A stretch of 64,000 bases of DNA. It comes from an uncultured Planctomycetia bacterium. Lineage in GTDB: Bacteria > Omnitrophota > Gorgyraeia > Gorgyraeales > Gorgyraeaceae. Shown piece by piece: positions 1 to 64,000 of the stretch. The notes under the pieces are model-generated. The model ran no database searches and was not told where the DNA came from. It saw only the letters and a list, made by a program, of their open reading frames with translations. Where the stretch lies: assembly GCA_964652265.1 (NCBI GenBank), contig CAZZAL010000004.1, positions 590-64,589 of the forward strand. The letters are read 5' to 3'. The translations under genes were made by a program, and so were the position numbers. The first letter of the stretch is position 1; every line of letters begins with the position of its first letter.

Positions 1-768
1 AAGCTTGGAAAAGCAATCTATAAGTTGTTCTTCTTCGCCCTTATTAGTGCTCCCTGCCGTAAACAATATATCTTCATCTCTTATGCCAAGTTTTTCCCTG
101 AGCTCCCGATTCTTCATTACAGAATCAGATAGCGAAAGGTCAAATTTTAAATTACCTGTCACAAAAACATTTTCCTTAGGCGCTCCTAATTCCAACATCC
201 TCGTAGCATCCTGCTCCGACTGCATCAGCATAAGAGAAATCTTATTTAAAATGCGGGAGATTATAAATCCGATTCTTTTATAGCCCCTGTGAGAACTATC
301 GGAAACTCTACCGTTCACGAGAACGATCTTTGTATTGGCTCTATAGAGAGAATTTATGAGATTGGGCCATAATTCTGCCTCGAGTAATAAAAATAACTCC
401 GGCTTGATAATCCCTACCACTCTATCTGTTATAAAGCTCACATCTAGCGGGAGGTAAAAAACTCCTTCGTCAGCTGTTGCAATCGTCCTGGCAACCTTAT
501 TACCCGTATGCGTAACGCTGGAAAATAAAAGTGTATGTTGCGGAAATGCCTTTCTTAAAAGAGGTGCCAGGATACTGGCCGCCTTCATCTCGCCCAGGCT
601 GACTGCGTGTATCCAGATAACCTTGCCCCTGGAAGAAATAGCTCTTAGGCGCTTGGAGAGAAATCCAAACCTGTTGGCCATGCCATACCTATAACGCTTC
701 GTCACTATTAGGTATGGAAAATAGACTATACTAAAGATTATAAATACCAGATTATATAATATTCTCAT
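1..768 (-). CDS. waaA: Kdo transferase (3-deoxy-D-manno-octulosonic-acid transferase), N-terminal ~256 codons; the 3' end runs off the window
   Basis: My own minus-strand translation from the ATG at 768-766 stays open to position 1, so it is absent from the ORF track (no stop in window). Sequence MRILYNLVFIIFSIVYFPYLIVTKRYRYGMANRFGF...GKVIWIHAVSLGEMKAA... shows an N-terminal anchor plus the W-x-H-A-x-S-x-G-E motif typical of KdtA/WaaA. Confidence 0.75.
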   Translation of the reverse strand, partial: MRILYNLVFIIFSIVYFPYLIVTKRYRYGMANRFGFLSKRLRAISSRGKVIWIHAVSLGEMKAASILAPLLRKAFPQHTLLFSSVTHTGNKVARTIATADEGVFYLPLDVSFITDRVVGIIKPELFLLLEAELWPNLINSLYRANTKIVLVNGRVSDSSHRGYKRIGFIISRILNKISLMLMQSEQDATRMLELGAPKENVFVTGNLKFDLSLSDSVMKNRELREKLGIRDEDILFTAGSTNKGEEEQLIDCFSKL

Positions 769-814
769 TGTTGATTTTACAGGTCTCGGATGTCCGAGGT
801 TTAGCCTCGAACGC

Positions 815-1183
815 TTATTTGTAATAAGTGGCGCAAGAGGAATCCGATTCCCAAACAGATACTGATTTTACAAAAAGATTTTTATCCCTTATAGAAGATT
901 TAAGTCTATCAAAGATGTACTTTGCAATATTCTCTGCAGATGGATTGCTTCTCTTAAATGCTTTTAATTTATTAAGATGTGTATGGTCCAGATCGCCGAG
1001 CACATTCTTAAGCCTGGATTTCAATATCTTAAAATCCGCTGCCATGCCGATGTCATCAAGAAAAGGACTTTCAAGCCTCGTCTCGACCTTCCAGTTATGG
1101 CCGTGCAGCCCTTCACATTTTCCCTTATAACCTCGAAGATTGTGAGCGCCGCAAAAATCTGACTTTATCAAGATCTCATACAT
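815..1183 (-). CDS. queD: 6-carboxy-5,6,7,8-tetrahydropterin synthase (QueD / PTPS family)
   Basis: 122 aa. SDFCGAHNLRGYKGKCEGLHGHNW matches the QueD/PTPS catalytic Cys and His cluster. It overlaps murI by 8 nt. Confidence 0.8.
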   Translation of the reverse strand: MYEILIKSDFCGAHNLRGYKGKCEGLHGHNWKVETRLESPFLDDIGMAADFKILKSRLKNVLGDLDHTHLNKLKAFKRSNPSAENIAKYIFDRLKSSIRDKNLFVKSVSVWESDSSCATYYK

Positions 1184-1976
1184 AATCTGCCCGCCTCGCC
1201 TTTTTAATCTTTCTGCCTAAAAATTCTTCACCAACCTTTATAAACTGCTCGACCGCATCTGTAGCAAAAAAACTATGCATTGGCTTCCTGGATGTAGCGG
1301 CCAATCTACCTGAAGCCTGTAATATTTTAGCCACCTCTTCTGTTACTGAACTCGCGGAATCGACTATCCTCACATCCCTCCCGACCACCTTTTTTATTAC
1401 CTTTCTTAAAAGCGGATAATGCGTGCAGCCTAAAACAAGCGTATCTATTTTTTTTTCGGACAGGGGCACCAGGTATTTCTTTACGATATCAAGCGTTATC
1501 TTTCCGTTCAGCCATCCTTCCTCAGCGAGAGGCACAAATAAAGGGCACGACCTAGAAATTATCTTTTTATGCCCAGAGATACGCTTTATCTCTTTTTCAT
1601 AGGCCTTGCTTTTTACTGTCGTCGGAGTACCTATGACTCCTATCCTGCCGCTCCTTGTTACCCTTATAGCTTTTCTGGCTCCAGGCTTGATGACACCTAC
1701 TATAGGAACCTTGAACCTCTTTCTTAGAGTAGCCAGCGCAATGCTCGAAGCAGTATTACAGGCTACAATAATAAGTTTAACCTTAAATTGCTTGAGAAAC
1801 TTAGCGTTTTCTACTGAGAAGCGCTTTACAGCCTGATCTGACTTTGTACCATAAGGCACCCTGGCTGTATCACCCAGATAGATTATTCTTTCATCAGGAA
1901 GAGCTTTCATGACTTCTTTAACAACTGTAAGCCCGCCCACACCAGAATCAAATATACCGATAGGTCGATTATCCAT
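1176..1976 (-). CDS. murI: glutamate racemase
   Basis: 266 aa with the DSGVGGLTV, ACNTAS and GCTHYP motifs. Confidence 0.9.
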   Translation of the reverse strand: MDNRPIGIFDSGVGGLTVVKEVMKALPDERIIYLGDTARVPYGTKSDQAVKRFSVENAKFLKQFKVKLIIVACNTASSIALATLRKRFKVPIVGVIKPGARKAIRVTRSGRIGVIGTPTTVKSKAYEKEIKRISGHKKIISRSCPLFVPLAEEGWLNGKITLDIVKKYLVPLSEKKIDTLVLGCTHYPLLRKVIKKVVGRDVRIVDSASSVTEEVAKILQASGRLAATSRKPMHSFFATDAVEQFIKVGEEFLGRKIKKARRADYV

Positions 1977-1991
1977 AAATTATATTACTAT

Positions 1992-2705
1992 CTACGTAAC
2001 GCAGATTTTCCTTCGCATAGTGCCTAATTTTCCGAAACAGATAAGCTTATCTTCCAATAAAATCTTTGTCCTTGCAGGAGGATTCGGAATAGTCAGACCT
2101 TTTCTTTCAATAGCCAGCACTGTAATATCTTCTTTTCTTAAATTAGAATCCATAAGAGTCTTTTCCAGCATAGGGCTGTTTTCACATATCTCTATCTGTG
2201 TTACGCCATAGCCGCCTGTCGAAACCACCAGCTCTTCAAAAGAAACGCGCTTCACTATATCTTTTTTTATAATGCGTGACCTTATATAACGAGTCAATTT
2301 TTCCGTAATCTTAGTATGTGTAAAAATCTTATAGCTGATATATAGAAAAAGTGCGATTGTTATCAGATTGATCCAGGGTAATAGGTATGAGGGAAACACA
2401 AGGCGCAGAAATGGGATTGTAAATCTAGGCAAGTTGGATGGCCTTAAGGAATTAGCAAATGTTGCGATCAAGGTAACAAAACCGGCATTTCCTAATATCA
2501 TAAGAAAAGCAGCGATTTTTCTCCTCTGGGTATTCCCAGTAATAAGCTCTGCTTCTCTTGTCGTAAATCCTGTTCTTGTAAAGCAAGAAAGCGCCTGAAA
2601 CTTTGCCAAAGATCCTTCGAGACCTGTTACTTCAAATGCTATGGCCCCTATTCGTACCGCTATAAATGAGACGATAATCGTAAATATAAACAGGATAAGA
2701 TTCAT
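1992..2705 (-). CDS. membrane protein with a C-terminal RCK_C/TrkA-C-like domain
   Basis: The ORF track gives 1992-2795. I prefer the ATG at 2705 because a GGGGGA Shine-Dalgarno lies ~7 nt upstream and the preceding 30 codons look non-coding. TM helices are followed by VTQIEICENSPMLEKTLMDSNLRKEDITVLAIERKG...LICFG, which resembles TrkA-C. Confidence 0.5.
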   Translation of the reverse strand: MNLILFIFTIIVSFIAVRIGAIAFEVTGLEGSLAKFQALSCFTRTGFTTREAELITGNTQRRKIAAFLMILGNAGFVTLIATFANSLRPSNLPRFTIPFLRLVFPSYLLPWINLITIALFLYISYKIFTHTKITEKLTRYIRSRIIKKDIVKRVSFEELVVSTGGYGVTQIEICENSPMLEKTLMDSNLRKEDITVLAIERKGLTIPNPPARTKILLEDKLICFGKLGTMRRKICVT

Positions 2706-2796
2706 AGATATCCCCCTAATAAAATGGTGGACCCGGTCACAACCAATTCGAAACACAGCTGAGATCCAAGCCCATATAAAAATACTCCCTGTCAAA

Positions 2797-2982
2797 CACC
2801 CTCATTTATACCAGAAATTAGCCCAAAAAGCAACCGAATTACACTTACTGGGCATGTCATACAAAAAGATAGCCAAAATCCTAAGCATTGACCCCAAAAC
2901 CGTAAAGAAAGCGACCGAGGACGCAATGTCCGAGGAAGTGCCGAACTCAACTGAGTTCGGCCAATCTCAAAAGGAGGAATAA
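2797..2982 (+). pseudogene. possible remnant of a helix-turn-helix (resolvase/LuxR/sigma-r4-like) gene
   Basis: The frame encodes ...LAQKATELHLLGMSYKKIAKILSIDPKTVKKATED..., a convincing HTH. There is no canonical start codon between the upstream gene and the HTH. The ATG at 2641 offered by the ORF track lies antisense inside the neighbouring gene. Confidence 0.25.
2940..2961. repeat. perfect 22-bp palindrome GCCGAACTCA-AC-TGAGTTCGGC
   Basis: Read directly from the sequence: 10-bp arms around a 2-bp centre, 25 nt upstream of the 2986 ORF. A 2-nt centre is too small for an RNA hairpin loop, so a protein-binding site is more likely. Confidence 0.4.
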
Positions 2983-2985
2983 CCC

Positions 2986-3192
2986 ATGACCTGGCCATAC
3001 AGCATCATTTACCGATTTCTATGCTCAAGCGAAAGATACATCTGGGCCCAAGTCCGCATATTACACGAAACCAATAAAGCTATTCTTGTCTACAACGGTA
3101 TGAAAATCTGGATACCTAAGTCACAGATATACGGAATAAGATTGCGAAATAACATCTTTGAGATTTATATTAAGGAAAGGGTGATTGGATAA
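2986..3192 (+). CDS. small hypothetical protein (68 aa)
   Basis: AGGAGG lies 8 nt upstream of the ATG. The ...KAILVYNGMKIWIPKSQI... segment resembles small phage/plasmid-borne proteins of unknown function. Confidence 0.5.
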   Translation: MTWPYSIIYRFLCSSERYIWAQVRILHETNKAILVYNGMKIWIPKSQIYGIRLRNNIFEIYIKERVIG

Positions 3193-3207
3193 TCAGATCT
3201 CAACTTA

Positions 3208-3390
3208 TTACTTAGTTAATTCATAAATCTTTTTCTCTATGACTGATTTATGCTTTTGTTCTTCAGTAAGTAAACTATAAAATATATCTTTTAAATCTGA
3301 ATCTGGGTGGTCAGCGATTAACTTTTGGTATAATTCTATTGATTTTTCTTCGTTCGATAAAGCTATTTCCAAAACTTCGACATTAGTCAT
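3208..3390 (-). CDS. small rubrerythrin/ferritin-like half-domain protein (60 aa)
   Basis: The ORF track starts at a TTG at 3393. The adjacent ATG at 3390 has GGAGGAGG upstream. An E...EEQKH (E / ExxH) pattern fits one half of a diiron four-helix bundle. Confidence 0.55.
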   Translation of the reverse strand: MTNVEVLEIALSNEEKSIELYQKLIADHPDSDLKDIFYSLLTEEQKHKSVIEKKIYELTK

Positions 3391-3406
3391 CAATGCCTCC
3401 TCCTAT

Positions 3407-3538
3407 TCAATTTTGATCCTTAAAATAACTACTTCTTAACTGCAATTTTAATTCTTTTCCTGAAGCATCATCAGACGAAAAACTCCAATCAGTCTCCTTA
3501 TCAACGTTAAACAAAATAAATCCTTTTATGTTTTTCAT
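3407..3538 (-). CDS. possible 43-aa ORF (MKNIKGFILFNVDKETDWSFSSDDASGKELKLQLRSSYFKDQN)
   Basis: Found by hand; it is below the ORF-track size cut-off. Its ATG overlaps the stop of the upstream TPR gene as ATGA, which suggests translational coupling. No recognisable family. Confidence 0.25.
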   Translation of the reverse strand: MKNIKGFILFNVDKETDWSFSSDDASGKELKLQLRSSYFKDQN

Positions 3539-4005
3539 GCTCTTGATATCTTCTTTGCCTTATCATACTGACCATCCCAGATGTAGACCTTAGCTAATTC
3601 TCTTTGAGCATCAATATCATCTTCTTCCATCGTTATAACCTCTTTATACAGGGATATTGCCTTTTTATATTCTTTTTCCCATGAGTAGGTCTTGGCCAAT
3701 GATTTTTTTATTTTGTAATTTTGCGGATCAAGGGAAAGGGCTTTTCGGAAGACTCCTATTGCCTTTTCGAATCTATCTGTCCACTGATAGGAATAAGCTA
3801 TTTCTTTAAGCGCATCTAACCTTAGAGGTTCTATTGCGAGGGTTTGTTCGTAGAACTCTACTGCTTTATTATATTCGCCTTTTTCAAATAGTCTGTAGCC
3901 TTGGTAATAATTTATGTCGGCCTGTTGGGTATTTTGATAGACAAATGTGGTTAGCACGGAGGTCGATATTAATACAATAATAAACCAGATTATTTTTATA
4001 TTCAT
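3535..4005 (-). CDS. membrane-anchored TPR-repeat protein
   Basis: 156 aa. An N-terminal TM helix is followed by 34-aa TPR-like repeats (YNKAVEFYEQTLAIEP, FEKAIGVFRKALSLDP, YKKAISLYKEVI). Confidence 0.7.
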   Translation of the reverse strand: MNIKIIWFIIVLISTSVLTTFVYQNTQQADINYYQGYRLFEKGEYNKAVEFYEQTLAIEPLRLDALKEIAYSYQWTDRFEKAIGVFRKALSLDPQNYKIKKSLAKTYSWEKEYKKAISLYKEVITMEEDDIDAQRELAKVYIWDGQYDKAKKISRA

Positions 4006-4016
4006 ATGCTATTTTT

Positions 4017-4472
4017 TTATAGAATTACTTCCTTAATCCAGGCGCCATGCAAATTGCATAACTCAACAGCGGCTAATTTTCCAGCCTTTGCCTTAAGATG
4101 AAGCGCAGCTGCTGGATTAAGCCTATCAGGAGTCAAAATAACCCTGGACAGAAATTCATTGTCTATATAAAAGTCGATGTGCACAATATAGTGCTCGGGC
4201 TGCATCGGATGTTGAATTTCTCCAATCTTAACATGCACGTCTTGACAACCCTCTGGTATCAATCCGCATGTTTTGACAACTTTGATAGCAGGGATATGTT
4301 TTTTCTCGGTTTCTGTCAAATTATTTACATCCTTAGCAGTCTTCATAGCATCCTTTTTCTCTTCAAAAGATGTCTTTGGCGCGCCGCAAACAGGACATTT
4401 TTCTGGCGCACTTCCATTTATTGATATAAACCCACAAACTTTACAAACAAATCCTTTCATAGACTCTTCCAT
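4017..4472 (-). CDS. superoxide reductase (neelaredoxin-type domain) with an N-terminal rubredoxin-like CxxC...CxxC domain
   Basis: 151 aa. N-terminus: CKVCGF-x14-CPVCG. SOR centre-II motifs: [29 protein letters not shown]. Confidence 0.75.
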
Positions 4473-4584
4473 AATTTCACCTCTTCTTTAGTGAGCACTA
4501 ACAACCGCCCCTTTTTCCTCTTGTTAAGTAAAGCGATTTGAGAATTTATATTTTCTATTTTTCTTAAAAGATTATCTTTTTTAT

Positions 4585-5499
4585 TCATTTCCACGGTCCA
4601 GACATTCTCCATTCTTCATCAAATTCCTGCCTCTTCTCGATTGTATCAAGCGGCTTATTAAGGAATTCTTCGATTTCTCTGGCTGTAGTAGACAATTTTT
4701 CCGGTGCGTGTTTAATATTTCCCTTTTTCAAAAAGGCCTTCCATAGGATCTGGCGATCGGATTTATCGTCATAGATTTCCTCGGTAAATAATGGCCTATA
4801 TTTTGGTAAAAGAGTTTTACGATGGGCAAAAGTTCTTTTTAATGCTTCACTAAGCTTCGATCCATTAAAATTAAACCGACGCATCATTAACCAGATATCA
4901 TAGAAATCTTTCATACGGCTATTGAGAAGGCCAAGTTTTACCATGGTTTCAAATTTCTCGCTAACTACGCTTTCTACCGGATAACTTTTGAGGTGAGGCT
5001 TTGGAAAATCCAGAATTACCGGGTAATCAATAACTCTTGGCTTGGGATAGATAACATCACCGAAACCTACATCGATTTGCATCGCGATACGTGAACGCTC
5101 TAAAAATCCCCTAAACTTTATGCGCACGCCTTCATAATCCATATTTTCTCTTATCCTCTGGCCTTTTACTATTTGAGGATCGAATATAAGTCCATCCGGA
5201 GTTACGGAAACTTTACAGACGTCTTTGATCATTCTTTCTATGCTTGCTATCTGATTGTCATAACGAGCTGAGAAATCTATATCAAGAGTTGTCCGTCTTT
5301 CAGGAACCTGCCATACGGTAAACATAAGCGCGCCTTTCAGAATAAACCTATCCGCATATTTTGAACGGCTTACTCTATAAAGAAATCTTTCCATCCCGTA
5401 ATATTGCAAAATTTCCGAGAACGGGCGATTGGTTTCCTTGGCTTTATTTTGAAGCCGGGCTCGTACAGAGGCCTGTATATTCTTGATATCTTTTCTCAT
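4585..5499 (-). CDS. AbiEii/AbiGii-family nucleotidyltransferase toxin (type IV TA)
   Basis: 304 aa. The N-terminus ...IQASVRARLQNKAKETNRPFSEILQYYGMERFLYR...FILKGALMF is typical of AbiEii. It overlaps the upstream antitoxin gene by 4 nt. Confidence 0.8.
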   Translation of the reverse strand: MRKDIKNIQASVRARLQNKAKETNRPFSEILQYYGMERFLYRVSRSKYADRFILKGALMFTVWQVPERRTTLDIDFSARYDNQIASIERMIKDVCKVSVTPDGLIFDPQIVKGQRIRENMDYEGVRIKFRGFLERSRIAMQIDVGFGDVIYPKPRVIDYPVILDFPKPHLKSYPVESVVSEKFETMVKLGLLNSRMKDFYDIWLMMRRFNFNGSKLSEALKRTFAHRKTLLPKYRPLFTEEIYDDKSDRQILWKAFLKKGNIKHAPEKLSTTAREIEEFLNKPLDTIEKRQEFDEEWRMSGPWK

Positions 5500-6098
5500 A
5501 GCATGGCTTCGAGTATCGGTTTTATGATATTATCAACACGGCAAATCTTGGCATAATACATAACATCTTTTGGTTTTATGTATTTTTCCATAATGGCAAC
5601 TTTGAGAGCATTCCTTGCGACATTAATGCCTATTTTATTTCGGAATTTAAAACAATCGGCTATTGTCTTGGCAAGACTGTAAATTCTAATATTATAACCT
5701 TCCATTTTACGTTCTTCGATCCCAGCCTTCCATGCTTTATCTGCGAATCGGTAAAATCTTACCGGAGGATATTTAATCTTATTGGCATGAGTACCCCGTA
5801 GAATTGCTATATCTACAGATTTAGGAATTTCATTTGTAGCCTCATGAAAAGCAAGGGCAGAAAGTAGACATACCACCCCTCTAGGAACCTTGATTGAAAC
5901 AGCTACAAGATCTGGATTCGAAAGACTAGAGCCATCAGAGAGTCTATACAGAGCACGATCTATTTTTTGAATCAGGCCAGAACTCAGGACAGTCTTAAGA
6001 AGGGTCTTATTAAACCCGGCCTTAATAATCTCCGCATAGCTGGCAAGGCCTCCTCTTTTCTTAAGAAAGCTTATAAGTTCTATCTTTTTAACATCCAT
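5496..6098 (-). CDS. AbiEi-family antitoxin / transcriptional regulator
   Basis: 200 aa. An N-terminal winged-helix-like segment (GGLASYAEIIKAGFNKTLLKTVLSSGLIQKIDRALYRL) and its position directly upstream of AbiEii support the call. Confidence 0.75.
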   Translation of the reverse strand: MDVKKIELISFLKKRGGLASYAEIIKAGFNKTLLKTVLSSGLIQKIDRALYRLSDGSSLSNPDLVAVSIKVPRGVVCLLSALAFHEATNEIPKSVDIAILRGTHANKIKYPPVRFYRFADKAWKAGIEERKMEGYNIRIYSLAKTIADCFKFRNKIGINVARNALKVAIMEKYIKPKDVMYYAKICRVDNIIKPILEAML

Positions 6099-6132
6099 AA
6101 AAATACCCCCTATTCCTATACATTTATTAACA

Positions 6133-6161
6133 AGTGTATAGCATTAGGAGGGGAATGTCAA
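6133..6161 (-). promoter_or_regulatory. sigma70-like promoter for abiEi-abiEii
   Basis: Minus strand reads TTGACA-17 nt-TACACT. An AGGGGG Shine-Dalgarno precedes the ATG at 6098. Confidence 0.4.
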
Positions 6162-6175
6162 GAATTATTTCATCT

Positions 6176-6237
6176 AAATAGGGGACAGCGACCGTTTTTA
6201 GCACTCTTTTCAAAAAAACAATCACTGTCCCCTATTT
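6176..6237. repeat. 13-bp perfect inverted repeat AAATAGGGGACAG ... CTGTCCCCTATTT with a 36-nt spacer
   Basis: Read directly. It lies just upstream of the abiE -35 element. A third ATAGGGG copy sits at the abiEi ribosome-binding site (6103-6116). Confidence 0.6.
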
Positions 6238-6281
6238 TCCCGCACGAATCACGAACGACTAACGACGAGCCACGAAACTGA

Positions 6282-6310
6282 CGGAGGGTTCCCTCCGTCG
6301 CGAAAATCAA
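6282..6310. repeat. left 29-nt inverted repeat of the recombinase cassette
   Basis: Plus strand reads CGGAGGGTTCCCTCCGTCGcGAAAATCAA. It contains the palindrome GACGGAGGG-TT-CCCTCCGTC (6280-6299). Confidence 0.7.
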
Positions 6311-6376
6311 GCACTGCTCTTTTAAAATAAAGTTCATGAACCAATCTTTTGGCCCTCTACCATGAAAGGAGTCGCT

Positions 6377-7852
6377 ATGCGATACTTTCTTTATGCTCGT
6401 AAGTCCACAGATGAAGAAGATAGACAGATTCTATCAATCGAGGCGCAAGTGACGGAAGTCAAGGACTATGCCATAAAAGAGAATCTCCAAATCGCTCAGG
6501 AGTTCATCGAGTCAAAGTCAGCCAAGATTCCCGGTAGACCCATATTCAATGAGATGATGTCGCTCTTGCAGAAGGGCAAGGCCGATGCGATACTGTCATG
6601 GCATCCTGATAGACTCGCTCGTAACTCGCTTGATGGCGGTAAGATCATATATCTCGTTGATAAGGGTGTGATTGAAGACCTACGATTCCCTACGTATCGC
6701 TTCGATAACACCGCACAGGGTAAATTCATGCTATCCATCGCATTCGGTCAGAGTAAGTACTATATCGATAATCTCTCTGAGAATATCAAGCGAGGCATAC
6801 GTCAGAAGGTGCGTAACGGAGTATATCCGTCACTTGCGCCTGTCGGCTACCTGAACGATCCTAAGAGTCGCAATATCGTTATCGATAAGGATAAGGCGCC
6901 ACTGATTCGTAAGATCTTCGAACTATACGCTACAGGAGATTATACGCTTGATCGTCTCAAGGATACTGTCACCTCGATAGGCTTTAGAACCACTAACGAT
7001 AAGATGATAGGCGTAAGTAAGCTACGCCTTATCCTCATGAATCCTTTCTACTATGGCATGTTTAAGTATTGGGGTGAGACCTTCGAAGGAACTCACGAAC
7101 CAATTATTACAAAGAAACTTTTTGAAAAATGCCAGAGTGTTATGAAACGACGTGGTAAACCGAGAAAGGCCAAGCATCGATTTATCTTTCGTGGGGTTAT
7201 GAAGTGCGGTGAGTGCGGCCGGATGATCACGGCTGAGATACATAAAGACTATATATATTACAGGTGTACTAAGCGATATACGACCTGCTCGCAGAAGTAT
7301 ATACGAGAAGAAGCTCTGGCTAAACAAATTCGAGGCATTTTTCAAAAAGTTTCTTTGTGTGATGACTGGACATCCAAGATACTGCGAGAATTAGAGAAAG
7401 ATAGAGTTCGTGATGTCCAGTCATCACGTCCCCATCAGCAAAATCTCGAACGTGAGATAGCTAGTATAGACACCAAGATAAATAGACTTGTGGATATCTA
7501 CTTAGAAGACACCATTACTAAAGACGAATACACTAAAAAGAAAGAATCTCTCCTTAATAAAAAGAAGGATTTACAAGAAGCTCTACGAGATTTTGCTGAT
7601 GGGGACAATAATTGGTTCGAACAAGCAAGCTCCTTCGTAACGCTATTGAACCGAGCCGGTTACATCATGCGAGGGGGAAATTTAGAATCCCAGAAAGAAT
7701 TTCTGGAAAAGATTGGTTCGAACTTTATTTTAAAAGAGCGGCGATTGATTTTCTCGACGGAGGGAACCCTCCGCCTTTATCTTTCGCACACTCCATTTTC
7801 CACATGGTGGAGGCGGCGGAAATCGAATCCGCGTCCTCTAGTATCCCAATAA
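6377..7852 (+). CDS. large serine recombinase (resolvase catalytic domain + recombinase domain + zinc ribbon + coiled coil)
   Basis: The YARKSTDEEDRQILSIEAQ catalytic-Ser motif sits at the N-terminus, and CGECGRMITAEIHKDYIYYRC forms a zinc ribbon. I prefer the ATG at 6377 (AAAGGAG upstream) to the track start at 6362. The last 16 codons are antisense to the tmRNA 3' end. Confidence 0.85.
   Translation: MRYFLYARKSTDEEDRQILSIEAQVTEVKDYAIKENLQIAQEFIESKSAKIPGRPIFNEMMSLLQKGKADAILSWHPDRLARNSLDGGKIIYLVDKGVIEDLRFPTYRFDNTAQGKFMLSIAFGQSKYYIDNLSENIKRGIRQKVRNGVYPSLAPVGYLNDPKSRNIVIDKDKAPLIRKIFELYATGDYTLDRLKDTVTSIGFRTTNDKMIGVSKLRLILMNPFYYGMFKYWGETFEGTHEPIITKKLFEKCQSVMKRRGKPRKAKHRFIFRGVMKCGECGRMITAEIHKDYIYYRCTKRYTTCSQKYIREEALAKQIRGIFQKVSLCDDWTSKILRELEKDRVRDVQSSRPHQQNLEREIASIDTKINRLVDIYLEDTITKDEYTKKKESLLNKKKDLQEALRDFADGDNNWFEQASSFVTLLNRAGYIMRGGNLESQKEFLEKIGSNFILKERRLIFSTEGTLRLYLSHTPFSTWWRRRKSNPRPLVSQ
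7745..7773. repeat. right 29-nt inverted repeat of the recombinase cassette
   Basis: Plus strand reads TTGATTTTCtCGACGGAGGGAACCCTCCG. Its reverse complement, CGGAGGGTTCCCTCCGTCGaGAAAATCAA, matches the left copy with one mismatch. Confidence 0.7.
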
Positions 7853-8193
7853 CAGTATCTACATGTTTAGTCTACCTTTTAGTCTCGCTTGAAGAGCTCC
7901 GGTAAACGGGATATCATCAAGCAAAGCCCTTTTATGCTCCTCGCCATTTCCAAAAAGACGTAAAAGAAATAGCCAGCCTGCTAATGGCGCCTATCAAGTC
8001 CCGCAGGCAAGACCTGTAGGCGGGTTGCCTAATTAGGCAACAGCTAGCGCCTCGCTGGAGACAAGAATGCCTTCAGCTTCAGCTACTGCATTGTAGTTGG
8101 CGTTTAATTTGTGCCAGGTGTTTTTCGAGGCCTCCTGACAACCTCGACATGCTGCTCTTACCAAGCGTACCAAAGTCGAAACCTGTCGCCCCC
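7805..8193 (-). ncRNA. ssrA: tmRNA (SsrA)
   Basis: The 5' end GGGGGCGACAGGTTTCGAC pairs with the 3' end ...GGATTCGATTTCCGCCGCCTCCACCA, giving an acceptor stem with a G3:U pair and a T-arm. An internal tag ORF ends GCT GTT GCC TAA, with the stop in the loop of the hairpin GTTGCC-TAATTA-GGCAAC. Confidence 0.9.
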
Positions 8194-8200
8194 TCCTTTT

Positions 8201-8665
8201 TTATACTTTATACCTCTTTGCCCTTGCTATCACACGTTCTGCTTCTTTACGTTTTATAGCCTCACGTTTATCGTATTGCTTTTTTCCTTTTGCCACTGCT
8301 AGCTCAAGCTTGGCAAGTCCCTTCTTAAAATAGACATTTAAAGGGATCAATGGAAGGCGCTTCTGTAACAACTGAACCATAAGATAATCTATTTCTTTTC
8401 TATGTAAAAGTAATTTTTTGGGCCTTAATGGGTCTTGCTCTTTCTCGGCAGTATATTTATAAGGGCTTATATGCATATGATACAAGAAAATCTCGCTGCC
8501 CTCAACCTTAGCAAAGCTCTCGGCCAAGCTTGCCTTTCCTGCCCTTAATGACTTAACCTCACTTCCTTTTAGCTCAATGCCTGCCTCAAAGGCCTCCAGT
8601 ATAAAATAATCCCTTCTAGCCTTCCTGTTCGTAACCACCGCTTCTATCTTGTGTTTTTTCTTCAT
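8201..8665 (-). CDS. smpB: SsrA-binding protein SmpB
   Basis: NRKARRDYFILEAFEAGIELKGSEVKSLR...LLLHRKEI are SmpB signatures. I prefer the ATG at 8665 to the track start at 8704. The gene ends 7 nt before the ssrA 5' end. Confidence 0.9.
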   Translation of the reverse strand: MKKKHKIEAVVTNRKARRDYFILEAFEAGIELKGSEVKSLRAGKASLAESFAKVEGSEIFLYHMHISPYKYTAEKEQDPLRPKKLLLHRKEIDYLMVQLLQKRLPLIPLNVYFKKGLAKLELAVAKGKKQYDKREAIKRKEAERVIARAKRYKV

Positions 8666-8745
8666 ATGACATCTTAATATAGCAAGAAATCGCCTAAAAA
8701 TCAAGGCTAATATTGATTGGACAAATTGTAAATTAGATTGACAAA

Positions 8746-9933
8746 TTGTCCATTATCGTGTATACTTACAATGTGATAGAAAGAGACCTTTCTAAAAAAT
8801 TGCTTTCGGTGTCAAAGAGCTTTCCTGTGGTGACCATCATCGGACCGCGGCAATCTGGAAAAACTACGCTTGTCAAGATGGCCTTTCCTGATAAACCGTA
8901 TCTATCCATGGAAGATCTGGACACGCGGGAATACGCGACTAACGACCCTCGAGGATTTTTGTCGGATCACTCAAAGGGAGCTATCCTTGACGAGATCCAA
9001 CGAACACCTCAGCTCTTTTCCTATATTCAGACAAATGTAGACACATACAATAAACCCGGGAGATTCATATTAACAGGTTCGCGGCACTTCCTACTTCAGG
9101 AAAATATATCACAAACATTGGCTGGAAGAGTTGCTATTTTAAAACTATTGCCTTTCAGTCTAAATGAACTGAATAAGACACAATTTAGATTTAGCAATTA
9201 TGAAGAATACTTATTTAAAGGGTTGTATCCTAGGATCTATGATAAAAAGATAAGCCCCCTTGACTGGTATCCTAATTATATACAGACATACCTTGAAAGA
9301 GATTTGCGGCTCATAAAAAACATCAATGACCTCAGCGCGTTCCAAACCTTTCTTAAAATGTGCTCTGCACGTATTGGACAGCTCTTAAACTTATCTGCTC
9401 TTGCGGCAGACTGCGGCATCACCCACAATACCGCCAAATCATGGATTTCTGTTCTTGAGGCAAGTTTTATCGCATTCCTTTTGCGGCCGCACCATAAAAA
9501 TTTCAATAAGCGTCTGGTCAAGATGCCTAAACTGTACTTTTTTGACACTGGCATAGCCTGTTCTCTTCTTGGAATAGAGAGCAAAAAACAATTGCAGACA
9601 CATTCACTTAAAGGAAATATTTTCGAATCTTTTGTGCTTTCCGAAATACTTAAAAACAGGTACAATAAGGGCTCTGATTCTAATATCTATTTCTGGCGCG
9701 ACAAGACAGGGCATGAGATAGATTGCGTAATAGAAAAATCTAATAAGCTACTCCCTGTTGAGATAAAATCAGGAAAAACGTTGACAAAAGACCAGTTTAA
9801 AAATCTAATATACTGGAATAAGCTATCTAAAGGAAATGCTAAAGATTCTTACATCGTATATGGAGGGGATTTAACGCAAAAACGCTCTTGCGGCAACCTT
9901 ATCGGCTGGAAAAATATCAATTCTTTTCTATAA
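8746..9933 (+). CDS. AAA+ ATPase with a C-terminal DUF4143-like domain (COG1373-type)
   Basis: Walker A GPRQSGKTTL, with length and layout typical of AAA_14/DUF4143 proteins. The start is uncertain: TTG at 8746, or GTG at 8773 which gives MIERDLSKKL... Confidence 0.7.
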   Translation: MSIIVYTYNVIERDLSKKLLSVSKSFPVVTIIGPRQSGKTTLVKMAFPDKPYLSMEDLDTREYATNDPRGFLSDHSKGAILDEIQRTPQLFSYIQTNVDTYNKPGRFILTGSRHFLLQENISQTLAGRVAILKLLPFSLNELNKTQFRFSNYEEYLFKGLYPRIYDKKISPLDWYPNYIQTYLERDLRLIKNINDLSAFQTFLKMCSARIGQLLNLSALAADCGITHNTAKSWISVLEASFIAFLLRPHHKNFNKRLVKMPKLYFFDTGIACSLLGIESKKQLQTHSLKGNIFESFVLSEILKNRYNKGSDSNIYFWRDKTGHEIDCVIEKSNKLLPVEIKSGKTLTKDQFKNLIYWNKLSKGNAKDSYIVYGGDLTQKRSCGNLIGWKNINSFL

Positions 9934-10020
9934 GCGGAAGTGGCGGAACTGGCAGACGCGCAGGCCTCAGAAGTCTGTGAGCGCAAGCTCATGTGGGTTC
10001 AACTCCCACCTTCCGCACCA
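9934..10020 (+). tRNA. tRNA-Leu (anticodon CAG), type II with a long variable arm and an encoded CCA
   Basis: Folded by hand. Acceptor GCGGAAG/CTTCCGC, D stem GCG/CGC, anticodon stem CAGGC/GTCTG with loop CTCAGAA, variable arm TGAGCGCAAGCTCAT, T arm GTGGG-TTCAACT-CCCAC. Confidence 0.95.
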
Positions 10021-10054
10021 TTGAATACAAAATCTCCATTATTGTAGGAATATT

Positions 10055-10084
10055 ATAGGAAAATTTTCCTATTTTTACTCTTTT
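10055..10084 (+). terminator. weak AT-rich hairpin plus T-run downstream of tRNA-Leu
   Basis: The palindrome ATAGGAAAATTTTCCTAT is followed by TTTTACTCTTTT. Confidence 0.35.
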
Positions 10085-10107
10085 ATGTCAGCCAATAAGG
10101 GTGTTTT

Positions 10108-10776
10108 TTATTTTGTACAGATAAACACAAAATGGTTTGATAAATAAAATGGTATGAGAAAATTGCGCAACCAACTCACTATGGGTTTGTTGAATTTATT
10201 ATGACGGGTTATTGTTAATATAGATAACCCGGCATTCTCGATCAAATCTTTCCACTCTTTAAAGGAATAAAGGGCCTCTATTTCCTGATGTTTAACCGAT
10301 CCGGAGCCTTTTCTTAAAGTCTCCCAAATAAACTTATAATAATAAATATTTGGGGTTGCAATGGCGATTTTTCCGCCTTTTTTCACTACACGCTTTACCT
10401 CTTTGAGTATCTGCGGAATAGATGGATAATGTTCAATTACTCCCCAGGCTGTAAGATAATCAAATTCATCGTCATTAAAAGGTAAAACATTTGTATCTAT
10501 GCAAATTATTTGCTCAGATTTTCTAACTCTTTTTTTTGCAAATTCGGATGCGTTTTTAGAGATATCAATGCCCCACAGGTCAAGTCCGCTTTCTTTTAAT
10601 GCTTTTAAGAACGTTCCTGTACCACATCCTACATCCAATAGTTTTTTCCCTGGTTTAGGACAAACTAGTCTTTTGTAAAATTTATTTTGTCTAATTACGG
10701 ATGGAGATAACGTATCGGCTTGACTATTAAAATTTAATTTCTTATAATAAAATTTGTCGTAAAAATTATCACTCAC
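10108..10776 (-). CDS. class I SAM-dependent methyltransferase
   Basis: 222 aa with motif I LLDVGCGTG and a later IAIATPN segment. Confidence 0.7.
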   Translation of the reverse strand: MSDNFYDKFYYKKLNFNSQADTLSPSVIRQNKFYKRLVCPKPGKKLLDVGCGTGTFLKALKESGLDLWGIDISKNASEFAKKRVRKSEQIICIDTNVLPFNDDEFDYLTAWGVIEHYPSIPQILKEVKRVVKKGGKIAIATPNIYYYKFIWETLRKGSGSVKHQEIEALYSFKEWKDLIENAGLSILTITRHNKFNKPIVSWLRNFLIPFYLSNHFVFICTK

Positions 10777-11026
10777 TTGTGAATCCTTTTTTTTGAAAAA
10801 ACCTCTATTATGGAAACTTAATATGTTCCGTTAGTATCTATTTCTTTTACCACGCCTTTGTGGTTAAGTATTTATATAATACTACTATAGTGCTTAAAAA
10901 ACAAGCTAAAACAAAGCCGGCTAAATCTCTATGCCTTCTATTTACTATATTTCCTATTAATCTATTGCTGGGGTAAAAATATAATGGTACAATATTTCTA
11001 TAATAAGCTTTATAAAAAGGAGGCTA

Positions 11027-11383
11027 ATGATGTTTAAAAATCTATTTAATTTTTCTTATAAGAGAACGCCTCTGGAAGCATTGGGTTTTTATATTGCCTA
11101 CATGGTTATTATTATTGTTGTTATTTTTCTTGTGGGAAGTACCGTGGGCCAGCTTACAGGCACAAGGGGGAACTTTTCGCTTTTAGCCATAATCCCGGGA
11201 GTCCTACTTGCTGCTATATTTTGCCTGGTCTTGTCATTTATGGTTCTGGTCAAGAAAAAACTTACAGGCAATATCTTTTATGTAATCCTTGCTGTTATCT
11301 CAGGTATTTTAGGCACCTTGATAGTTGGATCTATTGGATTAATAATAACCTCGTTTCTTACCACGAGAGAATCCAAGACTTAA
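11027..11383 (+). CDS. small integral membrane protein (hypothetical)
   Basis: 118 aa with 3-4 predicted TM helices. AAAGGAGG lies upstream of the ATG. Confidence 0.5.
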   Translation: MMFKNLFNFSYKRTPLEALGFYIAYMVIIIVVIFLVGSTVGQLTGTRGNFSLLAIIPGVLLAAIFCLVLSFMVLVKKKLTGNIFYVILAVISGILGTLIVGSIGLIITSFLTTRESKT

Positions 11384-11422
11384 AACTCATCCATATCTAC
11401 TCCAAAATCACTCCAGGATATT

Positions 11423-11935
11423 CTAATTAAAGAGAGATTTTACTTTAGGGCGGGTAAAGTAGTAAATAAAAGCTACTGCGAAACCAATATCAATGATATA
11501 TACTACGGCCACGGAAGACCAAAGTGATATCTTGAAAACTAATTCACGGGTCAGGATATCTATCGGGGGCATCGTGCTCAAAACATCTTGAGTGGCTTTT
11601 TCAGCAATATCTTTCAATCTAAAAAACGGGTGCTTCCACGGCATAATGCAAATAGTTATAAAACAAAGTAAAAGGCCTATCTTTCTAAAGATATCTTTTA
11701 AGAATAAAATTCCCGCAGCCGAAGCTAGCACCAAAAATCTATTAATAATTGAGAGAAAATACCGAATCCTTGCAAATGTCTCTGGCAAGAATCTAACAGT
11801 AGTCCTGTAATAATCGTAATTCAAATGTGCCATCGACCAGATAAGCGTGCTCAAAATAAGCAAAATTGCGAATATAATAACGCCCGGAAATCTTTTTCTA
11901 TCTATCAGCTTTTCCTTTTTTTGGGGATTATCCAT
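11423..11935 (-). CDS. integral membrane protein (hypothetical)
   Basis: 170 aa with several hydrophobic helices and no recognised motifs. Confidence 0.5.
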   Translation of the reverse strand: MDNPQKKEKLIDRKRFPGVIIFAILLILSTLIWSMAHLNYDYYRTTVRFLPETFARIRYFLSIINRFLVLASAAGILFLKDIFRKIGLLLCFITICIMPWKHPFFRLKDIAEKATQDVLSTMPPIDILTRELVFKISLWSSVAVVYIIDIGFAVAFIYYFTRPKVKSLFN

Positions 11936-11960
11936 AATAATAAACTCTTTTATGTGTCAG

Positions 11961-11992
11961 AAAAAGCCTCGCACCCATTAAGATGCGAGGCT
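11961..11992 (-). terminator. rho-independent terminator-like hairpin (AGCCTCGCA-10 nt-TGCGAGGCT followed by TTTTT on the minus strand)
   Basis: Read directly. It lies 129 nt downstream of the pfkA stop and only 26 nt upstream of the ATG at 11935. Confidence 0.65.
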
Positions 11993-12120
11993 TACTGGCA
12001 ACTGCACCTCTCCGACAAGGTAGCCGAGCTACCGAAAAGAAGCTCGTTTAAGCTGCCATTACTTTTATGCCACAAAATTCTACCGATGTCAAACTTATTG
12101 CTCTCTCTGGCAGGAAAAAA

Positions 12121-13209
12121 CTACACAGCAAATGAGCTCCCAACAGCAAGGGCTGACTTGATAATAGGATCTTTTGGGTCTACCCTTCTTATAGATTTAA
12201 CTGCATCTTTTAAATCAACTGCCGTAATATTCTTACCCCTAAAAGCTACCATCTTGCCAAAATCACCTCTTGCCACTAAGTCACAAGCATATGTACCTAA
12301 GCGAGTTGCGAGCATCCTGTCAAAAGGGGAAGGAACTCCGCCTCTCTGGAGATGACCAAGGATAGTCACTCTTGCTTCAAGCCCAGTATTTTTCTCGATA
12401 TCCATGGCTATCTTACTTCCTATCCCGCCAAGACGAAGAGGTTCTGCAGAACCTTTGACAATCTTTTTTACAACCATCCGGCCGCCCTTTGGTCTAGCTC
12501 CCTCTGCTATGACAACTATACTAAATCTCTTGCCATGCTTGTATCTTTCCATGACCTTCTGGCATACTTTTTTAATATCATAAGGTATCTCGGGTATTAT
12601 GATTATATCGCCTCCACCTGCTACTCCCGCATAAAGCGTAAGCCATCCAGCATACCTGCCCATTAGCTCGATCACCATTACTCTGTGATGGGACTGTGCT
12701 GTTGTATGAAGCTTATCTATCGCCTCGGTCGCTGTTATTACTGCAGAATCAAAACCAATAGTCACGTCAGTTGCCCGCAAATCATTATCTATAGTTTTGG
12801 GTATCCCAACTAGATCCAAGCCTTTTTTGTAGAGCTTATTGGCTACGGTAAGAGTACCATCCCCGCCTATACAGACAAGACCGTTTAATCCCATCATCTT
12901 GACATTCCTTAATACTGCGCCGGAAAGATCTTTGGGTTTACCGCTATTGGAATGATATCTAAAAGGATTTGCTTTGTTGGATGCGCCAAGAAAAGTGCCA
13001 CCCTCTGTCAGAATACCTGATACATCTTCATAGCAAAGGGGAATACTCTTATTCTCTACAAGGCCTTCGTAGCCATCCTTTATGCCAATGACCTCCATTC
13101 CGTAATTAAGAATGGCTGTCTTCGTCACTGCCCTTATCGCAGCATTTAAACCAGGGCAATCGCCTCCGCCCGTCAGAACGCCTATTCTTTTATTAGCTGC
13201 GCCTGGCAT
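12121..13209 (-). CDS. pfkA: ATP-dependent 6-phosphofructokinase
   Basis: GVLTGGGDCPGLNAAIR, GGDGT, PKTIDNDL and MGR motifs are present. GGDGT (rather than GGDD) suggests the ATP-dependent type. Confidence 0.85.
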   Translation of the reverse strand: MPGAANKRIGVLTGGGDCPGLNAAIRAVTKTAILNYGMEVIGIKDGYEGLVENKSIPLCYEDVSGILTEGGTFLGASNKANPFRYHSNSGKPKDLSGAVLRNVKMMGLNGLVCIGGDGTLTVANKLYKKGLDLVGIPKTIDNDLRATDVTIGFDSAVITATEAIDKLHTTAQSHHRVMVIELMGRYAGWLTLYAGVAGGGDIIIIPEIPYDIKKVCQKVMERYKHGKRFSIVVIAEGARPKGGRMVVKKIVKGSAEPLRLGGIGSKIAMDIEKNTGLEARVTILGHLQRGGVPSPFDRMLATRLGTYACDLVARGDFGKMVAFRGKNITAVDLKDAVKSIRRVDPKDPIIKSALAVGSSFAV

Positions 13210-13260
13210 GACGTTTGCCTTTTCTTTTCTTTTTAAGCTTTGCTCTTCTTTTTTTTCGCG

Positions 13261-13617
13261 TCATTTTTTCTCCAGTCTTTTCTCCATCTCATCAAGGATC
13301 CTGTTTATCCCTTCAGCAATAGACTTCAATTCATCCTTTTTTCTAAACCTTATCCTTATTGAAAAATTTCCCTTTGCTATATCCTGCAGGTCCTTTTCCA
13401 GTCGATAAACAGGTCCGGCCAGACGATGAGATAAGATCAAGACACGCCAAGAAAGTAATATAACTGCAACAGTACAAACAACTAAAACAACTGGATTAAA
13501 CTTGAAATAATATAAGAATGCAAAAATGAAGACAAGAGGAAAGATCATCCATTCTAAAAAAAAGCTGGCCTGCAATCTTTTGTTTACAAGGTAACGCCTT
13601 CTCCTCTTTTTAGCCAT
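13261..13617 (-). CDS. small membrane protein with a HAMP domain only
   Basis: 118 aa. Two TM helices are followed by RLAGPVYRLEKDLQDIAKGNFSIRIRFRKKDELKSIAEGINRILDEME, which is HAMP-like. Confidence 0.6.
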   Translation of the reverse strand: MAKKRRRRYLVNKRLQASFFLEWMIFPLVFIFAFLYYFKFNPVVLVVCTVAVILLSWRVLILSHRLAGPVYRLEKDLQDIAKGNFSIRIRFRKKDELKSIAEGINRILDEMEKRLEKK

Positions 13618-13636
13618 GTGATCCCAGATACAAGCC

Positions 13637-14002
13637 CTATAAGCTTTTTATTGAAACAAGCACACCATTATGATACATCTCTACCCGATAATCCTTAATA
13701 TACCCGTACCTATCTCTGTATACCTTTGGTACGCGTATCTCTGTCTTATGCCAACCCTTTTTAAGATTATTGTGGCCGGCACTCGTAAAAGAAAGCTCTA
13801 CATCCTTGCTGAATGTGCATAATAGCTTAAAGATCAACCCATCCGTCCACTTGTCCTTTGTCTGATAATTTATCTTAAAGAAGTAGCCTTTTGATGTGCG
13901 AATCTTACTTAAGCTCTCTATGAAAGAATTAGACGCAAGGGAAGGACGAGCAAAAAAAAGAAATAGCGCCACTATTATTACTATGCGAGAAGTCTTATGC
14001 AT
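13637..14002 (-). CDS. secreted hypothetical protein
   Basis: 121 aa with the signal peptide IVIIVALFLFFARPSLA. Confidence 0.5.
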   Translation of the reverse strand: MHKTSRIVIIVALFLFFARPSLASNSFIESLSKIRTSKGYFFKINYQTKDKWTDGLIFKLLCTFSKDVELSFTSAGHNNLKKGWHKTEIRVPKVYRDRYGYIKDYRVEMYHNGVLVSIKSL

Positions 14003-14128
14003 ATTCTTTCTAAATTATACTGTCAGAACAGGAAATAGTCAAGATTTTTTGGTCACCATCCGTCTGCGTCTTATGTCAACATCTCTCCAGATTATTCAAA
14101 GAACTACCTATCCCTTAGCACGCCCCCC

Positions 14129-14908
14129 CTACAATATTTCCATCTGAGAAGGGTCACAGAGTACTATCTCGTAAGTACCCTTGTATTCCTTTATCACACC
14201 GTACACCCTTATTGTCTTATACTTAAAGTAGCTCTCAGGTGAACGCAAAACCTCTTTTGGAAAAGACTCCAGGTTATTCCTGAATATAATTACCTTGAAA
14301 TTATTCTTGCAGTTCAATATCAAGACTTTCTCCGAAAGAAATGTATCGTAAACCTGAGTTTCTACCATCCTGAGCATACCCACATTCTGCTTGACCTGAG
14401 AAGAAGATATGGCATTAGACTCTAAACCGCTCCACAAACCTCTCTTATTCTCCCTTGCAAATCTCTGCGCCTCTAAAAACTCCTCCGCATATTTTATGTT
14501 CGGCGGGTAGGCATATATCATCGCGTAGCCCTCTTTGACCATCTCAAGATTGACCATTCTTTCTCCGACATATACATAGGCAAGGAGACGGCCATATTTA
14601 TCATTTTTTTGGACATCAAATTCCAGGCGAATAGACTTACCCTCTACAAGCCTTTGATTAAAATCCTTTGCCTCTTTTGCATAAGGCCTTGGGTTATAGA
14701 ACCATCCCAAGCCCTTTCTTTCGCGCACCTCTGGTGTATCTATGCCTATATATCTCACCCTCTGGCCATTTGAAAGTTCTATAGTATCGCCATCGATTAT
14801 ATGCGATACATATAATCCATCCTGATAACTGCGTGGAACAATACCTGCCCTGGCCAATAATAATACAAAAGCCATGAAAATTACTACGGCAAGATAAATC
14901 TTTTTCAT
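14129..14908 (-). CDS. secreted thermonuclease (SNase) family protein with a C-terminal OB-like extension
   Basis: Signal anchor, then DGDTIELSNGQRVRYIGIDTPE and RLLAYVYV motifs of staphylococcal-nuclease homologues. ATGA overlap with the upstream PilZ gene. Confidence 0.75.
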   Translation of the reverse strand: MKKIYLAVVIFMAFVLLLARAGIVPRSYQDGLYVSHIIDGDTIELSNGQRVRYIGIDTPEVRERKGLGWFYNPRPYAKEAKDFNQRLVEGKSIRLEFDVQKNDKYGRLLAYVYVGERMVNLEMVKEGYAMIYAYPPNIKYAEEFLEAQRFARENKRGLWSGLESNAISSSQVKQNVGMLRMVETQVYDTFLSEKVLILNCKNNFKVIIFRNNLESFPKEVLRSPESYFKYKTIRVYGVIKEYKGTYEIVLCDPSQMEIL

Positions 14909-16935
14909 AAATCCTGCTTAAGCATCAGGGGATTGTAACCATACTTGGCAAATATCGTGTATGCTGTCCCGGCTGTGGAGCCGGTCCTTGAACCGCGTGC
15001 CACTCTCCATCCGTGGCCGGTATCAACATCATCTTGGGAGGCATAAGGAAGGCATCCTTCACCCTGACCTACTTTGGACGGGCTTATTATCACCATCTTT
15101 TCTAATTCTGAAAGGTAAAAACTTGCTTTTCTTTTGTAATAACTCTCTTTTGTAAATTCATTTCTTTCTCTATGATAGACCGCCATTATCTTTAAGGTCA
15201 CTACCATCTGCGCTGTCCACTCTGTAGATACAATGCCGCCCCGCGCCAGATGTTCATATTTTCCAAAGTCAAAACCAGTTACTTTAAGATTTTCCCCATC
15301 AGGTCTTAGGTAATCCGTGGTAACAAGGCAATTGGTCTCTGCAAAATCGATAATCTGGTCAGGATCCATATCTAATCCCTTCAGGACTTGTGGGCCAATA
15401 GCCGCAATAGCCCATGCAAACGTATCTGTTGCTATAGTAGCGTCTCCTTTGCCTCTGTTAAGTCGGCCTTCTCGCTTATTAAAGGCATTGTTCTTGATCC
15501 ACCTCAGCGCCCTCTGCTGCGCATCCAGATACCTGCTGTCATCTGTTGTGCTATAGAGCATTCCAAAAAACGCATAGGCATCTAGGTTATGCTCGGTGCT
15601 AAACCAGCTGACATTAGGCCCTCCTCTTATTCCAAATTCCTTGTCTTCTTTCTGCAGGAGAATAACCCATCTCGCTATATCTTCAGCTACTGAAAGAAAT
15701 TGTTCATCTTTAAACTTATCGGCGTACTGAAGAATAGCTATCCCAAGCCATACATTGGGACCCACATGCATGTTATACTCCAAGACGGAACCTGAATAGG
15801 CATCATAGGCATTTGCAAATCCTCCTTCTATTTTCTCGGCCCTTCTTTTGTAAAAATTGAGGATTTTTTGTGCATTACCCTGGTCACCCATTAGGATAAA
15901 AGACTGGCAAGCAAGCGATTGATCATAGGTAAATGCCCAACCCTTCAGGTCTCTATCGCCTTCATAACTTATCACTAAACCCGTAACGCTATTCTGATGA
16001 TTCTTTATCCACTTGTACATATTAGATATGCTCTTCTCCTCTATTATCCTGAATGAGGCCAGGATATCTTCCAGGCTTTCTTCTGCAGAAACCCTGTCTT
16101 GTGACAGTTTTGAAATCCGCTGTTTCAAATATTCTGCTTCCTCTGACAACTCTTCCACTTTTTCAGAAAGCCCTGCCTTTTCAGACACGGCCTCTTTTAG
16201 CAGCTTCCTTGCCTCTACCTTGTCTTGCTCCAGAGTTGCAAGGAGTTTATCTTTTTCCTTGAGTTCGATACTCTTTGACTCTAACTGCCTGACCTTATCC
16301 TGATACCTTTTAAGTTCCGCTTGATTCTCAAAAAGCTCTAGTTCTATTTCTTCGCGCGCGCTGTCAAAATCTAGGATGTTCTTCTCGAGGCCTGACTTCT
16401 TACCTGAGATCTCGACAAGCTGCTGCACCAATTTCTTGTTTTCGCTCCTTAATTTAAAATCTGTCGAATAAAAATAAACGAGACTAGCGATCAAAACCAA
16501 GACTAGGACTGAAATAAGCTTAGGGGCTAACGATATCCTCCTGGCATGGAAATAAATGCGACTGCTTTCTTTTGGGTCTATCTGCAGAAACGAAAGCCCG
16601 ATAAGATATTTATTTGGATACCCTGCCTTTATCTTCTTATGCCAAGCAATAGCTGCTACAGCCTTTGTCTCTCTGGAACTCAAAGGAATATGAAGACGCA
16701 GATCCAGCCTGGGCTTTTTTTGCTTTAGGAGCTGTTCAAAACCCTCATCTACATTATTGACCTCAAGACAAATGCCGCCTTTGCCTACATCCCTTGTAAA
16801 ACCCTGCTTTATACCACTGATCGAACCACCTGTTTCAGGGTCCAAAAGCTGGAACTCCACAGGAAATACCACATTTAACCGGATGTATCTTCGATGTTCA
16901 GCATGCTGAATTTGTTCATCGTGGATTCTTTTCAT
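14905..16935 (-). CDS. PilZ domain - TM - coiled coil - C-terminal alpha/alpha-toroid-like domain protein
   Basis: 676 aa. N-terminal RRYIR...DVGKGG matches the PilZ RxxxR / DxSxxG pattern. One TM helix is followed by ~130 aa of heptad-rich sequence. The C-terminal ~370 aa resemble a six-hairpin glycosidase-like fold; this is inference only. Confidence 0.6.
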   Translation of the reverse strand: MKRIHDEQIQHAEHRRYIRLNVVFPVEFQLLDPETGGSISGIKQGFTRDVGKGGICLEVNNVDEGFEQLLKQKKPRLDLRLHIPLSSRETKAVAAIAWHKKIKAGYPNKYLIGLSFLQIDPKESSRIYFHARRISLAPKLISVLVLVLIASLVYFYSTDFKLRSENKKLVQQLVEISGKKSGLEKNILDFDSAREEIELELFENQAELKRYQDKVRQLESKSIELKEKDKLLATLEQDKVEARKLLKEAVSEKAGLSEKVEELSEEAEYLKQRISKLSQDRVSAEESLEDILASFRIIEEKSISNMYKWIKNHQNSVTGLVISYEGDRDLKGWAFTYDQSLACQSFILMGDQGNAQKILNFYKRRAEKIEGGFANAYDAYSGSVLEYNMHVGPNVWLGIAILQYADKFKDEQFLSVAEDIARWVILLQKEDKEFGIRGGPNVSWFSTEHNLDAYAFFGMLYSTTDDSRYLDAQQRALRWIKNNAFNKREGRLNRGKGDATIATDTFAWAIAAIGPQVLKGLDMDPDQIIDFAETNCLVTTDYLRPDGENLKVTGFDFGKYEHLARGGIVSTEWTAQMVVTLKIMAVYHRERNEFTKESYYKRKASFYLSELEKMVIISPSKVGQGEGCLPYASQDDVDTGHGWRVARGSRTGSTAGTAYTIFAKYGYNPLMLKQDL

Positions 16936-17028
16936 ATTTATAAGATATTAGCAGTGATTTCTTATAAAAGCAAGTGAAATTCTTAACTTGCAATTCCTGC
17001 CTGACTCCAATAGAATATAGTTAACATT

Positions 17029-17439
17029 ATGTTAGGCAAAAATACAAATAATTCGGGGTTTACTCTTCTAGAACTCATGATAGGCGCTGCAGTTCTGATC
17101 ATCGCCCTGGTAGGACTTATAGCAGCTTATATAGGGTGTTTTGCCCTCAATGAAAGCGCAAAGAATCTTACGATCGCCACAAACCACGCCCAATGCGTAA
17201 TGGAAGAGATCCGTGATCGCAACGTTACTTCTAATATCACCCAGGAAGACTGGACAGCATGGGCAGCAGCAGATCTTCCGGATGGCGGAGGCTGCAATAC
17301 CCTGGATACTGAGGCAGTCCAAGTAAGCTATCCCTCTGGCACAACTATAGACCCATTAGAGATCCTGGTTACGATCAGCTGGTCAGATAGAGGTAGAACA
17401 AAGAATATTCAGACAGTAACCTTATTGACGGAACGGTAA
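17029..17439 (+). CDS. prepilin-type minor pseudopilin (GspI/PilV-like)
   Basis: G|FTLLELMIGAAVLIIAL is an N-terminal cleavage/methylation motif. The C-terminal ...LVTISWSDRGRTKNIQTVTLL is typical of GspI/PilV. Confidence 0.7.
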   Translation: MLGKNTNNSGFTLLELMIGAAVLIIALVGLIAAYIGCFALNESAKNLTIATNHAQCVMEEIRDRNVTSNITQEDWTAWAAADLPDGGGCNTLDTEAVQVSYPSGTTIDPLEILVTISWSDRGRTKNIQTVTLLTER

Positions 17440-17442
17440 ATT

Positions 17443-17880
17443 ATGAAGGGGCTTAGTCTAATTGAATTAATGATCACACTACTTATCTTCTCGGTCATCC
17501 TTGGCGCGATATACGGCGTCATGACCATGGGGCGGTCCTCTTATCAAACCGGGGATATCCAGATCACTGTCCAGCAAGAAGCGAGAAAGGCGATGAACAA
17601 GATAACAACTGAACTGCGAGAAGCTAGCTCCGTCAATCTCAGCAATGAATACCCGTTTACTATCTGGGGGCAAAAGATAAAATACGAAGTTACCGATAAC
17701 CAACTACAAAAGGTCATCCAGGGAGGCAGCACTACTGTGCTGGCAAACAACGTCGGGAACATTCAGTTTACTCTCTATGGCGGTGATACAGTCTACGTAA
17801 GCGTGTCAACGCAAAAAAATACCTTTCTCGGACGGAGCTTAAGTGCAAATTTAACATCTCAGGTTACGCTGAGAAACTAA
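17443..17880 (+). CDS. prepilin-type minor pseudopilin (GspJ/PilW-like)
   Basis: MKG|LSLIELMITLLIFSVILGAIY is a methylation motif. 145 aa. Confidence 0.7.
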   Translation: MKGLSLIELMITLLIFSVILGAIYGVMTMGRSSYQTGDIQITVQQEARKAMNKITTELREASSVNLSNEYPFTIWGQKIKYEVTDNQLQKVIQGGSTTVLANNVGNIQFTLYGGDTVYVSVSTQKNTFLGRSLSANLTSQVTLRN

Positions 17881-17884
17881 AATA

Positions 17885-19174
17885 ATGCTGAAAAATAAAA
17901 AAGGAATTGTCCTCATCGCTTCATATATAGTGATCGTAGTCCTTACGATCCTCGGGGCTGCCTTTATCTCCAGAAGCTTAAGTGAAACAAGGATCGCTGA
18001 GCGAGAAAGAAATTATATGCAGGCATTCTATATTGCTGAGGCTGGGGTAGATTATGCGATTGAACAGCTGCGTGGCGGGACATCATCAGGCCAAAACTCT
18101 GCCACCATGAATGATGCCAACGCTAACAGCATAGGATACTATAATTCCACATGGCAGAGAATGGGCTCTTCCTCAAGGTGGGAGGTCATATCCAGCGGCT
18201 TTGTCGGAGATACAGAACGAAAGGTTCGTATAGAGCTCGTGCCTGATACATTTGCGCGCTATCTTTACTTTACCGATAACGAACACTTCCGCTGGAGATG
18301 GTGGAGGATACCTGTGTGGTTTACAACAGGTGATAACTTAGGAGGACCTCTGCAGACAAATGCCCACTTTCATATCTCTGGTGATCCTGTATTTACTGAT
18401 TCGAATTTTCACCTCCCAGTTAAAAGCGAAGACGATTTCATTACCTACATGAATGGAGGCTGGCCAATAAACAGTACTGCTACTTCCAATGCGCCAACAG
18501 ACAACCCTGTTTTTCAAGAGGGGCTAGAATTAGATGCGGACAGGATACCTTTCCCCAGTAAAGCCCTAGATTTACGCACTGCCGCTGTTCATGACGGACT
18601 TATGCTTACCGGTCCAACAACTATCGTACTCAAGGACGACGGAACTATGGATGTTACCAATTCACATCGCGGCTGGGTAAACGAAAACACACCCTTACCT
18701 GAAAATGGAGCCTTATTTGTCAATGGAGGCAATCTTGATATCTCAGGAATATTAAATGGACAGCTGAGTGTAGGGACAAACAGGAGCATTGTTATACCTG
18801 ATAATATTACTTACAACACAAACCCCAGGACAGACCCCACGTCCACAGATACCCTGGGTCTGATTGCTGAAAAGGACGTGGTAATTAGTAGAAATGCCCC
18901 TCATGATTTAGAAATTGCTGCAAGCGTTATGGCACTAGGTGATTCGTTTACGGTCGAAGAGTACTGGCAGGGACCAGCAAAAGGCACGCTGAGTGTTTAT
19001 GGAGGTATCATCCAGGATGAACGCGGCCCTGTAGGTACATTTAATGCCAGCACCAATACTAAAGTAAGCGGTTATAGTAAAGACTACCAGCATGACACAA
19101 GGCTAATGAATAATCCACCGCCTTTCTATCCTACAACAGGTGACTATGTTGTAGCATCATGGCAGGAGGAATAA
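17885..19174 (+). CDS. PilX/GspK-like pseudopilin-related protein (429 aa)
   Basis: The N-terminus KKGIVLIASYIVIVVLTILGAAFISRS...AFYIAEAGVDYAIEQL looks like PilX_N/GspK. The remainder looks like a beta-rich domain. Confidence 0.6.
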   Translation: MLKNKKGIVLIASYIVIVVLTILGAAFISRSLSETRIAERERNYMQAFYIAEAGVDYAIEQLRGGTSSGQNSATMNDANANSIGYYNSTWQRMGSSSRWEVISSGFVGDTERKVRIELVPDTFARYLYFTDNEHFRWRWWRIPVWFTTGDNLGGPLQTNAHFHISGDPVFTDSNFHLPVKSEDDFITYMNGGWPINSTATSNAPTDNPVFQEGLELDADRIPFPSKALDLRTAAVHDGLMLTGPTTIVLKDDGTMDVTNSHRGWVNENTPLPENGALFVNGGNLDISGILNGQLSVGTNRSIVIPDNITYNTNPRTDPTSTDTLGLIAEKDVVISRNAPHDLEIAASVMALGDSFTVEEYWQGPAKGTLSVYGGIIQDERGPVGTFNASTNTKVSGYSKDYQHDTRLMNNPPPFYPTTGDYVVASWQEE

Positions 19175-19175
19175 T

Positions 19176-19595
19176 ATGAATAAACAAAAAATAAAAAATA
19201 TTGAGCTTAATATAGCTATTTTCTTGGCAATAGCTTTATTAATAACAATTGCCGTCATCTTTTCAAAGGGCAACAAGAAAAAAATAGAGCCTATCAAAGC
19301 GCCTGAGGTAAAAAAAGAACAAACAGCTCTAAAACCACAGATTCCTCAACCAGCAATCGAAGAAATCAAAGATGACTATATTGAAAAAGCAGAGACTATT
19401 GCAGAAGAGGCTGTTGAAGAAGAAAAAGAAGAACCATACGAAGAAATTACACTGTTAAAAGACCTCCCTCTTGATTTAACCGCCGATGAACAAAAGATGC
19501 TTGAAGAGACAGAAGAGAGTAAAACCTCCCTTAATACCCAGCCCAGCTACGAAGACATAAAGGTCATCCAGCAAAAAAATCTCGTCATCTATTAA
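19176..19595 (+). CDS. membrane-anchored acidic protein (hypothetical)
   Basis: 139 aa with one TM helix and a Glu/Lys-rich tail. Tightly linked to the pseudopilin genes. Confidence 0.45.
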   Translation: MNKQKIKNIELNIAIFLAIALLITIAVIFSKGNKKKIEPIKAPEVKKEQTALKPQIPQPAIEEIKDDYIEKAETIAEEAVEEEKEEPYEEITLLKDLPLDLTADEQKMLEETEESKTSLNTQPSYEDIKVIQQKNLVIY

Positions 19596-19635
19596 CTTAG
19601 GGCTTCTGGTAATGTCAAAAATGTCAAATTAGCAC

Positions 19636-19664
19636 TTGACAAAGATAGTTTGGTATGCTAATAT
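19636..19664 (+). promoter_or_regulatory. near-consensus sigma70 promoter of the marR-tolC-RND operon
   Basis: TTGACA-17 nt-TAATAT. A tandem AATGTCAAA AATGTCAAA repeat lies just upstream. Confidence 0.55.
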
Positions 19665-19681
19665 TTAGTTAGGCGAACTAA
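19665..19681. promoter_or_regulatory. candidate MarR operator palindrome TTAGTT-aggcg-AACTAA
   Basis: Perfect 6-bp arms start immediately after the -10 element, ahead of the AGGAGG and the ATG at 19702. Confidence 0.45.
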
Positions 19682-19701
19682 GTAACTATAGGAGGTTATT
19701 T

Positions 19702-20136
19702 ATGGCTACGATTGACGAATTAACCCGTGAAATCTCTATAATGGTTCCCAAGCTTATGAAAGGCGCCAGATCAAACTTTCTCGCTAAATCCAATATCTCA
19801 ACCGCTCAGATGATAATGCTCGTCTCGATCCATGATCACGGACAATGTAAGCTCAAGACCCTAGCCAAGGAACGCGGCATCTCCCCTCCTACTGCAACAG
19901 GTCTCATAGATAGGCTCTTGGGGGCTGGTTATGTAAAAAGGGGCTCTGACCCTGAAGACAGACGGGTCGTGATGGTGTCTCTTACAAAAAAAGGCGAAAA
20001 TGCCGTGCAGGACTTTTTGAGCACAGTGCGAAAAAGATGGAAGAATATTCTGGTCCACCTTACTTCAAAAGAACAGCACCAATACCTTAATATAGTCAAA
20101 AAAATCGTTTCCATCTTATCAGGAAAAGAAGGCTGA
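19702..20136 (+). CDS. MarR-family transcriptional regulator
   Basis: 144 aa with the winged-HTH segment LKTLAKERGISPPTATGLIDRLLGAGYVKRGSDPEDRRVVMVSLTKKG. Confidence 0.85.
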   Translation: MATIDELTREISIMVPKLMKGARSNFLAKSNISTAQMIMLVSIHDHGQCKLKTLAKERGISPPTATGLIDRLLGAGYVKRGSDPEDRRVVMVSLTKKGENAVQDFLSTVRKRWKNILVHLTSKEQHQYLNIVKKIVSILSGKEG

Positions 20137-20141
20137 TTAAA

Positions 20142-21614
20142 TTGAAACTCCTCTTGAACCTTTTAATAATATTAAACCTTGTACTTTTTCCGTGCCGAGA
20201 AATCCTATCCCGGGAAATAGAAAAGGATCCGCCTCTATATATATCAGTCAATGACGTCAGATTAATCGCCATAAGCAATAACCTTGATATAAAACTTGCG
20301 CGATTGGATTCCAAGATAAAAGGTACTGAGCTCAGTTATGAAGAAGCTATTTTTGATACAATTCTAAATGGGGAGATAGGCTATACCGACGACCAAAGAA
20401 AGGTCCCATCGTCTCTTTCCGGCACAAAAGGCCTGACAAATAACTACAATATAGGTATTGATAAAAAACTCAGGAGCGGAACTGACGTAGAAATAGATTT
20501 TACCAACAAAAGAGAATGGACAGATTCTACCTATGTCTCTACAAATCCATATCATGAATCCCAGATAGAGATAAACCTTACCCAGCCAATAGCCAAGAAC
20601 TTCTTTGGCCTGATTGACCGTGGCAACATAGAAATAGTCAAATATGAAATAAAAAACTCTGAACTAGACTCATATATAAAAATAGAAGATGCCATCATCC
20701 TAACTGAAAAGGCATATTGGGAACTGGTGCTTGCCCAAGAAGAATTCAAAATAAAAAAAGAAATACTTAAAAAAGCTATTAGGCTTTTCAATCAGCATCG
20801 TAAAAAATTAAAGATCGGGATTATTGAAACAGGTGATGTACTGGCAAGCGAAGCAAATATGCACTCCAGAGAAAGCGACCTTTTAATGGCATCGAATGCA
20901 CTAGAGACATCTGAAGAACTCTTAAGGGTCAGGCTAAATATAAAAAACGAAATTAACCTATCCCCTACTGATACCCTTGTAGGCGCAGATTTAAACGCCA
21001 CTCTTGTAGGGAGTCTGCGATTGGCCTTTAAAAACAGGCGTGATTACCTATCAGCAAAAAATGACATAGAGGGCAAAAAAATAAAACTAAAGATGAAATC
21101 TAATTCCCTCTTCCCGCAGATAGACCTAAAAACTACCTTTGCTCAAAATGGAATTGATTCTGGATACGCCAGAGCAATCGAAGGCGTCTATGAAGATTCA
21201 AATCCTAAATACTATGTAGGTATAGAATTCTCGTATCCACTTGAGAACAATGAAGCCAAGAGCGAGCACAAAAGCGCAAAATTAGAAAAGGCAAAAGCTA
21301 TCGTGAGCCTGCAAAAAACAGAAAGGCTCATCATATCTGATATCGACGAGAAATTCAGAAATCTATCTGTAAACAAGGTGAATATCTCAAAGATGGAACG
21401 CGTGGAAAATCTTCAAAACGGGAAATTGCGCCAGGAAGAAAAAAGGTTTGAATATGGGCGTTCGTCTTCGGATACACTGATACGCTATCAGGAAGACCTT
21501 TTAAATGCTAAACTGGCAACACAAAAGGCATATCTCGACTACAGGATCTCTATATTGGAATTGATGGGAGCCGAAGATAGCTTTCTTAAGCATGTAGGAT
21601 TGGAGCAATTATGA
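20142..21614 (+). CDS. TolC-family outer-membrane efflux protein
   Basis: 490 aa. Signal peptide and duplicated coiled-coil/beta architecture typical of OEP proteins. Confidence 0.75.
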   Translation: MKLLLNLLIILNLVLFPCREILSREIEKDPPLYISVNDVRLIAISNNLDIKLARLDSKIKGTELSYEEAIFDTILNGEIGYTDDQRKVPSSLSGTKGLTNNYNIGIDKKLRSGTDVEIDFTNKREWTDSTYVSTNPYHESQIEINLTQPIAKNFFGLIDRGNIEIVKYEIKNSELDSYIKIEDAIILTEKAYWELVLAQEEFKIKKEILKKAIRLFNQHRKKLKIGIIETGDVLASEANMHSRESDLLMASNALETSEELLRVRLNIKNEINLSPTDTLVGADLNATLVGSLRLAFKNRRDYLSAKNDIEGKKIKLKMKSNSLFPQIDLKTTFAQNGIDSGYARAIEGVYEDSNPKYYVGIEFSYPLENNEAKSEHKSAKLEKAKAIVSLQKTERLIISDIDEKFRNLSVNKVNISKMERVENLQNGKLRQEEKRFEYGRSSSDTLIRYQEDLLNAKLATQKAYLDYRISILELMGAEDSFLKHVGLEQL

Positions 21615-24600
21615 GCTTACCGCGTTTTAGTATCAACCAATCTCTTTTTGTCAATCTGGTCTCCATCCTCATAATCATATTCGGGCTGATAGTAGTAGTA
21701 GGTATGAATAGAGAAGTATTTCCGAATGTTGACTTCGATATAGTAAGCGTGACCACTGTATATCCAGGAGCTACCCCTCTTGATATTGAAAAACTTATAA
21801 GCGTGCCCATTGAAAAAGAATTAAAGGAAGTAGATGGTATAAAAGAGATAAAATCATCCTCAGCAGCAGGCGCATCTTTTATTGTAGTCAAGCTAGACCC
21901 TGACGAACAAGACAAGAAAAAAGTCGTAAACGATATTCAGACTGCTGTGGACCGCGTAAAAGACCTGCCTAAAGATATATACGAAGACCCTATTGTAGTC
22001 GAGGTTTCTTCCAAGCAATATCCTGTAATCGAAGTATCTATTTCAGGTAATATGCGTGAGAAAAAACTGCAATATTACGCCGATGGGCTCGAAGATCTTC
22101 TCGAAGATATAAAAGGAGTTGCCAAGATAAATAAATCCGGTTACAGAGATAGGGAACTTCAGGTCCATCTTGATCCTGTAAAAATGCGCGAGAAGTATGT
22201 CTCCTTTGACGAAATCGAAGGAGCCCTTTCTTCTCGCAACATCAGCGTGCCTGCAGGTGAGATTAACACAAAAACCACGGAATACAGCATAAGGACCACA
22301 GGGGAATTCTCTACTGCCAAAGAAGTCGAAAATATAATAATCAGGGCAAATGATACGGGAAACTGGCTCAGGATCAAGGATATAGCAGAAGTGATCGATT
22401 CATTTAAAAAAGAAGACATAATAAACAAGACCCTTGGCACGCGTTCTATCAACCTCGTAGTAATGAAAAAAGAGTCCGGCGATGCTATTACCGTTGTTAA
22501 GAAACTCAAAAAAATATGCACTACCTTTCTAAAAAACTGCCGCGATGATCTCGAAATCTCATATGTAAACGATTATTCCTTCTTCGCAAGAAGACGCCTC
22601 AATGTATTGAAAAACAATGGATGGGCCAGTCTTATCCTGGTTATCCTTGCGATGCTACTCTTTTTACAGCGTCGCGTTGCACTTATGACAGTCCTTGGAA
22701 TCCCAATCGCGTTTCTTGCGACTTTTATAGCAATGGGAATGATGGGTATCACCATAAATCTGATAAGCATGTTCGGATTAATCATAGTCCTCGGAATGCT
22801 GGTAGACGACGGGATTATAATCGCTGAAAATGTATACCGTTATATGGAACAAGGTATGCGCCCAAGAGAAGCAGCTGTCAAGGGCTCTGAAGAAGTCATG
22901 GGCGCAGTCACAACAGCTGTCTTCACCACAATAGCAGCTTTCTCTCCCCTTCTATTTATGACAGGTATTATAGGTAAATTTATAAGAAACATCCCAACCG
23001 TGCTCATTGTAGCACTACTGGCTTCTTTAGGAGAAGCACTTATAATATTACCGAGCCATTTGGCAGATTTTGTAAAGATAAAATATGACTCCTACGGAAA
23101 ACCCACAAATATGACAAAAGACATGCCATGGTTTAAGAAACTGATAGAGTTTTATACAAAAGTGGTAAGGGCTGCTATAAAGAGAAAATATAAGGTCGTT
23201 GCGAGCCTTACAATAGTGCTTCTCATATGTACCTTTCTTGCGTTTTCAGTGATTAAATTCATACTTTTTCCGTCATCAGGCATAAATTATTTCTTTGTAA
23301 GGGGTGAAGCGCCGATTGGAACGCCGCTACAGAAAACAAACGAACTCATACTTCCTGTAGAAGAGATAGTATCGCAGCTGCCTCCTGAAGAACTAGAAAC
23401 ATTTGTAACCTCTGTAGGAAACATAGCGGAAGACCGGCATGACCCTTTTGCGGGACAGGCAAGTCGTCTTGTGCAAGTAGCTGTGTATCTCACGCCTGAA
23501 GCGGACAGAAAAAGGCAGGTTGAAGACATAATAGAAGATGTCCGCGTAAAGGCAAAAGATATAAAAGGCTTCGTAGATCTCAGATTTGACAAACCCGAAT
23601 CAGGACCTCCCGTAGGTAAGGCAGTAGAGGCAAAGATCCGAGGTGAAGATTTTGATACACTCGATGAGATCGCAGGAGAATATATGGACTATCTCAAGAC
23701 TATAGAAGGGACTACTGATGTAACATGGGACCATAAGCCTGGCAAGGAAGAGATACGCGTAAAAGTTGACAATGATAAAGCTACATTAGCAGGTCTCAGC
23801 GTAGCACAGATAGCCAAAAGTGTAAGAACAGTCTTTGAAGGAAGTATCGCCACAAAGATCAAGCCTGTTAAGGCAGAAGAAGAAACCGACGTGACTATAA
23901 TGTTCCCTGAAGAGATTTCAGGAAACATGAATGTCTTTGACGAGATACTCATTCGTAATAAATTTGGTAATCTCATCCCGCTTAAAAACGTAGCGACCAT
24001 AGAAACAGTACCAGGTACGACGACTATCCACCACCTCGACGGAAAACGAGTAGTCACTGCCTCTGCTAACGTAGATACGGATAAGACGACTTCTCTCAAG
24101 GTCAACGGTATGCTGGAGAAAAAATTCAAAGATCTATCGCAGCTCTATTTAGGATATTCTGTTAAATACGGGGGTGAACAGGAAGAAACCCTGGATTCAT
24201 TGATGAGCCTCCTGAAGGCCTTTTTCTTCGCCTTTCTCATTATATATCTTATTCTAGCCTCTTCTTTTAAATCTATTGTCCAGCCGTTCATTATAATGCT
24301 TGCTATTCCATTCGGCTTGATCGGCGTGATTATAGCATTTCTAGTACATGGCATGCCATTGTCATTTATGGCTATCCTGGGGATAGTTGGACTTAACGGC
24401 ATTGTTGTCAATGATTCAATTGTGCTTGTAGATTTTATTAACAAACTACGAAGAGAAGGTATGAACAGGCGTGAATCAATAATAAAGGCCGGACAGATGA
24501 GGCTGAGGCCAGTCCTCCTGACCACAATCACCACAGTAGGCGGGCTTTCTACTGTTGCCTACGGCATAGGAGGAAAAGATCCATTCCTTGTGCCAATGGC

Positions 24601-24751
24601 GCTTTCTATATGCTGGGGCATCAGCTTTGCAACAATCCTCACATTAATAGTAATCCCGTGCATCTATTCTATAGTAGACGATATGGCGCTGAGAATAGCA
24701 AAAAAACCGAGTTTTATCCGCACCGCCAAGATCAACGACAATAAAGTTTAA
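21611..24751 (+). CDS. RND efflux transporter permease (AcrB/CzcA superfamily)
   Basis: 1046 aa. 12-TM layout with two large periplasmic loops. The N-terminus FSINQSLFVNLVSILIIIFGL...VYPGATPLDIE is typical. Confidence 0.85.
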   Translation: MSLPRFSINQSLFVNLVSILIIIFGLIVVVGMNREVFPNVDFDIVSVTTVYPGATPLDIEKLISVPIEKELKEVDGIKEIKSSSAAGASFIVVKLDPDEQDKKKVVNDIQTAVDRVKDLPKDIYEDPIVVEVSSKQYPVIEVSISGNMREKKLQYYADGLEDLLEDIKGVAKINKSGYRDRELQVHLDPVKMREKYVSFDEIEGALSSRNISVPAGEINTKTTEYSIRTTGEFSTAKEVENIIIRANDTGNWLRIKDIAEVIDSFKKEDIINKTLGTRSINLVVMKKESGDAITVVKKLKKICTTFLKNCRDDLEISYVNDYSFFARRRLNVLKNNGWASLILVILAMLLFLQRRVALMTVLGIPIAFLATFIAMGMMGITINLISMFGLIIVLGMLVDDGIIIAENVYRYMEQGMRPREAAVKGSEEVMGAVTTAVFTTIAAFSPLLFMTGIIGKFIRNIPTVLIVALLASLGEALIILPSHLADFVKIKYDSYGKPTNMTKDMPWFKKLIEFYTKVVRAAIKRKYKVVASLTIVLLICTFLAFSVIKFILFPSSGINYFFVRGEAPIGTPLQKTNELILPVEEIVSQLPPEELETFVTSVGNIAEDRHDPFAGQASRLVQVAVYLTPEADRKRQVEDIIEDVRVKAKDIKGFVDLRFDKPESGPPVGKAVEAKIRGEDFDTLDEIAGEYMDYLKTIEGTTDVTWDHKPGKEEIRVKVDNDKATLAGLSVAQIAKSVRTVFEGSIATKIKPVKAEEETDVTIMFPEEISGNMNVFDEILIRNKFGNLIPLKNVATIETVPGTTTIHHLDGKRVVTASANVDTDKTTSLKVNGMLEKKFKDLSQLYLGYSVKYGGEQEETLDSLMSLLKAFFFAFLIIYLILASSFKSIVQPFIIMLAIPFGLIGVIIAFLVHGMPLSFMAILGIVGLNGIVVNDSIVLVDFINKLRREGMNRRESIIKAGQMRLRPVLLTTITTVGGLSTVAYGIGGKDPFLVPMALSICWGISFATILTLIVIPCIYSIVDDMALRIAKKPSFIRTAKINDNKV

Positions 24752-24783
24752 CTTTACTCTCTTATTATAAAATAATTGGGAAA

Positions 24784-25191
24784 TTACTCTAGGTTGGTTG
24801 AGACATTGTTCAGGATTCCTTCTTCTACAAAGATAGGCGCTTTTGCGCGAATGGCAAGAGCAATACTATCGCTCGGCCTTGCATCAATCTCTTCTACTCT
24901 TGAATCTATCTGTAAAACCAATTTAGCAAAAAAGGTGTTCTGTTCCAGCTTTGTAATAACTATCTTGCCTATTTTTCCACCGAGTTTATTTACAGCGCTA
25001 CACAATAGGTCATGAGTCATAGGACGAGGTGGCGTGATACCGCTTATCTTCATCTTGATGGCAGTGACTTCCATTATGCCTATAACTATAGGCAGAATGC
25101 GATTCCCGCTTTTCTCTTTGAGAACAATAACCTGCTCTCCCCTGTTTTCGTCTATCCGTATTTTATTTAACTCCATCTCTACCATAGCCAT
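24784..25191 (-). CDS. bifunctional nuclease (BFN/DUF151) family protein
   Basis: 135 aa. ...VIVLKEKSGNRILPIVIGIMEVTAIKMKISGITPPRPMTHDLL... matches DUF151. Confidence 0.7.
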   Translation of the reverse strand: MAMVEMELNKIRIDENRGEQVIVLKEKSGNRILPIVIGIMEVTAIKMKISGITPPRPMTHDLLCSAVNKLGGKIGKIVITKLEQNTFFAKLVLQIDSRVEEIDARPSDSIALAIRAKAPIFVEEGILNNVSTNLE

Positions 25192-25225
25192 CGCACCCTC
25201 AGAATATCTTAACTTTATATTTTTG

Positions 25226-25672
25226 TCAATGTAAAAACTGTGAGGTTAGCTCTTCTACAGCCTTGGAGACCTCGTCACTTAAGCCCTCTCCAAGCTTGTT
25301 AGACTTTGGCTTTACTCCTAATAGATAAATATCAGCATTCGTAGAAGATTTAAGATATTCTATCAAGAGCTTCGGAGATACATCATGCGTAGAAACCTTT
25401 CCCACTCGAAGATCGTCTCCTGAAAAAAGCCTAGCCTCCCCTGCCCCACCGTCAAATTGAATAGCGTCTACGATAATAATCACCTCAGGCTTTAATTTTG
25501 TTATAACACCTGTATAATTTTCAGGTGCGACTCCAGCGTCTATGACCTCGCAAGGAACCTTTCCTTTTATTGCTAAGGCAAGGTACGGGCCAACACCATC
25601 ATCCCCCCGGTCAATATTACCAATACAGAGCACCACTGTGCGTTCTGTTAAAAGAGATTTTAGATTAATCAT
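25226..25672 (-). CDS. hycI: hydrogenase maturation endopeptidase (HycI/HybD family)
   Basis: VVLCIGNIDRGDDGVGPYLA...DAIQFDG...STHDVS motifs. I prefer the ATG at 25672 to the track start at 25720. Confidence 0.8.
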   Translation of the reverse strand: MINLKSLLTERTVVLCIGNIDRGDDGVGPYLALAIKGKVPCEVIDAGVAPENYTGVITKLKPEVIIIVDAIQFDGGAGEARLFSGDDLRVGKVSTHDVSPKLLIEYLKSSTNADIYLLGVKPKSNKLGEGLSDEVSKAVEELTSQFLH

Positions 25673-25680
25673 GGATTTTA

Positions 25681-26283
25681 TTATGTCTCTAGAGTAATTT
25701 CTCGCCTGCACGTAGGGCAAAGCACCTTTATGCGATCCTGACGAGTTAGCTTCTCTGATTTTTCAACATTAAGATATGCCAATTTTAGATCTTTTAGTGC
25801 GGATAGATATGAAGTGGGGCTTGAGTATGCTAGTGGGCCAAGTTTTTTTGCGATCCATATTAAATGAACTTTTGCTCCTACCGTGCAACCACAGCCCTCG
25901 CATAAAACCAGGTCTTTTTCAACAGATTCAATGGCCTCGTTTCTGTCAAACACAGACAAGTCATCAAGCTTATTGGATAACTTTATGCCTTCCTGGGTGA
26001 TGCAATTTGCCTGGCATTGACCACAGAATATGCAATTGCCATAACGCAGGTTGAACTTTCTCATGGGAGGATTAGCGTCAATAACATCGGTCATTGTTAT
26101 AGCTCCCGGAGGACAGACCTCGCTACATGCGCCACACCCTACGCACTTCTCCTCATGATATTCTGGTTTTCCTCTATATCTCTTCTCAGGCACATGCGGC
26201 TTAAAAGGAAACTTTGACGTATAAGGTCCTTTGATCACCGCCTTTATTGCCTCAGCCAATTCTCGTAATTTCGGATATCGCAT
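25681..26283 (-). CDS. NuoI/MbhN/HycF-like 2x[4Fe-4S] subunit of the membrane-bound hydrogenase
   Basis: CVGCGACSEVCP and CIFCGQCQANC cluster motifs. A C-terminal Cys-rich extension is also present. Confidence 0.75.
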   Translation of the reverse strand: MRYPKLRELAEAIKAVIKGPYTSKFPFKPHVPEKRYRGKPEYHEEKCVGCGACSEVCPPGAITMTDVIDANPPMRKFNLRYGNCIFCGQCQANCITQEGIKLSNKLDDLSVFDRNEAIESVEKDLVLCEGCGCTVGAKVHLIWIAKKLGPLAYSSPTSYLSALKDLKLAYLNVEKSEKLTRQDRIKVLCPTCRREITLET

Positions 26284-26285
26284 AA

Positions 26286-26612
26286 TTATTTTCCGTCTTC
26301 AGCGTATTTATCGACTACGCTTTTCTCCCATAGTTTTACACCTGATTTATAAGCAGCCCGTGCCAGCGCATGAGCAGATACAGGCGAGGTCAATATCAAA
26401 AAGACCATGCATAAAAACGCCTTTATGCCCAATATTGAAAATCCATCTATAATGATAACTCCTAATAAAATACTGCAGGTCCCAAGGGTTATACATTTAG
26501 TAGCTGCCTGAAGACGATTGTATACATCAGGAAACCTCACAAGTCCGAGACACCCAATAAGATCAAAGAAAAGGCCAATAGATATAAAAACTATGCCGAC
26601 TGTATCAATCAT
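26286..26612 (-). CDS. MrpG/MnhG-like subunit (MbhC-like)
   Basis: 108 aa. GCLGLVRFPDVYNRLQAATKCITLG is the MnhG signature. Confidence 0.75.
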   Translation of the reverse strand: MIDTVGIVFISIGLFFDLIGCLGLVRFPDVYNRLQAATKCITLGTCSILLGVIIIDGFSILGIKAFLCMVFLILTSPVSAHALARAAYKSGVKLWEKSVVDKYAEDGK

Positions 26613-26979
26613 CGAATGATTTTCCTTCTAAAAATTTTGCCAGTGCTAATGTCGCTATAAAGCTCTGTAAAGCCCATGCAATCGCAATATCAATATACCA
26701 GCTCCTTCCAGTTGAAATGCCCATGATAGCGCAAAAACCGACTATCAGGATACCGAGCATATCAATAGTCACTGCCCTGTCTGCAGAAGTAGGGCCTCTC
26801 ATTATCCTGTATAAACATAAAATACATGCCAGTAAAAGAACATAAAACGCTCGCCTTAAAAAACCCAGAAACGGCATATCCTGACAGAAAAGTATAGACA
26901 AGGATCCAAACATAATTACAGCTAATGCTGCTAGAATAATAATCGCTCCTATTATATAACGAAACCTTTGTCGTCTCAT
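26605..26979 (-). CDS. MrpF/MnhF-like subunit (MbhB-like)
   Basis: 124 aa, 3 TM helices, RGPTSADRAVTIDMLG motif. Confidence 0.7.
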   Translation of the reverse strand: MRRQRFRYIIGAIIILAALAVIMFGSLSILFCQDMPFLGFLRRAFYVLLLACILCLYRIMRGPTSADRAVTIDMLGILIVGFCAIMGISTGRSWYIDIAIAWALQSFIATLALAKFLEGKSFDD

Positions 26980-27473
26980 TCTTCGAATATCCTCTTCAAG
27001 ATCCTTTCAAACTTTTCCACTATAAACTTTGTCGCCTTTATAACATCCTTATGCCTTACTTCGATCCAGTGCACGTACAAAAACCCTTTTTCTCTATCTA
27101 TATCAACAGTTAATGTCCCCGGCGTAAGCGTAATGGAATTCGCCAGAAACGTAAGCGCAGTATCTGATTTAAGAGAGGTCTTGACCTTTACTATGCCAGG
27201 ATGTATCGGCATATCAGGATGAATCACCCTGTACGCCACGTCAATATTAGCTTTAAAACATTCCCACATAAAAACAGGGACATAATACAAAAACCAGAGA
27301 TAACGACTTGCATGCGTCAAAAGATGCGGTCTTTTTACAAAAAAATCTCCTGTCATATACGCGACAAAGGCTGAAGCAAAAACGCCTACAACGATATGCT
27401 GCCAGTCGGGTACCCAATTCAGAAAAACCCAAGCAACGATCCCTAATACAAATAGAATAATTCGGCTCTTCAT
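26976..27473 (-). CDS. MrpE/MnhE-like subunit (MbhA-like)
   Basis: 165 aa with the SITLTPGTLTVDID motif. Confidence 0.7.
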   Translation of the reverse strand: MKSRIILFVLGIVAWVFLNWVPDWQHIVVGVFASAFVAYMTGDFFVKRPHLLTHASRYLWFLYYVPVFMWECFKANIDVAYRVIHPDMPIHPGIVKVKTSLKSDTALTFLANSITLTPGTLTVDIDREKGFLYVHWIEVRHKDVIKATKFIVEKFERILKRIFEE

Positions 27474-28975
27474 TATCTTATAGCTCCAAAAACTGTAGCA
27501 ATGTAATCTTTCTGCCCAGCCAACACCGTATCTTTTGCAATGTCAAGAAGATATCCGGAAATAGCCGGCAGGAGAAGCAGGCCTCCAACTAAACAAATAA
27601 CTGCCAGCACGACCATTGAAAACTTCATAAAAAACGGGCATTCTTTTATGTGGCTAAATGTCCCTTTTAACTCCCCGAAAAAGGCATAGCGCTGAACCTT
27701 CATAAAATAAGCCAGAGTCAGGATGCTTGCGAAAACTGCCCAGAATGCGTGCATAAAATGCTGCGCCTGGATACACGCGACAATAATAATCAATTTGCTC
27801 CAGAAGCCATTAAATGGTGGGACGCCCGCGATAGACATAGATCCTACAAGCGATGTATTTGCCGTAACTGGCATTTTCTCCTTCAACCCACCCATCTTCT
27901 GTAAATCCCTTGTCCCAGTAGAATATTCGATTGCGCCCGAATTCAAAAATAAGAGTGATTTAAACACAGAATGATTTAATAAATGAAACAACCCTCCCAG
28001 AATCCCTAGGGGAGTCCCTAGACCAATGCCAAGTATCACATAACCGATCTGATTTACAGAGCTATAGGCTAACAACCTTTTAAAATCCCACTGCCCTAGG
28101 GCAAGGGCCGCTCCGATAATAATCGACAATGTCCCTATGGTCATAAAAATCGATAAGATCTGCTGGCTTGCGCCCAGCACGCTAAAAAATACTCTTATCA
28201 ATGCATAAACTCCGAGGGATTTTATAAGTACTCCTGAAAGCATCGCTGAAATAGGCGCAGGCGCAGATGGATGGGCATCCGGAAGCCATGCATGGAAAGG
28301 AACAAGCGCTGATTTCAGGCCAAATCCCATAAGAAATAAAACGCTCACAAGCAATACTATACGAGACGGGCCTTTTTCAAGTAACTGGATTGCCATATCA
28401 GCCATGTTCAGTGTAGAAGTAAAGCTGTATAAAAACGCGATACCTAATAATATAAAGGTAGAAGCAAGGCTACCCATCACTGCATATTTAAAAGACGCCT
28501 CGAGCTCTTCATGCTCGGTACCGAATGCAACCAGAGAATAACTCGCAATCGCAGCAATCTCAAGAAATACATACAGGTTGAACATGTCACCGCTTATTAT
28601 CACGCCATTCATACCAGCAATCATCAATAAAAACAGACAATAAAAGAGCGATTTCTCCGTATACTTGTTCATATAATCTATGGAATAAACGCTTATGAGA
28701 AACGCGATGATATTAATCGTCACCAGCATGAAAACCGTAAGCCCATCCATGACCATTGCTATGCCTATCGGTGCTATCCAACCACCCACCCTATAAACAA
28801 TCGCGCCGTTCTCTTTAAACAGAAACACAGCATACACTGAGACGGCGGCTAAACAAAACGTAGCGATACTAGACAATATATCTGAAAATCCCTTTATCCT
28901 TTTCCCCAAAAGGGAATTCAAAAAAGCGCTCGCCAGCGGTATGGCAACAAATAATGGCAATATGTTCTGTGTCAT
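27473..28975 (-). CDS. MrpD/NuoM/NuoN-like antiporter subunit (MbhH-like)
   Basis: 500 aa, ~14 TM helices. WLPDAHPSAPAPISAMLSGVLIK is the proton-conducting-membrane-transporter signature. Confidence 0.8.
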   Translation of the reverse strand: MTQNILPLFVAIPLASAFLNSLLGKRIKGFSDILSSIATFCLAAVSVYAVFLFKENGAIVYRVGGWIAPIGIAMVMDGLTVFMLVTINIIAFLISVYSIDYMNKYTEKSLFYCLFLLMIAGMNGVIISGDMFNLYVFLEIAAIASYSLVAFGTEHEELEASFKYAVMGSLASTFILLGIAFLYSFTSTLNMADMAIQLLEKGPSRIVLLVSVLFLMGFGLKSALVPFHAWLPDAHPSAPAPISAMLSGVLIKSLGVYALIRVFFSVLGASQQILSIFMTIGTLSIIIGAALALGQWDFKRLLAYSSVNQIGYVILGIGLGTPLGILGGLFHLLNHSVFKSLLFLNSGAIEYSTGTRDLQKMGGLKEKMPVTANTSLVGSMSIAGVPPFNGFWSKLIIIVACIQAQHFMHAFWAVFASILTLAYFMKVQRYAFFGELKGTFSHIKECPFFMKFSMVVLAVICLVGGLLLLPAISGYLLDIAKDTVLAGQKDYIATVFGAIR

Positions 28976-28978
28976 AAA

Positions 28979-29317
28979 TTAACCTTTTAACCTGCGAATC
29001 TTTGTAATATCAAACGTCCCGTATTTTTCATAGACTCTAACCGCAATAGACGCTATCAAGGCCGTAACTGCAAGCCCTATAACTATGGCGGTTAAAACAA
29101 GCGCCTGCGGCAATGGATCGACCATATTAACTATCACCTGGTCAGGCGCATGTATGGGCGCACGGCCATGCATCCTGTATCCTACAAGTATGAAAAAAAG
29201 ATTCACGGCATACTCTGTTATAGCTATGCCTATAATAATCTTTATAAGATTTCGTTTTCTAAGTATACAATAGAGCCCTACACAAAAAAGTACTAAACAT
29301 AAAAAGTAAAGACTCAT
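28979..29317 (-). CDS. MrpC/NuoK-like subunit (MbhG-like)
   Basis: 112 aa, 3 TM helices. Position and size match MnhC/NuoK. Confidence 0.7.
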   Translation of the reverse strand: MSLYFLCLVLFCVGLYCILRKRNLIKIIIGIAITEYAVNLFFILVGYRMHGRAPIHAPDQVIVNMVDPLPQALVLTAIVIGLAVTALIASIAVRVYEKYGTFDITKIRRLKG

Positions 29318-29766
29318 TATTCCCCGCCCTTTTTAGGCAACTTGAAGGTTACCAGAATAATAAAAATAATAAAAAGACCCGCGCCTACCTTAAAACTTAT
29401 AGCCACATTATATAAAGGTATGAGCCCTGATGAAAAGAGCTCAAAGGGTTCGCCCTTAGCAATAAAATTCAAAAAGAAATATCCACTGGCAATACCAAGG
29501 ATCGCCAAAGTTACAAACATTATCGCGCCGAAGCTTTCAAAAAACGAAGCAACATTCTGGTTTACCTTTTTAAGCGCTGCGTCTTTTCCAAACGCGAGCA
29601 TAAGGTGTATGAAGGAAAGCGCAACAATCACCCCACCTGCAAAACCTCCACCAGGTGAAATATGGCCATGGCTGATAATATAGATACCAAACAAAAGTAT
29701 CAGTCCCACCGTAAGCCGCGTGATCGTCTTTACTATTAGCGTCATTCCTTTTCTGGGATCGTCCAT
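29317..29766 (-). CDS. MrpB/MnhB-domain subunit (MbhF-like)
   Basis: 149 aa with GHISPGGGFAGG. Confidence 0.65.
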   Translation of the reverse strand: MDDPRKGMTLIVKTITRLTVGLILLFGIYIISHGHISPGGGFAGGVIVALSFIHLMLAFGKDAALKKVNQNVASFFESFGAIMFVTLAILGIASGYFFLNFIAKGEPFELFSSGLIPLYNVAISFKVGAGLFIIFIILVTFKLPKKGGE

Positions 29767-30284
29767 TATTTCTTCCTTCCCACTTTCCTCATAACTGCCA
29801 GGACTCCAATCACCGCTGTAAAAAGAATGGTTGCTTCGCCCAAGGTGTCATACGCGCGGTAATCCAAGACTATCGCAGATACTAGATTTGTAGCTCCGGT
29901 TTGTTTCAAACCCTGAGTCAAAAAGGTCTGCGCCACCCTCATTATAGGCTCTCCAAACTGTGGCAGATCCTTCATGCAAAAATAGCCAAAAGCTAAAAAT
30001 ACGACAAGGAACGCAAACGTCATAAAGGTATTAAAAAACCAGCGTCCGCTCGTAGAAAACGGGAGGTCCTTCCTGATAGTAGCCCTTATCAATATTATTA
30101 CAACTAGGATCTCGACTACGAGCTGTGCGATCGCAAGGTCTGGCGCCTTAAGGATCAAAAATGCTAGAGACAGGCCAAGACCTACTGTACCTACTGCGAT
30201 AACAGATGATAGAAGATCTTTTGCCTTCACCGCTACTATTGCGCCTATAATCATAAATACTAAAAGTATCTGTAATTCAAGCAT
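29766..30284 (-). CDS. DUF4040/MnhB-N fusion subunit (MbhD/E-like, equivalent to the MrpA C-terminal part)
   Basis: 172 aa. NLVSAIVLDYRAYDTLGEATILF motif follows N-terminal DUF4040-like TM helices. Confidence 0.65.
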   Translation of the reverse strand: MLELQILLVFMIIGAIVAVKAKDLLSSVIAVGTVGLGLSLAFLILKAPDLAIAQLVVEILVVIILIRATIRKDLPFSTSGRWFFNTFMTFAFLVVFLAFGYFCMKDLPQFGEPIMRVAQTFLTQGLKQTGATNLVSAIVLDYRAYDTLGEATILFTAVIGVLAVMRKVGRKK

Positions 30285-30290
30285 CTTATA

Positions 30291-32090
30291 TTACCTCACA
30301 AGAGCAAAAAGAAAAATCATTATACCTAGTATGCACCATATAAGATATGTCGGTAATACGCCATTATGCAAATATTTAAATATACGTATAAAGAAAAATA
30401 CAAACTTCTTCCCGACCTCATATATATCAAAAAACTTTTTCTCTGCCTTTTTGTATATAGTTCTTATAAGCGGTAATTCTTTTATTGTATTGTAAAATTC
30501 TGTCCCGGAAAGCCTCATATCTTTTCCGAGGTCTTCTCCTCCTATATAAGAGCCTGTTTCTCTTATACCTTTAAAGTTGCCAGTCAGATACACCAGGACA
30601 CCAACGCCAAGCCCTATGGCTAAAAATAACGTAGCTTTTAAAGACGGCCACATGCCAATAAATCTTATATCCGACAGGATAGGCACTATAAAATGCTTTA
30701 AGGGGACTATATAGGCGAATATTCCAAATACGATACAAAGAGTAGCAAGTATTACAGGCGGAATCCACATACTCCAGGAAACTTCATCCCGCTGTTTGGC
30801 ATCTCCTGATTGCCGTTCATTCTTGGCCTTGCCCAAGAATATTGCATGTATAAATTTTATAAACGACGCCAGTGTAAGGCCACTACCAAACATAGCGGCT
30901 ACAATACAGAATATCCACAATACCCCGCCTGATTTGCCCTTTTCTATCAATCCCTGATAGACCATCCATTTTGAAAAGAAACCATTGAATGGCGGCACAC
31001 CCGATATTGACAGGGCTGCTATAAGCGCAGAAAAGAACGTTATCGGCATTATCTTGGCAAGACCACCAAGAGAATCTAAATCTGATGTCTTGGTTTTATG
31101 TTGAACATTGCCGCCTGAAAGAAAGAGACAGCTCTTATATAGCGTATTATTAAGCATGTGAAAAAGTCCGCCTGCAATACCTATCGGGTTGCCTGTGCCA
31201 AGTCCGAGCACCATATAGCCGACCTGGCTTACCGCATGATAACCAAGAAGCCTTTTGAAATCGTGCTGCACGAGTGCCATCATTACTGCTGCCACTATGG
31301 TAACAGCCCCGATTACCATAAGAAGCGCATAAGTATTGCCATCCAGTATAAACACATTCAATACCAACCTCGCCAGCAAATAAATGCCGAGTAATTTATC
31401 AAGGGACGCTGGCAGAAATGCAGTCACTGGCACTGGCGCCTCTTTTGCTGTATCAGGTATCCACGTGTGAAACGGCATTGCACCTGCCTTTGCAAACGCG
31501 CCTATGGCTATCAATAAAAATGCCCAGAAAGACAAAGAACTATCTATGGCTATCCTTATGCTGGAGAGATTTAAATCACCTGTAATAAGCCAGACAATAG
31601 CAAAACCCAAAATCATGAGGCTATCTGAACCACCTATTATTATAAAGGTCTTTTTGCTTGCACCTGCTGCAGCCGGACCAGCTACATTGATAAGCATATA
31701 TAAGGTAAACCCGAGGAAACCCCATGCTACTAGAAGTATCACGATATTATTAGAAAGGGCTGCCAGAAGAGAAAATCCAATGGTCCATATTACATTCGCA
31801 TAATACGAACGAAACTGTTTAAAAGAAGCCATGAACCGCAGCGAATACAGGCTTACCAGCGCCCCGAAAAATCCTATACCAAGCACGATAAATCTCGAAA
31901 GTCCATCAACGTATAGATAATCTGCATGGATAGGCGCCTTTGCAAATATTCTTATTGAGGCAATAAACAAATAAACAGCAATTGCGAGACTAAATCCCTC
32001 CACCAGCTTCCTGAACCTCTTAGGAATAAAAAGTACGAAGCTTCCCGCTAATATCGAAATCAAAATTGGCTGTAACAATATCTCCATCAT
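30291..32090 (-). CDS. NuoL/MrpA/HyfB-like large antiporter subunit
   Basis: 599 aa, >14 TM helices. FHTWIPDTAKEAPVPVTAFLPASLDK signature. Confidence 0.8.
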   Translation of the reverse strand: MMEILLQPILISILAGSFVLFIPKRFRKLVEGFSLAIAVYLFIASIRIFAKAPIHADYLYVDGLSRFIVLGIGFFGALVSLYSLRFMASFKQFRSYYANVIWTIGFSLLAALSNNIVILLVAWGFLGFTLYMLINVAGPAAAGASKKTFIIIGGSDSLMILGFAIVWLITGDLNLSSIRIAIDSSLSFWAFLLIAIGAFAKAGAMPFHTWIPDTAKEAPVPVTAFLPASLDKLLGIYLLARLVLNVFILDGNTYALLMVIGAVTIVAAVMMALVQHDFKRLLGYHAVSQVGYMVLGLGTGNPIGIAGGLFHMLNNTLYKSCLFLSGGNVQHKTKTSDLDSLGGLAKIMPITFFSALIAALSISGVPPFNGFFSKWMVYQGLIEKGKSGGVLWIFCIVAAMFGSGLTLASFIKFIHAIFLGKAKNERQSGDAKQRDEVSWSMWIPPVILATLCIVFGIFAYIVPLKHFIVPILSDIRFIGMWPSLKATLFLAIGLGVGVLVYLTGNFKGIRETGSYIGGEDLGKDMRLSGTEFYNTIKELPLIRTIYKKAEKKFFDIYEVGKKFVFFFIRIFKYLHNGVLPTYLIWCILGIMIFLFALVR

Positions 32091-33262
32091 TATCTCTTCA
32101 TCCGTGCTGTCTTTTCCTGGGACAGCCGGATCAGATCTTGGCCATCCATTATTTTCTTACCGCTCTTATGATCTACAACCGCCATTCTCTCTGTACAGCA
32201 ATAGCACGGATCCACTGCAGCTAAGATTATAGTAGCATCTGAAACTGTCTCGCCTATAACTGCTTTTTTATTAGAGAAGACGTTCATGAAGCTTGGCGCC
32301 CTTACCTTGTGACGGACAGGACTGTTTCCACCATCAGACATGATATAGTGAAATACCTCGCCACGCGGCGCCTCGTGTCTCCCAATACCCTCTCCAACCG
32401 GCATATCTTTTATATTAAGGTCTATCGGACCTTTTGGTATCTTATCAAGACACTGAAGTATTATATTTGTCGATTCATAAAGTTCCAAAAGTCTCACAAC
32501 TGCCTTTGAAAAAACTCCTCCGCCTTCAGCAGTTATGACTTTCCAGTCAACTTTATCATAAGCTGCGTAAGGATCATCCCGGCGTACATCAATAGCCACA
32601 CCTGAAGCCCTTGCTGTTGGCCCTACAACGGAATAATCATGCACATCTTGCTTTGTCAGCACGCCCACGTCTTCGGTCCTCGCTCGTATCACGGGATCAT
32701 CAATAACAGCACCTTTGAACATGTCAAATTTAGGTATCAAGCTCTTCAGTGTCTTTTTTATCCACGGGAAATCTGCTTCATCCAGATCCCTTCGCATGCC
32801 ACCTGGCTTAAACATGGCATAATGATTCCTGTTCCCAGTGATCCTTTCGAATATATCAAGGACCGGTTCCCTGTATTTCCACGCCCACATCCATACAGTG
32901 TTATATCCTAAAAAATGGCCCGCAAGGCCAACCCATAAAAGATGACTATGTATCCGTTCTAATTCTCCGATTATAGTACGTATATAAAGTGCTCTCTCTG
33001 GAACCTGGACTCCTAATAGATCATCAATAGCATTTGTATAGGCAAAAGGATGCGATGTCGAGCAGATCCCGCAAATCCTCTCGACCAGAAACGTTACTTG
33101 GTCATAGCTCTTGGACTCAGCTATCTTCTCGATAGCCCGGTGGTTATATCCAATCTCTATATCCATATCCACAACAGTCTCGCCGTCAACGTGCAACCTG
33201 AAAAACTCTGGCTCTTCCTGTAGTGGATGATAAGGACCTATTGGAATAATCTTTTTCGCCAT
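32090..33262 (-). CDS. group-4 [NiFe] hydrogenase large subunit (MbhL/EchE/HycE-like, NuoD homologue)
   Basis: N-terminal RICGICSTSH (RxCGxCxxxH) and C-terminal DPCYCCTER (DPCxxCxxR) Ni-Fe ligand motifs are both present. A ~32-aa tail follows, consistent with HycI processing. Confidence 0.9.
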   Translation of the reverse strand: MAKKIIPIGPYHPLQEEPEFFRLHVDGETVVDMDIEIGYNHRAIEKIAESKSYDQVTFLVERICGICSTSHPFAYTNAIDDLLGVQVPERALYIRTIIGELERIHSHLLWVGLAGHFLGYNTVWMWAWKYREPVLDIFERITGNRNHYAMFKPGGMRRDLDEADFPWIKKTLKSLIPKFDMFKGAVIDDPVIRARTEDVGVLTKQDVHDYSVVGPTARASGVAIDVRRDDPYAAYDKVDWKVITAEGGGVFSKAVVRLLELYESTNIILQCLDKIPKGPIDLNIKDMPVGEGIGRHEAPRGEVFHYIMSDGGNSPVRHKVRAPSFMNVFSNKKAVIGETVSDATIILAAVDPCYCCTERMAVVDHKSGKKIMDGQDLIRLSQEKTARMKR

Positions 33263-33265
33263 GCC

Positions 33266-33700
33266 TTACTCGTCCCTTCTTAAAGGATAATTCCCTTCAG
33301 GCCAATCGTCTTTTAAAAGTAGATGCTTCAGATTCGGGTGGTCTTTAAAATTCACTCCCAAGAGCTCGTGGATTTCTCTTTCTATCCACTCTGCACATTT
33401 CATCAGAGGTGTCAAACTATCTACTTGGAGGTCAGATTTATCCAAAACAACTCTCAACGAAACTATAAGTCCGATCTCGTCAACTGAAAAATGATAAAGT
33501 ATCTCGATTGCCTTTCGTGTATCCACTCCGGACGCGATTGAAAACCTTGCCCTTACGTCCTTAAAGAGGTACCGAGCTATCTTTGGCAATATCTCTTTTT
33601 TAATAGTAACGTAGACACGCTTCTCTGAACGATCTTCAATCTCCAGCATGTCTCCTCCGGCCCGCACCTTTATATTTTCTATAACGTCTATTCTTCTCAT
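33266..33700 (-). CDS. NuoC/MbhK-like subunit
   Basis: The 30-kDa-subunit-like ...CAEWIEREIHELLGVNFKDHPNLKHLLL... is present. I prefer the ATG at 33700, which forms an ATGA overlap with the upstream gene, to the track start at 33769. Confidence 0.75.
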   Translation of the reverse strand: MRRIDVIENIKVRAGGDMLEIEDRSEKRVYVTIKKEILPKIARYLFKDVRARFSIASGVDTRKAIEILYHFSVDEIGLIVSLRVVLDKSDLQVDSLTPLMKCAEWIEREIHELLGVNFKDHPNLKHLLLKDDWPEGNYPLRRDE

Positions 33701-34122
33701 TTCTTGCCCTGTAGTTTTTGAATCAATTTCACAATACCCAGTATCATTGCCTCTGGTTTTGGCGGACATCCTGGTATATAGACATTGACTGGAAGTAAAG
33801 AATCCACTGGATCCGGCGTATTATACCCTTTTGCAAAAATACCTTGGTCACAAGAACACGCGCCTATCGCAATCACAACACACGGCTTTGGCGCCTGATC
33901 ATATACAGCCTTTACCCTAGGTATTGTCTTTAGATTCAACGCACCTGTCACCAGTATTGCATCAGCATGCTTCACGCTTCCGACAAGCAGTATGCCAAAC
34001 CTCTCTACGTCAAAACGCGGGGTCAAAAGATCCAGTATCTCTATGTCGCAATTATTGCAACTGCCTGTTGAAAGGTGATAAACCCAAATCGATTTAGTTA
34101 ATGCCTTAAGTTTTAAACTCAT
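33697..34122 (-). CDS. [NiFe] hydrogenase small subunit (NuoB/MbhJ-like)
   Basis: GSCNNCD, GACSC and GCPPKPE Cys ligands for one [4Fe-4S] cluster. Confidence 0.85.
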   Translation of the reverse strand: MSLKLKALTKSIWVYHLSTGSCNNCDIEILDLLTPRFDVERFGILLVGSVKHADAILVTGALNLKTIPRVKAVYDQAPKPCVVIAIGACSCDQGIFAKGYNTPDPVDSLLPVNVYIPGCPPKPEAMILGIVKLIQKLQGKK

Positions 34123-34123
34123 G

Positions 34124-35029
34124 CTACATCCCCAATGTTGCCAGTAAAACTGCGACGCTAGCTATAAGCGTCATCTTGCCCCAGAAAAATCTCATTGCCT
34201 GATCAATCCTCACGCGAGGATTTGTATTCCTCATAAGAATTATAACCACCAATAAAATCACGTACTTCCATATGCTAAACCCGCCCCAAAATACCGTGGT
34301 CAAAAATACTGGGAGCGCGACCATCATCATTGTCTTTGTGAGTTTCAGAATAGCCAAAAGCATACCTGAATATTCTATATAAGCCCCTGCCATTATCTCT
34401 GTCTCTGCCTCGCCCATATCAAACGGCACAAGTCCCAATTTTGCCTGCATGCAAAATATCGCTACCAAAATCGCCAGAACTCCAGAGAAATTTGAAACAA
34501 ACGCGCCATTTGCTGCCTGAAAAGCAATTAAATCCGTCAACCTCAATAACCCGTTGCTTTTAATAATAGGCACGATAAGGGCTATAATAAAAGGTAATTC
34601 ATAAGCAAGGATTAATTTTATCTCTCTTGATGCGCCAAGAGATGCCAGTGGATTGCCGCTTGCTGATGAGCCCAATATAAGTGCGATCGCCGGCAATGTC
34701 AATAGATACAGGATAACGATAAGGTCTCCTGTAAAACCACTCGCACCCAATTCTATATTCGCCAACCATATAAAGGTAGATGCCAGTATAACTGCGCTAA
34801 GTCCCATGAGCGGAGAAAAGAAAAATACCAGCTTTGAAGCTCCCCTTGGAACAGTTATCTCCTTTATACTCAATTTCACCAGATCAACAAAAGGCTGATA
34901 CCATGGCGGTCCCACCCTCCATTGTACACGGGCAGTTACCTTGCGATCTATCCAGCTCGCTAGGAGGCCTACTGCAGCTGTAAATAAAAATCCAGGAAAT
35001 ACTATGAAATTAAATAAATGTCTCATCAT
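34124..35029 (-). CDS. NuoH/MbhM/HycD-like membrane subunit
   Basis: ~300 aa, 8 TM helices, RKVTARVQWRVGPP motif. I prefer the ATG at 35029, which forms an ATGA overlap with the upstream gene. Confidence 0.8.
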   Translation of the reverse strand: MMRHLFNFIVFPGFLFTAAVGLLASWIDRKVTARVQWRVGPPWYQPFVDLVKLSIKEITVPRGASKLVFFFSPLMGLSAVILASTFIWLANIELGASGFTGDLIVILYLLTLPAIALILGSSASGNPLASLGASREIKLILAYELPFIIALIVPIIKSNGLLRLTDLIAFQAANGAFVSNFSGVLAILVAIFCMQAKLGLVPFDMGEAETEIMAGAYIEYSGMLLAILKLTKTMMMVALPVFLTTVFWGGFSIWKYVILLVVIILMRNTNPRVRIDQAMRFFWGKMTLIASVAVLLATLGM

Positions 35030-35508
35030 GGGTGAAGCTTCTTCCACGCCTTTGCGTACACGGCTATATTTTTACCTACTAAATATATATCGTCTTTTTC
35101 TGAGGGTTTTACATCTATAAATTTCACCGCACCATCAACAGAGCAAGTCTTCGCGCAGAGCGGCTCATCCTTCTTGCAACGATCAATACATTCATCGCAC
35201 TGCGACGTTATATAAGGTACTGTCTCTAGTGGTATTGTGCCAAAAGGGCATGCCAGGCTACATGACTTGCACGATACGCAGCGCATTGTGTAGCGCTTCA
35301 CTGTACCGTCAGAATCTTTTTCCAGTGCCTCTTTTGGACACGCGTTTATGCAAGGTGCCTCTTCGCACTTCCTGCAGATATACCTAAACTGGCCTATCTC
35401 TCTAAGACGGATCACTCCGTCATTTCCAGGGTGATAATAGTAACTGCACTTTGCTGTAGGTTTTTCGCAACTATATAATTTTTCAAGGTCTACAAGTAAG
35501 CGCTTCAT
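35026..35508 (-). CDS. poly-ferredoxin-like Fe-S protein (HycB/CooF-like)
   Basis: 160 aa with CRKCEEAPCINACP, CVSCKSCSLACP and CDECIDRC...C motifs. Confidence 0.7.
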   Translation of the reverse strand: MKRLLVDLEKLYSCEKPTAKCSYYYHPGNDGVIRLREIGQFRYICRKCEEAPCINACPKEALEKDSDGTVKRYTMRCVSCKSCSLACPFGTIPLETVPYITSQCDECIDRCKKDEPLCAKTCSVDGAVKFIDVKPSEKDDIYLVGKNIAVYAKAWKKLHP

Positions 35509-35511
35509 ATG

Positions 35512-36336
35512 CTAATCCCAGATTTCGTGGATATTGCTTATCTTATCGTACCTGAATACTGGCCCGTCTTTACAGACATAGAAATTTCCGAGCCTGCAAT
35601 GACCGCACTTGCCAAAACCACAACTCATATTCTTTTCCATCGATAGATATATCTGTTCTTCCTTGTATCCTATCTCGATAAGCTTAAAAGTGCTGAATTT
35701 CATCATGATCGGAGGGCCACATACCACCGCAACGCTATTCTTAAGATCTATCTTTAGGTTGTCCAGGGTAGTAGTTACAAGACCTTCTTTGCCCTTCCAG
35801 TCCTTGTCTTTCTTATCAACCGTGATCCTGAAATTGACCTTTTTATCTATCTTCTGCCATTTATCCAGCACGCTTTCCTTATATATAATGTCAGATGGGG
35901 TCCTGGAACCGCAGCAAAATGTTATGCTCTTGTATTTCTTCACATCATGGACCAGGGCTAAGAATAGAGATCTTAACGGTGCCAGTCCCACGCCTCCTCC
36001 GACCAATAAAACATCTTTTCCTTCATAATCAGAAAGAGGGTATTCGTTTCCATAAGGTCCGCGTAGCCCCACTGTATCGCCTTTTTTTAGATCATGGATC
36101 TTTCCGGTAATCTGACCTGCCTTCATAATACTAATCTCCAGCTTTTGTTTTTCATGCGGAGAAGAAGAAGGAGTAAAAGGTGCCTCGCCCAGACCTGGCA
36201 CAGTCATCTCCATAAACTGGCCTGCTTTAAAAGACAGCGGGGTTTCTGGTTTAAGAGTAACTGTCTTGATCGTAGAACTTTCTTCGCAGATACCCAAAAC
36301 CTCTGTCTTTACCGGAGCATAAGGATTATCTATCAT
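35512..36336 (-). CDS. FNR-fold FAD/NAD(P)-binding oxidoreductase with a C-terminal [2Fe-2S] (sulfhydrogenase gamma HydG / AsrB / PyrK-like)
   Basis: 274 aa. LLVGGGVGLAPL nucleotide-binding loop and CGFGKCGHCRLGNFYVC cluster motif. Confidence 0.75.
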   Translation of the reverse strand: MIDNPYAPVKTEVLGICEESSTIKTVTLKPETPLSFKAGQFMEMTVPGLGEAPFTPSSSPHEKQKLEISIMKAGQITGKIHDLKKGDTVGLRGPYGNEYPLSDYEGKDVLLVGGGVGLAPLRSLFLALVHDVKKYKSITFCCGSRTPSDIIYKESVLDKWQKIDKKVNFRITVDKKDKDWKGKEGLVTTTLDNLKIDLKNSVAVVCGPPIMMKFSTFKLIEIGYKEEQIYLSMEKNMSCGFGKCGHCRLGNFYVCKDGPVFRYDKISNIHEIWD

Positions 36337-37367
36337 AACTTACTCAACACTTCCCTGATATCTATCTTTCCCGGACATGCCTCAGTGCATCTTCCGCAAC
36401 CAGTGCAGCCAAATTTCCCAATCACATCAGGGAAAAAATTAAACTTCTTATCAAAACGGTTTCTCAGGCGCTCGGCCAGAAGCTTTCTTGGGTTCGCCCC
36501 GCCCGCAACCCTTGCAAAAGACAAGAGAAGGCATGAATCCCACAGCCTGAGTCTTTCGAATCCCTTACCAACATCTTGGTCCTTTAGAATAAAGCAGTGG
36601 CATGCCGGACAAATCATATTGCATGCACCGCATTCGACGCAAGTCTTTATTGTTTCTTCCCATAGCCTTGAGTCAAATTTTTTCTTGAAACCTTCTTGTA
36701 TAGAATCCTTTTTCGGGATTTTACTTTCCTTTACGTGTTCCAAAAGGCTTTCTTTTAATTTCTTCCTGTTTTCCGCTTTTTTTTCAGTATAAAGATTAGC
36801 ACTCTGAAACAACTTAAAATATTCCTTTATTATTTTTTCTCCTTTTTCAGAACCTACCTCTATCACATATCCGCTAGCCACCTCTGAAAGATTTATATCA
36901 AAGTCTTCGCTCGGATAAGGCATTATGCCTAAGGCGACGCAAAAACAACTCCCGCCATACAACGTGCAATCACTTGAGATTATCAGTCCTTCTTCTCTCC
37001 TAGAGACATATAGAGGATCCTTAAGGGGATCCTGCATGTATACATAATCCATTATCTTAAGCGAGGCCAGGTCACACGACTTGGCCCCTATTATCGCTAT
37101 AGGCCTTGATTTTTTCTCAGGAGTAGCTTCAGAAAAATAATCTGATACCTTTGTGCGGGCAGGAAAATAAAAACTCTTTATGGTCTGGACCGCTCTTATC
37201 TCTCCAACGACAACATCCTCAAACCCTTCGTCTCTTACTCTTCTGTAAGATATCTTATCTTCGGATTTTACAGGAATATAGACCCTGTATGTCTTGGAAA
37301 GCGACTTGGCTAGCCTATCAAGATTCGGCCTGTTGATAAAATACGTGTTCAACGAAGTACCTTTCAA
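36333..37367 (-). CDS. 4Fe-4S dicluster protein (sulfhydrogenase beta HydB / AsrA-like)
   Basis: 344 aa with CVECGACNMICPACHC and CTGCGRCTEACP motifs. The track start is a TTG. A second TTG five codons downstream has GAAAGG upstream, so the start is uncertain. Confidence 0.7.
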   Translation of the reverse strand: MKGTSLNTYFINRPNLDRLAKSLSKTYRVYIPVKSEDKISYRRVRDEGFEDVVVGEIRAVQTIKSFYFPARTKVSDYFSEATPEKKSRPIAIIGAKSCDLASLKIMDYVYMQDPLKDPLYVSRREEGLIISSDCTLYGGSCFCVALGIMPYPSEDFDINLSEVASGYVIEVGSEKGEKIIKEYFKLFQSANLYTEKKAENRKKLKESLLEHVKESKIPKKDSIQEGFKKKFDSRLWEETIKTCVECGACNMICPACHCFILKDQDVGKGFERLRLWDSCLLLSFARVAGGANPRKLLAERLRNRFDKKFNFFPDVIGKFGCTGCGRCTEACPGKIDIREVLSKL

Positions 37368-37375
37368 GAAATGAC

Positions 37376-37395
37376 TTTGTGAAAATTATCACAAA
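37376..37395. promoter_or_regulatory. CRP/FNR-type palindrome TTTGTGA-aaatta-TCACAAA in the operon leader
   Basis: An exact TGTGA-N6-TCACA core lies 8 nt upstream of the first start codon and downstream of the predicted -10 element. Confidence 0.45.
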
Positions 37396-37428
37396 CTTTT
37401 AAAAAAATAAAAGACAACTTAAGTTATG

Positions 37429-37456
37429 ATTATAATACAAAGCTAGTTTATGTCAA
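37429..37456 (-). promoter_or_regulatory. consensus sigma70 promoter of the hydrogenase operon
   Basis: Minus strand reads TTGACA-16 nt-TATAAT. Confidence 0.6.
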
Positions 37457-37481
37457 GTAAAAAATAACTTTGCGTTTTTAA

Positions 37482-37889
37482 TTAAAAATGTAACTCCATT
37501 GCTCGGGGTGGACATGCCTTTATGCATAGCTCACAAGCAATACACTTCTCGCTATAGAACTCAACCTTACGCGTCTTTGTATCTATCACGAGCGCCTCTG
37601 TCGGACATATCGGAACACATGCGCCGCAATGAGTACACTTTACCTCATTCCGCTTTATATCCTTAGAAAGCGGCTGCACGCTAACGCCCAGAGATTTTGC
37701 AAACGCTATGGCCTTATTAAATTTCTTATCCTCACCTGTAAGTTCAAGTACAAGAAGCCCTTCTTCTCTCGGCGTAACATAGGCTTTCAATATATTAAAC
37801 TCGAGGTCGTAATCTTTCACCATCCTGTAAATTACCGGTTGATCCACGAGCCTATGCGGAAATTTTAACACTATCCTCTCTGACTTCAT
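37482..37889 (-). CDS. NIL domain - 2x[4Fe-4S] ferredoxin fusion protein
   Basis: The N-terminus RIVLKFPHRLVDQPVIYRMVKDYDLEFNILKA is NIL-like, followed by CTHCGACVPICP and CIACELCIKACP. I prefer the ATG at 37889, which has GGAGGGG upstream. Confidence 0.75.
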   Translation of the reverse strand: MKSERIVLKFPHRLVDQPVIYRMVKDYDLEFNILKAYVTPREEGLLVLELTGEDKKFNKAIAFAKSLGVSVQPLSKDIKRNEVKCTHCGACVPICPTEALVIDTKTRKVEFYSEKCIACELCIKACPPRAMELHF

Positions 37890-37929
37890 ATTCCCCTCCA
37901 TCTTAAATTTACATACCAAAAGTGTAAAG

Positions 37930-38661
37930 TTAGGCTAATTCTATATTGCCAGATACGCCGAAATCCTTTTTATAAACTATCAATGCTCCGCGTATTTCTT
38001 TTATAGAAATAGCAAATTTAAGCGCGGGTTTAATATCTTCTTTCTTCTTCACCCTATTACATGTAGCTGTAGCAACTGCGTCTGCCAAGGATGCAGACTG
38101 AGCCATTATAACACAGGCATCTGCTTTTCCAAAGCTCAAAGAATGTCCTATAGTGCCTGATGATGTACATACGCCAACCGGCGTATCCTCTGGCTTTACC
38201 TTTATAGAAAGTTTGTTACTAAGAGGTGACCCTCCGGCAAAAATTGTTATAGTGCGTTCCTTGCCGGAAGAGATAAAAATGTCTCCTCCGTTCTCTACGA
38301 TAATTTGCTTCGAATACGACAAAAGCTCTTTTCCTGTAAACTCTGCGACTGCGCCTGCGACACTAGCCATTGGTCCAACACCTGCTGCTTTTGAAGCGAG
38401 AATCATATCTTTTATAATCTCAGAAGCAGGTAAAACCAAATCCAATGGCTCAAGATTAGTTTTAAAATCAGGGTGCCTTCTTATATAATCTTCTATCTCA
38501 GTTCTATACTTTTCAACAAGTTTTTCTGCAATATCCTTTACATCCTTTTCTGCAGAAATAAGAATGTCTGTCTCGCCAACAATCACTTCTTGTGTAATGA
38601 GGTCTCTAGACGCTGTCCATTTCCTATAAAATCTCTCTTGGTAGCCTTTACTCTTAGCCAT
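37930..38661 (-). CDS. UPF0280 (ApbE-superfamily, COG2122-type) protein
   Basis: 243 aa. The N-terminus YQERFYRKWTASRDLITQEVIVGETDILISAEKD is typical of UPF0280. Confidence 0.65.
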   Translation of the reverse strand: MAKSKGYQERFYRKWTASRDLITQEVIVGETDILISAEKDVKDIAEKLVEKYRTEIEDYIRRHPDFKTNLEPLDLVLPASEIIKDMILASKAAGVGPMASVAGAVAEFTGKELLSYSKQIIVENGGDIFISSGKERTITIFAGGSPLSNKLSIKVKPEDTPVGVCTSSGTIGHSLSFGKADACVIMAQSASLADAVATATCNRVKKKEDIKPALKFAISIKEIRGALIVYKKDFGVSGNIELA

Positions 38662-38662
38662 G

Positions 38663-39007
38663 TTAAACTATCTCTACAGAGTCCACATTGATCCCGATGC
38701 CAGAGATTACATCGTTAACGTTACTTTTGCACCTCGGGCAACCTTTTAACCCTTCTTGCCCCTTAAATTCAGTACTGCAGTCTTTACACCTAAACCGCGC
38801 CTCAACAGTTTTAAAATTTAATTTCGCATTTTTAAGAAGGCTACTTTTTGTCCGTTCTCTAAAATGAAATTCGAAATGCTCTGGACTGATATGCTCGAGC
38901 TCTCCTATAGATATATTAACACTCTTAACCTTTGATATCTCTTTTTTGTCCCTTAATTTAGCGCTAATCGCGCTTAAGATATCATCCATAATCCCTATCT
39001 CATGCAT
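38663..39007 (-). CDS. hypA: hydrogenase nickel-insertion protein HypA
   Basis: MHEIGIMDDIL N-terminus, plus CKDC...CPRC zinc-site motifs. Confidence 0.85.
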   Translation of the reverse strand: MHEIGIMDDILSAISAKLRDKKEISKVKSVNISIGELEHISPEHFEFHFRERTKSSLLKNAKLNFKTVEARFRCKDCSTEFKGQEGLKGCPRCKSNVNDVISGIGINVDSVEIV

Positions 39008-39061
39008 TGTTTCTCCTTACGGCAAGTTCAAGGCTGAACATTAAACTATATAAACTCAAAA

Positions 39062-40051
39062 TCAGCAAATGCGTGGAAGTTGTTCACCCTGTAACATATC
39101 CAAAATACGCGTACCGCCAACCATGGTCTTAAGATAAACTCTTTTGCGCTTAACTTTGTCCACTTCGCCTATTATTTTACTGTTTTTCCCAAGCGGATGT
39201 CTTCTCATGCGGGATAAAATCTTCGACGCAGAGTTTCTAGACACTACTGCTAAAACCTTGCCTTCGTTCGCCATATAAAGTGAATCTAAACCCAATGCCT
39301 CGCATAATGCCTTTACAGATTCCTTCACAGGAATCCTTGACTCATCTATGCTGATATTATAACCGCATTCCTGTGCTATCTCATTTAATGTAGTAGCAAG
39401 TCCTCCTCTTGTAGGATCCCTCATAAATCTTACATCTCTACAGATTATCGAAGATACCAAACTATTGAGAGACGCACAGTCACTAAAGAGCTTTGATTTA
39501 AATTTTAGCTCTTCCCTTGCAACAAGCACAGCCAACGCATGATCTCCTACCGTACCGTTTATTATGATTTTATCACCAGGCTTTATATAACCTGCTCCAA
39601 GCCTAGCTTCTTTAAAAATCTCTCCGATACCAGAGGTATTTATAAAAATTTTATCAACAGCACCTTTCTCGACCACCTTAAAATCTCCAGCGACTACGCT
39701 GACACCTGAACTCTTGCAGGTATCTTTTATTGATAATGTTATCCTCTCCAGATCTTTATAATCAAACCCTTCTTCAACGATCATACCACAGGATAAATAC
39801 TTAGGTCTGGCACCAGACACGCATAAATCATTAACTGTCCCACAGACAGCCAGTTTTCCTATGTCGCCTCCCGGAAAAAATATAGGGTTAATAACAAATG
39901 AATCTGTAGTATAGGCTAAATTTTTATCGATTAATGCAGCATCTCCTAATTTATTCAAAAAAGGATTTGCCAGGTTCTTGAGGAACAATCCTTTTATCAA
40001 ATCATGCATTAGACTTCCGCCGCTTCCATGGGATAAGGTTATCTTTTTCAT
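39062..40051 (-). CDS. hypE: hydrogenase maturation protein HypE
   Basis: 329 aa with an AIR-synthase-like fold. LSHGSGG near the N-terminus and the invariant C-terminal PRIC. Confidence 0.9.
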   Translation of the reverse strand: MKKITLSHGSGGSLMHDLIKGLFLKNLANPFLNKLGDAALIDKNLAYTTDSFVINPIFFPGGDIGKLAVCGTVNDLCVSGARPKYLSCGMIVEEGFDYKDLERITLSIKDTCKSSGVSVVAGDFKVVEKGAVDKIFINTSGIGEIFKEARLGAGYIKPGDKIIINGTVGDHALAVLVAREELKFKSKLFSDCASLNSLVSSIICRDVRFMRDPTRGGLATTLNEIAQECGYNISIDESRIPVKESVKALCEALGLDSLYMANEGKVLAVVSRNSASKILSRMRRHPLGKNSKIIGEVDKVKRKRVYLKTMVGGTRILDMLQGEQLPRIC

Positions 40052-41136
40052 CGTCGATATTTATAATACGCTGCGCAAGTACCTTCGCTTGAAACCATAC
40101 ACGCGCCAACAGGTTTTAAAGGAGTGCATTTTTTAGCAAATAATCTGCAATCGAACGGTGTCTTTATACCTTTAAGGACGCTACCACAGATGCATCCCGT
40201 ATCAGGCAGGGTCTTTATCTTCGGCAATCGAAATGTACTCTCGGCATCAAACGAAGAATATTTTTTATTCAACATCAATCCGCTTTTTGGCAACACGCCT
40301 ATGCCGCGCCACTCAGAATTTCTTCTCGAAAAAACCTCATCCATAAGGCCAAGGCCTTTTTTGTTCCCAGATTTTTTAACCACCCTTTTATACTGATTTT
40401 TAACAGACGCTTTTCCTGAAGTGATCTGTTCTGTAAGCATCAGAATGCCCTGCAGCACATCAAGCGGTTCAAAACCAGTCACCACGCATGGTATCCTGTA
40501 TTTTCTGGCAATAACCTCATAAGGCCTTGTTCCGATTATAGCACTCACATGCGCAGGACATAAAAACCCGTCTATATTTATTCCCTTATCTTCGACTAAT
40601 GCCCTCATCGCAGGCAATACGACCTTGTGACCTGCATATACAAAAAAATTCTTTATCTTTTTTTTCTTTGCATACACTACACTCGATGCAATAGTAGGTG
40701 TCGTAGTTTCAAAACCTATACCGAGAAAAATTATATTTCTATCAGGGTGCTTTTCAGCAAGTTCGACTGCATCCAGACAAGAATACACAACCTTTACTTT
40801 GCCTCCCTTTGCCTTTTCCTCTGCCAGACTAGAATGCGAACCAGGAACCCTCATCATATCACCAAAAGTAGCTATAATAACGCCAGGGATACTGCAAAAT
40901 CCAATTGCCCTGTCAATATAAGCTTTTGGAGTAACGCAAACAGGACAACCTGGTCCAGAAATAAGATTTATACTATCAGGCAATAGGCTTCGAATCCCAA
41001 ACTTACAGATAGACATAGTATGAGTACCGCATACCTCCATGATATTCATACGCCTCAGGCCCTTTGTCTTCCTAAAAATAACACCTGAAATATCCTTTGC
41101 TATTCTATTATTCCTGAATTCGTCTATATATCTCAT
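40048..41136 (-). CDS. hypD: hydrogenase maturation protein HypD
   Basis: GPGCPVCVTP and GFETTTPT motifs. Confidence 0.9.
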   Translation of the reverse strand: MRYIDEFRNNRIAKDISGVIFRKTKGLRRMNIMEVCGTHTMSICKFGIRSLLPDSINLISGPGCPVCVTPKAYIDRAIGFCSIPGVIIATFGDMMRVPGSHSSLAEEKAKGGKVKVVYSCLDAVELAEKHPDRNIIFLGIGFETTTPTIASSVVYAKKKKIKNFFVYAGHKVVLPAMRALVEDKGINIDGFLCPAHVSAIIGTRPYEVIARKYRIPCVVTGFEPLDVLQGILMLTEQITSGKASVKNQYKRVVKKSGNKKGLGLMDEVFSRRNSEWRGIGVLPKSGLMLNKKYSSFDAESTFRLPKIKTLPDTGCICGSVLKGIKTPFDCRLFAKKCTPLKPVGACMVSSEGTCAAYYKYRR

Positions 41137-41342
41137 CTGGTCTCTTCTAATATGCGCAATGTCTCTTCTGCTTCTTTTGGATCAAGTTTTTCTATTGCAA
41201 AACCTGCGTGAACCATCACATAATCGCCTATCTTAGGCCTAGTCAAGAAATTGACAGCGATCCTGCGTTTTACTGTCCCGGCAGAGACCACTGCCCTATC
41301 ACCCTCTATCTTTAAAATCTTCATTGGTATTGCCAAACACAT
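41133..41342 (-). CDS. hypC: hydrogenase maturation chaperone HypC
   Basis: 69 aa with the MCLAIPMKI N-terminus. Confidence 0.9.
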   Translation of the reverse strand: MCLAIPMKILKIEGDRAVVSAGTVKRRIAVNFLTRPKIGDYVMVHAGFAIEKLDPKEAEETLRILEETR

Positions 41343-41344
41343 CT

Positions 41345-42481
41345 CTATCGTCTCGCAGCCAATACTGCCTGGCCCAATGCAATGTTTCCGTCATGGACTG
41401 GTACACTTTTGTTAAAATATACCTTAAATCCGCTCTCACCTAGAAGCACTTTTACATTACGCGCTATATACTTATTTTGAAACACGCCACCGCTCATAGA
41501 AACCTTGTCCATCTTGTATTTCTTCCTCAATAATTTAGAGACATCCCTTACCATATAACAGATGGCATTGTGAAATTTTAAAGAAATCTCAGGCTTACTT
41601 TTTTTAACTTGTAGATCCTTGATGATACCTTTAATCACTGGAGTCCAATCTATCACAATAACTCCTTTTTCCTCTTTATATCTAAAATTATAACTACTGT
41701 GTGGCGCAAGACATGAAGGGTGAGGCAAGATCTCTTTTTCCAGTTCAATCGCTGCCTGGCCAACATATCTTGCAACACCGCAAATACCTAAAAGCGCAGA
41801 AACAGCATCAAAAAGCCTACCTATGCTTGAAGTTAGCGGAGAATTTATATTTTTGTCTATAATCTGCGCAAGGAGTTCTGTATTAGCATTGTTTAACCTC
41901 GTCAAAAAATCCAACTTTAGATGTTTAAGCCTCCAGCTGTATATACTATAAAGGTAACTGAATGCCATGCGCCATGGTTCCCTGATAGATGCCTCCCCTC
42001 CGGGCATGGGAATATACTTTAACTGCGCGACTCTTTTAAAGCCACCGAGAGTGCCTATAAAAAACTCGCCTCCCCAGATATTGCCGTCCAGGCCAAATCC
42101 TGTACCATCAAAAGCAATGCCTATCACCTTACCTTTAATATCATTATCTACTATGCAGCTTGCTATATGAGCATGGTGATGCTGAACCGGCCTAAGGCTT
42201 AAACCTTGAGATTCCGCTATATCGTTTGCTAGCTTAGTTGAGGCGTACCCTGGGTGTAAATCACATGCAATGATTCTTGGCCTTGCTTTAAGGCCATTTT
42301 GAGCTTTTTTTAGTCTGGCTTCGAAGACCCTGGTGCCTTCCAGACTAGTTAACCCTCCGTCAGGTTTTGAAACATATGCTGTACTACCTTTAACAAAACA
42401 AAAGCTAGCCTTGGCCTCGGCGCCTAATGCTAAAACATCATATTTTATTTTATGCGGTAGATCTACCTTTATATAATCCAT
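41345..42481 (-). CDS. hypF: HypF-like carbamoyltransferase, C-terminal Kae1-like domain only
   Basis: 378 aa. VLALGAEAKASFCF..., ACDLHPGYASTKLA and VQHHHAHIASC match the C-terminal half of HypF. No acylphosphatase, zinc-finger or YrdC-like segments are present. Confidence 0.75.
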   Translation of the reverse strand: MDYIKVDLPHKIKYDVLALGAEAKASFCFVKGSTAYVSKPDGGLTSLEGTRVFEARLKKAQNGLKARPRIIACDLHPGYASTKLANDIAESQGLSLRPVQHHHAHIASCIVDNDIKGKVIGIAFDGTGFGLDGNIWGGEFFIGTLGGFKRVAQLKYIPMPGGEASIREPWRMAFSYLYSIYSWRLKHLKLDFLTRLNNANTELLAQIIDKNINSPLTSSIGRLFDAVSALLGICGVARYVGQAAIELEKEILPHPSCLAPHSSYNFRYKEEKGVIVIDWTPVIKGIIKDLQVKKSKPEISLKFHNAICYMVRDVSKLLRKKYKMDKVSMSGGVFQNKYIARNVKVLLGESGFKVYFNKSVPVHDGNIALGQAVLAARR

Positions 42482-42542
42482 GACTAAAATAATTACCCAA
42501 ATCTTATAATATTAAAAATGGGTAACTAAAAATAAACTCTTA

Positions 42543-43577
42543 TTAAGTTAACTTGTCTTTTGCTAATCGCGCTACCCTGGTAAGCTTGGCTATTATATCC
42601 TGCGTCAAATCCTCAGAAAGGGTGCCCATCCCGCAGCTTGGCGTGAGTAAAGAATTAGATATCAATAACTTTCGGGGAACTCCTTTTTTCTCCAGACCTT
42701 CAATCTCATCTTTTAATCTAGTAAAAAGTGAACCTTCATCCTCTTTCAACACTGATTTAGAAGTCGGGACAATGCCCCATGCCAGAGCACCGCCTTTCTT
42801 CAAGAATTCCTTTATGTTTTCCGGGTACAGCGAGAAGCCACCGGCATATGAATACGCATCAAAATTGATAATATCGACTTCTGTCTCGGTAAATAACGAC
42901 CAGTCTGTATTTCCGCAACAATGAATACCCGCCAATGCACCCTTCGCATGTATCTTATCTATGAGGGCATTTAAAGCCAGTATTACGTCTTGCCTCTGGA
43001 TATTTACAAAGCTGGAACCAAAACTCGTAAGGTATGGCTCGTCTATAAATATAATGACCTTTCTAGAAACCTCTTTTAGTCTATCGATCTGCCATGCAGC
43101 CTTTATCTCCAGAAGTTTAAGGAAGGCCTCCTTAAGGGTCTCATTATATATTATAGACTTCCCTTTCTCGTCGACGACACTAAGTCCGAAACTCACAGGG
43201 CCCGTGAGATGGCCTTTTGCGTAATCCAGGTCTAATTTTTTTGCTGCGTCCAAAAAAACGTAAAAACCCTCTGCAAAATCTTTCCTTAATGAAAAGGTAT
43301 TATAATCTTCTGAAAGATACACCTCGTATAGCCTGCCCAGCCCCTCGCTCAAATCCCTTCCGGTATCCACATGTACTTTTCTATTTTTCTCGTCGATAAT
43401 AAGCGCAGGTAGCCCCTCGGCATACTGGACATACATGTTTTCCTTAAAACTCCTTTTGGGAAGCTGTGGCCAGAATGGTATGTCAAACGCATCGCATATA
43501 GCCTTAACGCCTCTTGCTGCATCAAGATACGGTAAACTTCCTATCCCGGTTGTAAGAAATTTCTCCTTGATCTTCAT
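42543..43577 (-). CDS. short cobalamin-independent methionine-synthase-like protein (MetE C-terminal/core type)
   Basis: 344 aa. Zn-ligand pattern GIHCCGN ... E ... LLTPSCGMG, as in Meth_synt_2 domains. Confidence 0.6.
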   Translation of the reverse strand: MKIKEKFLTTGIGSLPYLDAARGVKAICDAFDIPFWPQLPKRSFKENMYVQYAEGLPALIIDEKNRKVHVDTGRDLSEGLGRLYEVYLSEDYNTFSLRKDFAEGFYVFLDAAKKLDLDYAKGHLTGPVSFGLSVVDEKGKSIIYNETLKEAFLKLLEIKAAWQIDRLKEVSRKVIIFIDEPYLTSFGSSFVNIQRQDVILALNALIDKIHAKGALAGIHCCGNTDWSLFTETEVDIINFDAYSYAGGFSLYPENIKEFLKKGGALAWGIVPTSKSVLKEDEGSLFTRLKDEIEGLEKKGVPRKLLISNSLLTPSCGMGTLSEDLTQDIIAKLTRVARLAKDKLT

Positions 43578-43619
43578 AATGTCCTATTTTAACATTTTAA
43601 GAAATTCCGGTCAATCACA

Positions 43620-43868
43620 TTACTTTAACCGCAGATCCTTACCCAGTTCCTTTATGATATAGGAACGCGTCAAGCGACCCTGGGTATTATATCTGTAAAG
43701 CATCGCCCTTTGTCTATCCAGAAAATATATGACATTGCTTTCCCCTGAAAAAGCAATGCTGGACGGTATCAGAGGTCCTCCTACTGCCTTCTTTGAACTT
43801 GCAGAAAATAAAATCCAGGCGCAGAGAAAACCTATTACAAAAATCAGAATCCTGCTCCCCTTAACCAT
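43620..43868 (-). CDS. small membrane-anchored hypothetical protein
   Basis: 82 aa with an N-terminal TM/signal segment. It overlaps the end of bioD by 25 nt. Confidence 0.4.
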   Translation of the reverse strand: MVKGSRILIFVIGFLCAWILFSASSKKAVGGPLIPSSIAFSGESNVIYFLDRQRAMLYRYNTQGRLTRSYIIKELGKDLRLK

Positions 43869-44515
43869 CGTATCCTCCTTTTGTTTCTTCTTCTGTTATA
43901 ATGCATGATTCCCAGGACCCTTATCCTTGATAGCCTTTCTATCGTTTCAGGGTTTGTTTTTACTGAAGCGTCTTTTTTTACGCGAGATGTATGATTAAAA
44001 ATAATCCCTTTTATTTTTACGCCTCGGGTCTTGAGTGCCTTTACGGTCATAAGAGTATGGTTTATAGTACCAAGATCTGGCCTCGAAACTATAATAACCG
44101 GGAGATGCATCTTTAAAATCATATCAAATACATAAAACACCTTCTTACCTTTTTTATAGAGCGGTACCATTACGCCGCCAATACCCTCTACTATAATCAT
44201 GTCACTATTTTTCTTTAATCTTTTGAATCTGCGCCAGATAATCCCTGTATCAAATCTTTTGTTCTCCAAGGCGCTTGCTACCAATGGCGCAAGCGGAGAC
44301 CTAAAAGATACGGGATTAATGCAATCTATTGAAGCATTTGATCTAGAGAACCTCCTTAAAATCTGAGCATCCTTGCAAAATGTCTTAAAACCAGTTGCAA
44401 CAGGTTTCATTACGCTAACCTTAAGACCTTTTTGCGAAAATCTCTTTGCAAGATACGCTGCTACTTCGGTCTTCCCGACACCGGTATCAGTCCCTGTTAC
44501 AAAAAAACCTTTCAT
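43844..44515 (-). CDS. bioD: dethiobiotin synthase
   Basis: FFVTGTDTGVGKT P-loop, with size and operon context matching BioD. Confidence 0.85.
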   Translation of the reverse strand: MKGFFVTGTDTGVGKTEVAAYLAKRFSQKGLKVSVMKPVATGFKTFCKDAQILRRFSRSNASIDCINPVSFRSPLAPLVASALENKRFDTGIIWRRFKRLKKNSDMIIVEGIGGVMVPLYKKGKKVFYVFDMILKMHLPVIIVSRPDLGTINHTLMTVKALKTRGVKIKGIIFNHTSRVKKDASVKTNPETIERLSRIRVLGIMHYNRRRNKRRIRWLRGAGF

Positions 44516-45674
44516 TCTTTAATCTCCTGAATACCTCTACTGCATCATCTATATGTCTTTCTGTATGCGTTGTCATTAAAGATGTCCTTATCCTGCACTT
44601 TGCCTTTGGTACTGTTGGAGGCCTTATGCCTGGCGCAAAGATACCATTTTTAAACAAAAATTCTGAGGCCTTCATTGTCGTAGGCGCATCTTTAATGTAA
44701 ATCGGGACTATCTGTGTCTCTGAACCCATTATATTAAAATCTAATTCCTGCAGCGCGCTACGAAACTTTCTAATATTGACCCAGAGCCTCTTTCTCAATC
44801 CAGGATCTTTCTCAACTATATCTATGGCCTTTATAGAGCCACCTAGTATTGCAGGTGGAAGCGCAGTGGAATAAATAAAAGACCTGGCTTTATTGCGTAT
44901 GTAATCTACGAGAAGCCTGGAACCAGCTATAAATCCGCCAAGATTCCCTATCGCCTTGCTAAGTGTGCCCATCTGGATATGCACACCTTTTTTTATTCCA
45001 TAATGTTCGCATGTCCCTCTTCCGGTCTTACCCAAGACACCTGTCGCATGCGCGTCATCCAGCATCAAGATAGCGTCGAATCTCTCTGCGAGTTCGATGA
45101 GTTCAGGAAGAAAAGCTATGTCGCCATCCATACTAAAGATCCCGTCACTAATAATAATTTTCCTTCTATACGAGGTAGCTTTTTTCAGAATATCCTTTAA
45201 TCTTCCCATATTCTTATGAGGATATACTCTCATGGTTGCGCCGCTTAAACGCGCACCATCTATGATGCTGGCATGATTCAATTTATCACAAGCTATAAGG
45301 TCTTTTTCGCTTGAAACAGCACTTATGGTCCCAACATTTGCCATGTAACCCGTAGGAAATACAATAGCCCCCTCAGTTCCCTTAAAAGCAGCTATCCTCT
45401 CTTCGAGTTTTTCATGCAGACTCATGTTTCCAGAAACTAGTCGCGATGCACAAGCTCCTGCGCCAAACTCCTCTAGAGCCTGTGCCTGTGCCTTGATTAC
45501 TTCTGGATGAAAGGCTAATCCCAGATAATTATTAGAGGAAAGTAAAGTTACCTTTTTCCCGTCGATGATTACTTCAGGACCTTGGATAGTGTCTATACGC
45601 TTCGTCTGCCTATAAAGCCCCGAGGTCTTAAACTCTTCGAGTTCTTGTTGCAAGAGATAATCAAAATCAAACAT
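44487..45674 (-). CDS. bioF: 8-amino-7-oxononanoate synthase
   Basis: Class-II aminotransferase with DDAHATGVLG and GTLSKAIG (PLP lysine). Lies in the bio operon. Confidence 0.8.
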   Translation of the reverse strand: MFDFDYLLQQELEEFKTSGLYRQTKRIDTIQGPEVIIDGKKVTLLSSNNYLGLAFHPEVIKAQAQALEEFGAGACASRLVSGNMSLHEKLEERIAAFKGTEGAIVFPTGYMANVGTISAVSSEKDLIACDKLNHASIIDGARLSGATMRVYPHKNMGRLKDILKKATSYRRKIIISDGIFSMDGDIAFLPELIELAERFDAILMLDDAHATGVLGKTGRGTCEHYGIKKGVHIQMGTLSKAIGNLGGFIAGSRLLVDYIRNKARSFIYSTALPPAILGGSIKAIDIVEKDPGLRKRLWVNIRKFRSALQELDFNIMGSETQIVPIYIKDAPTTMKASEFLFKNGIFAPGIRPPTVPKAKCRIRTSLMTTHTERHIDDAVEVFRRLKNERFFCNRD

Positions 45675-45703
45675 AAAGGAAGTTATCTAGTGACTCAGAT
45701 AAC

Positions 45704-46651
45704 TTATTTCAGTATCATTGGCATGAATTCTGTAGAACCAAACATGCCGTATATCTTATGCTTTTTAAGCCAGGTGGCGCGCTTCAGGTATCCGAGTGCA
45801 GGTCCAATGACATTGGCTGCCATTGAAGTCTCGTCTCCAAGTATAAACCTATGACTTGAACGCTTGCCCTCAAATGTAGTGCCTGTAAGTGTCATTGTAG
45901 TAGAGACAGGTTTTTTTGCATGCCTCGTATCCATCACGCCTCCCACTGAAACCATTTTTAAAGAATCTACGACCCCTGCCCTTTTAAGCAGGATATCATC
46001 TGCATGTTCCATATCGTGCAATTCGAGTTTCCCATCTGTCCTATCCAAGTATCTCTCGACATCCCTGTCTGACATCCTCTTTGCCCTATTGACTGTATAG
46101 CCAGGCAGATGAGCGATATCTTCTCTGATCGTAGCCTTATATGCATCCCAGTTGGAAATACCGACTCCCCACCGGATGTTTACATCCTCGACCTTTGTAA
46201 ATGACTGGGCTGCCAAGACTGCTGCAGCTGAAAGAAGCCCAGGGGTCGCACCGCAGCCAGCTATATAAACACTCTTGTTTCTTTTTAATCCAGAGTCTAA
46301 TTTCATCATCAGTTTAATAGCACTAGTGCGCTTCAAGGCGCATGTAAAAATCCCATTATACCTCGCTTTCATAAAGCGCTTTACCACGCTGGGTATAAAT
46401 TCATTGGGTAGATTAGGAAGTGCCACAAAAATCCCGTCAAATCTATTCTTTAATTTTATAATCTCTCCTATAGAATCTTTGGAAGGGCACAACCTCATTA
46501 AATCCCCAACACCTATTCCCTTTTCAGAATATAAAAAACCGTGAGAATCGCAAATCCCGACAACTTTTGCCTCGTTTTTCTTTGCTACTACATCCAGGCA
46601 CGCCTTCCCTAATCCTCCTGCCCCTAAAACCGCTATCCTGAGCTTTTTCAT
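45704..46651 (-). CDS. NAD(P)-binding dehydrogenase-like protein (DAP-dehydrogenase/saccharopine-dehydrogenase-like); candidate BioU
   Basis: 315 aa. Rossmann-type N-terminus KLRIAVLGAGGLGKA. It sits between bioB and bioF in an operon that lacks bioA. Confidence 0.4.
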   Translation of the reverse strand: MKKLRIAVLGAGGLGKACLDVVAKKNEAKVVGICDSHGFLYSEKGIGVGDLMRLCPSKDSIGEIIKLKNRFDGIFVALPNLPNEFIPSVVKRFMKARYNGIFTCALKRTSAIKLMMKLDSGLKRNKSVYIAGCGATPGLLSAAAVLAAQSFTKVEDVNIRWGVGISNWDAYKATIREDIAHLPGYTVNRAKRMSDRDVERYLDRTDGKLELHDMEHADDILLKRAGVVDSLKMVSVGGVMDTRHAKKPVSTTMTLTGTTFEGKRSSHRFILGDETSMAANVIGPALGYLKRATWLKKHKIYGMFGSTEFMPMILK

Positions 46652-46664
46652 GTTGCCTCCTTTT

Positions 46665-47627
46665 TTATACTTTAAACCCCAAATCCTTTATCATCTGCAA
46701 ATCCTCTTCTACGGATCTGCCTTTTGTAGTAAGATACCCTCCTATTATCATGCCGTTCGCGCCTGAGGCAAATGCCATTGCCTGCAAGTCACGCAAACCC
46801 TTCTCTCTGCCACCTGCGATCTTTATTGTTGCCCTAGGTAAGACTAATCTGCAAACCGCAATAGTCTTTATTGTCTCTAGCGGCGAAATAGTCTCCATGT
46901 TCTCAAGGGGAGTCCCTTTTCTAGGATCGAGTATATTTATCGGCACACAGCTGATATTTAATCTTTTTAGAGTAAACATAAGCTCTATCCTATCCTCTGG
47001 CGACTCGCCCATACCTATGATTCCGCCACAGCAAGGCTCCAGGCCAACATCCTTTAACATACCCAGCATACTTAATCTGTTTTTATAAGGATGTGTCGTG
47101 CAAATATTTTTATAATAATCCCCTGAAGTCTCCAAATTATGGTTATACCTATCGATGCCCAGCGCCTTTAAATCCCTTACCATTCCTATCTCAAGTACAC
47201 CTAGGGAACAATCCACCTTTATGCCGACTTCTTCATTTATTCTTTCTATTGCATTTTTTATCTTCTTAAATTCTTCTCTCGTTGGCCCCTCACCACTAGT
47301 AACAATACAAAAGTGACCAGCGCCTATTCTTTTTGCCTCTTTGGCGGACTTGAGGATCTTTCCGACGCTGATCAAGGGGTAAACCTTACAACCAGCCTTA
47401 TGCCTCGATGACTGGGCACAAAATTTACAATCCTCCGAACACAAGCCGCTCTTTGCGTTTACTAAAGAACATAGATCCATCTTATCACCGCAAAATCTTC
47501 GCCGTAGGGTATCAGAAGCATGCATAAGAAAAGACAATTCATCTCTTCCCACAGCCAATAAGGTCCTTGCATCTTTAAGCTCTAGTTCTTGACCGGCGAG
47601 CACTCTATCTAGAATAGGTATAATCAT
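46665..47627 (-). CDS. bioB: biotin synthase (radical SAM)
   Basis: CSEDCKFCAQS radical-SAM motif and YNHNLETS. The track start at 47663 is the TTG of a TTGACA hexamer, so I prefer the ATG at 47627. Confidence 0.85.
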   Translation of the reverse strand: MIIPILDRVLAGQELELKDARTLLAVGRDELSFLMHASDTLRRRFCGDKMDLCSLVNAKSGLCSEDCKFCAQSSRHKAGCKVYPLISVGKILKSAKEAKRIGAGHFCIVTSGEGPTREEFKKIKNAIERINEEVGIKVDCSLGVLEIGMVRDLKALGIDRYNHNLETSGDYYKNICTTHPYKNRLSMLGMLKDVGLEPCCGGIIGMGESPEDRIELMFTLKRLNISCVPINILDPRKGTPLENMETISPLETIKTIAVCRLVLPRATIKIAGGREKGLRDLQAMAFASGANGMIIGGYLTTKGRSVEEDLQMIKDLGFKV

Positions 47628-47676
47628 ACAGTAATAGTTTAACCTGTATTTTTGAATTGTCAACGGAAGTATATAG

Positions 47677-48678
47677 CTAGGTTAACAAACGGCAGGAAGA
47701 ACGTTTTATTAATTCACATTGAAGTTGTGTCTTTTTATTGCCTTTGGACTTTTTAGTTATAATCTTCTGCAATGTCTCTGTCGCAACCATCGCCATCTCA
47801 TGCAAAGGCTGCCTTATAGTAGTAACAGAAACGGGTGAAAAACTAAGAGCCAATGGATTATCATCAAATCCTATGACAGACAGATCGCCAGGAACATTAA
47901 CTCCGCTTTCAATCGCGACTTGTATCGCACCTACAGCCATCTCGTCGCTCGCAGCAAAAATAGCCGTAGGTGGTGTCTTTAATTTTATAAGCTCTTTTGT
48001 AGCCTTGATAGCAGAATCCCTTCCAAAATCCCCATATTTTACATAATTATCCTTTTTTTCTATCTTATTTTTATCAAGTGCCTCCACAAATCCATCCATC
48101 CTGTCTATGGCAACCTGTGATCTTAATTCTCCGGTTATAGTAGCGATTTTAGTATGCCCGAGCTTAACAAGATATTCTACTGCCTTCATGGCTCCTCCGA
48201 TATTATTTATGGCTACGCACGAAACAGGAAGATCCTTTGTAAGATAATTCATAATAACACACGGAATATCCATCTGCAGCACATTGTCCACTTGATCTTC
48301 GTTCTCTATGATATCAGAGAATATCACGCCCTCGACAGCTGACGTATTCAAAAAGGTACCTCCGTTTGTAATATGCAGAAGTAGATCCAGCCTCATCCTT
48401 TCCACTGCAAGGCCAACACCCTGAAGAATCTGAAGCGCGTAAAACGAATGAAATATATCGGCGTATCTAGGAATCACAAGGCCGATAGCATTATTTTGTT
48501 TTGCTGCAAGTCTTTGCGCACTCACATTAGGCCTGAACTTCAGCTTCTTAATCGCGGCCTCAACCCTTGCCTTATTCTCCCTCTTGACAGTAGACAATCT
48601 ATTTACAACCCTAGAAACAGTCGCTATGGAAACTCCTGCTTCTCTTGCCACGTCTTTGATATTGATAATTTTACTCAT
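47677..48678 (-). CDS. LacI-family transcriptional regulator
   Basis: N-terminal HTH IKDVAREAGVSIATVSRVVN plus a periplasmic-binding-protein-like core. ATGA overlap with the upstream secretin gene. Confidence 0.85.
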   Translation of the reverse strand: MSKIINIKDVAREAGVSIATVSRVVNRLSTVKRENKARVEAAIKKLKFRPNVSAQRLAAKQNNAIGLVIPRYADIFHSFYALQILQGVGLAVERMRLDLLLHITNGGTFLNTSAVEGVIFSDIIENEDQVDNVLQMDIPCVIMNYLTKDLPVSCVAINNIGGAMKAVEYLVKLGHTKIATITGELRSQVAIDRMDGFVEALDKNKIEKKDNYVKYGDFGRDSAIKATKELIKLKTPPTAIFAASDEMAVGAIQVAIESGVNVPGDLSVIGFDDNPLALSFSPVSVTTIRQPLHEMAMVATETLQKIITKKSKGNKKTQLQCELIKRSSCRLLT

Positions 48679-50177
48679 TGCAGTTTCTCCCCGGTCCGGC
48701 TCAAGACAGTAGCAGTCACAAATATCAGAAGATTTTTCCTCTCCACGCTGTCTGAGTCTTTCCTGAATAGAGGGCCGAATAAAGGTAGGTCCCCTAAAAA
48801 AGGTGTCTTTGTCTCTACCTTAGTTCTGGTTTCCTTTATCAATCCGCCAAGTACTACTGTATCTCCGTTCTTTACTACTATATTCGTGGTCAAATTCCTT
48901 GTCGTAAATTTAGGGAGCTTAACCTCTCCGCTGTATTGAAATGCATTAGCTGTTGCCTCGCTCACTTCAGGCTTTAGCGTCAATGTTATCATTTCCTTAT
49001 TTCTGCCCACGTTCGGTGTCACCTGAAGTAATATCCCTATGTCCCTTGTCTCAAAACCCTGCGGCACATTCACAAACCTTGTTTCTTTCACGCCATTCAC
49101 TGTATCAAGAAAATCTCCGTCATTATTCAAATCTTCTTTTATCAAAGTAGGTTCATATCTCGACGGATACACATATTCGTTCGCTATCTCTATAGTCGCT
49201 GTGTGGTTATTCAGCGTCGTGATCTTCGGGGAAGAAAGGGTCTTGAGATTTGTTTTTCTCTCCATAGCATGCAAGACCACTGAAAACTGCGGTTTAGTCA
49301 GCATGCCCTGATATGTAAGATTAAGACCTTCGTTCGGAGCTCCCGTAAATGCCATAAAGTTCGAACCACTACCGCTAGATATCTGATTCACTGACTGACC
49401 ATCATCCTTATAAATCGCAAAAGGGCTGTCTAAAGAAAGATTCATACCTAATTCGCTCAGATCTGTTACGTTTACCTCTATAAATCTGGTCTCTATGAGA
49501 ATCTGGGTTGTGTCTATGTCCAGATTGTAAAGTATGTCTTCTATGATCCTTAGATTCGACGGGCTATTTGTAATTATCAGTGCCCCTGTGCGCCCATCCA
49601 GATTGATCTTGGCATCGCTGGGCCACCGCACTGCATCCTCCAGGACATCCTTTATGGTATTGATCTTTGATATACCGGCTGCTCCCCCAAATCCTTCTCC
49701 TGTAGAACTGGCCGTCTTTCCGCTAAACTCTGTAAACATCGCCAGGCCCTGATTTAAATAATAAATCCTGGTCTCCAGATCTTCTTCTTCCATGGCATCC
49801 ATAGTATCCACCCATACCGCATTCTTTTCAATCCTGTATACAAGACCCTGATTTCTAAATATATATTTTAACAGGCTTTCCAGAGTCATATCCTTTACTC
49901 TAATAGTAACCTTTTTGTCTTCGGACTTAACAGTGCTCCCTGTAATTATATTCACTCCTGTCGCATCTGAAAGAAAATCCAGCACATAGTCAAGATTTAC
50001 ATCTCTGAAATCCACTGTTATGGGCGTCTTTAACTTCTCCCGGATCTGGGGGACCTCAACTATAGAATATTTATCTGTGCCCTCGCTACCATTTAAGGAC
50101 TTCACTTCGTAGGCATACGAAGACCCTGTGGAAAAAAGAAAAAAACCAAATAAAATTATACCCACATGCTTTATCAT
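48675..50177 (-). CDS. secretin (PilQ/GspD family), 500 aa
   Basis: Signal peptide, N-terminal STN-like domain (VDFRDVNLDYVLDFLSDATGVNII), and C-terminal secretin motif TPFLGDLPLFGPLFRKDSDSVERKNLLIFVTATVL. Confidence 0.85.
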   Translation of the reverse strand: MIKHVGIILFGFFLFSTGSSYAYEVKSLNGSEGTDKYSIVEVPQIREKLKTPITVDFRDVNLDYVLDFLSDATGVNIITGSTVKSEDKKVTIRVKDMTLESLLKYIFRNQGLVYRIEKNAVWVDTMDAMEEEDLETRIYYLNQGLAMFTEFSGKTASSTGEGFGGAAGISKINTIKDVLEDAVRWPSDAKINLDGRTGALIITNSPSNLRIIEDILYNLDIDTTQILIETRFIEVNVTDLSELGMNLSLDSPFAIYKDDGQSVNQISSGSGSNFMAFTGAPNEGLNLTYQGMLTKPQFSVVLHAMERKTNLKTLSSPKITTLNNHTATIEIANEYVYPSRYEPTLIKEDLNNDGDFLDTVNGVKETRFVNVPQGFETRDIGILLQVTPNVGRNKEMITLTLKPEVSEATANAFQYSGEVKLPKFTTRNLTTNIVVKNGDTVVLGGLIKETRTKVETKTPFLGDLPLFGPLFRKDSDSVERKNLLIFVTATVLSRTGEKLQ

Positions 50178-52735
50178 TGCACCAAAGACTCCTCTTGGAG
50201 CTCAATAGCATCAGCTATTACGCTTTCTTCTTTATTCAAAACTGTTGCCGTGACAAATATCAGAAGATTCCTACGCTCTACACCTTCGTAACTCTTTTTG
50301 AACAGACCGCCTACAATCGGCAGGTCTCCCAGAAAAGGTACCTTTGTCTTTGTAGTAGTGCTGCTTTCACTTATCAGGCCCCCCATGACAACCGTCTCTC
50401 CGCTTTCAACAATAACACTCGTGCTCAAATTTCTGGTTTTAAAGTTTGGTATCGAAACGCTACCTGAATATGAATATGACGAAGTAGTAGAGTCCTGTTC
50501 GCTCACCTCCGGAGTCAAGGCAAGTGTAATAGTCTTATTATCGACTCCCACGCTTGGCTTAACATGTAAAAGTATACCCACATCCCTTGTTACAAAATCC
50601 TGGGGTATGTTCGCCCATTCTGTCTCTCCTGCATCGTCAAAATCTCCATCGCCATTTATATCATACTGTACCAGACTCACTTCATATCTGGTAGGATATA
50701 TATATTCATCTATAACCTCTATGGTAGCTGCCTGATTATTCAATGTAGTTATCCTGGGAGCGGAAAGGGTTTTTACATTCTGTTTTTGCTCGAATGCGTG
50801 CAATACTGCTTGAAACTGCGGATGCGACAATATCCCCTGATACGTCAAATTAAAACCATAATCCTTGTTGCTAAAATCTGAAAAATCTACTCCGCTCGAA
50901 GAGGCAAATCCATGCTTGTTCTGTTTCGCATTGTTCTGACTAAGGCCAAAATCACTATTCAGTTTCCATTCAAAGCCCAATTCATCAGTATCTGTAATCT
51001 TTATTTCTAAAAATCTCGCCTCTACTGAAATCTGCGTAGGGGTAACATCAAGATTGTAGAGTAGATTTTCTATAATCTCCAGATTCGAAGGGATATTGTT
51101 TACTATAAGAGCTCCTGTCCTATCATCCACAGTCAATTTTGAATCCTTCGGCCAATCCACTGATTCCTCAAGGATATCTTTTATAGTACTAATCTCTGTC
51201 TCGGCAGAACTCCCGCCTTCTTCATCATACGTCCCTGAAAATTCTGCAAACCTGCCTACACCTTGATCCAAAAAATACACCCTTGTCTCTACTTGCTCAT
51301 TGTCCAGCTCTTCCTTTGTAGCCACCCAGACTGCATCTTCCTCTATCCTGTAAATAAGATCCTGCGATTTTAGGATATACCTCAATGCCTCCTCAAGCGG
51401 CATATCCTTTATCTTTATAGTAACCTTTTTCTCCTCCATGTCTATCTCGCCCGAAGGAATGATATTGACCCCGGTAGCATCAGAAAGAAAACTCAAGACA
51501 TAGTCCAGCTCTATGTCTTTAAAATCAACGCTGATCGGAATCTTTAATCTTTTCCTGATCTCAGGAACCCTTACAAGCGTCATCTTATTTTCTTTTTCCA
51601 GAATGCCATATTTTTCCTCAGGGAGTATATGTTTTTTAGCCACCTCTAGGAGCATCTTCTCCTCTGTAATCTCCCTTGCTTTCTTCAATGCTTTTTCCTC
51701 TATCTTTACTTTTTCAATTTCTACATAGTGCTTTATATCCTTAAATCTTTCGTTCTCCGGAAACTCTAACATGGCAGTGCTGAGCGTTTTTTCTGCGTCT
51801 TGGAACCTACGCTCTCCAGCATACGCCCTTATGGCATCCATCAAGCCCTCTACCCTGGCTATCTTTTCTCTTCTTTCCTTAATCCTTAATCTTTCTTCAA
51901 ATATCTTTTTAAGTCTTACTTTTTCTTTTTCTTTTCTTTCTCGCTCAATTTTTCTGCGCTTCTCTTCTATTTCCCTTTGCCTTTCTTCGCGCTCCATCTC
52001 AATCCTGGCAAACCTTGCAGCCTCCATCTTGGCCAAGAGTTCCTTTTCTTCTCCTTTTTTTATCTCCTTTTGAGCCTTATCTATCAATGCCTCGGCTTCA
52101 ATCACCAACCTACTTCTAGAATCAACTTCTTTTATCTTTTTAAATTCTACAATAGCCGCTGGATAATTCCCTTTTTTATAATATTTCATGGCACGCTCAT
52201 ATGTATCTCTGGCTGCCTGGGCTAACCGATATGCCTTCTTTTTCCTGGCCTCTTCTATAGTCATTCGCTTTTCTTTTTCTTCTTTTAAAATCCTTTCCTC
52301 TTGTTCTTTTGCCAATCCTTCTGCTTCTTTCTGCGCTATACGTTTCGCCTCGTCCACGACATCCCTTTTCATCCTAGCCCATTTTCTGTCTTCCAGTATA
52401 AGTAATTCCTTCATCCTTGCCCTGGATTTCTCAATGTAGATCTCTGCGAAAGGCGTAAAATAGGCCTCATTCTGAGATTTTTCTGTCTTGATAAGGGCTT
52501 CGAATACAATGACCGCCTCTTTATACTTTCCAGATTCAAACAAAAACATGGCCTTTTCAAAATATTTCTTCAAATCAGCCTTTGAAAGCCTCGTTACCCT
52601 GCTACCGGGGGAAGAATCCACGAATGCAGATGCTGGGGTACACAAAGACCAGCACAGCGATATTATAAAAATCAAAATGCTTATTGTGTAAACCAACGCC
52701 TTTCTCATTTCTCCCGCCTTCAAGACTTTGTTCAA
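50174..52735 (-). CDS. secretin (PilQ/GspD family) with a ~385-aa N-terminal TPR plus Glu/Arg/Lys-rich helical extension, 853 aa
   Basis: The C-terminal ~470 aa are paralogous to the downstream secretin (VPFLGDLPIVGGLFKKSYEGVERRNLLIFVTATVL). The N-terminus has TPR-like repeats and long ER/K tracts. Confidence 0.85.
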   Translation of the reverse strand: MNKVLKAGEMRKALVYTISILIFIISLCWSLCTPASAFVDSSPGSRVTRLSKADLKKYFEKAMFLFESGKYKEAVIVFEALIKTEKSQNEAYFTPFAEIYIEKSRARMKELLILEDRKWARMKRDVVDEAKRIAQKEAEGLAKEQEERILKEEKEKRMTIEEARKKKAYRLAQAARDTYERAMKYYKKGNYPAAIVEFKKIKEVDSRSRLVIEAEALIDKAQKEIKKGEEKELLAKMEAARFARIEMEREERQREIEEKRRKIERERKEKEKVRLKKIFEERLRIKERREKIARVEGLMDAIRAYAGERRFQDAEKTLSTAMLEFPENERFKDIKHYVEIEKVKIEEKALKKAREITEEKMLLEVAKKHILPEEKYGILEKENKMTLVRVPEIRKRLKIPISVDFKDIELDYVLSFLSDATGVNIIPSGEIDMEEKKVTIKIKDMPLEEALRYILKSQDLIYRIEEDAVWVATKEELDNEQVETRVYFLDQGVGRFAEFSGTYDEEGGSSAETEISTIKDILEESVDWPKDSKLTVDDRTGALIVNNIPSNLEIIENLLYNLDVTPTQISVEARFLEIKITDTDELGFEWKLNSDFGLSQNNAKQNKHGFASSSGVDFSDFSNKDYGFNLTYQGILSHPQFQAVLHAFEQKQNVKTLSAPRITTLNNQAATIEVIDEYIYPTRYEVSLVQYDINGDGDFDDAGETEWANIPQDFVTRDVGILLHVKPSVGVDNKTITLALTPEVSEQDSTTSSYSYSGSVSIPNFKTRNLSTSVIVESGETVVMGGLISESSTTTKTKVPFLGDLPIVGGLFKKSYEGVERRNLLIFVTATVLNKEESVIADAIELQEESLVQ

Positions 52736-52758
52736 AGCCAGGCCTTGAACAGTTTGAA

Positions 52759-53313
52759 CTACTCTTCGCTTGGCCCTTCTTCTTTCTTTTCCTGTTCCCT
52801 TTTGGAAGAGCTCAATATGACCTCTTCCCCGCCTTTTTTCCTAAGCACTACCTCTTTCTCATCTATGGTAACCACAAGAAAATCTCCTACCATATCGCCT
52901 TCCTGTACAAAAAAACTTTTTCCGGTACCTTGGTCTTCAATAACAACCATGATCTTTGAACCCATCATTGCCTTACCTTTATATTTAAGTATTACCTTTT
53001 TTGGTTCTTCCTTTTTAAGAGGTATCACTTCTACCTTTTTAATCTCTGAAACATCCCTAACCCTAAAAAATGGGCTTCTTTTCAAAAGAAGTTCATACAT
53101 ATCCAGGTTATCTTCTGTCTTAAGCATCTTAACATCCAATTTATCTTTTTTCGCCTTTTTCTTGGCTCTGCTTTTTTTCGTCGCCACCTCGATCTCTTTT
53201 AATAAATCCTTTGTCGCCCCTTCCTTTTTTCCCTGTGAAACAAAGCCAAAAACCAGCATACCTATAAATACAGCAGCAAGCGGCCAGAAAACAAGCTTTT
53301 CTTTTACTATCAT
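52759..53313 (-). CDS. PilP-like (or GspC HR-domain-like) pilus assembly protein
   Basis: 184 aa. TM anchor, Lys-rich linker, and C-terminal beta domain ...KGKAMMGSKIMVVIEDQGTGKSFFVQEGDMVGDFLVVTIDEKEVVL. Confidence 0.5.
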   Translation of the reverse strand: MIVKEKLVFWPLAAVFIGMLVFGFVSQGKKEGATKDLLKEIEVATKKSRAKKKAKKDKLDVKMLKTEDNLDMYELLLKRSPFFRVRDVSEIKKVEVIPLKKEEPKKVILKYKGKAMMGSKIMVVIEDQGTGKSFFVQEGDMVGDFLVVTIDEKEVVLRKKGGEEVILSSSKREQEKKEEGPSEE

Positions 53314-54071
53314 TCTGTTGCCCTCGCTACTCTAAACGTGCTTAAAACCAAGCTCGCCTCTATATCACCAGTCTCCATGTCGCTGCTTTTTATATGCACC
53401 TCTTTTACTGAAACCACCGGACTCTGATTCTTGAGCTCCAATAAAAGATCTATAAGAGTCTCTGTGTCTGTCCTTATCGAAATCTGAACAGGTATCTCAG
53501 TATAAAATACCTCTTTACTTAAAGGTTCTATATAATCTATTGACTTGAGAGGCTTTATGGCAGAAAATTCTATCAGTTCGCTTTTCAATAAAATATCCAC
53601 CACAAACTCTGCTGTCTCAAGCTGCCTTAAAAGAGTATCGACCATGCGTTCTTTAGGGAGTCCATCGCCAAATCCCAGATTTTCAGGTATCTTTATTTCG
53701 CTCGATGCTGCTTCGTCAGAAAATCTCTTCATCGAACCATGAAGTCTCTCTATAAAATAAAGGCCTGCCTCTGTGCTGGCCTCTGAAATCCGATTCTTTT
53801 CAGGATCCACAAAATCTGCGAGTTCTTTTAGTTTATTCTCTATCGCCTCATTTTGTTCTTCAAGTTTATCAAAGCCTTCTTTTGAAGGTAATGAGCCTGT
53901 GCGCGCAATGTACTTTTTTATATCTCCGGTCTTGCGCTCTAATTCTTCTTCTAGGATAGTACTACCTTCTTTTAAAAATGGGTTCAGGACAAAAAAGTAT
54001 AACGCCGCTATAACGCCAACAGCTATCACGCCCTGTTTCAAGATCGCCCTTTCTCTCGGAGAATTTAACAT
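53310..54071 (-). CDS. PilO-like pilus assembly protein
   Basis: 253 aa. N-terminal TM helix, coiled coil and a C-terminal ferredoxin-like segment. Position matches the pilM-N-O-P-Q order. Confidence 0.55.
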   Translation of the reverse strand: MLNSPRERAILKQGVIAVGVIAALYFFVLNPFLKEGSTILEEELERKTGDIKKYIARTGSLPSKEGFDKLEEQNEAIENKLKELADFVDPEKNRISEASTEAGLYFIERLHGSMKRFSDEAASSEIKIPENLGFGDGLPKERMVDTLLRQLETAEFVVDILLKSELIEFSAIKPLKSIDYIEPLSKEVFYTEIPVQISIRTDTETLIDLLLELKNQSPVVSVKEVHIKSSDMETGDIEASLVLSTFRVARATE

Positions 54072-54074
54072 CTT

Positions 54075-55601
54075 CTATTCCCCTCCTACCACAACATCCA
54101 TAGTTATGCTAAACCGAACTATCTCCTCGCCTGTATCCTCATCTGTCTCTATAGAAGAGGATACGGGTTTTACATCCTTAAAAATAGGTGATGACTTAAG
54201 ACTTGAAACAAAATTATTAACAGACTGATATGATAAGGCCCTGCCGCTTAAATCTAGCCTCCCGGGCCCACTCTTCTCTAAAGAAACTATACCCGAAAGA
54301 TCTGTTACCCACAACTCTTTAGGCAATATTTCTGAGGTTACATCCAAGACATCAAGCCATATAGCCCTGGAATCCGCCACCTGATATAATATATTAATCT
54401 TTTCCTTAAGTATATCCTCGGCGTCCTGCATCTTCTTTATCTTTGGCTCATAGGTCCTATATATCCCCAGCATCTCATCGATCTTTCCCATTTTCATTCT
54501 CTTTACAGAATAATCCTGCCTTGTAAAAATTGAAAAACTCACCAGTATCAACACTGCCATGGCTGCTGAAAAACGCGCGTAAAGGGACTTCTGAGCAAAA
54601 AGATGTCTTTCTGTCGTTATCTCTTTTAAAAAATTTACCTCTATTCTTAATGGTGTAAGGCCTCTAAGCGCAAGCCCGATCGCTACTGCAAGCTGGTTTT
54701 TGACGCTCTCTTCTCCTACATTCGAAAATATATCCTTGGATATCCTTAATTTTCTGAACGGGTCCATGACTTTTGTTTTTAGTCCAAACTTTGAAGCCAA
54801 TTTTGACTCCAACCCATCTATTAAACTACCTCCACCTGTCAATATCAACTCGTCCGGTTTGGTTTCCTCTTTTGATTCCTCTGTACCCTGCATGGAATAA
54901 TATTCTATTGACCGCTCTATCTCGCCCATAAACTCCTCGATGCCCTGCTCGCCAGTCTCCTGGATCTTCTCGCTTGCAATCGGAAAACTTCTTATCCAGA
55001 TATTTCCCTGCTTAAATATAACCAGGTTACTGGCCTTTGCTCCGATATCAAGAATAAGGCCAAGATTCCTACCATCACAATCCTCGTTGAATGACAGAGA
55101 ATTATATAAAGCGATAGGAGAAACATCGATTAATGTGGCTGATAACTTTATGGCCTTCAGTTTCAAAACAATATCTTCTACAAGGTTTTTCTTTATCGCT
55201 ACTATAACCGCCTTTTTTGTGATCTTCTTATCTCTATCCAACAAGGACCAATCCCATGCCACCTCATTCAGGGGAAACGGTATCTGGTTCTGCGCCTCAA
55301 ATTTCATTGTCTGCTTTAGTTTTTCCTCTTTCATCTGGAGGAGTTTCACAAACCTTACAAAGACAGACTGGCCTCCCGCTGAGATATTTACCTGACGCGC
55401 CTTTATATTATTTTCTGAAAATAACTGCGCTATTAATTGAAAAATAGTCTTATCTTTGCCTGTCTTTAAATCCTTTGGTATTTCTTTTATTCCAAATTTA
55501 TGCAATATAATAGAGTCTCCGCTCTTCTTAAGCTCCACAAGCTTTATATAGCGACTACCTATATCCAACCCTATTGAAGATTTTACTCTTCCAGACATCA
55601 T
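54075..55601 (-). CDS. PilM-PilN fusion (actin-like ATPase domain + TM + PilN-like domain)
   Basis: 508 aa. SIGLDIGSRYIKLVELKK is the PilM N-terminus. A TM helix lies near residue 345, followed by a coiled coil and a fimbrial-assembly-like domain. Confidence 0.75.
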   Translation of the reverse strand: MMSGRVKSSIGLDIGSRYIKLVELKKSGDSIILHKFGIKEIPKDLKTGKDKTIFQLIAQLFSENNIKARQVNISAGGQSVFVRFVKLLQMKEEKLKQTMKFEAQNQIPFPLNEVAWDWSLLDRDKKITKKAVIVAIKKNLVEDIVLKLKAIKLSATLIDVSPIALYNSLSFNEDCDGRNLGLILDIGAKASNLVIFKQGNIWIRSFPIASEKIQETGEQGIEEFMGEIERSIEYYSMQGTEESKEETKPDELILTGGGSLIDGLESKLASKFGLKTKVMDPFRKLRISKDIFSNVGEESVKNQLAVAIGLALRGLTPLRIEVNFLKEITTERHLFAQKSLYARFSAAMAVLILVSFSIFTRQDYSVKRMKMGKIDEMLGIYRTYEPKIKKMQDAEDILKEKINILYQVADSRAIWLDVLDVTSEILPKELWVTDLSGIVSLEKSGPGRLDLSGRALSYQSVNNFVSSLKSSPIFKDVKPVSSSIETDEDTGEEIVRFSITMDVVVGGE

Positions 55602-55786
55602 CTTGTCCTTCCCATTATGCCTCTGAGCTTTTTTATCTCATCTTCTGTATATTCACGCCACCCATTCAGCACATTCCTCTTGGGTCTTGGAAATACCTTC
55701 TTATTCTCATAGCGAATCAAAGTCTGTTTGGATATCCCCAGAAATTGCGCAGCCTCTGTTGCTGAATAGTATCTTGCTTTATTCAT
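55598..55786 (-). CDS. small MerR-superfamily / excisionase-type HTH protein (62 aa)
   Basis: YYSATEAAQFLGISKQTLIRYENKKVFP is an HTH_17/MerR-like motif. It overlaps pilMN by 4 nt. Confidence 0.7.
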   Translation of the reverse strand: MNKARYYSATEAAQFLGISKQTLIRYENKKVFPRPKRNVLNGWREYTEDEIKKLRGIMGRTR

Positions 55787-55839
55787 CCTGCTCCACTCCT
55801 CTTATCTAGCTTGAGGCTTCTGCTACCTCAAGTCAGGCT

Positions 55840-55881
55840 AAAAACCCCCTATTCAAAACCCTGATACAGGTTGATAGGGGG
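55840..55881 (-). terminator. terminator-like hairpin in the leader of the pilus operon
   Basis: Minus strand reads CCCCCTAT-21 nt-ATAGGGGG followed by TTTTT. It lies between the predicted promoter and the HTH start codon. Confidence 0.45.
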
Positions 55882-55888
55882 TGGTATA

Positions 55889-55917
55889 ACTATATACTAT
55901 CAGATAGTATTTGTCAA
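55889..55917 (-). promoter_or_regulatory. sigma70-like promoter with a perfect 15-bp palindrome in the spacer
   Basis: Minus strand reads TTGACA-17 nt-TATAGT. The spacer contains TACTATC-T-GATAGTA (55895-55909). Confidence 0.55.
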
Positions 55918-55998
55918 GGATGGTAGAAAAATAGTGGCATATACAATGTTGAATATATAACGTAACTATTTGTAAACAAAGGGATTACGTAAGGTAGG

Positions 55999-57801
55999 CT
56001 ATTCTTTCTTCCAGAAGCGAAATGGTCGCCTCTTGGGTATTCCTGGCTTTACAACACCCTCACCTATAGTCCAGGTCCTTTCTTCTGGCACTGGGTCTAT
56101 CTCATCAGTATCGATCTGGCCATTATTATTCACGTCCTTTGCTGCCTGGACCTTAAAATAATGATTACCTTCTGTCAAATCCTGCTTCTTCACAGATCTA
56201 TCTACAGACCAATCTGACCATTCTTCATCGTCAAACTTCCATCTAAAGACACAGCCATCCACAGTAGACTTAAAGGTAAATAGTGCCTCAGTAGATCTTG
56301 TCACCATGCTCGGTCCACTGGTTATTATGGTATCCGGGGCTATTATAATAAGCTCTATAGTATCGCTGAATATCTGCGATTCATTACCAGCAGTATCCTT
56401 GAACTTGACATAGACCTTTCTGGTGCCGCTTATCGCCGGAAGCATCCAATTGTCCCTCTTCGCGCTAAAGGTCTCCCATGACTCTGTATCAAAAACACCA
56501 TCATTTGATATAGACATGCTTTCGACATCTGTAGTAGAATCGCCTGCTGTAAGGATAAGATCTACATATACAGAATTCGTAAGGGCATCCTGATTATTTA
56601 CAATTATCGAACCCGTAGGCCCTTTTGTATCAACGACGAAACTCCATACAAGAGGTGCGGTTTTGTTCCCGACAAGGTCAGAGACTTGGAGAGCTATAAC
56701 ATTATCACCTTCGCTTAAACGAACAGATGGTATATACACAACCTCTCCTGCGCCATCGTCATAAGTCGCGCCAACGCTTGATTTATTTATAGTCATATCT
56801 ATGCCATCCGAGTTCACACCGCTCTTATCATCTGAAACTCTGATGGAAATCACAGGTACATCTGTCGATATGATAGAACTATTAGAAGGAGAATATGCTC
56901 CCACAACTGGAACACCTCTATCTATCCATATCTCAAAAGATGCCATATCGCTCCAGTTGCCGCCTGTGTTCTGCGCTGTAAGGTTAAAAACTCTCACGCC
57001 ATCTTCCAGTAAATCACCAGGGGTCTGATAAGAAACATCATTTGTGTCAATCTGATCATCAGGCGTGCTACCCCATGCATAACTATAACCGACTACCCTC
57101 GCGCCAGTAACCGGATACTCCCAGTACATGTAAGGCGTAGGACAATCCTGCCATAATTTAGCAGAAATATCTTCGCCTGCAGGAGAAACCTTTGCCCAGA
57201 TAACAGGGACCTCCATGTCTGAGGTAATAAGCCTGAACCCGTCTATCGCAGTCTCCCATCCTGAATAATCATAACCATCATTAACCCTGACCCGCCACCT
57301 GTAAGTAACAGATGCCTCTTCTGTAGGAAGTACAGGAGTAGTAAAGCTATCATCATCTGATTCTATAAGTCCTGAATCCACTATATTAGTAACAAAATTA
57401 TTCTTTGAGACTTGAACTTGATAATAAATCTGTGTATCAGCATCTTTATCATTATATGTCCACGATAATGTAGGAGTATCATCATCTATCAACGCGCCAT
57501 CATTATAAGATGCTATGCTAACATTGGGTATGGTATTCATGGCAGAAAGCCATCCTGAATATATCTTATAGCTAGTCCCAGTGGCAACCGAGGTGCCTAC
57601 AGGAGATCCAACGCTATTCTCAGCACTATAAGTTGCCGAGCTGCCGCTTGAGCCTCCGCCGTCCAGCATGCCAGTATGGAGTTTATAATTTTCACTGCTA
57701 GAGAGGCTGGCAGAGCTGACTCCTGAAAAAATAAAAAAAGCCGCTACAAAAAATACAGCGGTTTTAATAAAAACATCTTGTTTACCTTTTAAAGTATCCA
57801 T
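55999..57801 (-). CDS. secreted multi-domain (Ig/FN3-like) protein, adhesin-like
   Basis: 600 aa. Signal peptide, a Gly/Ser-rich N-terminal module with repeated S-x-Y motifs, then several ~90-aa beta-sandwich-like segments. Confidence 0.55.
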   Translation of the reverse strand: MDTLKGKQDVFIKTAVFFVAAFFIFSGVSSASLSSSENYKLHTGMLDGGGSSGSSATYSAENSVGSPVGTSVATGTSYKIYSGWLSAMNTIPNVSIASYNDGALIDDDTPTLSWTYNDKDADTQIYYQVQVSKNNFVTNIVDSGLIESDDDSFTTPVLPTEEASVTYRWRVRVNDGYDYSGWETAIDGFRLITSDMEVPVIWAKVSPAGEDISAKLWQDCPTPYMYWEYPVTGARVVGYSYAWGSTPDDQIDTNDVSYQTPGDLLEDGVRVFNLTAQNTGGNWSDMASFEIWIDRGVPVVGAYSPSNSSIISTDVPVISIRVSDDKSGVNSDGIDMTINKSSVGATYDDGAGEVVYIPSVRLSEGDNVIALQVSDLVGNKTAPLVWSFVVDTKGPTGSIIVNNQDALTNSVYVDLILTAGDSTTDVESMSISNDGVFDTESWETFSAKRDNWMLPAISGTRKVYVKFKDTAGNESQIFSDTIELIIIAPDTIITSGPSMVTRSTEALFTFKSTVDGCVFRWKFDDEEWSDWSVDRSVKKQDLTEGNHYFKVQAAKDVNNNGQIDTDEIDPVPEERTWTIGEGVVKPGIPKRRPFRFWKKE

Positions 57802-57854
57802 ATCCTATATATGATTATAGCGGCTTAATACATATATGCAAGCATAAATTTCAC

Positions 57855-60800
57855 CTAGCGGTTGAATACGGCCCAAATCTTCTTTTCGCTGAGCACCTTG
57901 CCTTTTCCCAGCGTCTGCGCGGTTGCGATAATCCTGTATATATCAGAATGAATCGTTACTAGGTTCGATATCTGCTTAAACCTTATCTTTTTATCAGAAT
58001 CGTCCGAACCCAGTGCATTACCTGAAATCAGATCTCCTATACCAAGCCGCAAACCATTTTTATTTCCAAAGACCCTGTTCCCTACGATGCTATCCGCAAT
58101 CTGGTTATCCATGCCAGGCATGACGCCAAGGACCTTGCTTGAGGCCGTATTGACATTTATCCTACCATCGATATAGTTCGCAGGATCCAGCCTTATGTAA
58201 TCAAAATGAGCACCGCCTGTCTTTGAGGCATTCTTTATTTTTAATTCCAGGATACCGGACGGCGTGGATATATCGCTTCCAGTTCCTACCTCTATATTTC
58301 CAAATAAAATACTCCCGTTTGGCCCTGGAGTAAGAGGAGGCGTAAAAGGTGTCCATACATCATCTACCAGTCGCAACGATACCGCAATCTCTTCTTCCTC
58401 TTCTCCAAATATCCGCAATGTATAATATCCGTCCATTAGTCCATCTTTTTGTTCCCAGCGCCACGTACCGACTGAATCCACGTTACCACTCTCAAAGTGA
58501 TCTGTCAAAGGCGCTGCACGCTGAAGGATCTTCCATCCGCCCGCAGCCCCAGGGACAACGTGCCATTCTGCCTCTAACCTGATTCCTGATACTGTCAATC
58601 TATCAGCTATTTTGGAAACATCCTCTAGCGGCATGTCCTCCCATTCGTCAAAACCTAGCGGCACAAACGCTATCTCTCCTACTGAAGAAAAATTTTTGTT
58701 TTTTACAATGACCTCTGTCACATCATGCTCTATTATCTCCTCGCCTATCTCCTCTGTCATCCCCTCATTATCGTTCGGAAGGGATGGCGTAGCCCCCTCT
58801 TCTGCGAGTGAGGAATACCAATTATCTGCTATACCATTCGAATTCGAATCCGCCACATAACTCGGATCTGATTTTTCCAGGCTTTTGTTTTCAGAAAACG
58901 TCCCGCTGAAATATTCAGCCTGATCAACGATATGTCCCATGGGATCTTTTAATGTTATAATATTCCCTCCTGCCTCAGGCTCATCAGAAAGTAGATCTGA
59001 ATCAGGTGTAACTGCCCTTACAAAATGCAGCTCTGCCGCTTTTCTATCCTTGCCCCATATGGAAAAAAATGATATACCATTACCATCGATACCGTCCTGC
59101 GAGTCATTCTTGTCGACACAAAGCGAAAGATGCTCATACGATCCAATAACAGTCCCAAGAGGAATAGAGGCAGGCCAGCCTTGTTTACTCGGACCTTCAA
59201 CGCTCCAACCTCCAAGGTTTACGTCTCTAGGCGTAAGATTTACCAATTCTATGTATTCAGCATCCGGCTCCTGTCTTAACTCAATCGAACCAAAATATGT
59301 CGAACCAGAGGAACGATTATTCTGTATCCTCACTGTAATCTTTCCACCAGAAACACTAATTACCCTGCCACCCCCGAATAAATTCCCATCTAGCATGCCT
59401 CTTGAATGGGCTCCATTTATCTCTACATCACCTACATATTCGCCTGTCATACCGGCAAAAACCTTTACATAATAATCCCCGTCAGACACATCTTTCCACG
59501 TCCAACTCCCCTCGCCTGCCTTGCCGCTTTTTGGCTCATTATTTTGATAATAATTACCCTGCAGCTCCCAATCACCACCAGGTTCCTGACCGCTAAAAAT
59601 ACCCCTAGTTACAAGCGGCCTCACCATGATCTCGTTTATCCTTATACCCTCAACACCTCTTAGCTCTAAAGAGGAAAATCCTTCCTGTCCCAATCTTGGA
59701 TATAACTCTAAATGCGAAAAATAAGAGACTTCGTCAGAGCTATTTTTGATCTCCAGGTTTAATGCTCTATTTTCAAACTGCATTGCTCCTAACCTTAATA
59801 TCTCTCCATGTTTTACTGAACCCTGAACCATGTCATTAACTGTAACATCTCCCACTAACTCATCCTTTACACCAAACATACCTATATAATACTCGCCTTC
59901 AGGCAAATTGATCCATGTAAGCGCGAGCGCTGTGCCATCTTTAACGCTGCTTTCGTAATGTCCGCTTTTCCATACCCAATCTCCCAGCGGCCCCCTGTTA
60001 ATGACAGAAAGACGATTGTATAATTTTGTTACAACGCTCTGGCTGAAATCGTCATCGCAGGCATCTATTATATTAACAGCTTTTTGAAACGGTTCCCGTA
60101 CACCTGCATCTTCAAGAAGCACTGCCAGAGATACAGCATCCATAAAATTTATGTTTTTGCGCGGCCGACCTTCTACATCCAGATTTTTATCAACCGAATA
60201 TGATGTTATATAGGCATACATCTCTTTAAATACATCATCCTTTATTGATCTTATCTTCGCGATCTCGAACGGAGTCTCGAATACACTGTCGTCACCATAC
60301 ACCCTTTGAGCAGAAAACTCCATGGGTTCATCAATGCCCTCACCAGCCTCATCTATAATGCCGTCTGCATTATTGTCTATACCATCTGAATCCATGATCC
60401 TCTGATTATTATCATCATCAAAACCAGCTTCGCCTGGCTTACCATCAAAGCCATATCTATAATCCAGGATATCTTCGTATGCCTTCTGCGAATCATCTAA
60501 TTGAAAAGAGGCAAGGAATTCTTGGAGGTCAACTTCGTAAGGGGTCCATCCTTCTGTGATTTTTAAAGGAGAGGTATTATGCTTCGTGGCAACGTTTATA
60601 TTTAAAAGACTCGTCTCGTCCCGAACCAAAACCGCATAACGGCCGATTGCCTCATCCATCTCGTCATAGACATATATCCACTTTGAATCTCCCTCGCCAT
60701 CGCCATCATTATCCACATCTCCTCCGCTAAAGAGCGTATACCATTTATCTTCAAAGCTATCTATGTCACTATCGTCCTCTTTTAAAACTGCCTGGGCATA

Positions 60801-60971
60801 ACTAACCCCTGCTTCTGCAAGATAGGACGCGGCAGTCGCCTCTATAAAGTTAGCAGCAGCCTTTAGTTCCAGCCGCATGGTAAAGGCAAACGACACCGCC
60901 ATTATGCCTGCGACTGCCAAAACACTAACTACCAAGATCAAGGCAACGCCTTTATTGCTATTATTCTTCAT
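57855..60971 (-). CDS. giant GspK/PilX-like minor pseudopilin (1038 aa) with inserted Ca-binding-like, lamin-tail-like and repeated beta-sandwich modules
   Basis: The N-terminus KGVALILVVSVLAVAGIMAVSFAF...YLAEAGVSYAQAVL...VRDETSLLNINVA looks like a GspK N-domain. The C-terminus INVNTASSKVLGVMPGMDNQIADSIVGNR looks like the GspK helix-hairpin-helix. The middle carries DSDGIDNNADGIIDEAGEGIDEP and IRINEI...EYIELVNLTPRDVNLGGWSV (LTD-like). Confidence 0.7.
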   Translation of the reverse strand: MKNNSNKGVALILVVSVLAVAGIMAVSFAFTMRLELKAAANFIEATAASYLAEAGVSYAQAVLKEDDSDIDSFEDKWYTLFSGGDVDNDGDGEGDSKWIYVYDEMDEAIGRYAVLVRDETSLLNINVATKHNTSPLKITEGWTPYEVDLQEFLASFQLDDSQKAYEDILDYRYGFDGKPGEAGFDDDNNQRIMDSDGIDNNADGIIDEAGEGIDEPMEFSAQRVYGDDSVFETPFEIAKIRSIKDDVFKEMYAYITSYSVDKNLDVEGRPRKNINFMDAVSLAVLLEDAGVREPFQKAVNIIDACDDDFSQSVVTKLYNRLSVINRGPLGDWVWKSGHYESSVKDGTALALTWINLPEGEYYIGMFGVKDELVGDVTVNDMVQGSVKHGEILRLGAMQFENRALNLEIKNSSDEVSYFSHLELYPRLGQEGFSSLELRGVEGIRINEIMVRPLVTRGIFSGQEPGGDWELQGNYYQNNEPKSGKAGEGSWTWKDVSDGDYYVKVFAGMTGEYVGDVEINGAHSRGMLDGNLFGGGRVISVSGGKITVRIQNNRSSGSTYFGSIELRQEPDAEYIELVNLTPRDVNLGGWSVEGPSKQGWPASIPLGTVIGSYEHLSLCVDKNDSQDGIDGNGISFFSIWGKDRKAAELHFVRAVTPDSDLLSDEPEAGGNIITLKDPMGHIVDQAEYFSGTFSENKSLEKSDPSYVADSNSNGIADNWYSSLAEEGATPSLPNDNEGMTEEIGEEIIEHDVTEVIVKNKNFSSVGEIAFVPLGFDEWEDMPLEDVSKIADRLTVSGIRLEAEWHVVPGAAGGWKILQRAAPLTDHFESGNVDSVGTWRWEQKDGLMDGYYTLRIFGEEEEEIAVSLRLVDDVWTPFTPPLTPGPNGSILFGNIEVGTGSDISTPSGILELKIKNASKTGGAHFDYIRLDPANYIDGRINVNTASSKVLGVMPGMDNQIADSIVGNRVFGNKNGLRLGIGDLISGNALGSDDSDKKIRFKQISNLVTIHSDIYRIIATAQTLGKGKVLSEKKIWAVFNR

Positions 60972-61023
60972 TATCTCTCATTTTATATAAAGCTGGTGAG
61001 TGATTGCAAGTAAATTTTAAAAT

Positions 61024-61059
61024 AAAAAGCCCTGTCCGCTTCAAGCGGACAGGGCCAAA
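61024..61059 (-). terminator. rho-independent terminator (GCCCTGTCCGC-ttcaa-GCGGACAGGGC with flanking A/T runs)
   Basis: An 11-bp GC-rich perfect stem lies 30 nt downstream of the stop at 61085. The minus strand is followed by TTTTTATTTT. Confidence 0.8.
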
Positions 61060-61084
61060 AACTAACACAAATCTTTACCGTGTC

Positions 61085-61765
61085 TTATTTTCCCTTTAGC
61101 TTGCCAATGAAATCATCCATCAGCTTACCAGCAGCATCCTTTGACCCAAGACCAAACGCTATAGCCAGAGCCAAACCCATAGAGGCAAGGATAATATTAA
61201 TAGCAAGATTCAAAACGGACGATGCGATATTCAGCTGCTCAAGAGTTATTATGGCTGCGAAGATCATAATGACAACCTGCGTAAGTTGTCCTAAAAATTT
61301 TGCCTGTGTAATACCAGCATTACTAGAGGCAGTACGAACTACCGTGCCTAGCATACTGGAGAAAAATATACCCAGGGCCAGGATAAACACAGCCGCTATT
61401 ACATTAGGTATGTAAAGAATCACCTTATCTAATAACGAAGCTGCAACCGTCATCCCGAGCGCATTTAAGGCAGTCATAAATACCAATAACATTACAAGCC
61501 AATAAATAAGTACGCCTATGAGTTCAGAAAGCGTCTGCCTTATACCGCCACGCCTTAAGACATCCCCGAGACCTGATTTTTCACTCGCAGTATCCAGCTG
61601 GATCAACTTCAAAACCTTCACTACGAGGTTTTTCAAGAGTCCTGCTATGATCCAACCAGCTATCAGTATTACGAGAACACCTAAAAGGATAGGCAAAAAC
61701 CCAGCCACCCTTGCCAGCATCGCTGTTACTGGCTCCATTACAACATTACTCCAATCCATATACAC
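61085..61765 (-). CDS. membrane protein with conserved TM-helix repeats (mechanosensitive-channel-related family)
   Basis: 226 aa with four or more TM helices. Repeated ...LLDKVILYIPNVIAAVFILALG... segments resemble the TM_helix repeat family. Confidence 0.5.
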   Translation of the reverse strand: MYMDWSNVVMEPVTAMLARVAGFLPILLGVLVILIAGWIIAGLLKNLVVKVLKLIQLDTASEKSGLGDVLRRGGIRQTLSELIGVLIYWLVMLLVFMTALNALGMTVAASLLDKVILYIPNVIAAVFILALGIFFSSMLGTVVRTASSNAGITQAKFLGQLTQVVIMIFAAIITLEQLNIASSVLNLAINIILASMGLALAIAFGLGSKDAAGKLMDDFIGKLKGK

Positions 61766-61788
61766 CCCCCTTTCTTCTAAGCAAAAAA

Positions 61789-61817
61789 GTATACCCTACG
61801 ACTATCAAATCGTCAAG
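61789..61817 (-). promoter_or_regulatory. sigma70-like promoter
   Basis: Minus strand reads TTGACG-17 nt-TATACT. A GAAAGGGGGG Shine-Dalgarno precedes the ATG at 61765. Confidence 0.45.
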
Positions 61818-61874
61818 GGCAGAAAGAAACATACCTTATCCATCTAAATCTTTCATTATTAAAAATGGGGGGTA

Positions 61875-62630
61875 TTATTTCTTGGCTTTTCCCTGGTTGG
61901 TAACTGCTGCCATTGCCTTTTTGATCTTCTCAGGGTCTCCGAGATAGTAATGTTTTACTGGAGTGAAGTCTCCTTTAAGTTCATACACGAGAGGTATGCC
62001 TGTGGGGATATTTAAGCTTACTATTTCTTCATCTGATACCTTATCAAGATATTTAACCAATGCCCTTAGGCTATTTCCATGAGCAGCTATGAGGACCTTT
62101 TTCCCGGATTTTATAACAGGTATGATAGTCTTCTCCCAATACGGCACAAAGCGCGCTACTGTATCCTTCAGGCACTCTGTCAGCGGTATATCCGCCTCAT
62201 CCACATCCTTATATAGTGGGTCATTGCCTGGATAACGCGGATCGGTTTTCTTTAATGCCTCTGGAGGGATGTCATAACTTCTGCGCCAGATAAGAACTTG
62301 TTCTTCTCCGAATTTCTTAGCCATTTCTGCCTTATTCAGTCCCTGCAATGCGCCATAATGCCTTTCATTCAACCTCCAGGAGCGCTCTACAGGTATCCCC
62401 ATAAGATCCATCTCTTTCAAGGCAATCCACAACGTCCTTATGGCTCTTTTCAAAACAGATGTAAATGCAATATCAAACGTATATCCTTCCTTCTTTAGCA
62501 CTCTTCCAGATTCCTTTGCCTCTTCTATGCCTTTCTCAGACAGATCCACATCTGTCCAGCCAGTAAACCTGTTTTCCTTATTCCAGATGCTTTCTCCGTG
62601 CCTCAATAAAACCAACTTTACGTTTTCCAT
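61875..62630 (-). CDS. gpmA: 2,3-bisphosphoglycerate-dependent phosphoglycerate mutase
   Basis: [20 protein letters not shown] and ...ERHYGALQG... motifs. Confidence 0.9.
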
Positions 62631-62759
62631 AATCTATCTCCTTATCCGATGCTCAATATACACCACTTAAATAGAAAAATCAAAGGAAATATTTATTTCA
62701 AGGGGGTAGCTTCACGAATCTTTCATTGTAAGAAATATGAAGTTAAAAATAGGGAGGGA

Positions 62760-64000
62760 TTACAGATTTGTTCTGTCGGGCTTTTTAATCTGACCCAAGC
62801 TACTACGAGACTCTAGAAATGCCTTTAATTCCTGGACCCGCTCCTCTACTGGAAGAACAGATATCGCATAAAAATCAGCACTACGTTTTCTCAGCGCCCC
62901 ATTATCTTCTAAATACTTACGCAGGGCCTCTGACTTTTTCTCTAAAAAATTTACATAGACCATCGGGTTTCTTCCGGACTCCATTAGTCGCTTTAACAAG
63001 CGCTTATCGAGCTCGAGTTCAATCTTCCCTATCCCTGGATCCTGTCTTCTGTCAGACACCTGTATCCTTTCTATCCTTGATACTATATCTCCACCGCCTA
63101 TCTCAGCACGGATGATCTCGCGAAGCATCATGGCCTCCAACTCTTCATCTCCCAATAAATCTTTTCTCAATAATTCCCAGGGTATCAATATAAATACCCC
63201 TTCAAAATCTGACCTAAGACCCATTATAGTAGTTGATAACTTATCCACTTTTAAATAAGGCTTAAGGTTCTCTCGTAGATATTTATTCTTAATCATGCCC
63301 GATGTTTCCTTGATTTGTCTAAAAATTCTATAGCCTCTCTCTAATCGCTCTATATATTGTTTATGTATGTCGCTCTGTTTACCTACATCAGCATTTTCAG
63401 TATAAACTGTATCTAAAACTGTCTTTAAAGTTCTTGGCGGGCCATAAAAAAGATCCGGCTGGATTTTATCAGATTGCATCTTTTTTATTATTGCATCGAT
63501 TATTATCCCGAAGGAAGTATCTGCATCGGGATTTCGTTTAATATTTTCTGTGGCAAAAACAGCAAGGATTCTGTCTAAATATTCTGTTTCAACGCTAAAA
63601 TCAGATGGATATTGATTCAATAATCTATTTACTATATATACAGCGAGCGCTGTAGCCGCAAAATCAATTTCCGAAGTAGGCAACTCTAACGATTTGGCAG
63701 TCAGTTCTGCCAATCTCTCGCCTGTCTGGTCAGCCTGGTCTGGTTCTAAGTTGTCTATTATCTCATCAGCTGCTTCTATGCCATAAAACATACGTTCCAT
63801 CTCTTCAAATTTGTATAAGACTCCATCTAGAGGAAATGTTGCTGATAAATTGACCTCAGGTAAGGCTTCAGCCCAAGCCTTTTTTTCTGAGATTTCATTT
63901 TTCAGGGCCTCCATAATAACATCCCTGCTCTTTAGACCTGCAGAATAAAACTTTTCTAAGGTACGAGAAGCTTTATCCGCCAGATGAGCATTTAACTTCC
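62760..64000 (-). CDS. hypothetical protein, probably 5'-truncated by the window edge
   Basis: The ORF track starts at the ATG at 63914. The same frame stays open to position 63999 (...KLNAHLADKASRTLEKFYSAGLKSRDVIMEALKN...). No recognisable domains. Confidence 0.45.
   Translation of the reverse strand, partial: KLNAHLADKASRTLEKFYSAGLKSRDVIMEALKNEISEKKAWAEALPEVNLSATFPLDGVLYKFEEMERMFYGIEAADEIIDNLEPDQADQTGERLAELTAKSLELPTSEIDFAATALAVYIVNRLLNQYPSDFSVETEYLDRILAVFATENIKRNPDADTSFGIIIDAIIKKMQSDKIQPDLFYGPPRTLKTVLDTVYTENADVGKQSDIHKQYIERLERGYRIFRQIKETSGMIKNKYLRENLKPYLKVDKLSTTIMGLRSDFEGVFILIPWELLRKDLLGDEELEAMMLREIIRAEIGGGDIVSRIERIQVSDRRQDPGIGKIELELDKRLLKRLMESGRNPMVYVNFLEKKSEALRKYLEDNGALRKRSADFYAISVLPVEERVQELKAFLESRSSLGQIKKPDRTNL

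What the first reader, a model, noticed from the sequence alone, without database searches (positions are those of the whole stretch)
48675..52735. Two tandem, paralogous secretin genes with an overlapping stop and start
- The 500-aa secretin and the C-terminal ~470 aa of the 853-aa secretin align along their whole length. Examples: VDFKDIELDYVLSFLSDATGVNII vs VDFRDVNLDYVLDFLSDATGVNII, and VPFLGDLPIVGGLFKK...RRNLLIFVTATVL vs TPFLGDLPLFGPLFRK...RKNLLIFVTATVL.
- The two genes are joined by an ATGA overlap, implying roughly equal co-expression.
- Known T2SS, T4P and T3SS secretins are homo-oligomers made from a single gene.
- Tandem paralogues suggest either a hetero-oligomeric outer-membrane channel or two alternative pores. 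The long form would carry the periplasmic extension.
Basis: partly seen in the sequence, partly recalled or inferred. Interest (0 to 1): 0.6.

Follow-up and report, generated by a model that had tools for sequence, protein, structure and literature searches.

The report
Tandem long and short secretin genes
An uncultured Omnitrophota bacterium carries two diverged copies of its outer-membrane pilus-channel gene back to back in one operon, one with a long helical arm and one without; the pairing recurs across the phylum and could build a mixed-subunit pore, which no solved secretin does, but that is not shown.

Summary
On the minus strand a long secretin gene (50174-52708, 844 aa; the ORF runs on to a TTG at 52735) overlaps a 500-aa secretin gene (48675-50177) by ATGA. 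The two are 53% identical over 466 aa.

- **Both copies are working genes.** Each has a signal peptide and the N0/STN, N3-like and secretin domains. dN/dS is 0.12 for each.
- **Setting.** They lie in one operon of a PVC-type type IV pilus-like machine with a single set of partner genes. The nearest named families are Akkermansia Amuc_1098 and Amuc_1101.
- **The pair is conserved.** Every related locus with enough flanking DNA shows long then short. The same pair occurs in three distant, higher-GC lineages. Some relatives carry only one type.
- **Consistent differences.** The short copy lacks the ~340-aa TPR/helical arm. Its gate-region acidic loop is remodelled.
- **What is not shown.** A mixed long/short ring is plausible, because PulD and N-truncated PulD co-assemble in vitro, but it is untested. 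Two separate pores remain a strong rival.
- **The ATGA overlap is weak evidence.** Four of the six junctions in this operon overlap the same way, including short secretin/LacI.

I found no published description. I rate it a new variant of a known kind, of moderate to high interest.

The parts
50174..52708 (-). Long secretin gene (844 aa from ATG 52708; the ORF extends to TTG 52735 = 853 aa). Layout: signal peptide, TPR/long-helix arm, N0/STN, N3-like domain, secretin domain.
   Evidence: Pfam Secretin E 9e-41, STN, TPR_2. The AF2 model has mean pLDDT 70.8.
51599..52624 (-). N-terminal extension found only in the long copy (aa 29-370). It holds three TPR-like hairpins separated by very long helices (aa 85-178, 232-298, 321-359).
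   Evidence: It matches consensus TPR proteins in the PDB (E 2e-11). It is conserved among orthologues (top-residue frequency 0.7-0.85 in the hairpins) and has dN/dS 0.17.
50204..51598 (-). Core of the long copy, homologous to the whole mature short copy (N0/STN, N3-like, secretin barrel).
   Evidence: 53% identity over 466 aa; core dN/dS 0.08.
50630..50662 (-). Acidic loop DINGDGDFDDA in the long copy. It resembles a DxDxDG/EF-hand calcium site (my reading of the sequence, not tested). It is an insertion at the position that aligns with PulD 'VPVLTGS' (gate region).
   Evidence: The ancestral-type motif is present in 69 of 70 long-clade proteins and in single-copy relatives, but in 0 of 103 + 0 of 120 short forms.
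48675..50177 (-). Short secretin gene (500 aa). Layout: signal peptide, N0/STN (aa ~50-130), N3-like (175-238), secretin domain (240-495). It has no N-terminal arm.
   Evidence: The AF2 model has mean pLDDT 62.9. The best Foldseek PDB hit is V. cholerae PilQ 6w6m (E 1e-21).
49080..49133 (-). Remodelled loop DLNNDGDFLDTVNGVKET in the short copy. It carries a 5-aa 'TVNGV' insertion that is specific to short paralogues.
   Evidence: The insertion motif occurs in 72/103 window-clade short forms and 65/120 high-GC short forms, but in 0/70 long forms and 0/148 family representatives.
50174..50177 (-). ATGA stop/start overlap between the long and short secretin genes.
   Evidence: It is conserved in 7 of 11 orthologous loci and in L027.
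52759..53313 (-). 184-aa membrane-anchored protein, a candidate GspC/PilP-like partner of the secretin N0 domain.
   Evidence: weak NCBIfam GspC_delta hit, E 2e-5, far below cut-off. Its position is conserved.
53310..54071 (-). PilO/GspM-like protein (253 aa).
   Evidence: T2SSM_b 28 bits, PilO 22.8 bits.
54075..55601 (-). PilM-PilN fusion protein (508 aa).
   Evidence: PilM_2 E 8e-35, PilN E 6e-12; TIGR01175 143.9 bits, above the 133 cut-off; Amuc_1101 family 224 bits.
55598..55786 (-). 62-aa MerR/HTH_17-type protein, the first gene of the operon. A promoter-like site lies at 55917-55889.
   Evidence: Similar small HTH genes stand at the head of distant loci.
55999..57801 (-). 600-aa secreted or anchored Ig-like repeat protein.
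   Evidence: Ig_Rha78A_N, Big_13. Its position is conserved.
57855..60971 (-). 1038-aa GspK-like giant minor pseudopilin with a lamin-tail domain.
   Evidence: LTD, HHH_3; T2SS_GspK E 1e-12 on aa 7-168, below cut-off.
47677..48678 (-). LacI-family regulator gene. It overlaps the stop of the short secretin by ATGA and is conserved downstream of the pair.

Best explanation
Shown:
- The two genes are ancient tandem paralogues of the outer-membrane secretin of a PVC-type (Akkermansia Amuc_1098-like) type IV pilus / type II secretion-like machine in a Candidatus Omnitrophota bacterium.
- Related genomes carry either a single long TPR-secretin or this pair.
- In the pair, the downstream copy lacks the ~340-aa TPR/long-helix arm and has a remodelled acidic gate-region loop.
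- Both copies have stayed under equally strong purifying selection, in the same order, in one operon with a single PilMN/PilO/GspC-like set.

Inferred (the mechanism I think most likely):
- Both proteins are exported and co-assemble into one mixed secretin ring.
- The long subunits supply periplasm-spanning, pilotin-like TPR arms and the acidic gate loops.
- The short subunits complete the barrel without crowding the periplasm.
- Both dock on the same inner-membrane platform through their very similar N0 domains.
For: - **Paralogy and integrity.** The two are 53% identical over 466 aa. Both carry Secretin and STN domains and predicted signal peptides. Both keep the most conserved secretin motif, xPFLGDLPxxGxLF(R/K)K...NLLIFVTATVL, which aligns to PulD VPLLGDIPVIGALFR.
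- **Selection.** dN/dS is 0.119 for each gene against L026. Within-clade divergence is equal, 0.244 against 0.235. There are 176 shared conserved columns and 40 fixed paralogue-specific columns.
- **Age.** There is no recent gene conversion: third-position identity is 0.51 and the longest identical nucleotide run is 17 nt.
- **Linkage.** Long-then-short was seen in all 11 loci from the GTDB genome scan with upstream DNA, and also in L024, L026, L032 and L033.
- **Pairs in distant lineages.** L027 (GC 57%, ATGA overlap, followed by LacI), L028 (GC 59%) and L029 (GC 53%).
- **One operon, one partner set.**
- **Shared docking region.** N0 is the region most alike between the paralogues, with 0.8 consensus identity at aa 56-75.
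- **Feasibility.** Full-length PulD and N-terminally truncated PulD form mixed multimers in every ratio in vitro (PMC4604470).
- **Pilotin-like arm.** The TPR head of Akkermansia PilQ was already compared to pilotins by its describers (PMC4960237).
Against: - There is no direct evidence of co-assembly. Multimer modelling was not available here.
- Every solved secretin found by the PDB sequence search is listed there with a single secretin sequence per ring.
- In Myxococcus the three secretin paralogues have distinct functions, and the nozzle preparations isolated there contained only one ring type, GspD (PMC12475490).
- Relatives carry only a long secretin (L020, L021, L022, L031) or, within a 3.3-kb contig, only a short one (L030). 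Each type is therefore probably self-sufficient.
- The ATGA overlap is not specific to the pair.
- The ATPase, platform and major-pilin genes lie outside the window, so a second machine that uses one of the two pores cannot be excluded.
Confidence: 0.4

Rival explanations
1. There are two separate homo-oligomeric pores. After duplication the copies specialised. For example, the long TPR-secretin might serve the pilus, while the short one, with its altered gate loop, might serve a different cargo, DNA uptake, or another type IV filament system encoded elsewhere. They would stay in one operon only for co-regulation.
For: - This is the default for secretin paralogues: the Myxococcus GspD, PilQ and third paralogue have distinct functions, and the nozzle preparations there held only GspD rings (PMC12475490).
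- All solved rings found contain one secretin sequence.
- Single-type relatives exist.
- The gate-region loop, which should shape channel properties, differs consistently between the paralogues.
- Omnitrophota encode several type II/IV-like loci (bioRxiv 10.1101/2023.11.21.568195).
Against: - The pair shares one operon with only one PilMN/PilO/GspC-like set.
- Order and adjacency are strictly conserved, with frequent stop/start overlap, across deep lineages.
- The two N0 domains stay very similar, as expected for a shared partner.
- In none of the 15 window-type loci examined is either copy missing; one long copy (L014) carries a frameshift.
Confidence: 0.35
2. The roles are asymmetric. The short protein forms most or all of the channel. 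The long protein is a low-copy assembly, targeting or anchoring factor: a secretin-shaped pilotin that nucleates or positions the ring through its TPR arm.
For: - TPR lipoproteins act as pilotins for type IV pilus secretins (my own knowledge of PilF/PilW/Tgl). Ottman et al. compared the Amuc_1098 TPR head to pilotins (PMC4960237).
- The short copy has no arm and no S-domain.
- The arm is conserved and under selection.
Against: - The long copy keeps a full secretin barrel that is more constrained than its arm (dN/dS 0.08 against 0.17).
- Single long secretins work alone in relatives, and a TPR-secretin is by far the most abundant outer-membrane protein in Akkermansia.
- The long gene is upstream, and its stop is translationally coupled to the short gene's start, which does not suggest low expression.
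Confidence: 0.15
3. One copy is redundant or decaying, and the tandem pair is a neutral leftover of duplication.
For: In one MAG (L014) the long copy is split by a 1-nt deletion.
Against: - Both copies have dN/dS 0.12 and equal within-clade divergence.
- Each clade is separated with 200/200 bootstraps and holds 71-104 sequence clusters.
- The paralogues have diverged to near-saturation at synonymous sites, yet both remain intact.
- The L014 break is a single indel in an otherwise 78%-identical open frame. That fits an assembly error better than decay.
Confidence: 0.03

Closest known systems
Akkermansia muciniphila PilQ (Amuc_1098) and the Amuc_1098-1101 pilus-like cluster of the PVC superphylum
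   Same: This is the best NCBIfam match for both secretins (NF042912, 204 and 216 bits). The PilM-like neighbour matches Amuc_1101 (224 bits), and the PilO-like neighbour matches Amuc_1100 weakly. Amuc_1098 is a 907-aa protein with an N-terminal TPR region and a C-terminal secretin domain, located in the outer membrane (PMC4960237). That is the same architecture as the long copy here.
   Different: All scores are far below the equivalog cut-offs (750 and 650 bits). The source describes a single PilQ gene in Akkermansia; I did not examine that locus myself. Here a second, arm-less paralogue follows the long gene.
Type IVa pilus secretin PilQ (e.g. V. cholerae 6w6m) and T2SS secretin GspD/PulD (6hcg, 5wln)
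   Same: The N0 / N3-like / secretin-barrel fold is shared. Foldseek probability is 1.0, with 6w6m the top hit. Sequence E-values are 1e-24 to 4e-25. The partners are PilM, PilN, PilO/GspM, GspC-like and GspK-like proteins.
   Different: Both copies score below the curated cut-offs for PilQ (188/180 against 284) and GspD (197/209 against 351). No AMIN domain was hit and no S-domain is modelled. An acidic loop is inserted in the gate region. The solved rings are all built from one secretin gene.
In-vitro mixed multimers of full-length PulD and N-terminally truncated PulD(28-42/259-660)
   Same: A long secretin and an N-terminally shortened version co-assemble into SDS-resistant rings in all ratios, seen as a 13-step ladder (PMC4604470). 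This shows that a long/short mixed ring is physically feasible.
   Different: That is a laboratory construct with identical barrels. Here the two barrels are natural, 53% identical paralogues with fixed differences, and co-assembly has not been shown.
Dispersed secretin paralogues in one genome (Myxococcus xanthus GspD, PilQ, Mxan_RS15055)
   Same: Several diverged secretins are encoded and expressed in one cell (PMC12475490).
   Different: Those genes are unlinked and have distinct functions, and the isolated nozzle preparations held only GspD rings. Here the two genes are adjacent, usually overlapping, and sit in one operon with one set of partner genes.

Membership tests
Secretin superfamily (Pfam PF00263) | C-terminal secretin domain above the Pfam gathering score | tested here: met
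   Long copy 139.7 bits and short copy 138.2 bits, against a cut-off of 27.5. The fold is confirmed by Foldseek hits to PilQ, GspD, InvG and pIV at probability 1.0.
Secretin superfamily (Pfam PF00263) | Periplasmic N0 (STN) and N1/N3-type ring-building domains | tested here: met
   STN scores 29.2 and 33.0 bits against a cut-off of 28.4. Secretin_N scores 25.4 and 23.3 bits, just below its cut-off of 28.2, but the AF2 models show mixed alpha/beta modules at aa 50-130 and 175-238 of the short copy.
Secretin superfamily (Pfam PF00263) | Assembly into a 12-15-mer ring in the outer membrane | not testable with these tools
   Only monomer models were possible. Signal peptides and the conserved LGDLPxxGxLF motif are present in both copies.
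T2SS secretin GspD (NCBIfam TIGR02517, equivalog) | Score at or above the curated cut-off (351.35 bits) | tested here: not met
   197.4 bits (long) and 208.9 bits (short).
Type IV pilus secretin PilQ (NCBIfam TIGR02515, subfamily) | Score at or above the curated cut-off (284.35 bits) | tested here: not met
   187.8 bits (long) and 180.4 bits (short). No AMIN domain appears among the Pfam hits.
Amuc_1098 family type IV pilus outer membrane protein (NCBIfam NF042912, equivalog) | Score at or above the curated cut-off (750 bits) | tested here: not met
   203.8 and 216.1 bits. It is the best-scoring family for both copies but far below the cut-off.
Amuc_1098 family type IV pilus outer membrane protein (NCBIfam NF042912, equivalog) | Architecture: N-terminal TPR region followed by a C-terminal secretin domain | tested here: met
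   Met for the long copy only: TPR_2 27.9 bits against a cut-off of 27, TPR hits in the PDB and the model. The short copy lacks this region.
Type IV pilus-like assembly machine (PilMNOP-secretin subcomplex) | PilM, PilN and PilO-type partners encoded next to the secretin | tested here: met
   PilM TIGR01175 scores 143.9 bits against a cut-off of 133. PilN PF05137 scores 45.9 against 22.8, and PilO PF04350 scores 22.8 against 22. The GspC/PilP-like assignment of the 184-aa protein is weak (E 2e-5).
Type IV pilus-like assembly machine (PilMNOP-secretin subcomplex) | Extension ATPase, platform protein, major pilin and prepilin peptidase | tested here: inconclusive
   None was found among the window ORFs I examined (about 24.8-64 kb); the ORFs at 1-24.8 kb were only listed, not annotated. 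In the single-copy relative L020 the cluster also holds GspF, three GspE-type ATPases and a GspJ-like pseudopilin. The rest of this genome was not available.

The most novel reading that the evidence does not exclude
Omnitrophota build a naturally hetero-oligomeric secretin. The ring would mix a long, TPR-armed subunit with an arm-less subunit that has a different gate loop, both encoded by an ancient tandem gene pair. It would be the first secretin channel made from two gene products, and an example of added complexity arising through duplication in an outer-membrane machine.
Probability: 0.38. Interest if true: 0.8.

Novelty: new variant of a known kind. Interest (0 to 1): 0.6.

Why it matters
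- **It would change a basic assumption.** Secretins are described as homo-oligomeric rings in type II and III secretion, type IV pili and filamentous phage export. A conserved, co-transcribed long/short pair would be the first natural candidate for a two-subunit secretin.
- **It bears on an open structural problem.** How a 12-15-fold outer-membrane ring couples to an inner-membrane platform of lower symmetry, and how bulky periplasmic extensions fit in, is unresolved. A ring with arms on only some subunits is one possible solution.
- **It is still informative if the pores are separate.** The pair would then be a clean natural experiment: same operon and same partners, different N-terminus and gate loop. 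It could show which secretin parts set cargo or gating specificity.
- **It is directly testable.** Co-expression of the two genes in a laboratory host would do it.
- **The organisms are of interest.** Omnitrophota are ultra-small bacteria proposed to be predatory (bioRxiv 10.1101/2023.11.21.568195), whose surface machines are thought to mediate prey contact.

Tried and rejected
- **Pseudogene or decay:** rejected by dN/dS 0.12 for both genes and equal within-clade divergence.
- **Recent duplication or gene conversion in this genome:** rejected. Third-position identity is 0.51, and no identical nucleotide tract exceeds 17 nt.
- **ATGA overlap as a sign of 1:1 stoichiometry:** rejected. The same overlap joins MerR/PilMN, PilO/184-aa protein and short secretin/LacI.
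- **Dating the duplication by trees:** only partly successful.
  - Within the window's clade the two paralogue clades are each supported 200/200.
  - Distance trees never unite short forms from different deep lineages (0-1/200).
  - They sometimes pair the L028 copies with each other (181/200 with 20 states; 68/200 with Dayhoff-6 recoding).
  - A 5-aa 'TVNGV' insertion shared only by short forms of the low-GC and high-GC clades argues the other way, for a single origin.
  - No maximum-likelihood program was available, so single versus repeated origin stays unresolved.
- **Charge complementarity between paralogue domains:** the differences were small and not diagnostic.
- **Orthology test at 38 paralogue-specific sites in distant pairs:** the signal was weak. 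Short forms matched 10-11 short-like sites against 6-7 for long forms.
- **Genome and metagenome scans:** the metagenome scan with P0221 returned only 2 loci, both of the window type. The GTDB genome scan returned 13 loci.
- **Literature searches** for hetero-oligomeric, tandem or paralogous secretins, and for Omnitrophota secretins, found no description of this pair.


Full report
**1.

- The minus strand carries an ORF at 50174..52735 (853 aa from a TTG) followed at once by an ORF at 48675..50177 (500 aa).
- The junction reads gtgcaATGAtaaag, so the stop of the first gene and the ATG of the second share four bases.
- BLASTP of the two products gives 53% identity and 75% positives over 466 aa, E = 6e-180. 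The match runs end to end through the mature short protein, with 13 gap positions.
- Both hit Pfam Secretin (E 9e-41 and 3e-40) and STN. Both hit Secretin_N just under its threshold. The long one also hits TPR models in its first 340 residues.
- No third secretin lies in the window.
- The true start of the long gene is probably the ATG at 52708 (844 aa). Gene callers used that start on independent assemblies of the same sequence, and orthologues begin to align there.

**2. Where it sits**

- The window comes from a Candidatus Omnitrophota bacterium (PVC group). The nearest named relatives of both proteins are Omnitrophota MAGs, including Ca. Gorgyraea atricola.
- The two genes close an apparent seven-gene operon that starts at a good promoter-like site (TTGACA-17-TATAGT, 55917-55889). 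In order it encodes:
  - a 62-aa MerR-type HTH protein;
  - a PilM-PilN fusion;
  - a PilO/GspM-like protein;
  - a 184-aa weakly GspC-like protein;
  - the long secretin;
  - the short secretin;
  - a LacI-family regulator.
- Upstream lie a 1038-aa GspK-like giant pseudopilin and a 600-aa Ig-repeat protein.
- NCBIfam places the secretins, the PilM-like protein and (weakly) the PilO-like protein nearest the Akkermansia Amuc_1098, Amuc_1101 and Amuc_1100 families. All are well below the curated cut-offs.
- Amuc_1098 is a 907-aa TPR-plus-secretin protein shown to sit in the outer membrane. Its authors compared the TPR head to pilotins (PMC4960237). The long copy here therefore has the PVC-type architecture.
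- Neither copy reaches the GspD or PilQ cut-offs.
- I found no ATPase, platform or major-pilin gene in the part of the window I examined (about 24.8-64 kb). ORFs at 1-24.8 kb were only listed.

**3. Anatomy**

- AF2 models were built from alignments of 78 and 76 sequences and reached mean pLDDT 63 and 71. The low-confidence parts are loops expected to order only in a ring.
- Both copies show the same core: signal peptide, N0/STN, a linker, one N3-like domain, and the double-walled secretin sheet. Neither has an S-domain.
- Foldseek matches the short model to PilQ, BfpB, PulD, InvG and pIV at probability 1.0.
- The long copy adds three TPR-like hairpins separated by single helices of about 94, 67 and 39 residues. 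By simple geometry a 94-residue helix is about 14 nm long, enough to cross much of a periplasm.
- The arm matches consensus TPR proteins. It is conserved among orthologues and under selection (dN/dS 0.17).
- Both copies keep the hallmark motif xPFLGDLPxxGxLF(R/K)K...NLLIFVTATVL, which aligns to PulD VPLLGDIPVIGALFR.

**4. A consistent internal difference**

- At the position that aligns with PulD 'VPVLTGS', both proteins carry an insertion. From my memory of GspD structures this is the central-gate hairpin.
- In long copies and in single-copy relatives the insertion is a nearly invariant acidic loop, D-[ILV]-N-G-D-G-D-F-[DE]-[DE]-A. It occurs in 69 of 70 long-clade proteins and resembles DxDxDG/EF-hand calcium sites. 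That reading comes from the sequence and is not tested.
- No short copy has this version (0/103 in the window clade, 0/120 in the high-GC family).
- Short copies instead carry a variant followed by a 5-aa 'TVNGV' insertion. The motif is found in 72/103 and 65/120 short forms, 0/70 long forms and 0/148 family representatives. Others have lost the loop altogether.
- Beyond this loop, 40 core columns are fixed differently in the two clades and 176 are conserved in both. N0 is the most similar stretch.

**5. Both copies are maintained**

- Against a relative 92-94% identical (L026), dN/dS is 0.119 for each secretin. That is within the range of the neighbouring genes (0.09-0.20).
- Mean within-clade distances are 0.244 for short forms and 0.235 for long forms.
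- Synonymous positions between the two copies are near saturation, and there is no conversion tract.
- One MAG (L014) has the long copy broken by a single-base deletion in an otherwise intact frame. This is more likely an assembly error.

**6. The pair is conserved and old**

- In all 11 loci from the GTDB genome scan with upstream DNA, the long gene directly precedes the short one. Seven have the ATGA overlap; the others have 1-59 nt spacers or a possible 11-nt overlap.
- The same holds in L024, L026, L032 and L033.
- The whole gene order, from the giant pseudopilin to LacI, is kept.
- Three much more distant lineages also have a pair:
  - L027 (GC 57%): a 775-aa TPR-secretin, then a 517-aa secretin with an ATGA overlap, then LacI.
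  - L028 (GC 59%).
  - L029 (GC 53%): followed by bioB, which in the window lies just past LacI.
- The L027 short form belongs to a family of more than 120 sequence clusters, whose named members are high-GC Omnitrophica MAGs.
- Other relatives have one long secretin followed by a non-secretin gene (L020, L021, L022, L031). One has a short secretin with no secretin next to it on a 3.3-kb contig (L030).

**7. Origin**

- Within the window's clade the two paralogue groups are each monophyletic (200/200 bootstraps). Single-copy long secretins fall outside them, with moderate support (139/200).
- At paralogue-specific sites the single-copy proteins look more like the long copy. The short copy is therefore the derived one.
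- Across deep lineages, distance trees never join the short forms (0-1/200). They sometimes join the two copies of one lineage.
- Within-genome paralogue identity (43-53%) is not lower than same-type identity across lineages (42-46%).
- The short-specific 'TVNGV' insertion shared by the low-GC and high-GC short families points the other way, to a single ancient duplication.
- I could not resolve this without likelihood methods. Either answer, one ancient pair kept for a long time or repeated origin, implies that the arrangement is selected for.

**8. Mechanism**

- *Shown:* the two are intact, diverged, co-oriented secretins, probably co-transcribed, with one partner set.
- *Most likely (inferred, about 0.4):* the two co-assemble into one ring.
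  - The long subunits contribute the TPR/helical arms and the acidic gate loops.
  - The short subunits fill the barrel.
  - The near-identical N0 domains dock on the same GspC/PilP-like partner.
- Feasibility is documented. Full-length and N-truncated PulD mix freely into SDS-resistant multimers (PMC4604470).
- *Main rival (about 0.35):* two separate homo-oligomeric pores with different gates, for different cargo or a second filament system. This is the norm for secretin paralogues (PMC12475490). It is consistent with each type occurring alone in some relatives.
- *Third option (about 0.15):* the long protein is mainly an assembly or anchoring factor.
- *Least likely (about 0.03):* decay of one copy.

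**9. What is known**

- Searches for hetero-oligomeric, tandem or paralogous secretins, and for Omnitrophota secretins, found nothing on this pair.
- Two Omnitrophota papers discuss type II/IV-like loci beside giant genes. Neither mentions tandem secretins.
- All 22 distinct solved secretin sequences found in the PDB search are listed there with a single secretin sequence per ring.

**10. Verdict**

- The ATGA argument is weak, because four of the six junctions in the operon overlap in the same way.
- The finding is a new variant of a known kind: a PVC-type pilus secretin present as a conserved long/short gene pair.
- Its interest lies in the testable possibility of the first two-gene secretin ring.

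Noticed in passing
window 50630-50662 (-) and 49080-49133 (-): There is an acidic loop, DINGDGDFDDA, resembling a DxDxDG/EF-hand calcium site, in the gate region of the long secretin. It is near-invariant in long and single-copy relatives. In every short paralogue it is either replaced by a variant with a 5-aa 'TVNGV' insertion or deleted.
   Followed up: partly
window 47677-48678 (-): A LacI-family regulator gene overlaps the stop of the short secretin by ATGA. It is conserved directly downstream of the pair, even in the distant high-GC locus L027. What it regulates is unknown.
   Followed up: partly
window 57855-60971 (-): This is a 1038-aa GspK-like minor pseudopilin with a lamin-tail domain and a C-terminal helix-hairpin-helix motif. 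It is about three times the profile length of the GspK model (307 positions). Homologues of 831-1027 aa sit in the same place in related loci (L020, L021, L024).
   Followed up: no
window 55598-55786 (-), promoter-like site 55917-55889: A 62-aa MerR/HTH_17-type protein is the first gene of the pilus operon. Similar small HTH genes head the equivalent clusters in distant relatives (L020, L021, L022).
   Followed up: no
family representatives P0192, P0194, P0195, P0198, P0203: Close relatives of this secretin core carry N-terminal extensions of 1100-1860 aa, for total lengths of 1632-2330 aa. That is far longer than any secretin in the PDB hit list.
   Followed up: no
L014 about 6930-6950: The long secretin of one MAG is split by a single-base deletion in the codons for GRFAEF. 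The rest of the frame is intact, so this is probably an assembly error rather than a pseudogene.
   Followed up: yes
window about 25226-43577 (-): The flanking genes encode subunits that look like a membrane-bound, Mrp-linked [NiFe] hydrogenase, together with HypA/C/D/E/F maturation genes. Biotin synthesis genes (bioB, bioF, bioD) lie next to the pilus operon. The assignments for 25-38 kb are my reading of the translated ORFs and were not scanned against any family library. The bioB neighbourhood recurs beside the secretin pair in L029.
   Followed up: no
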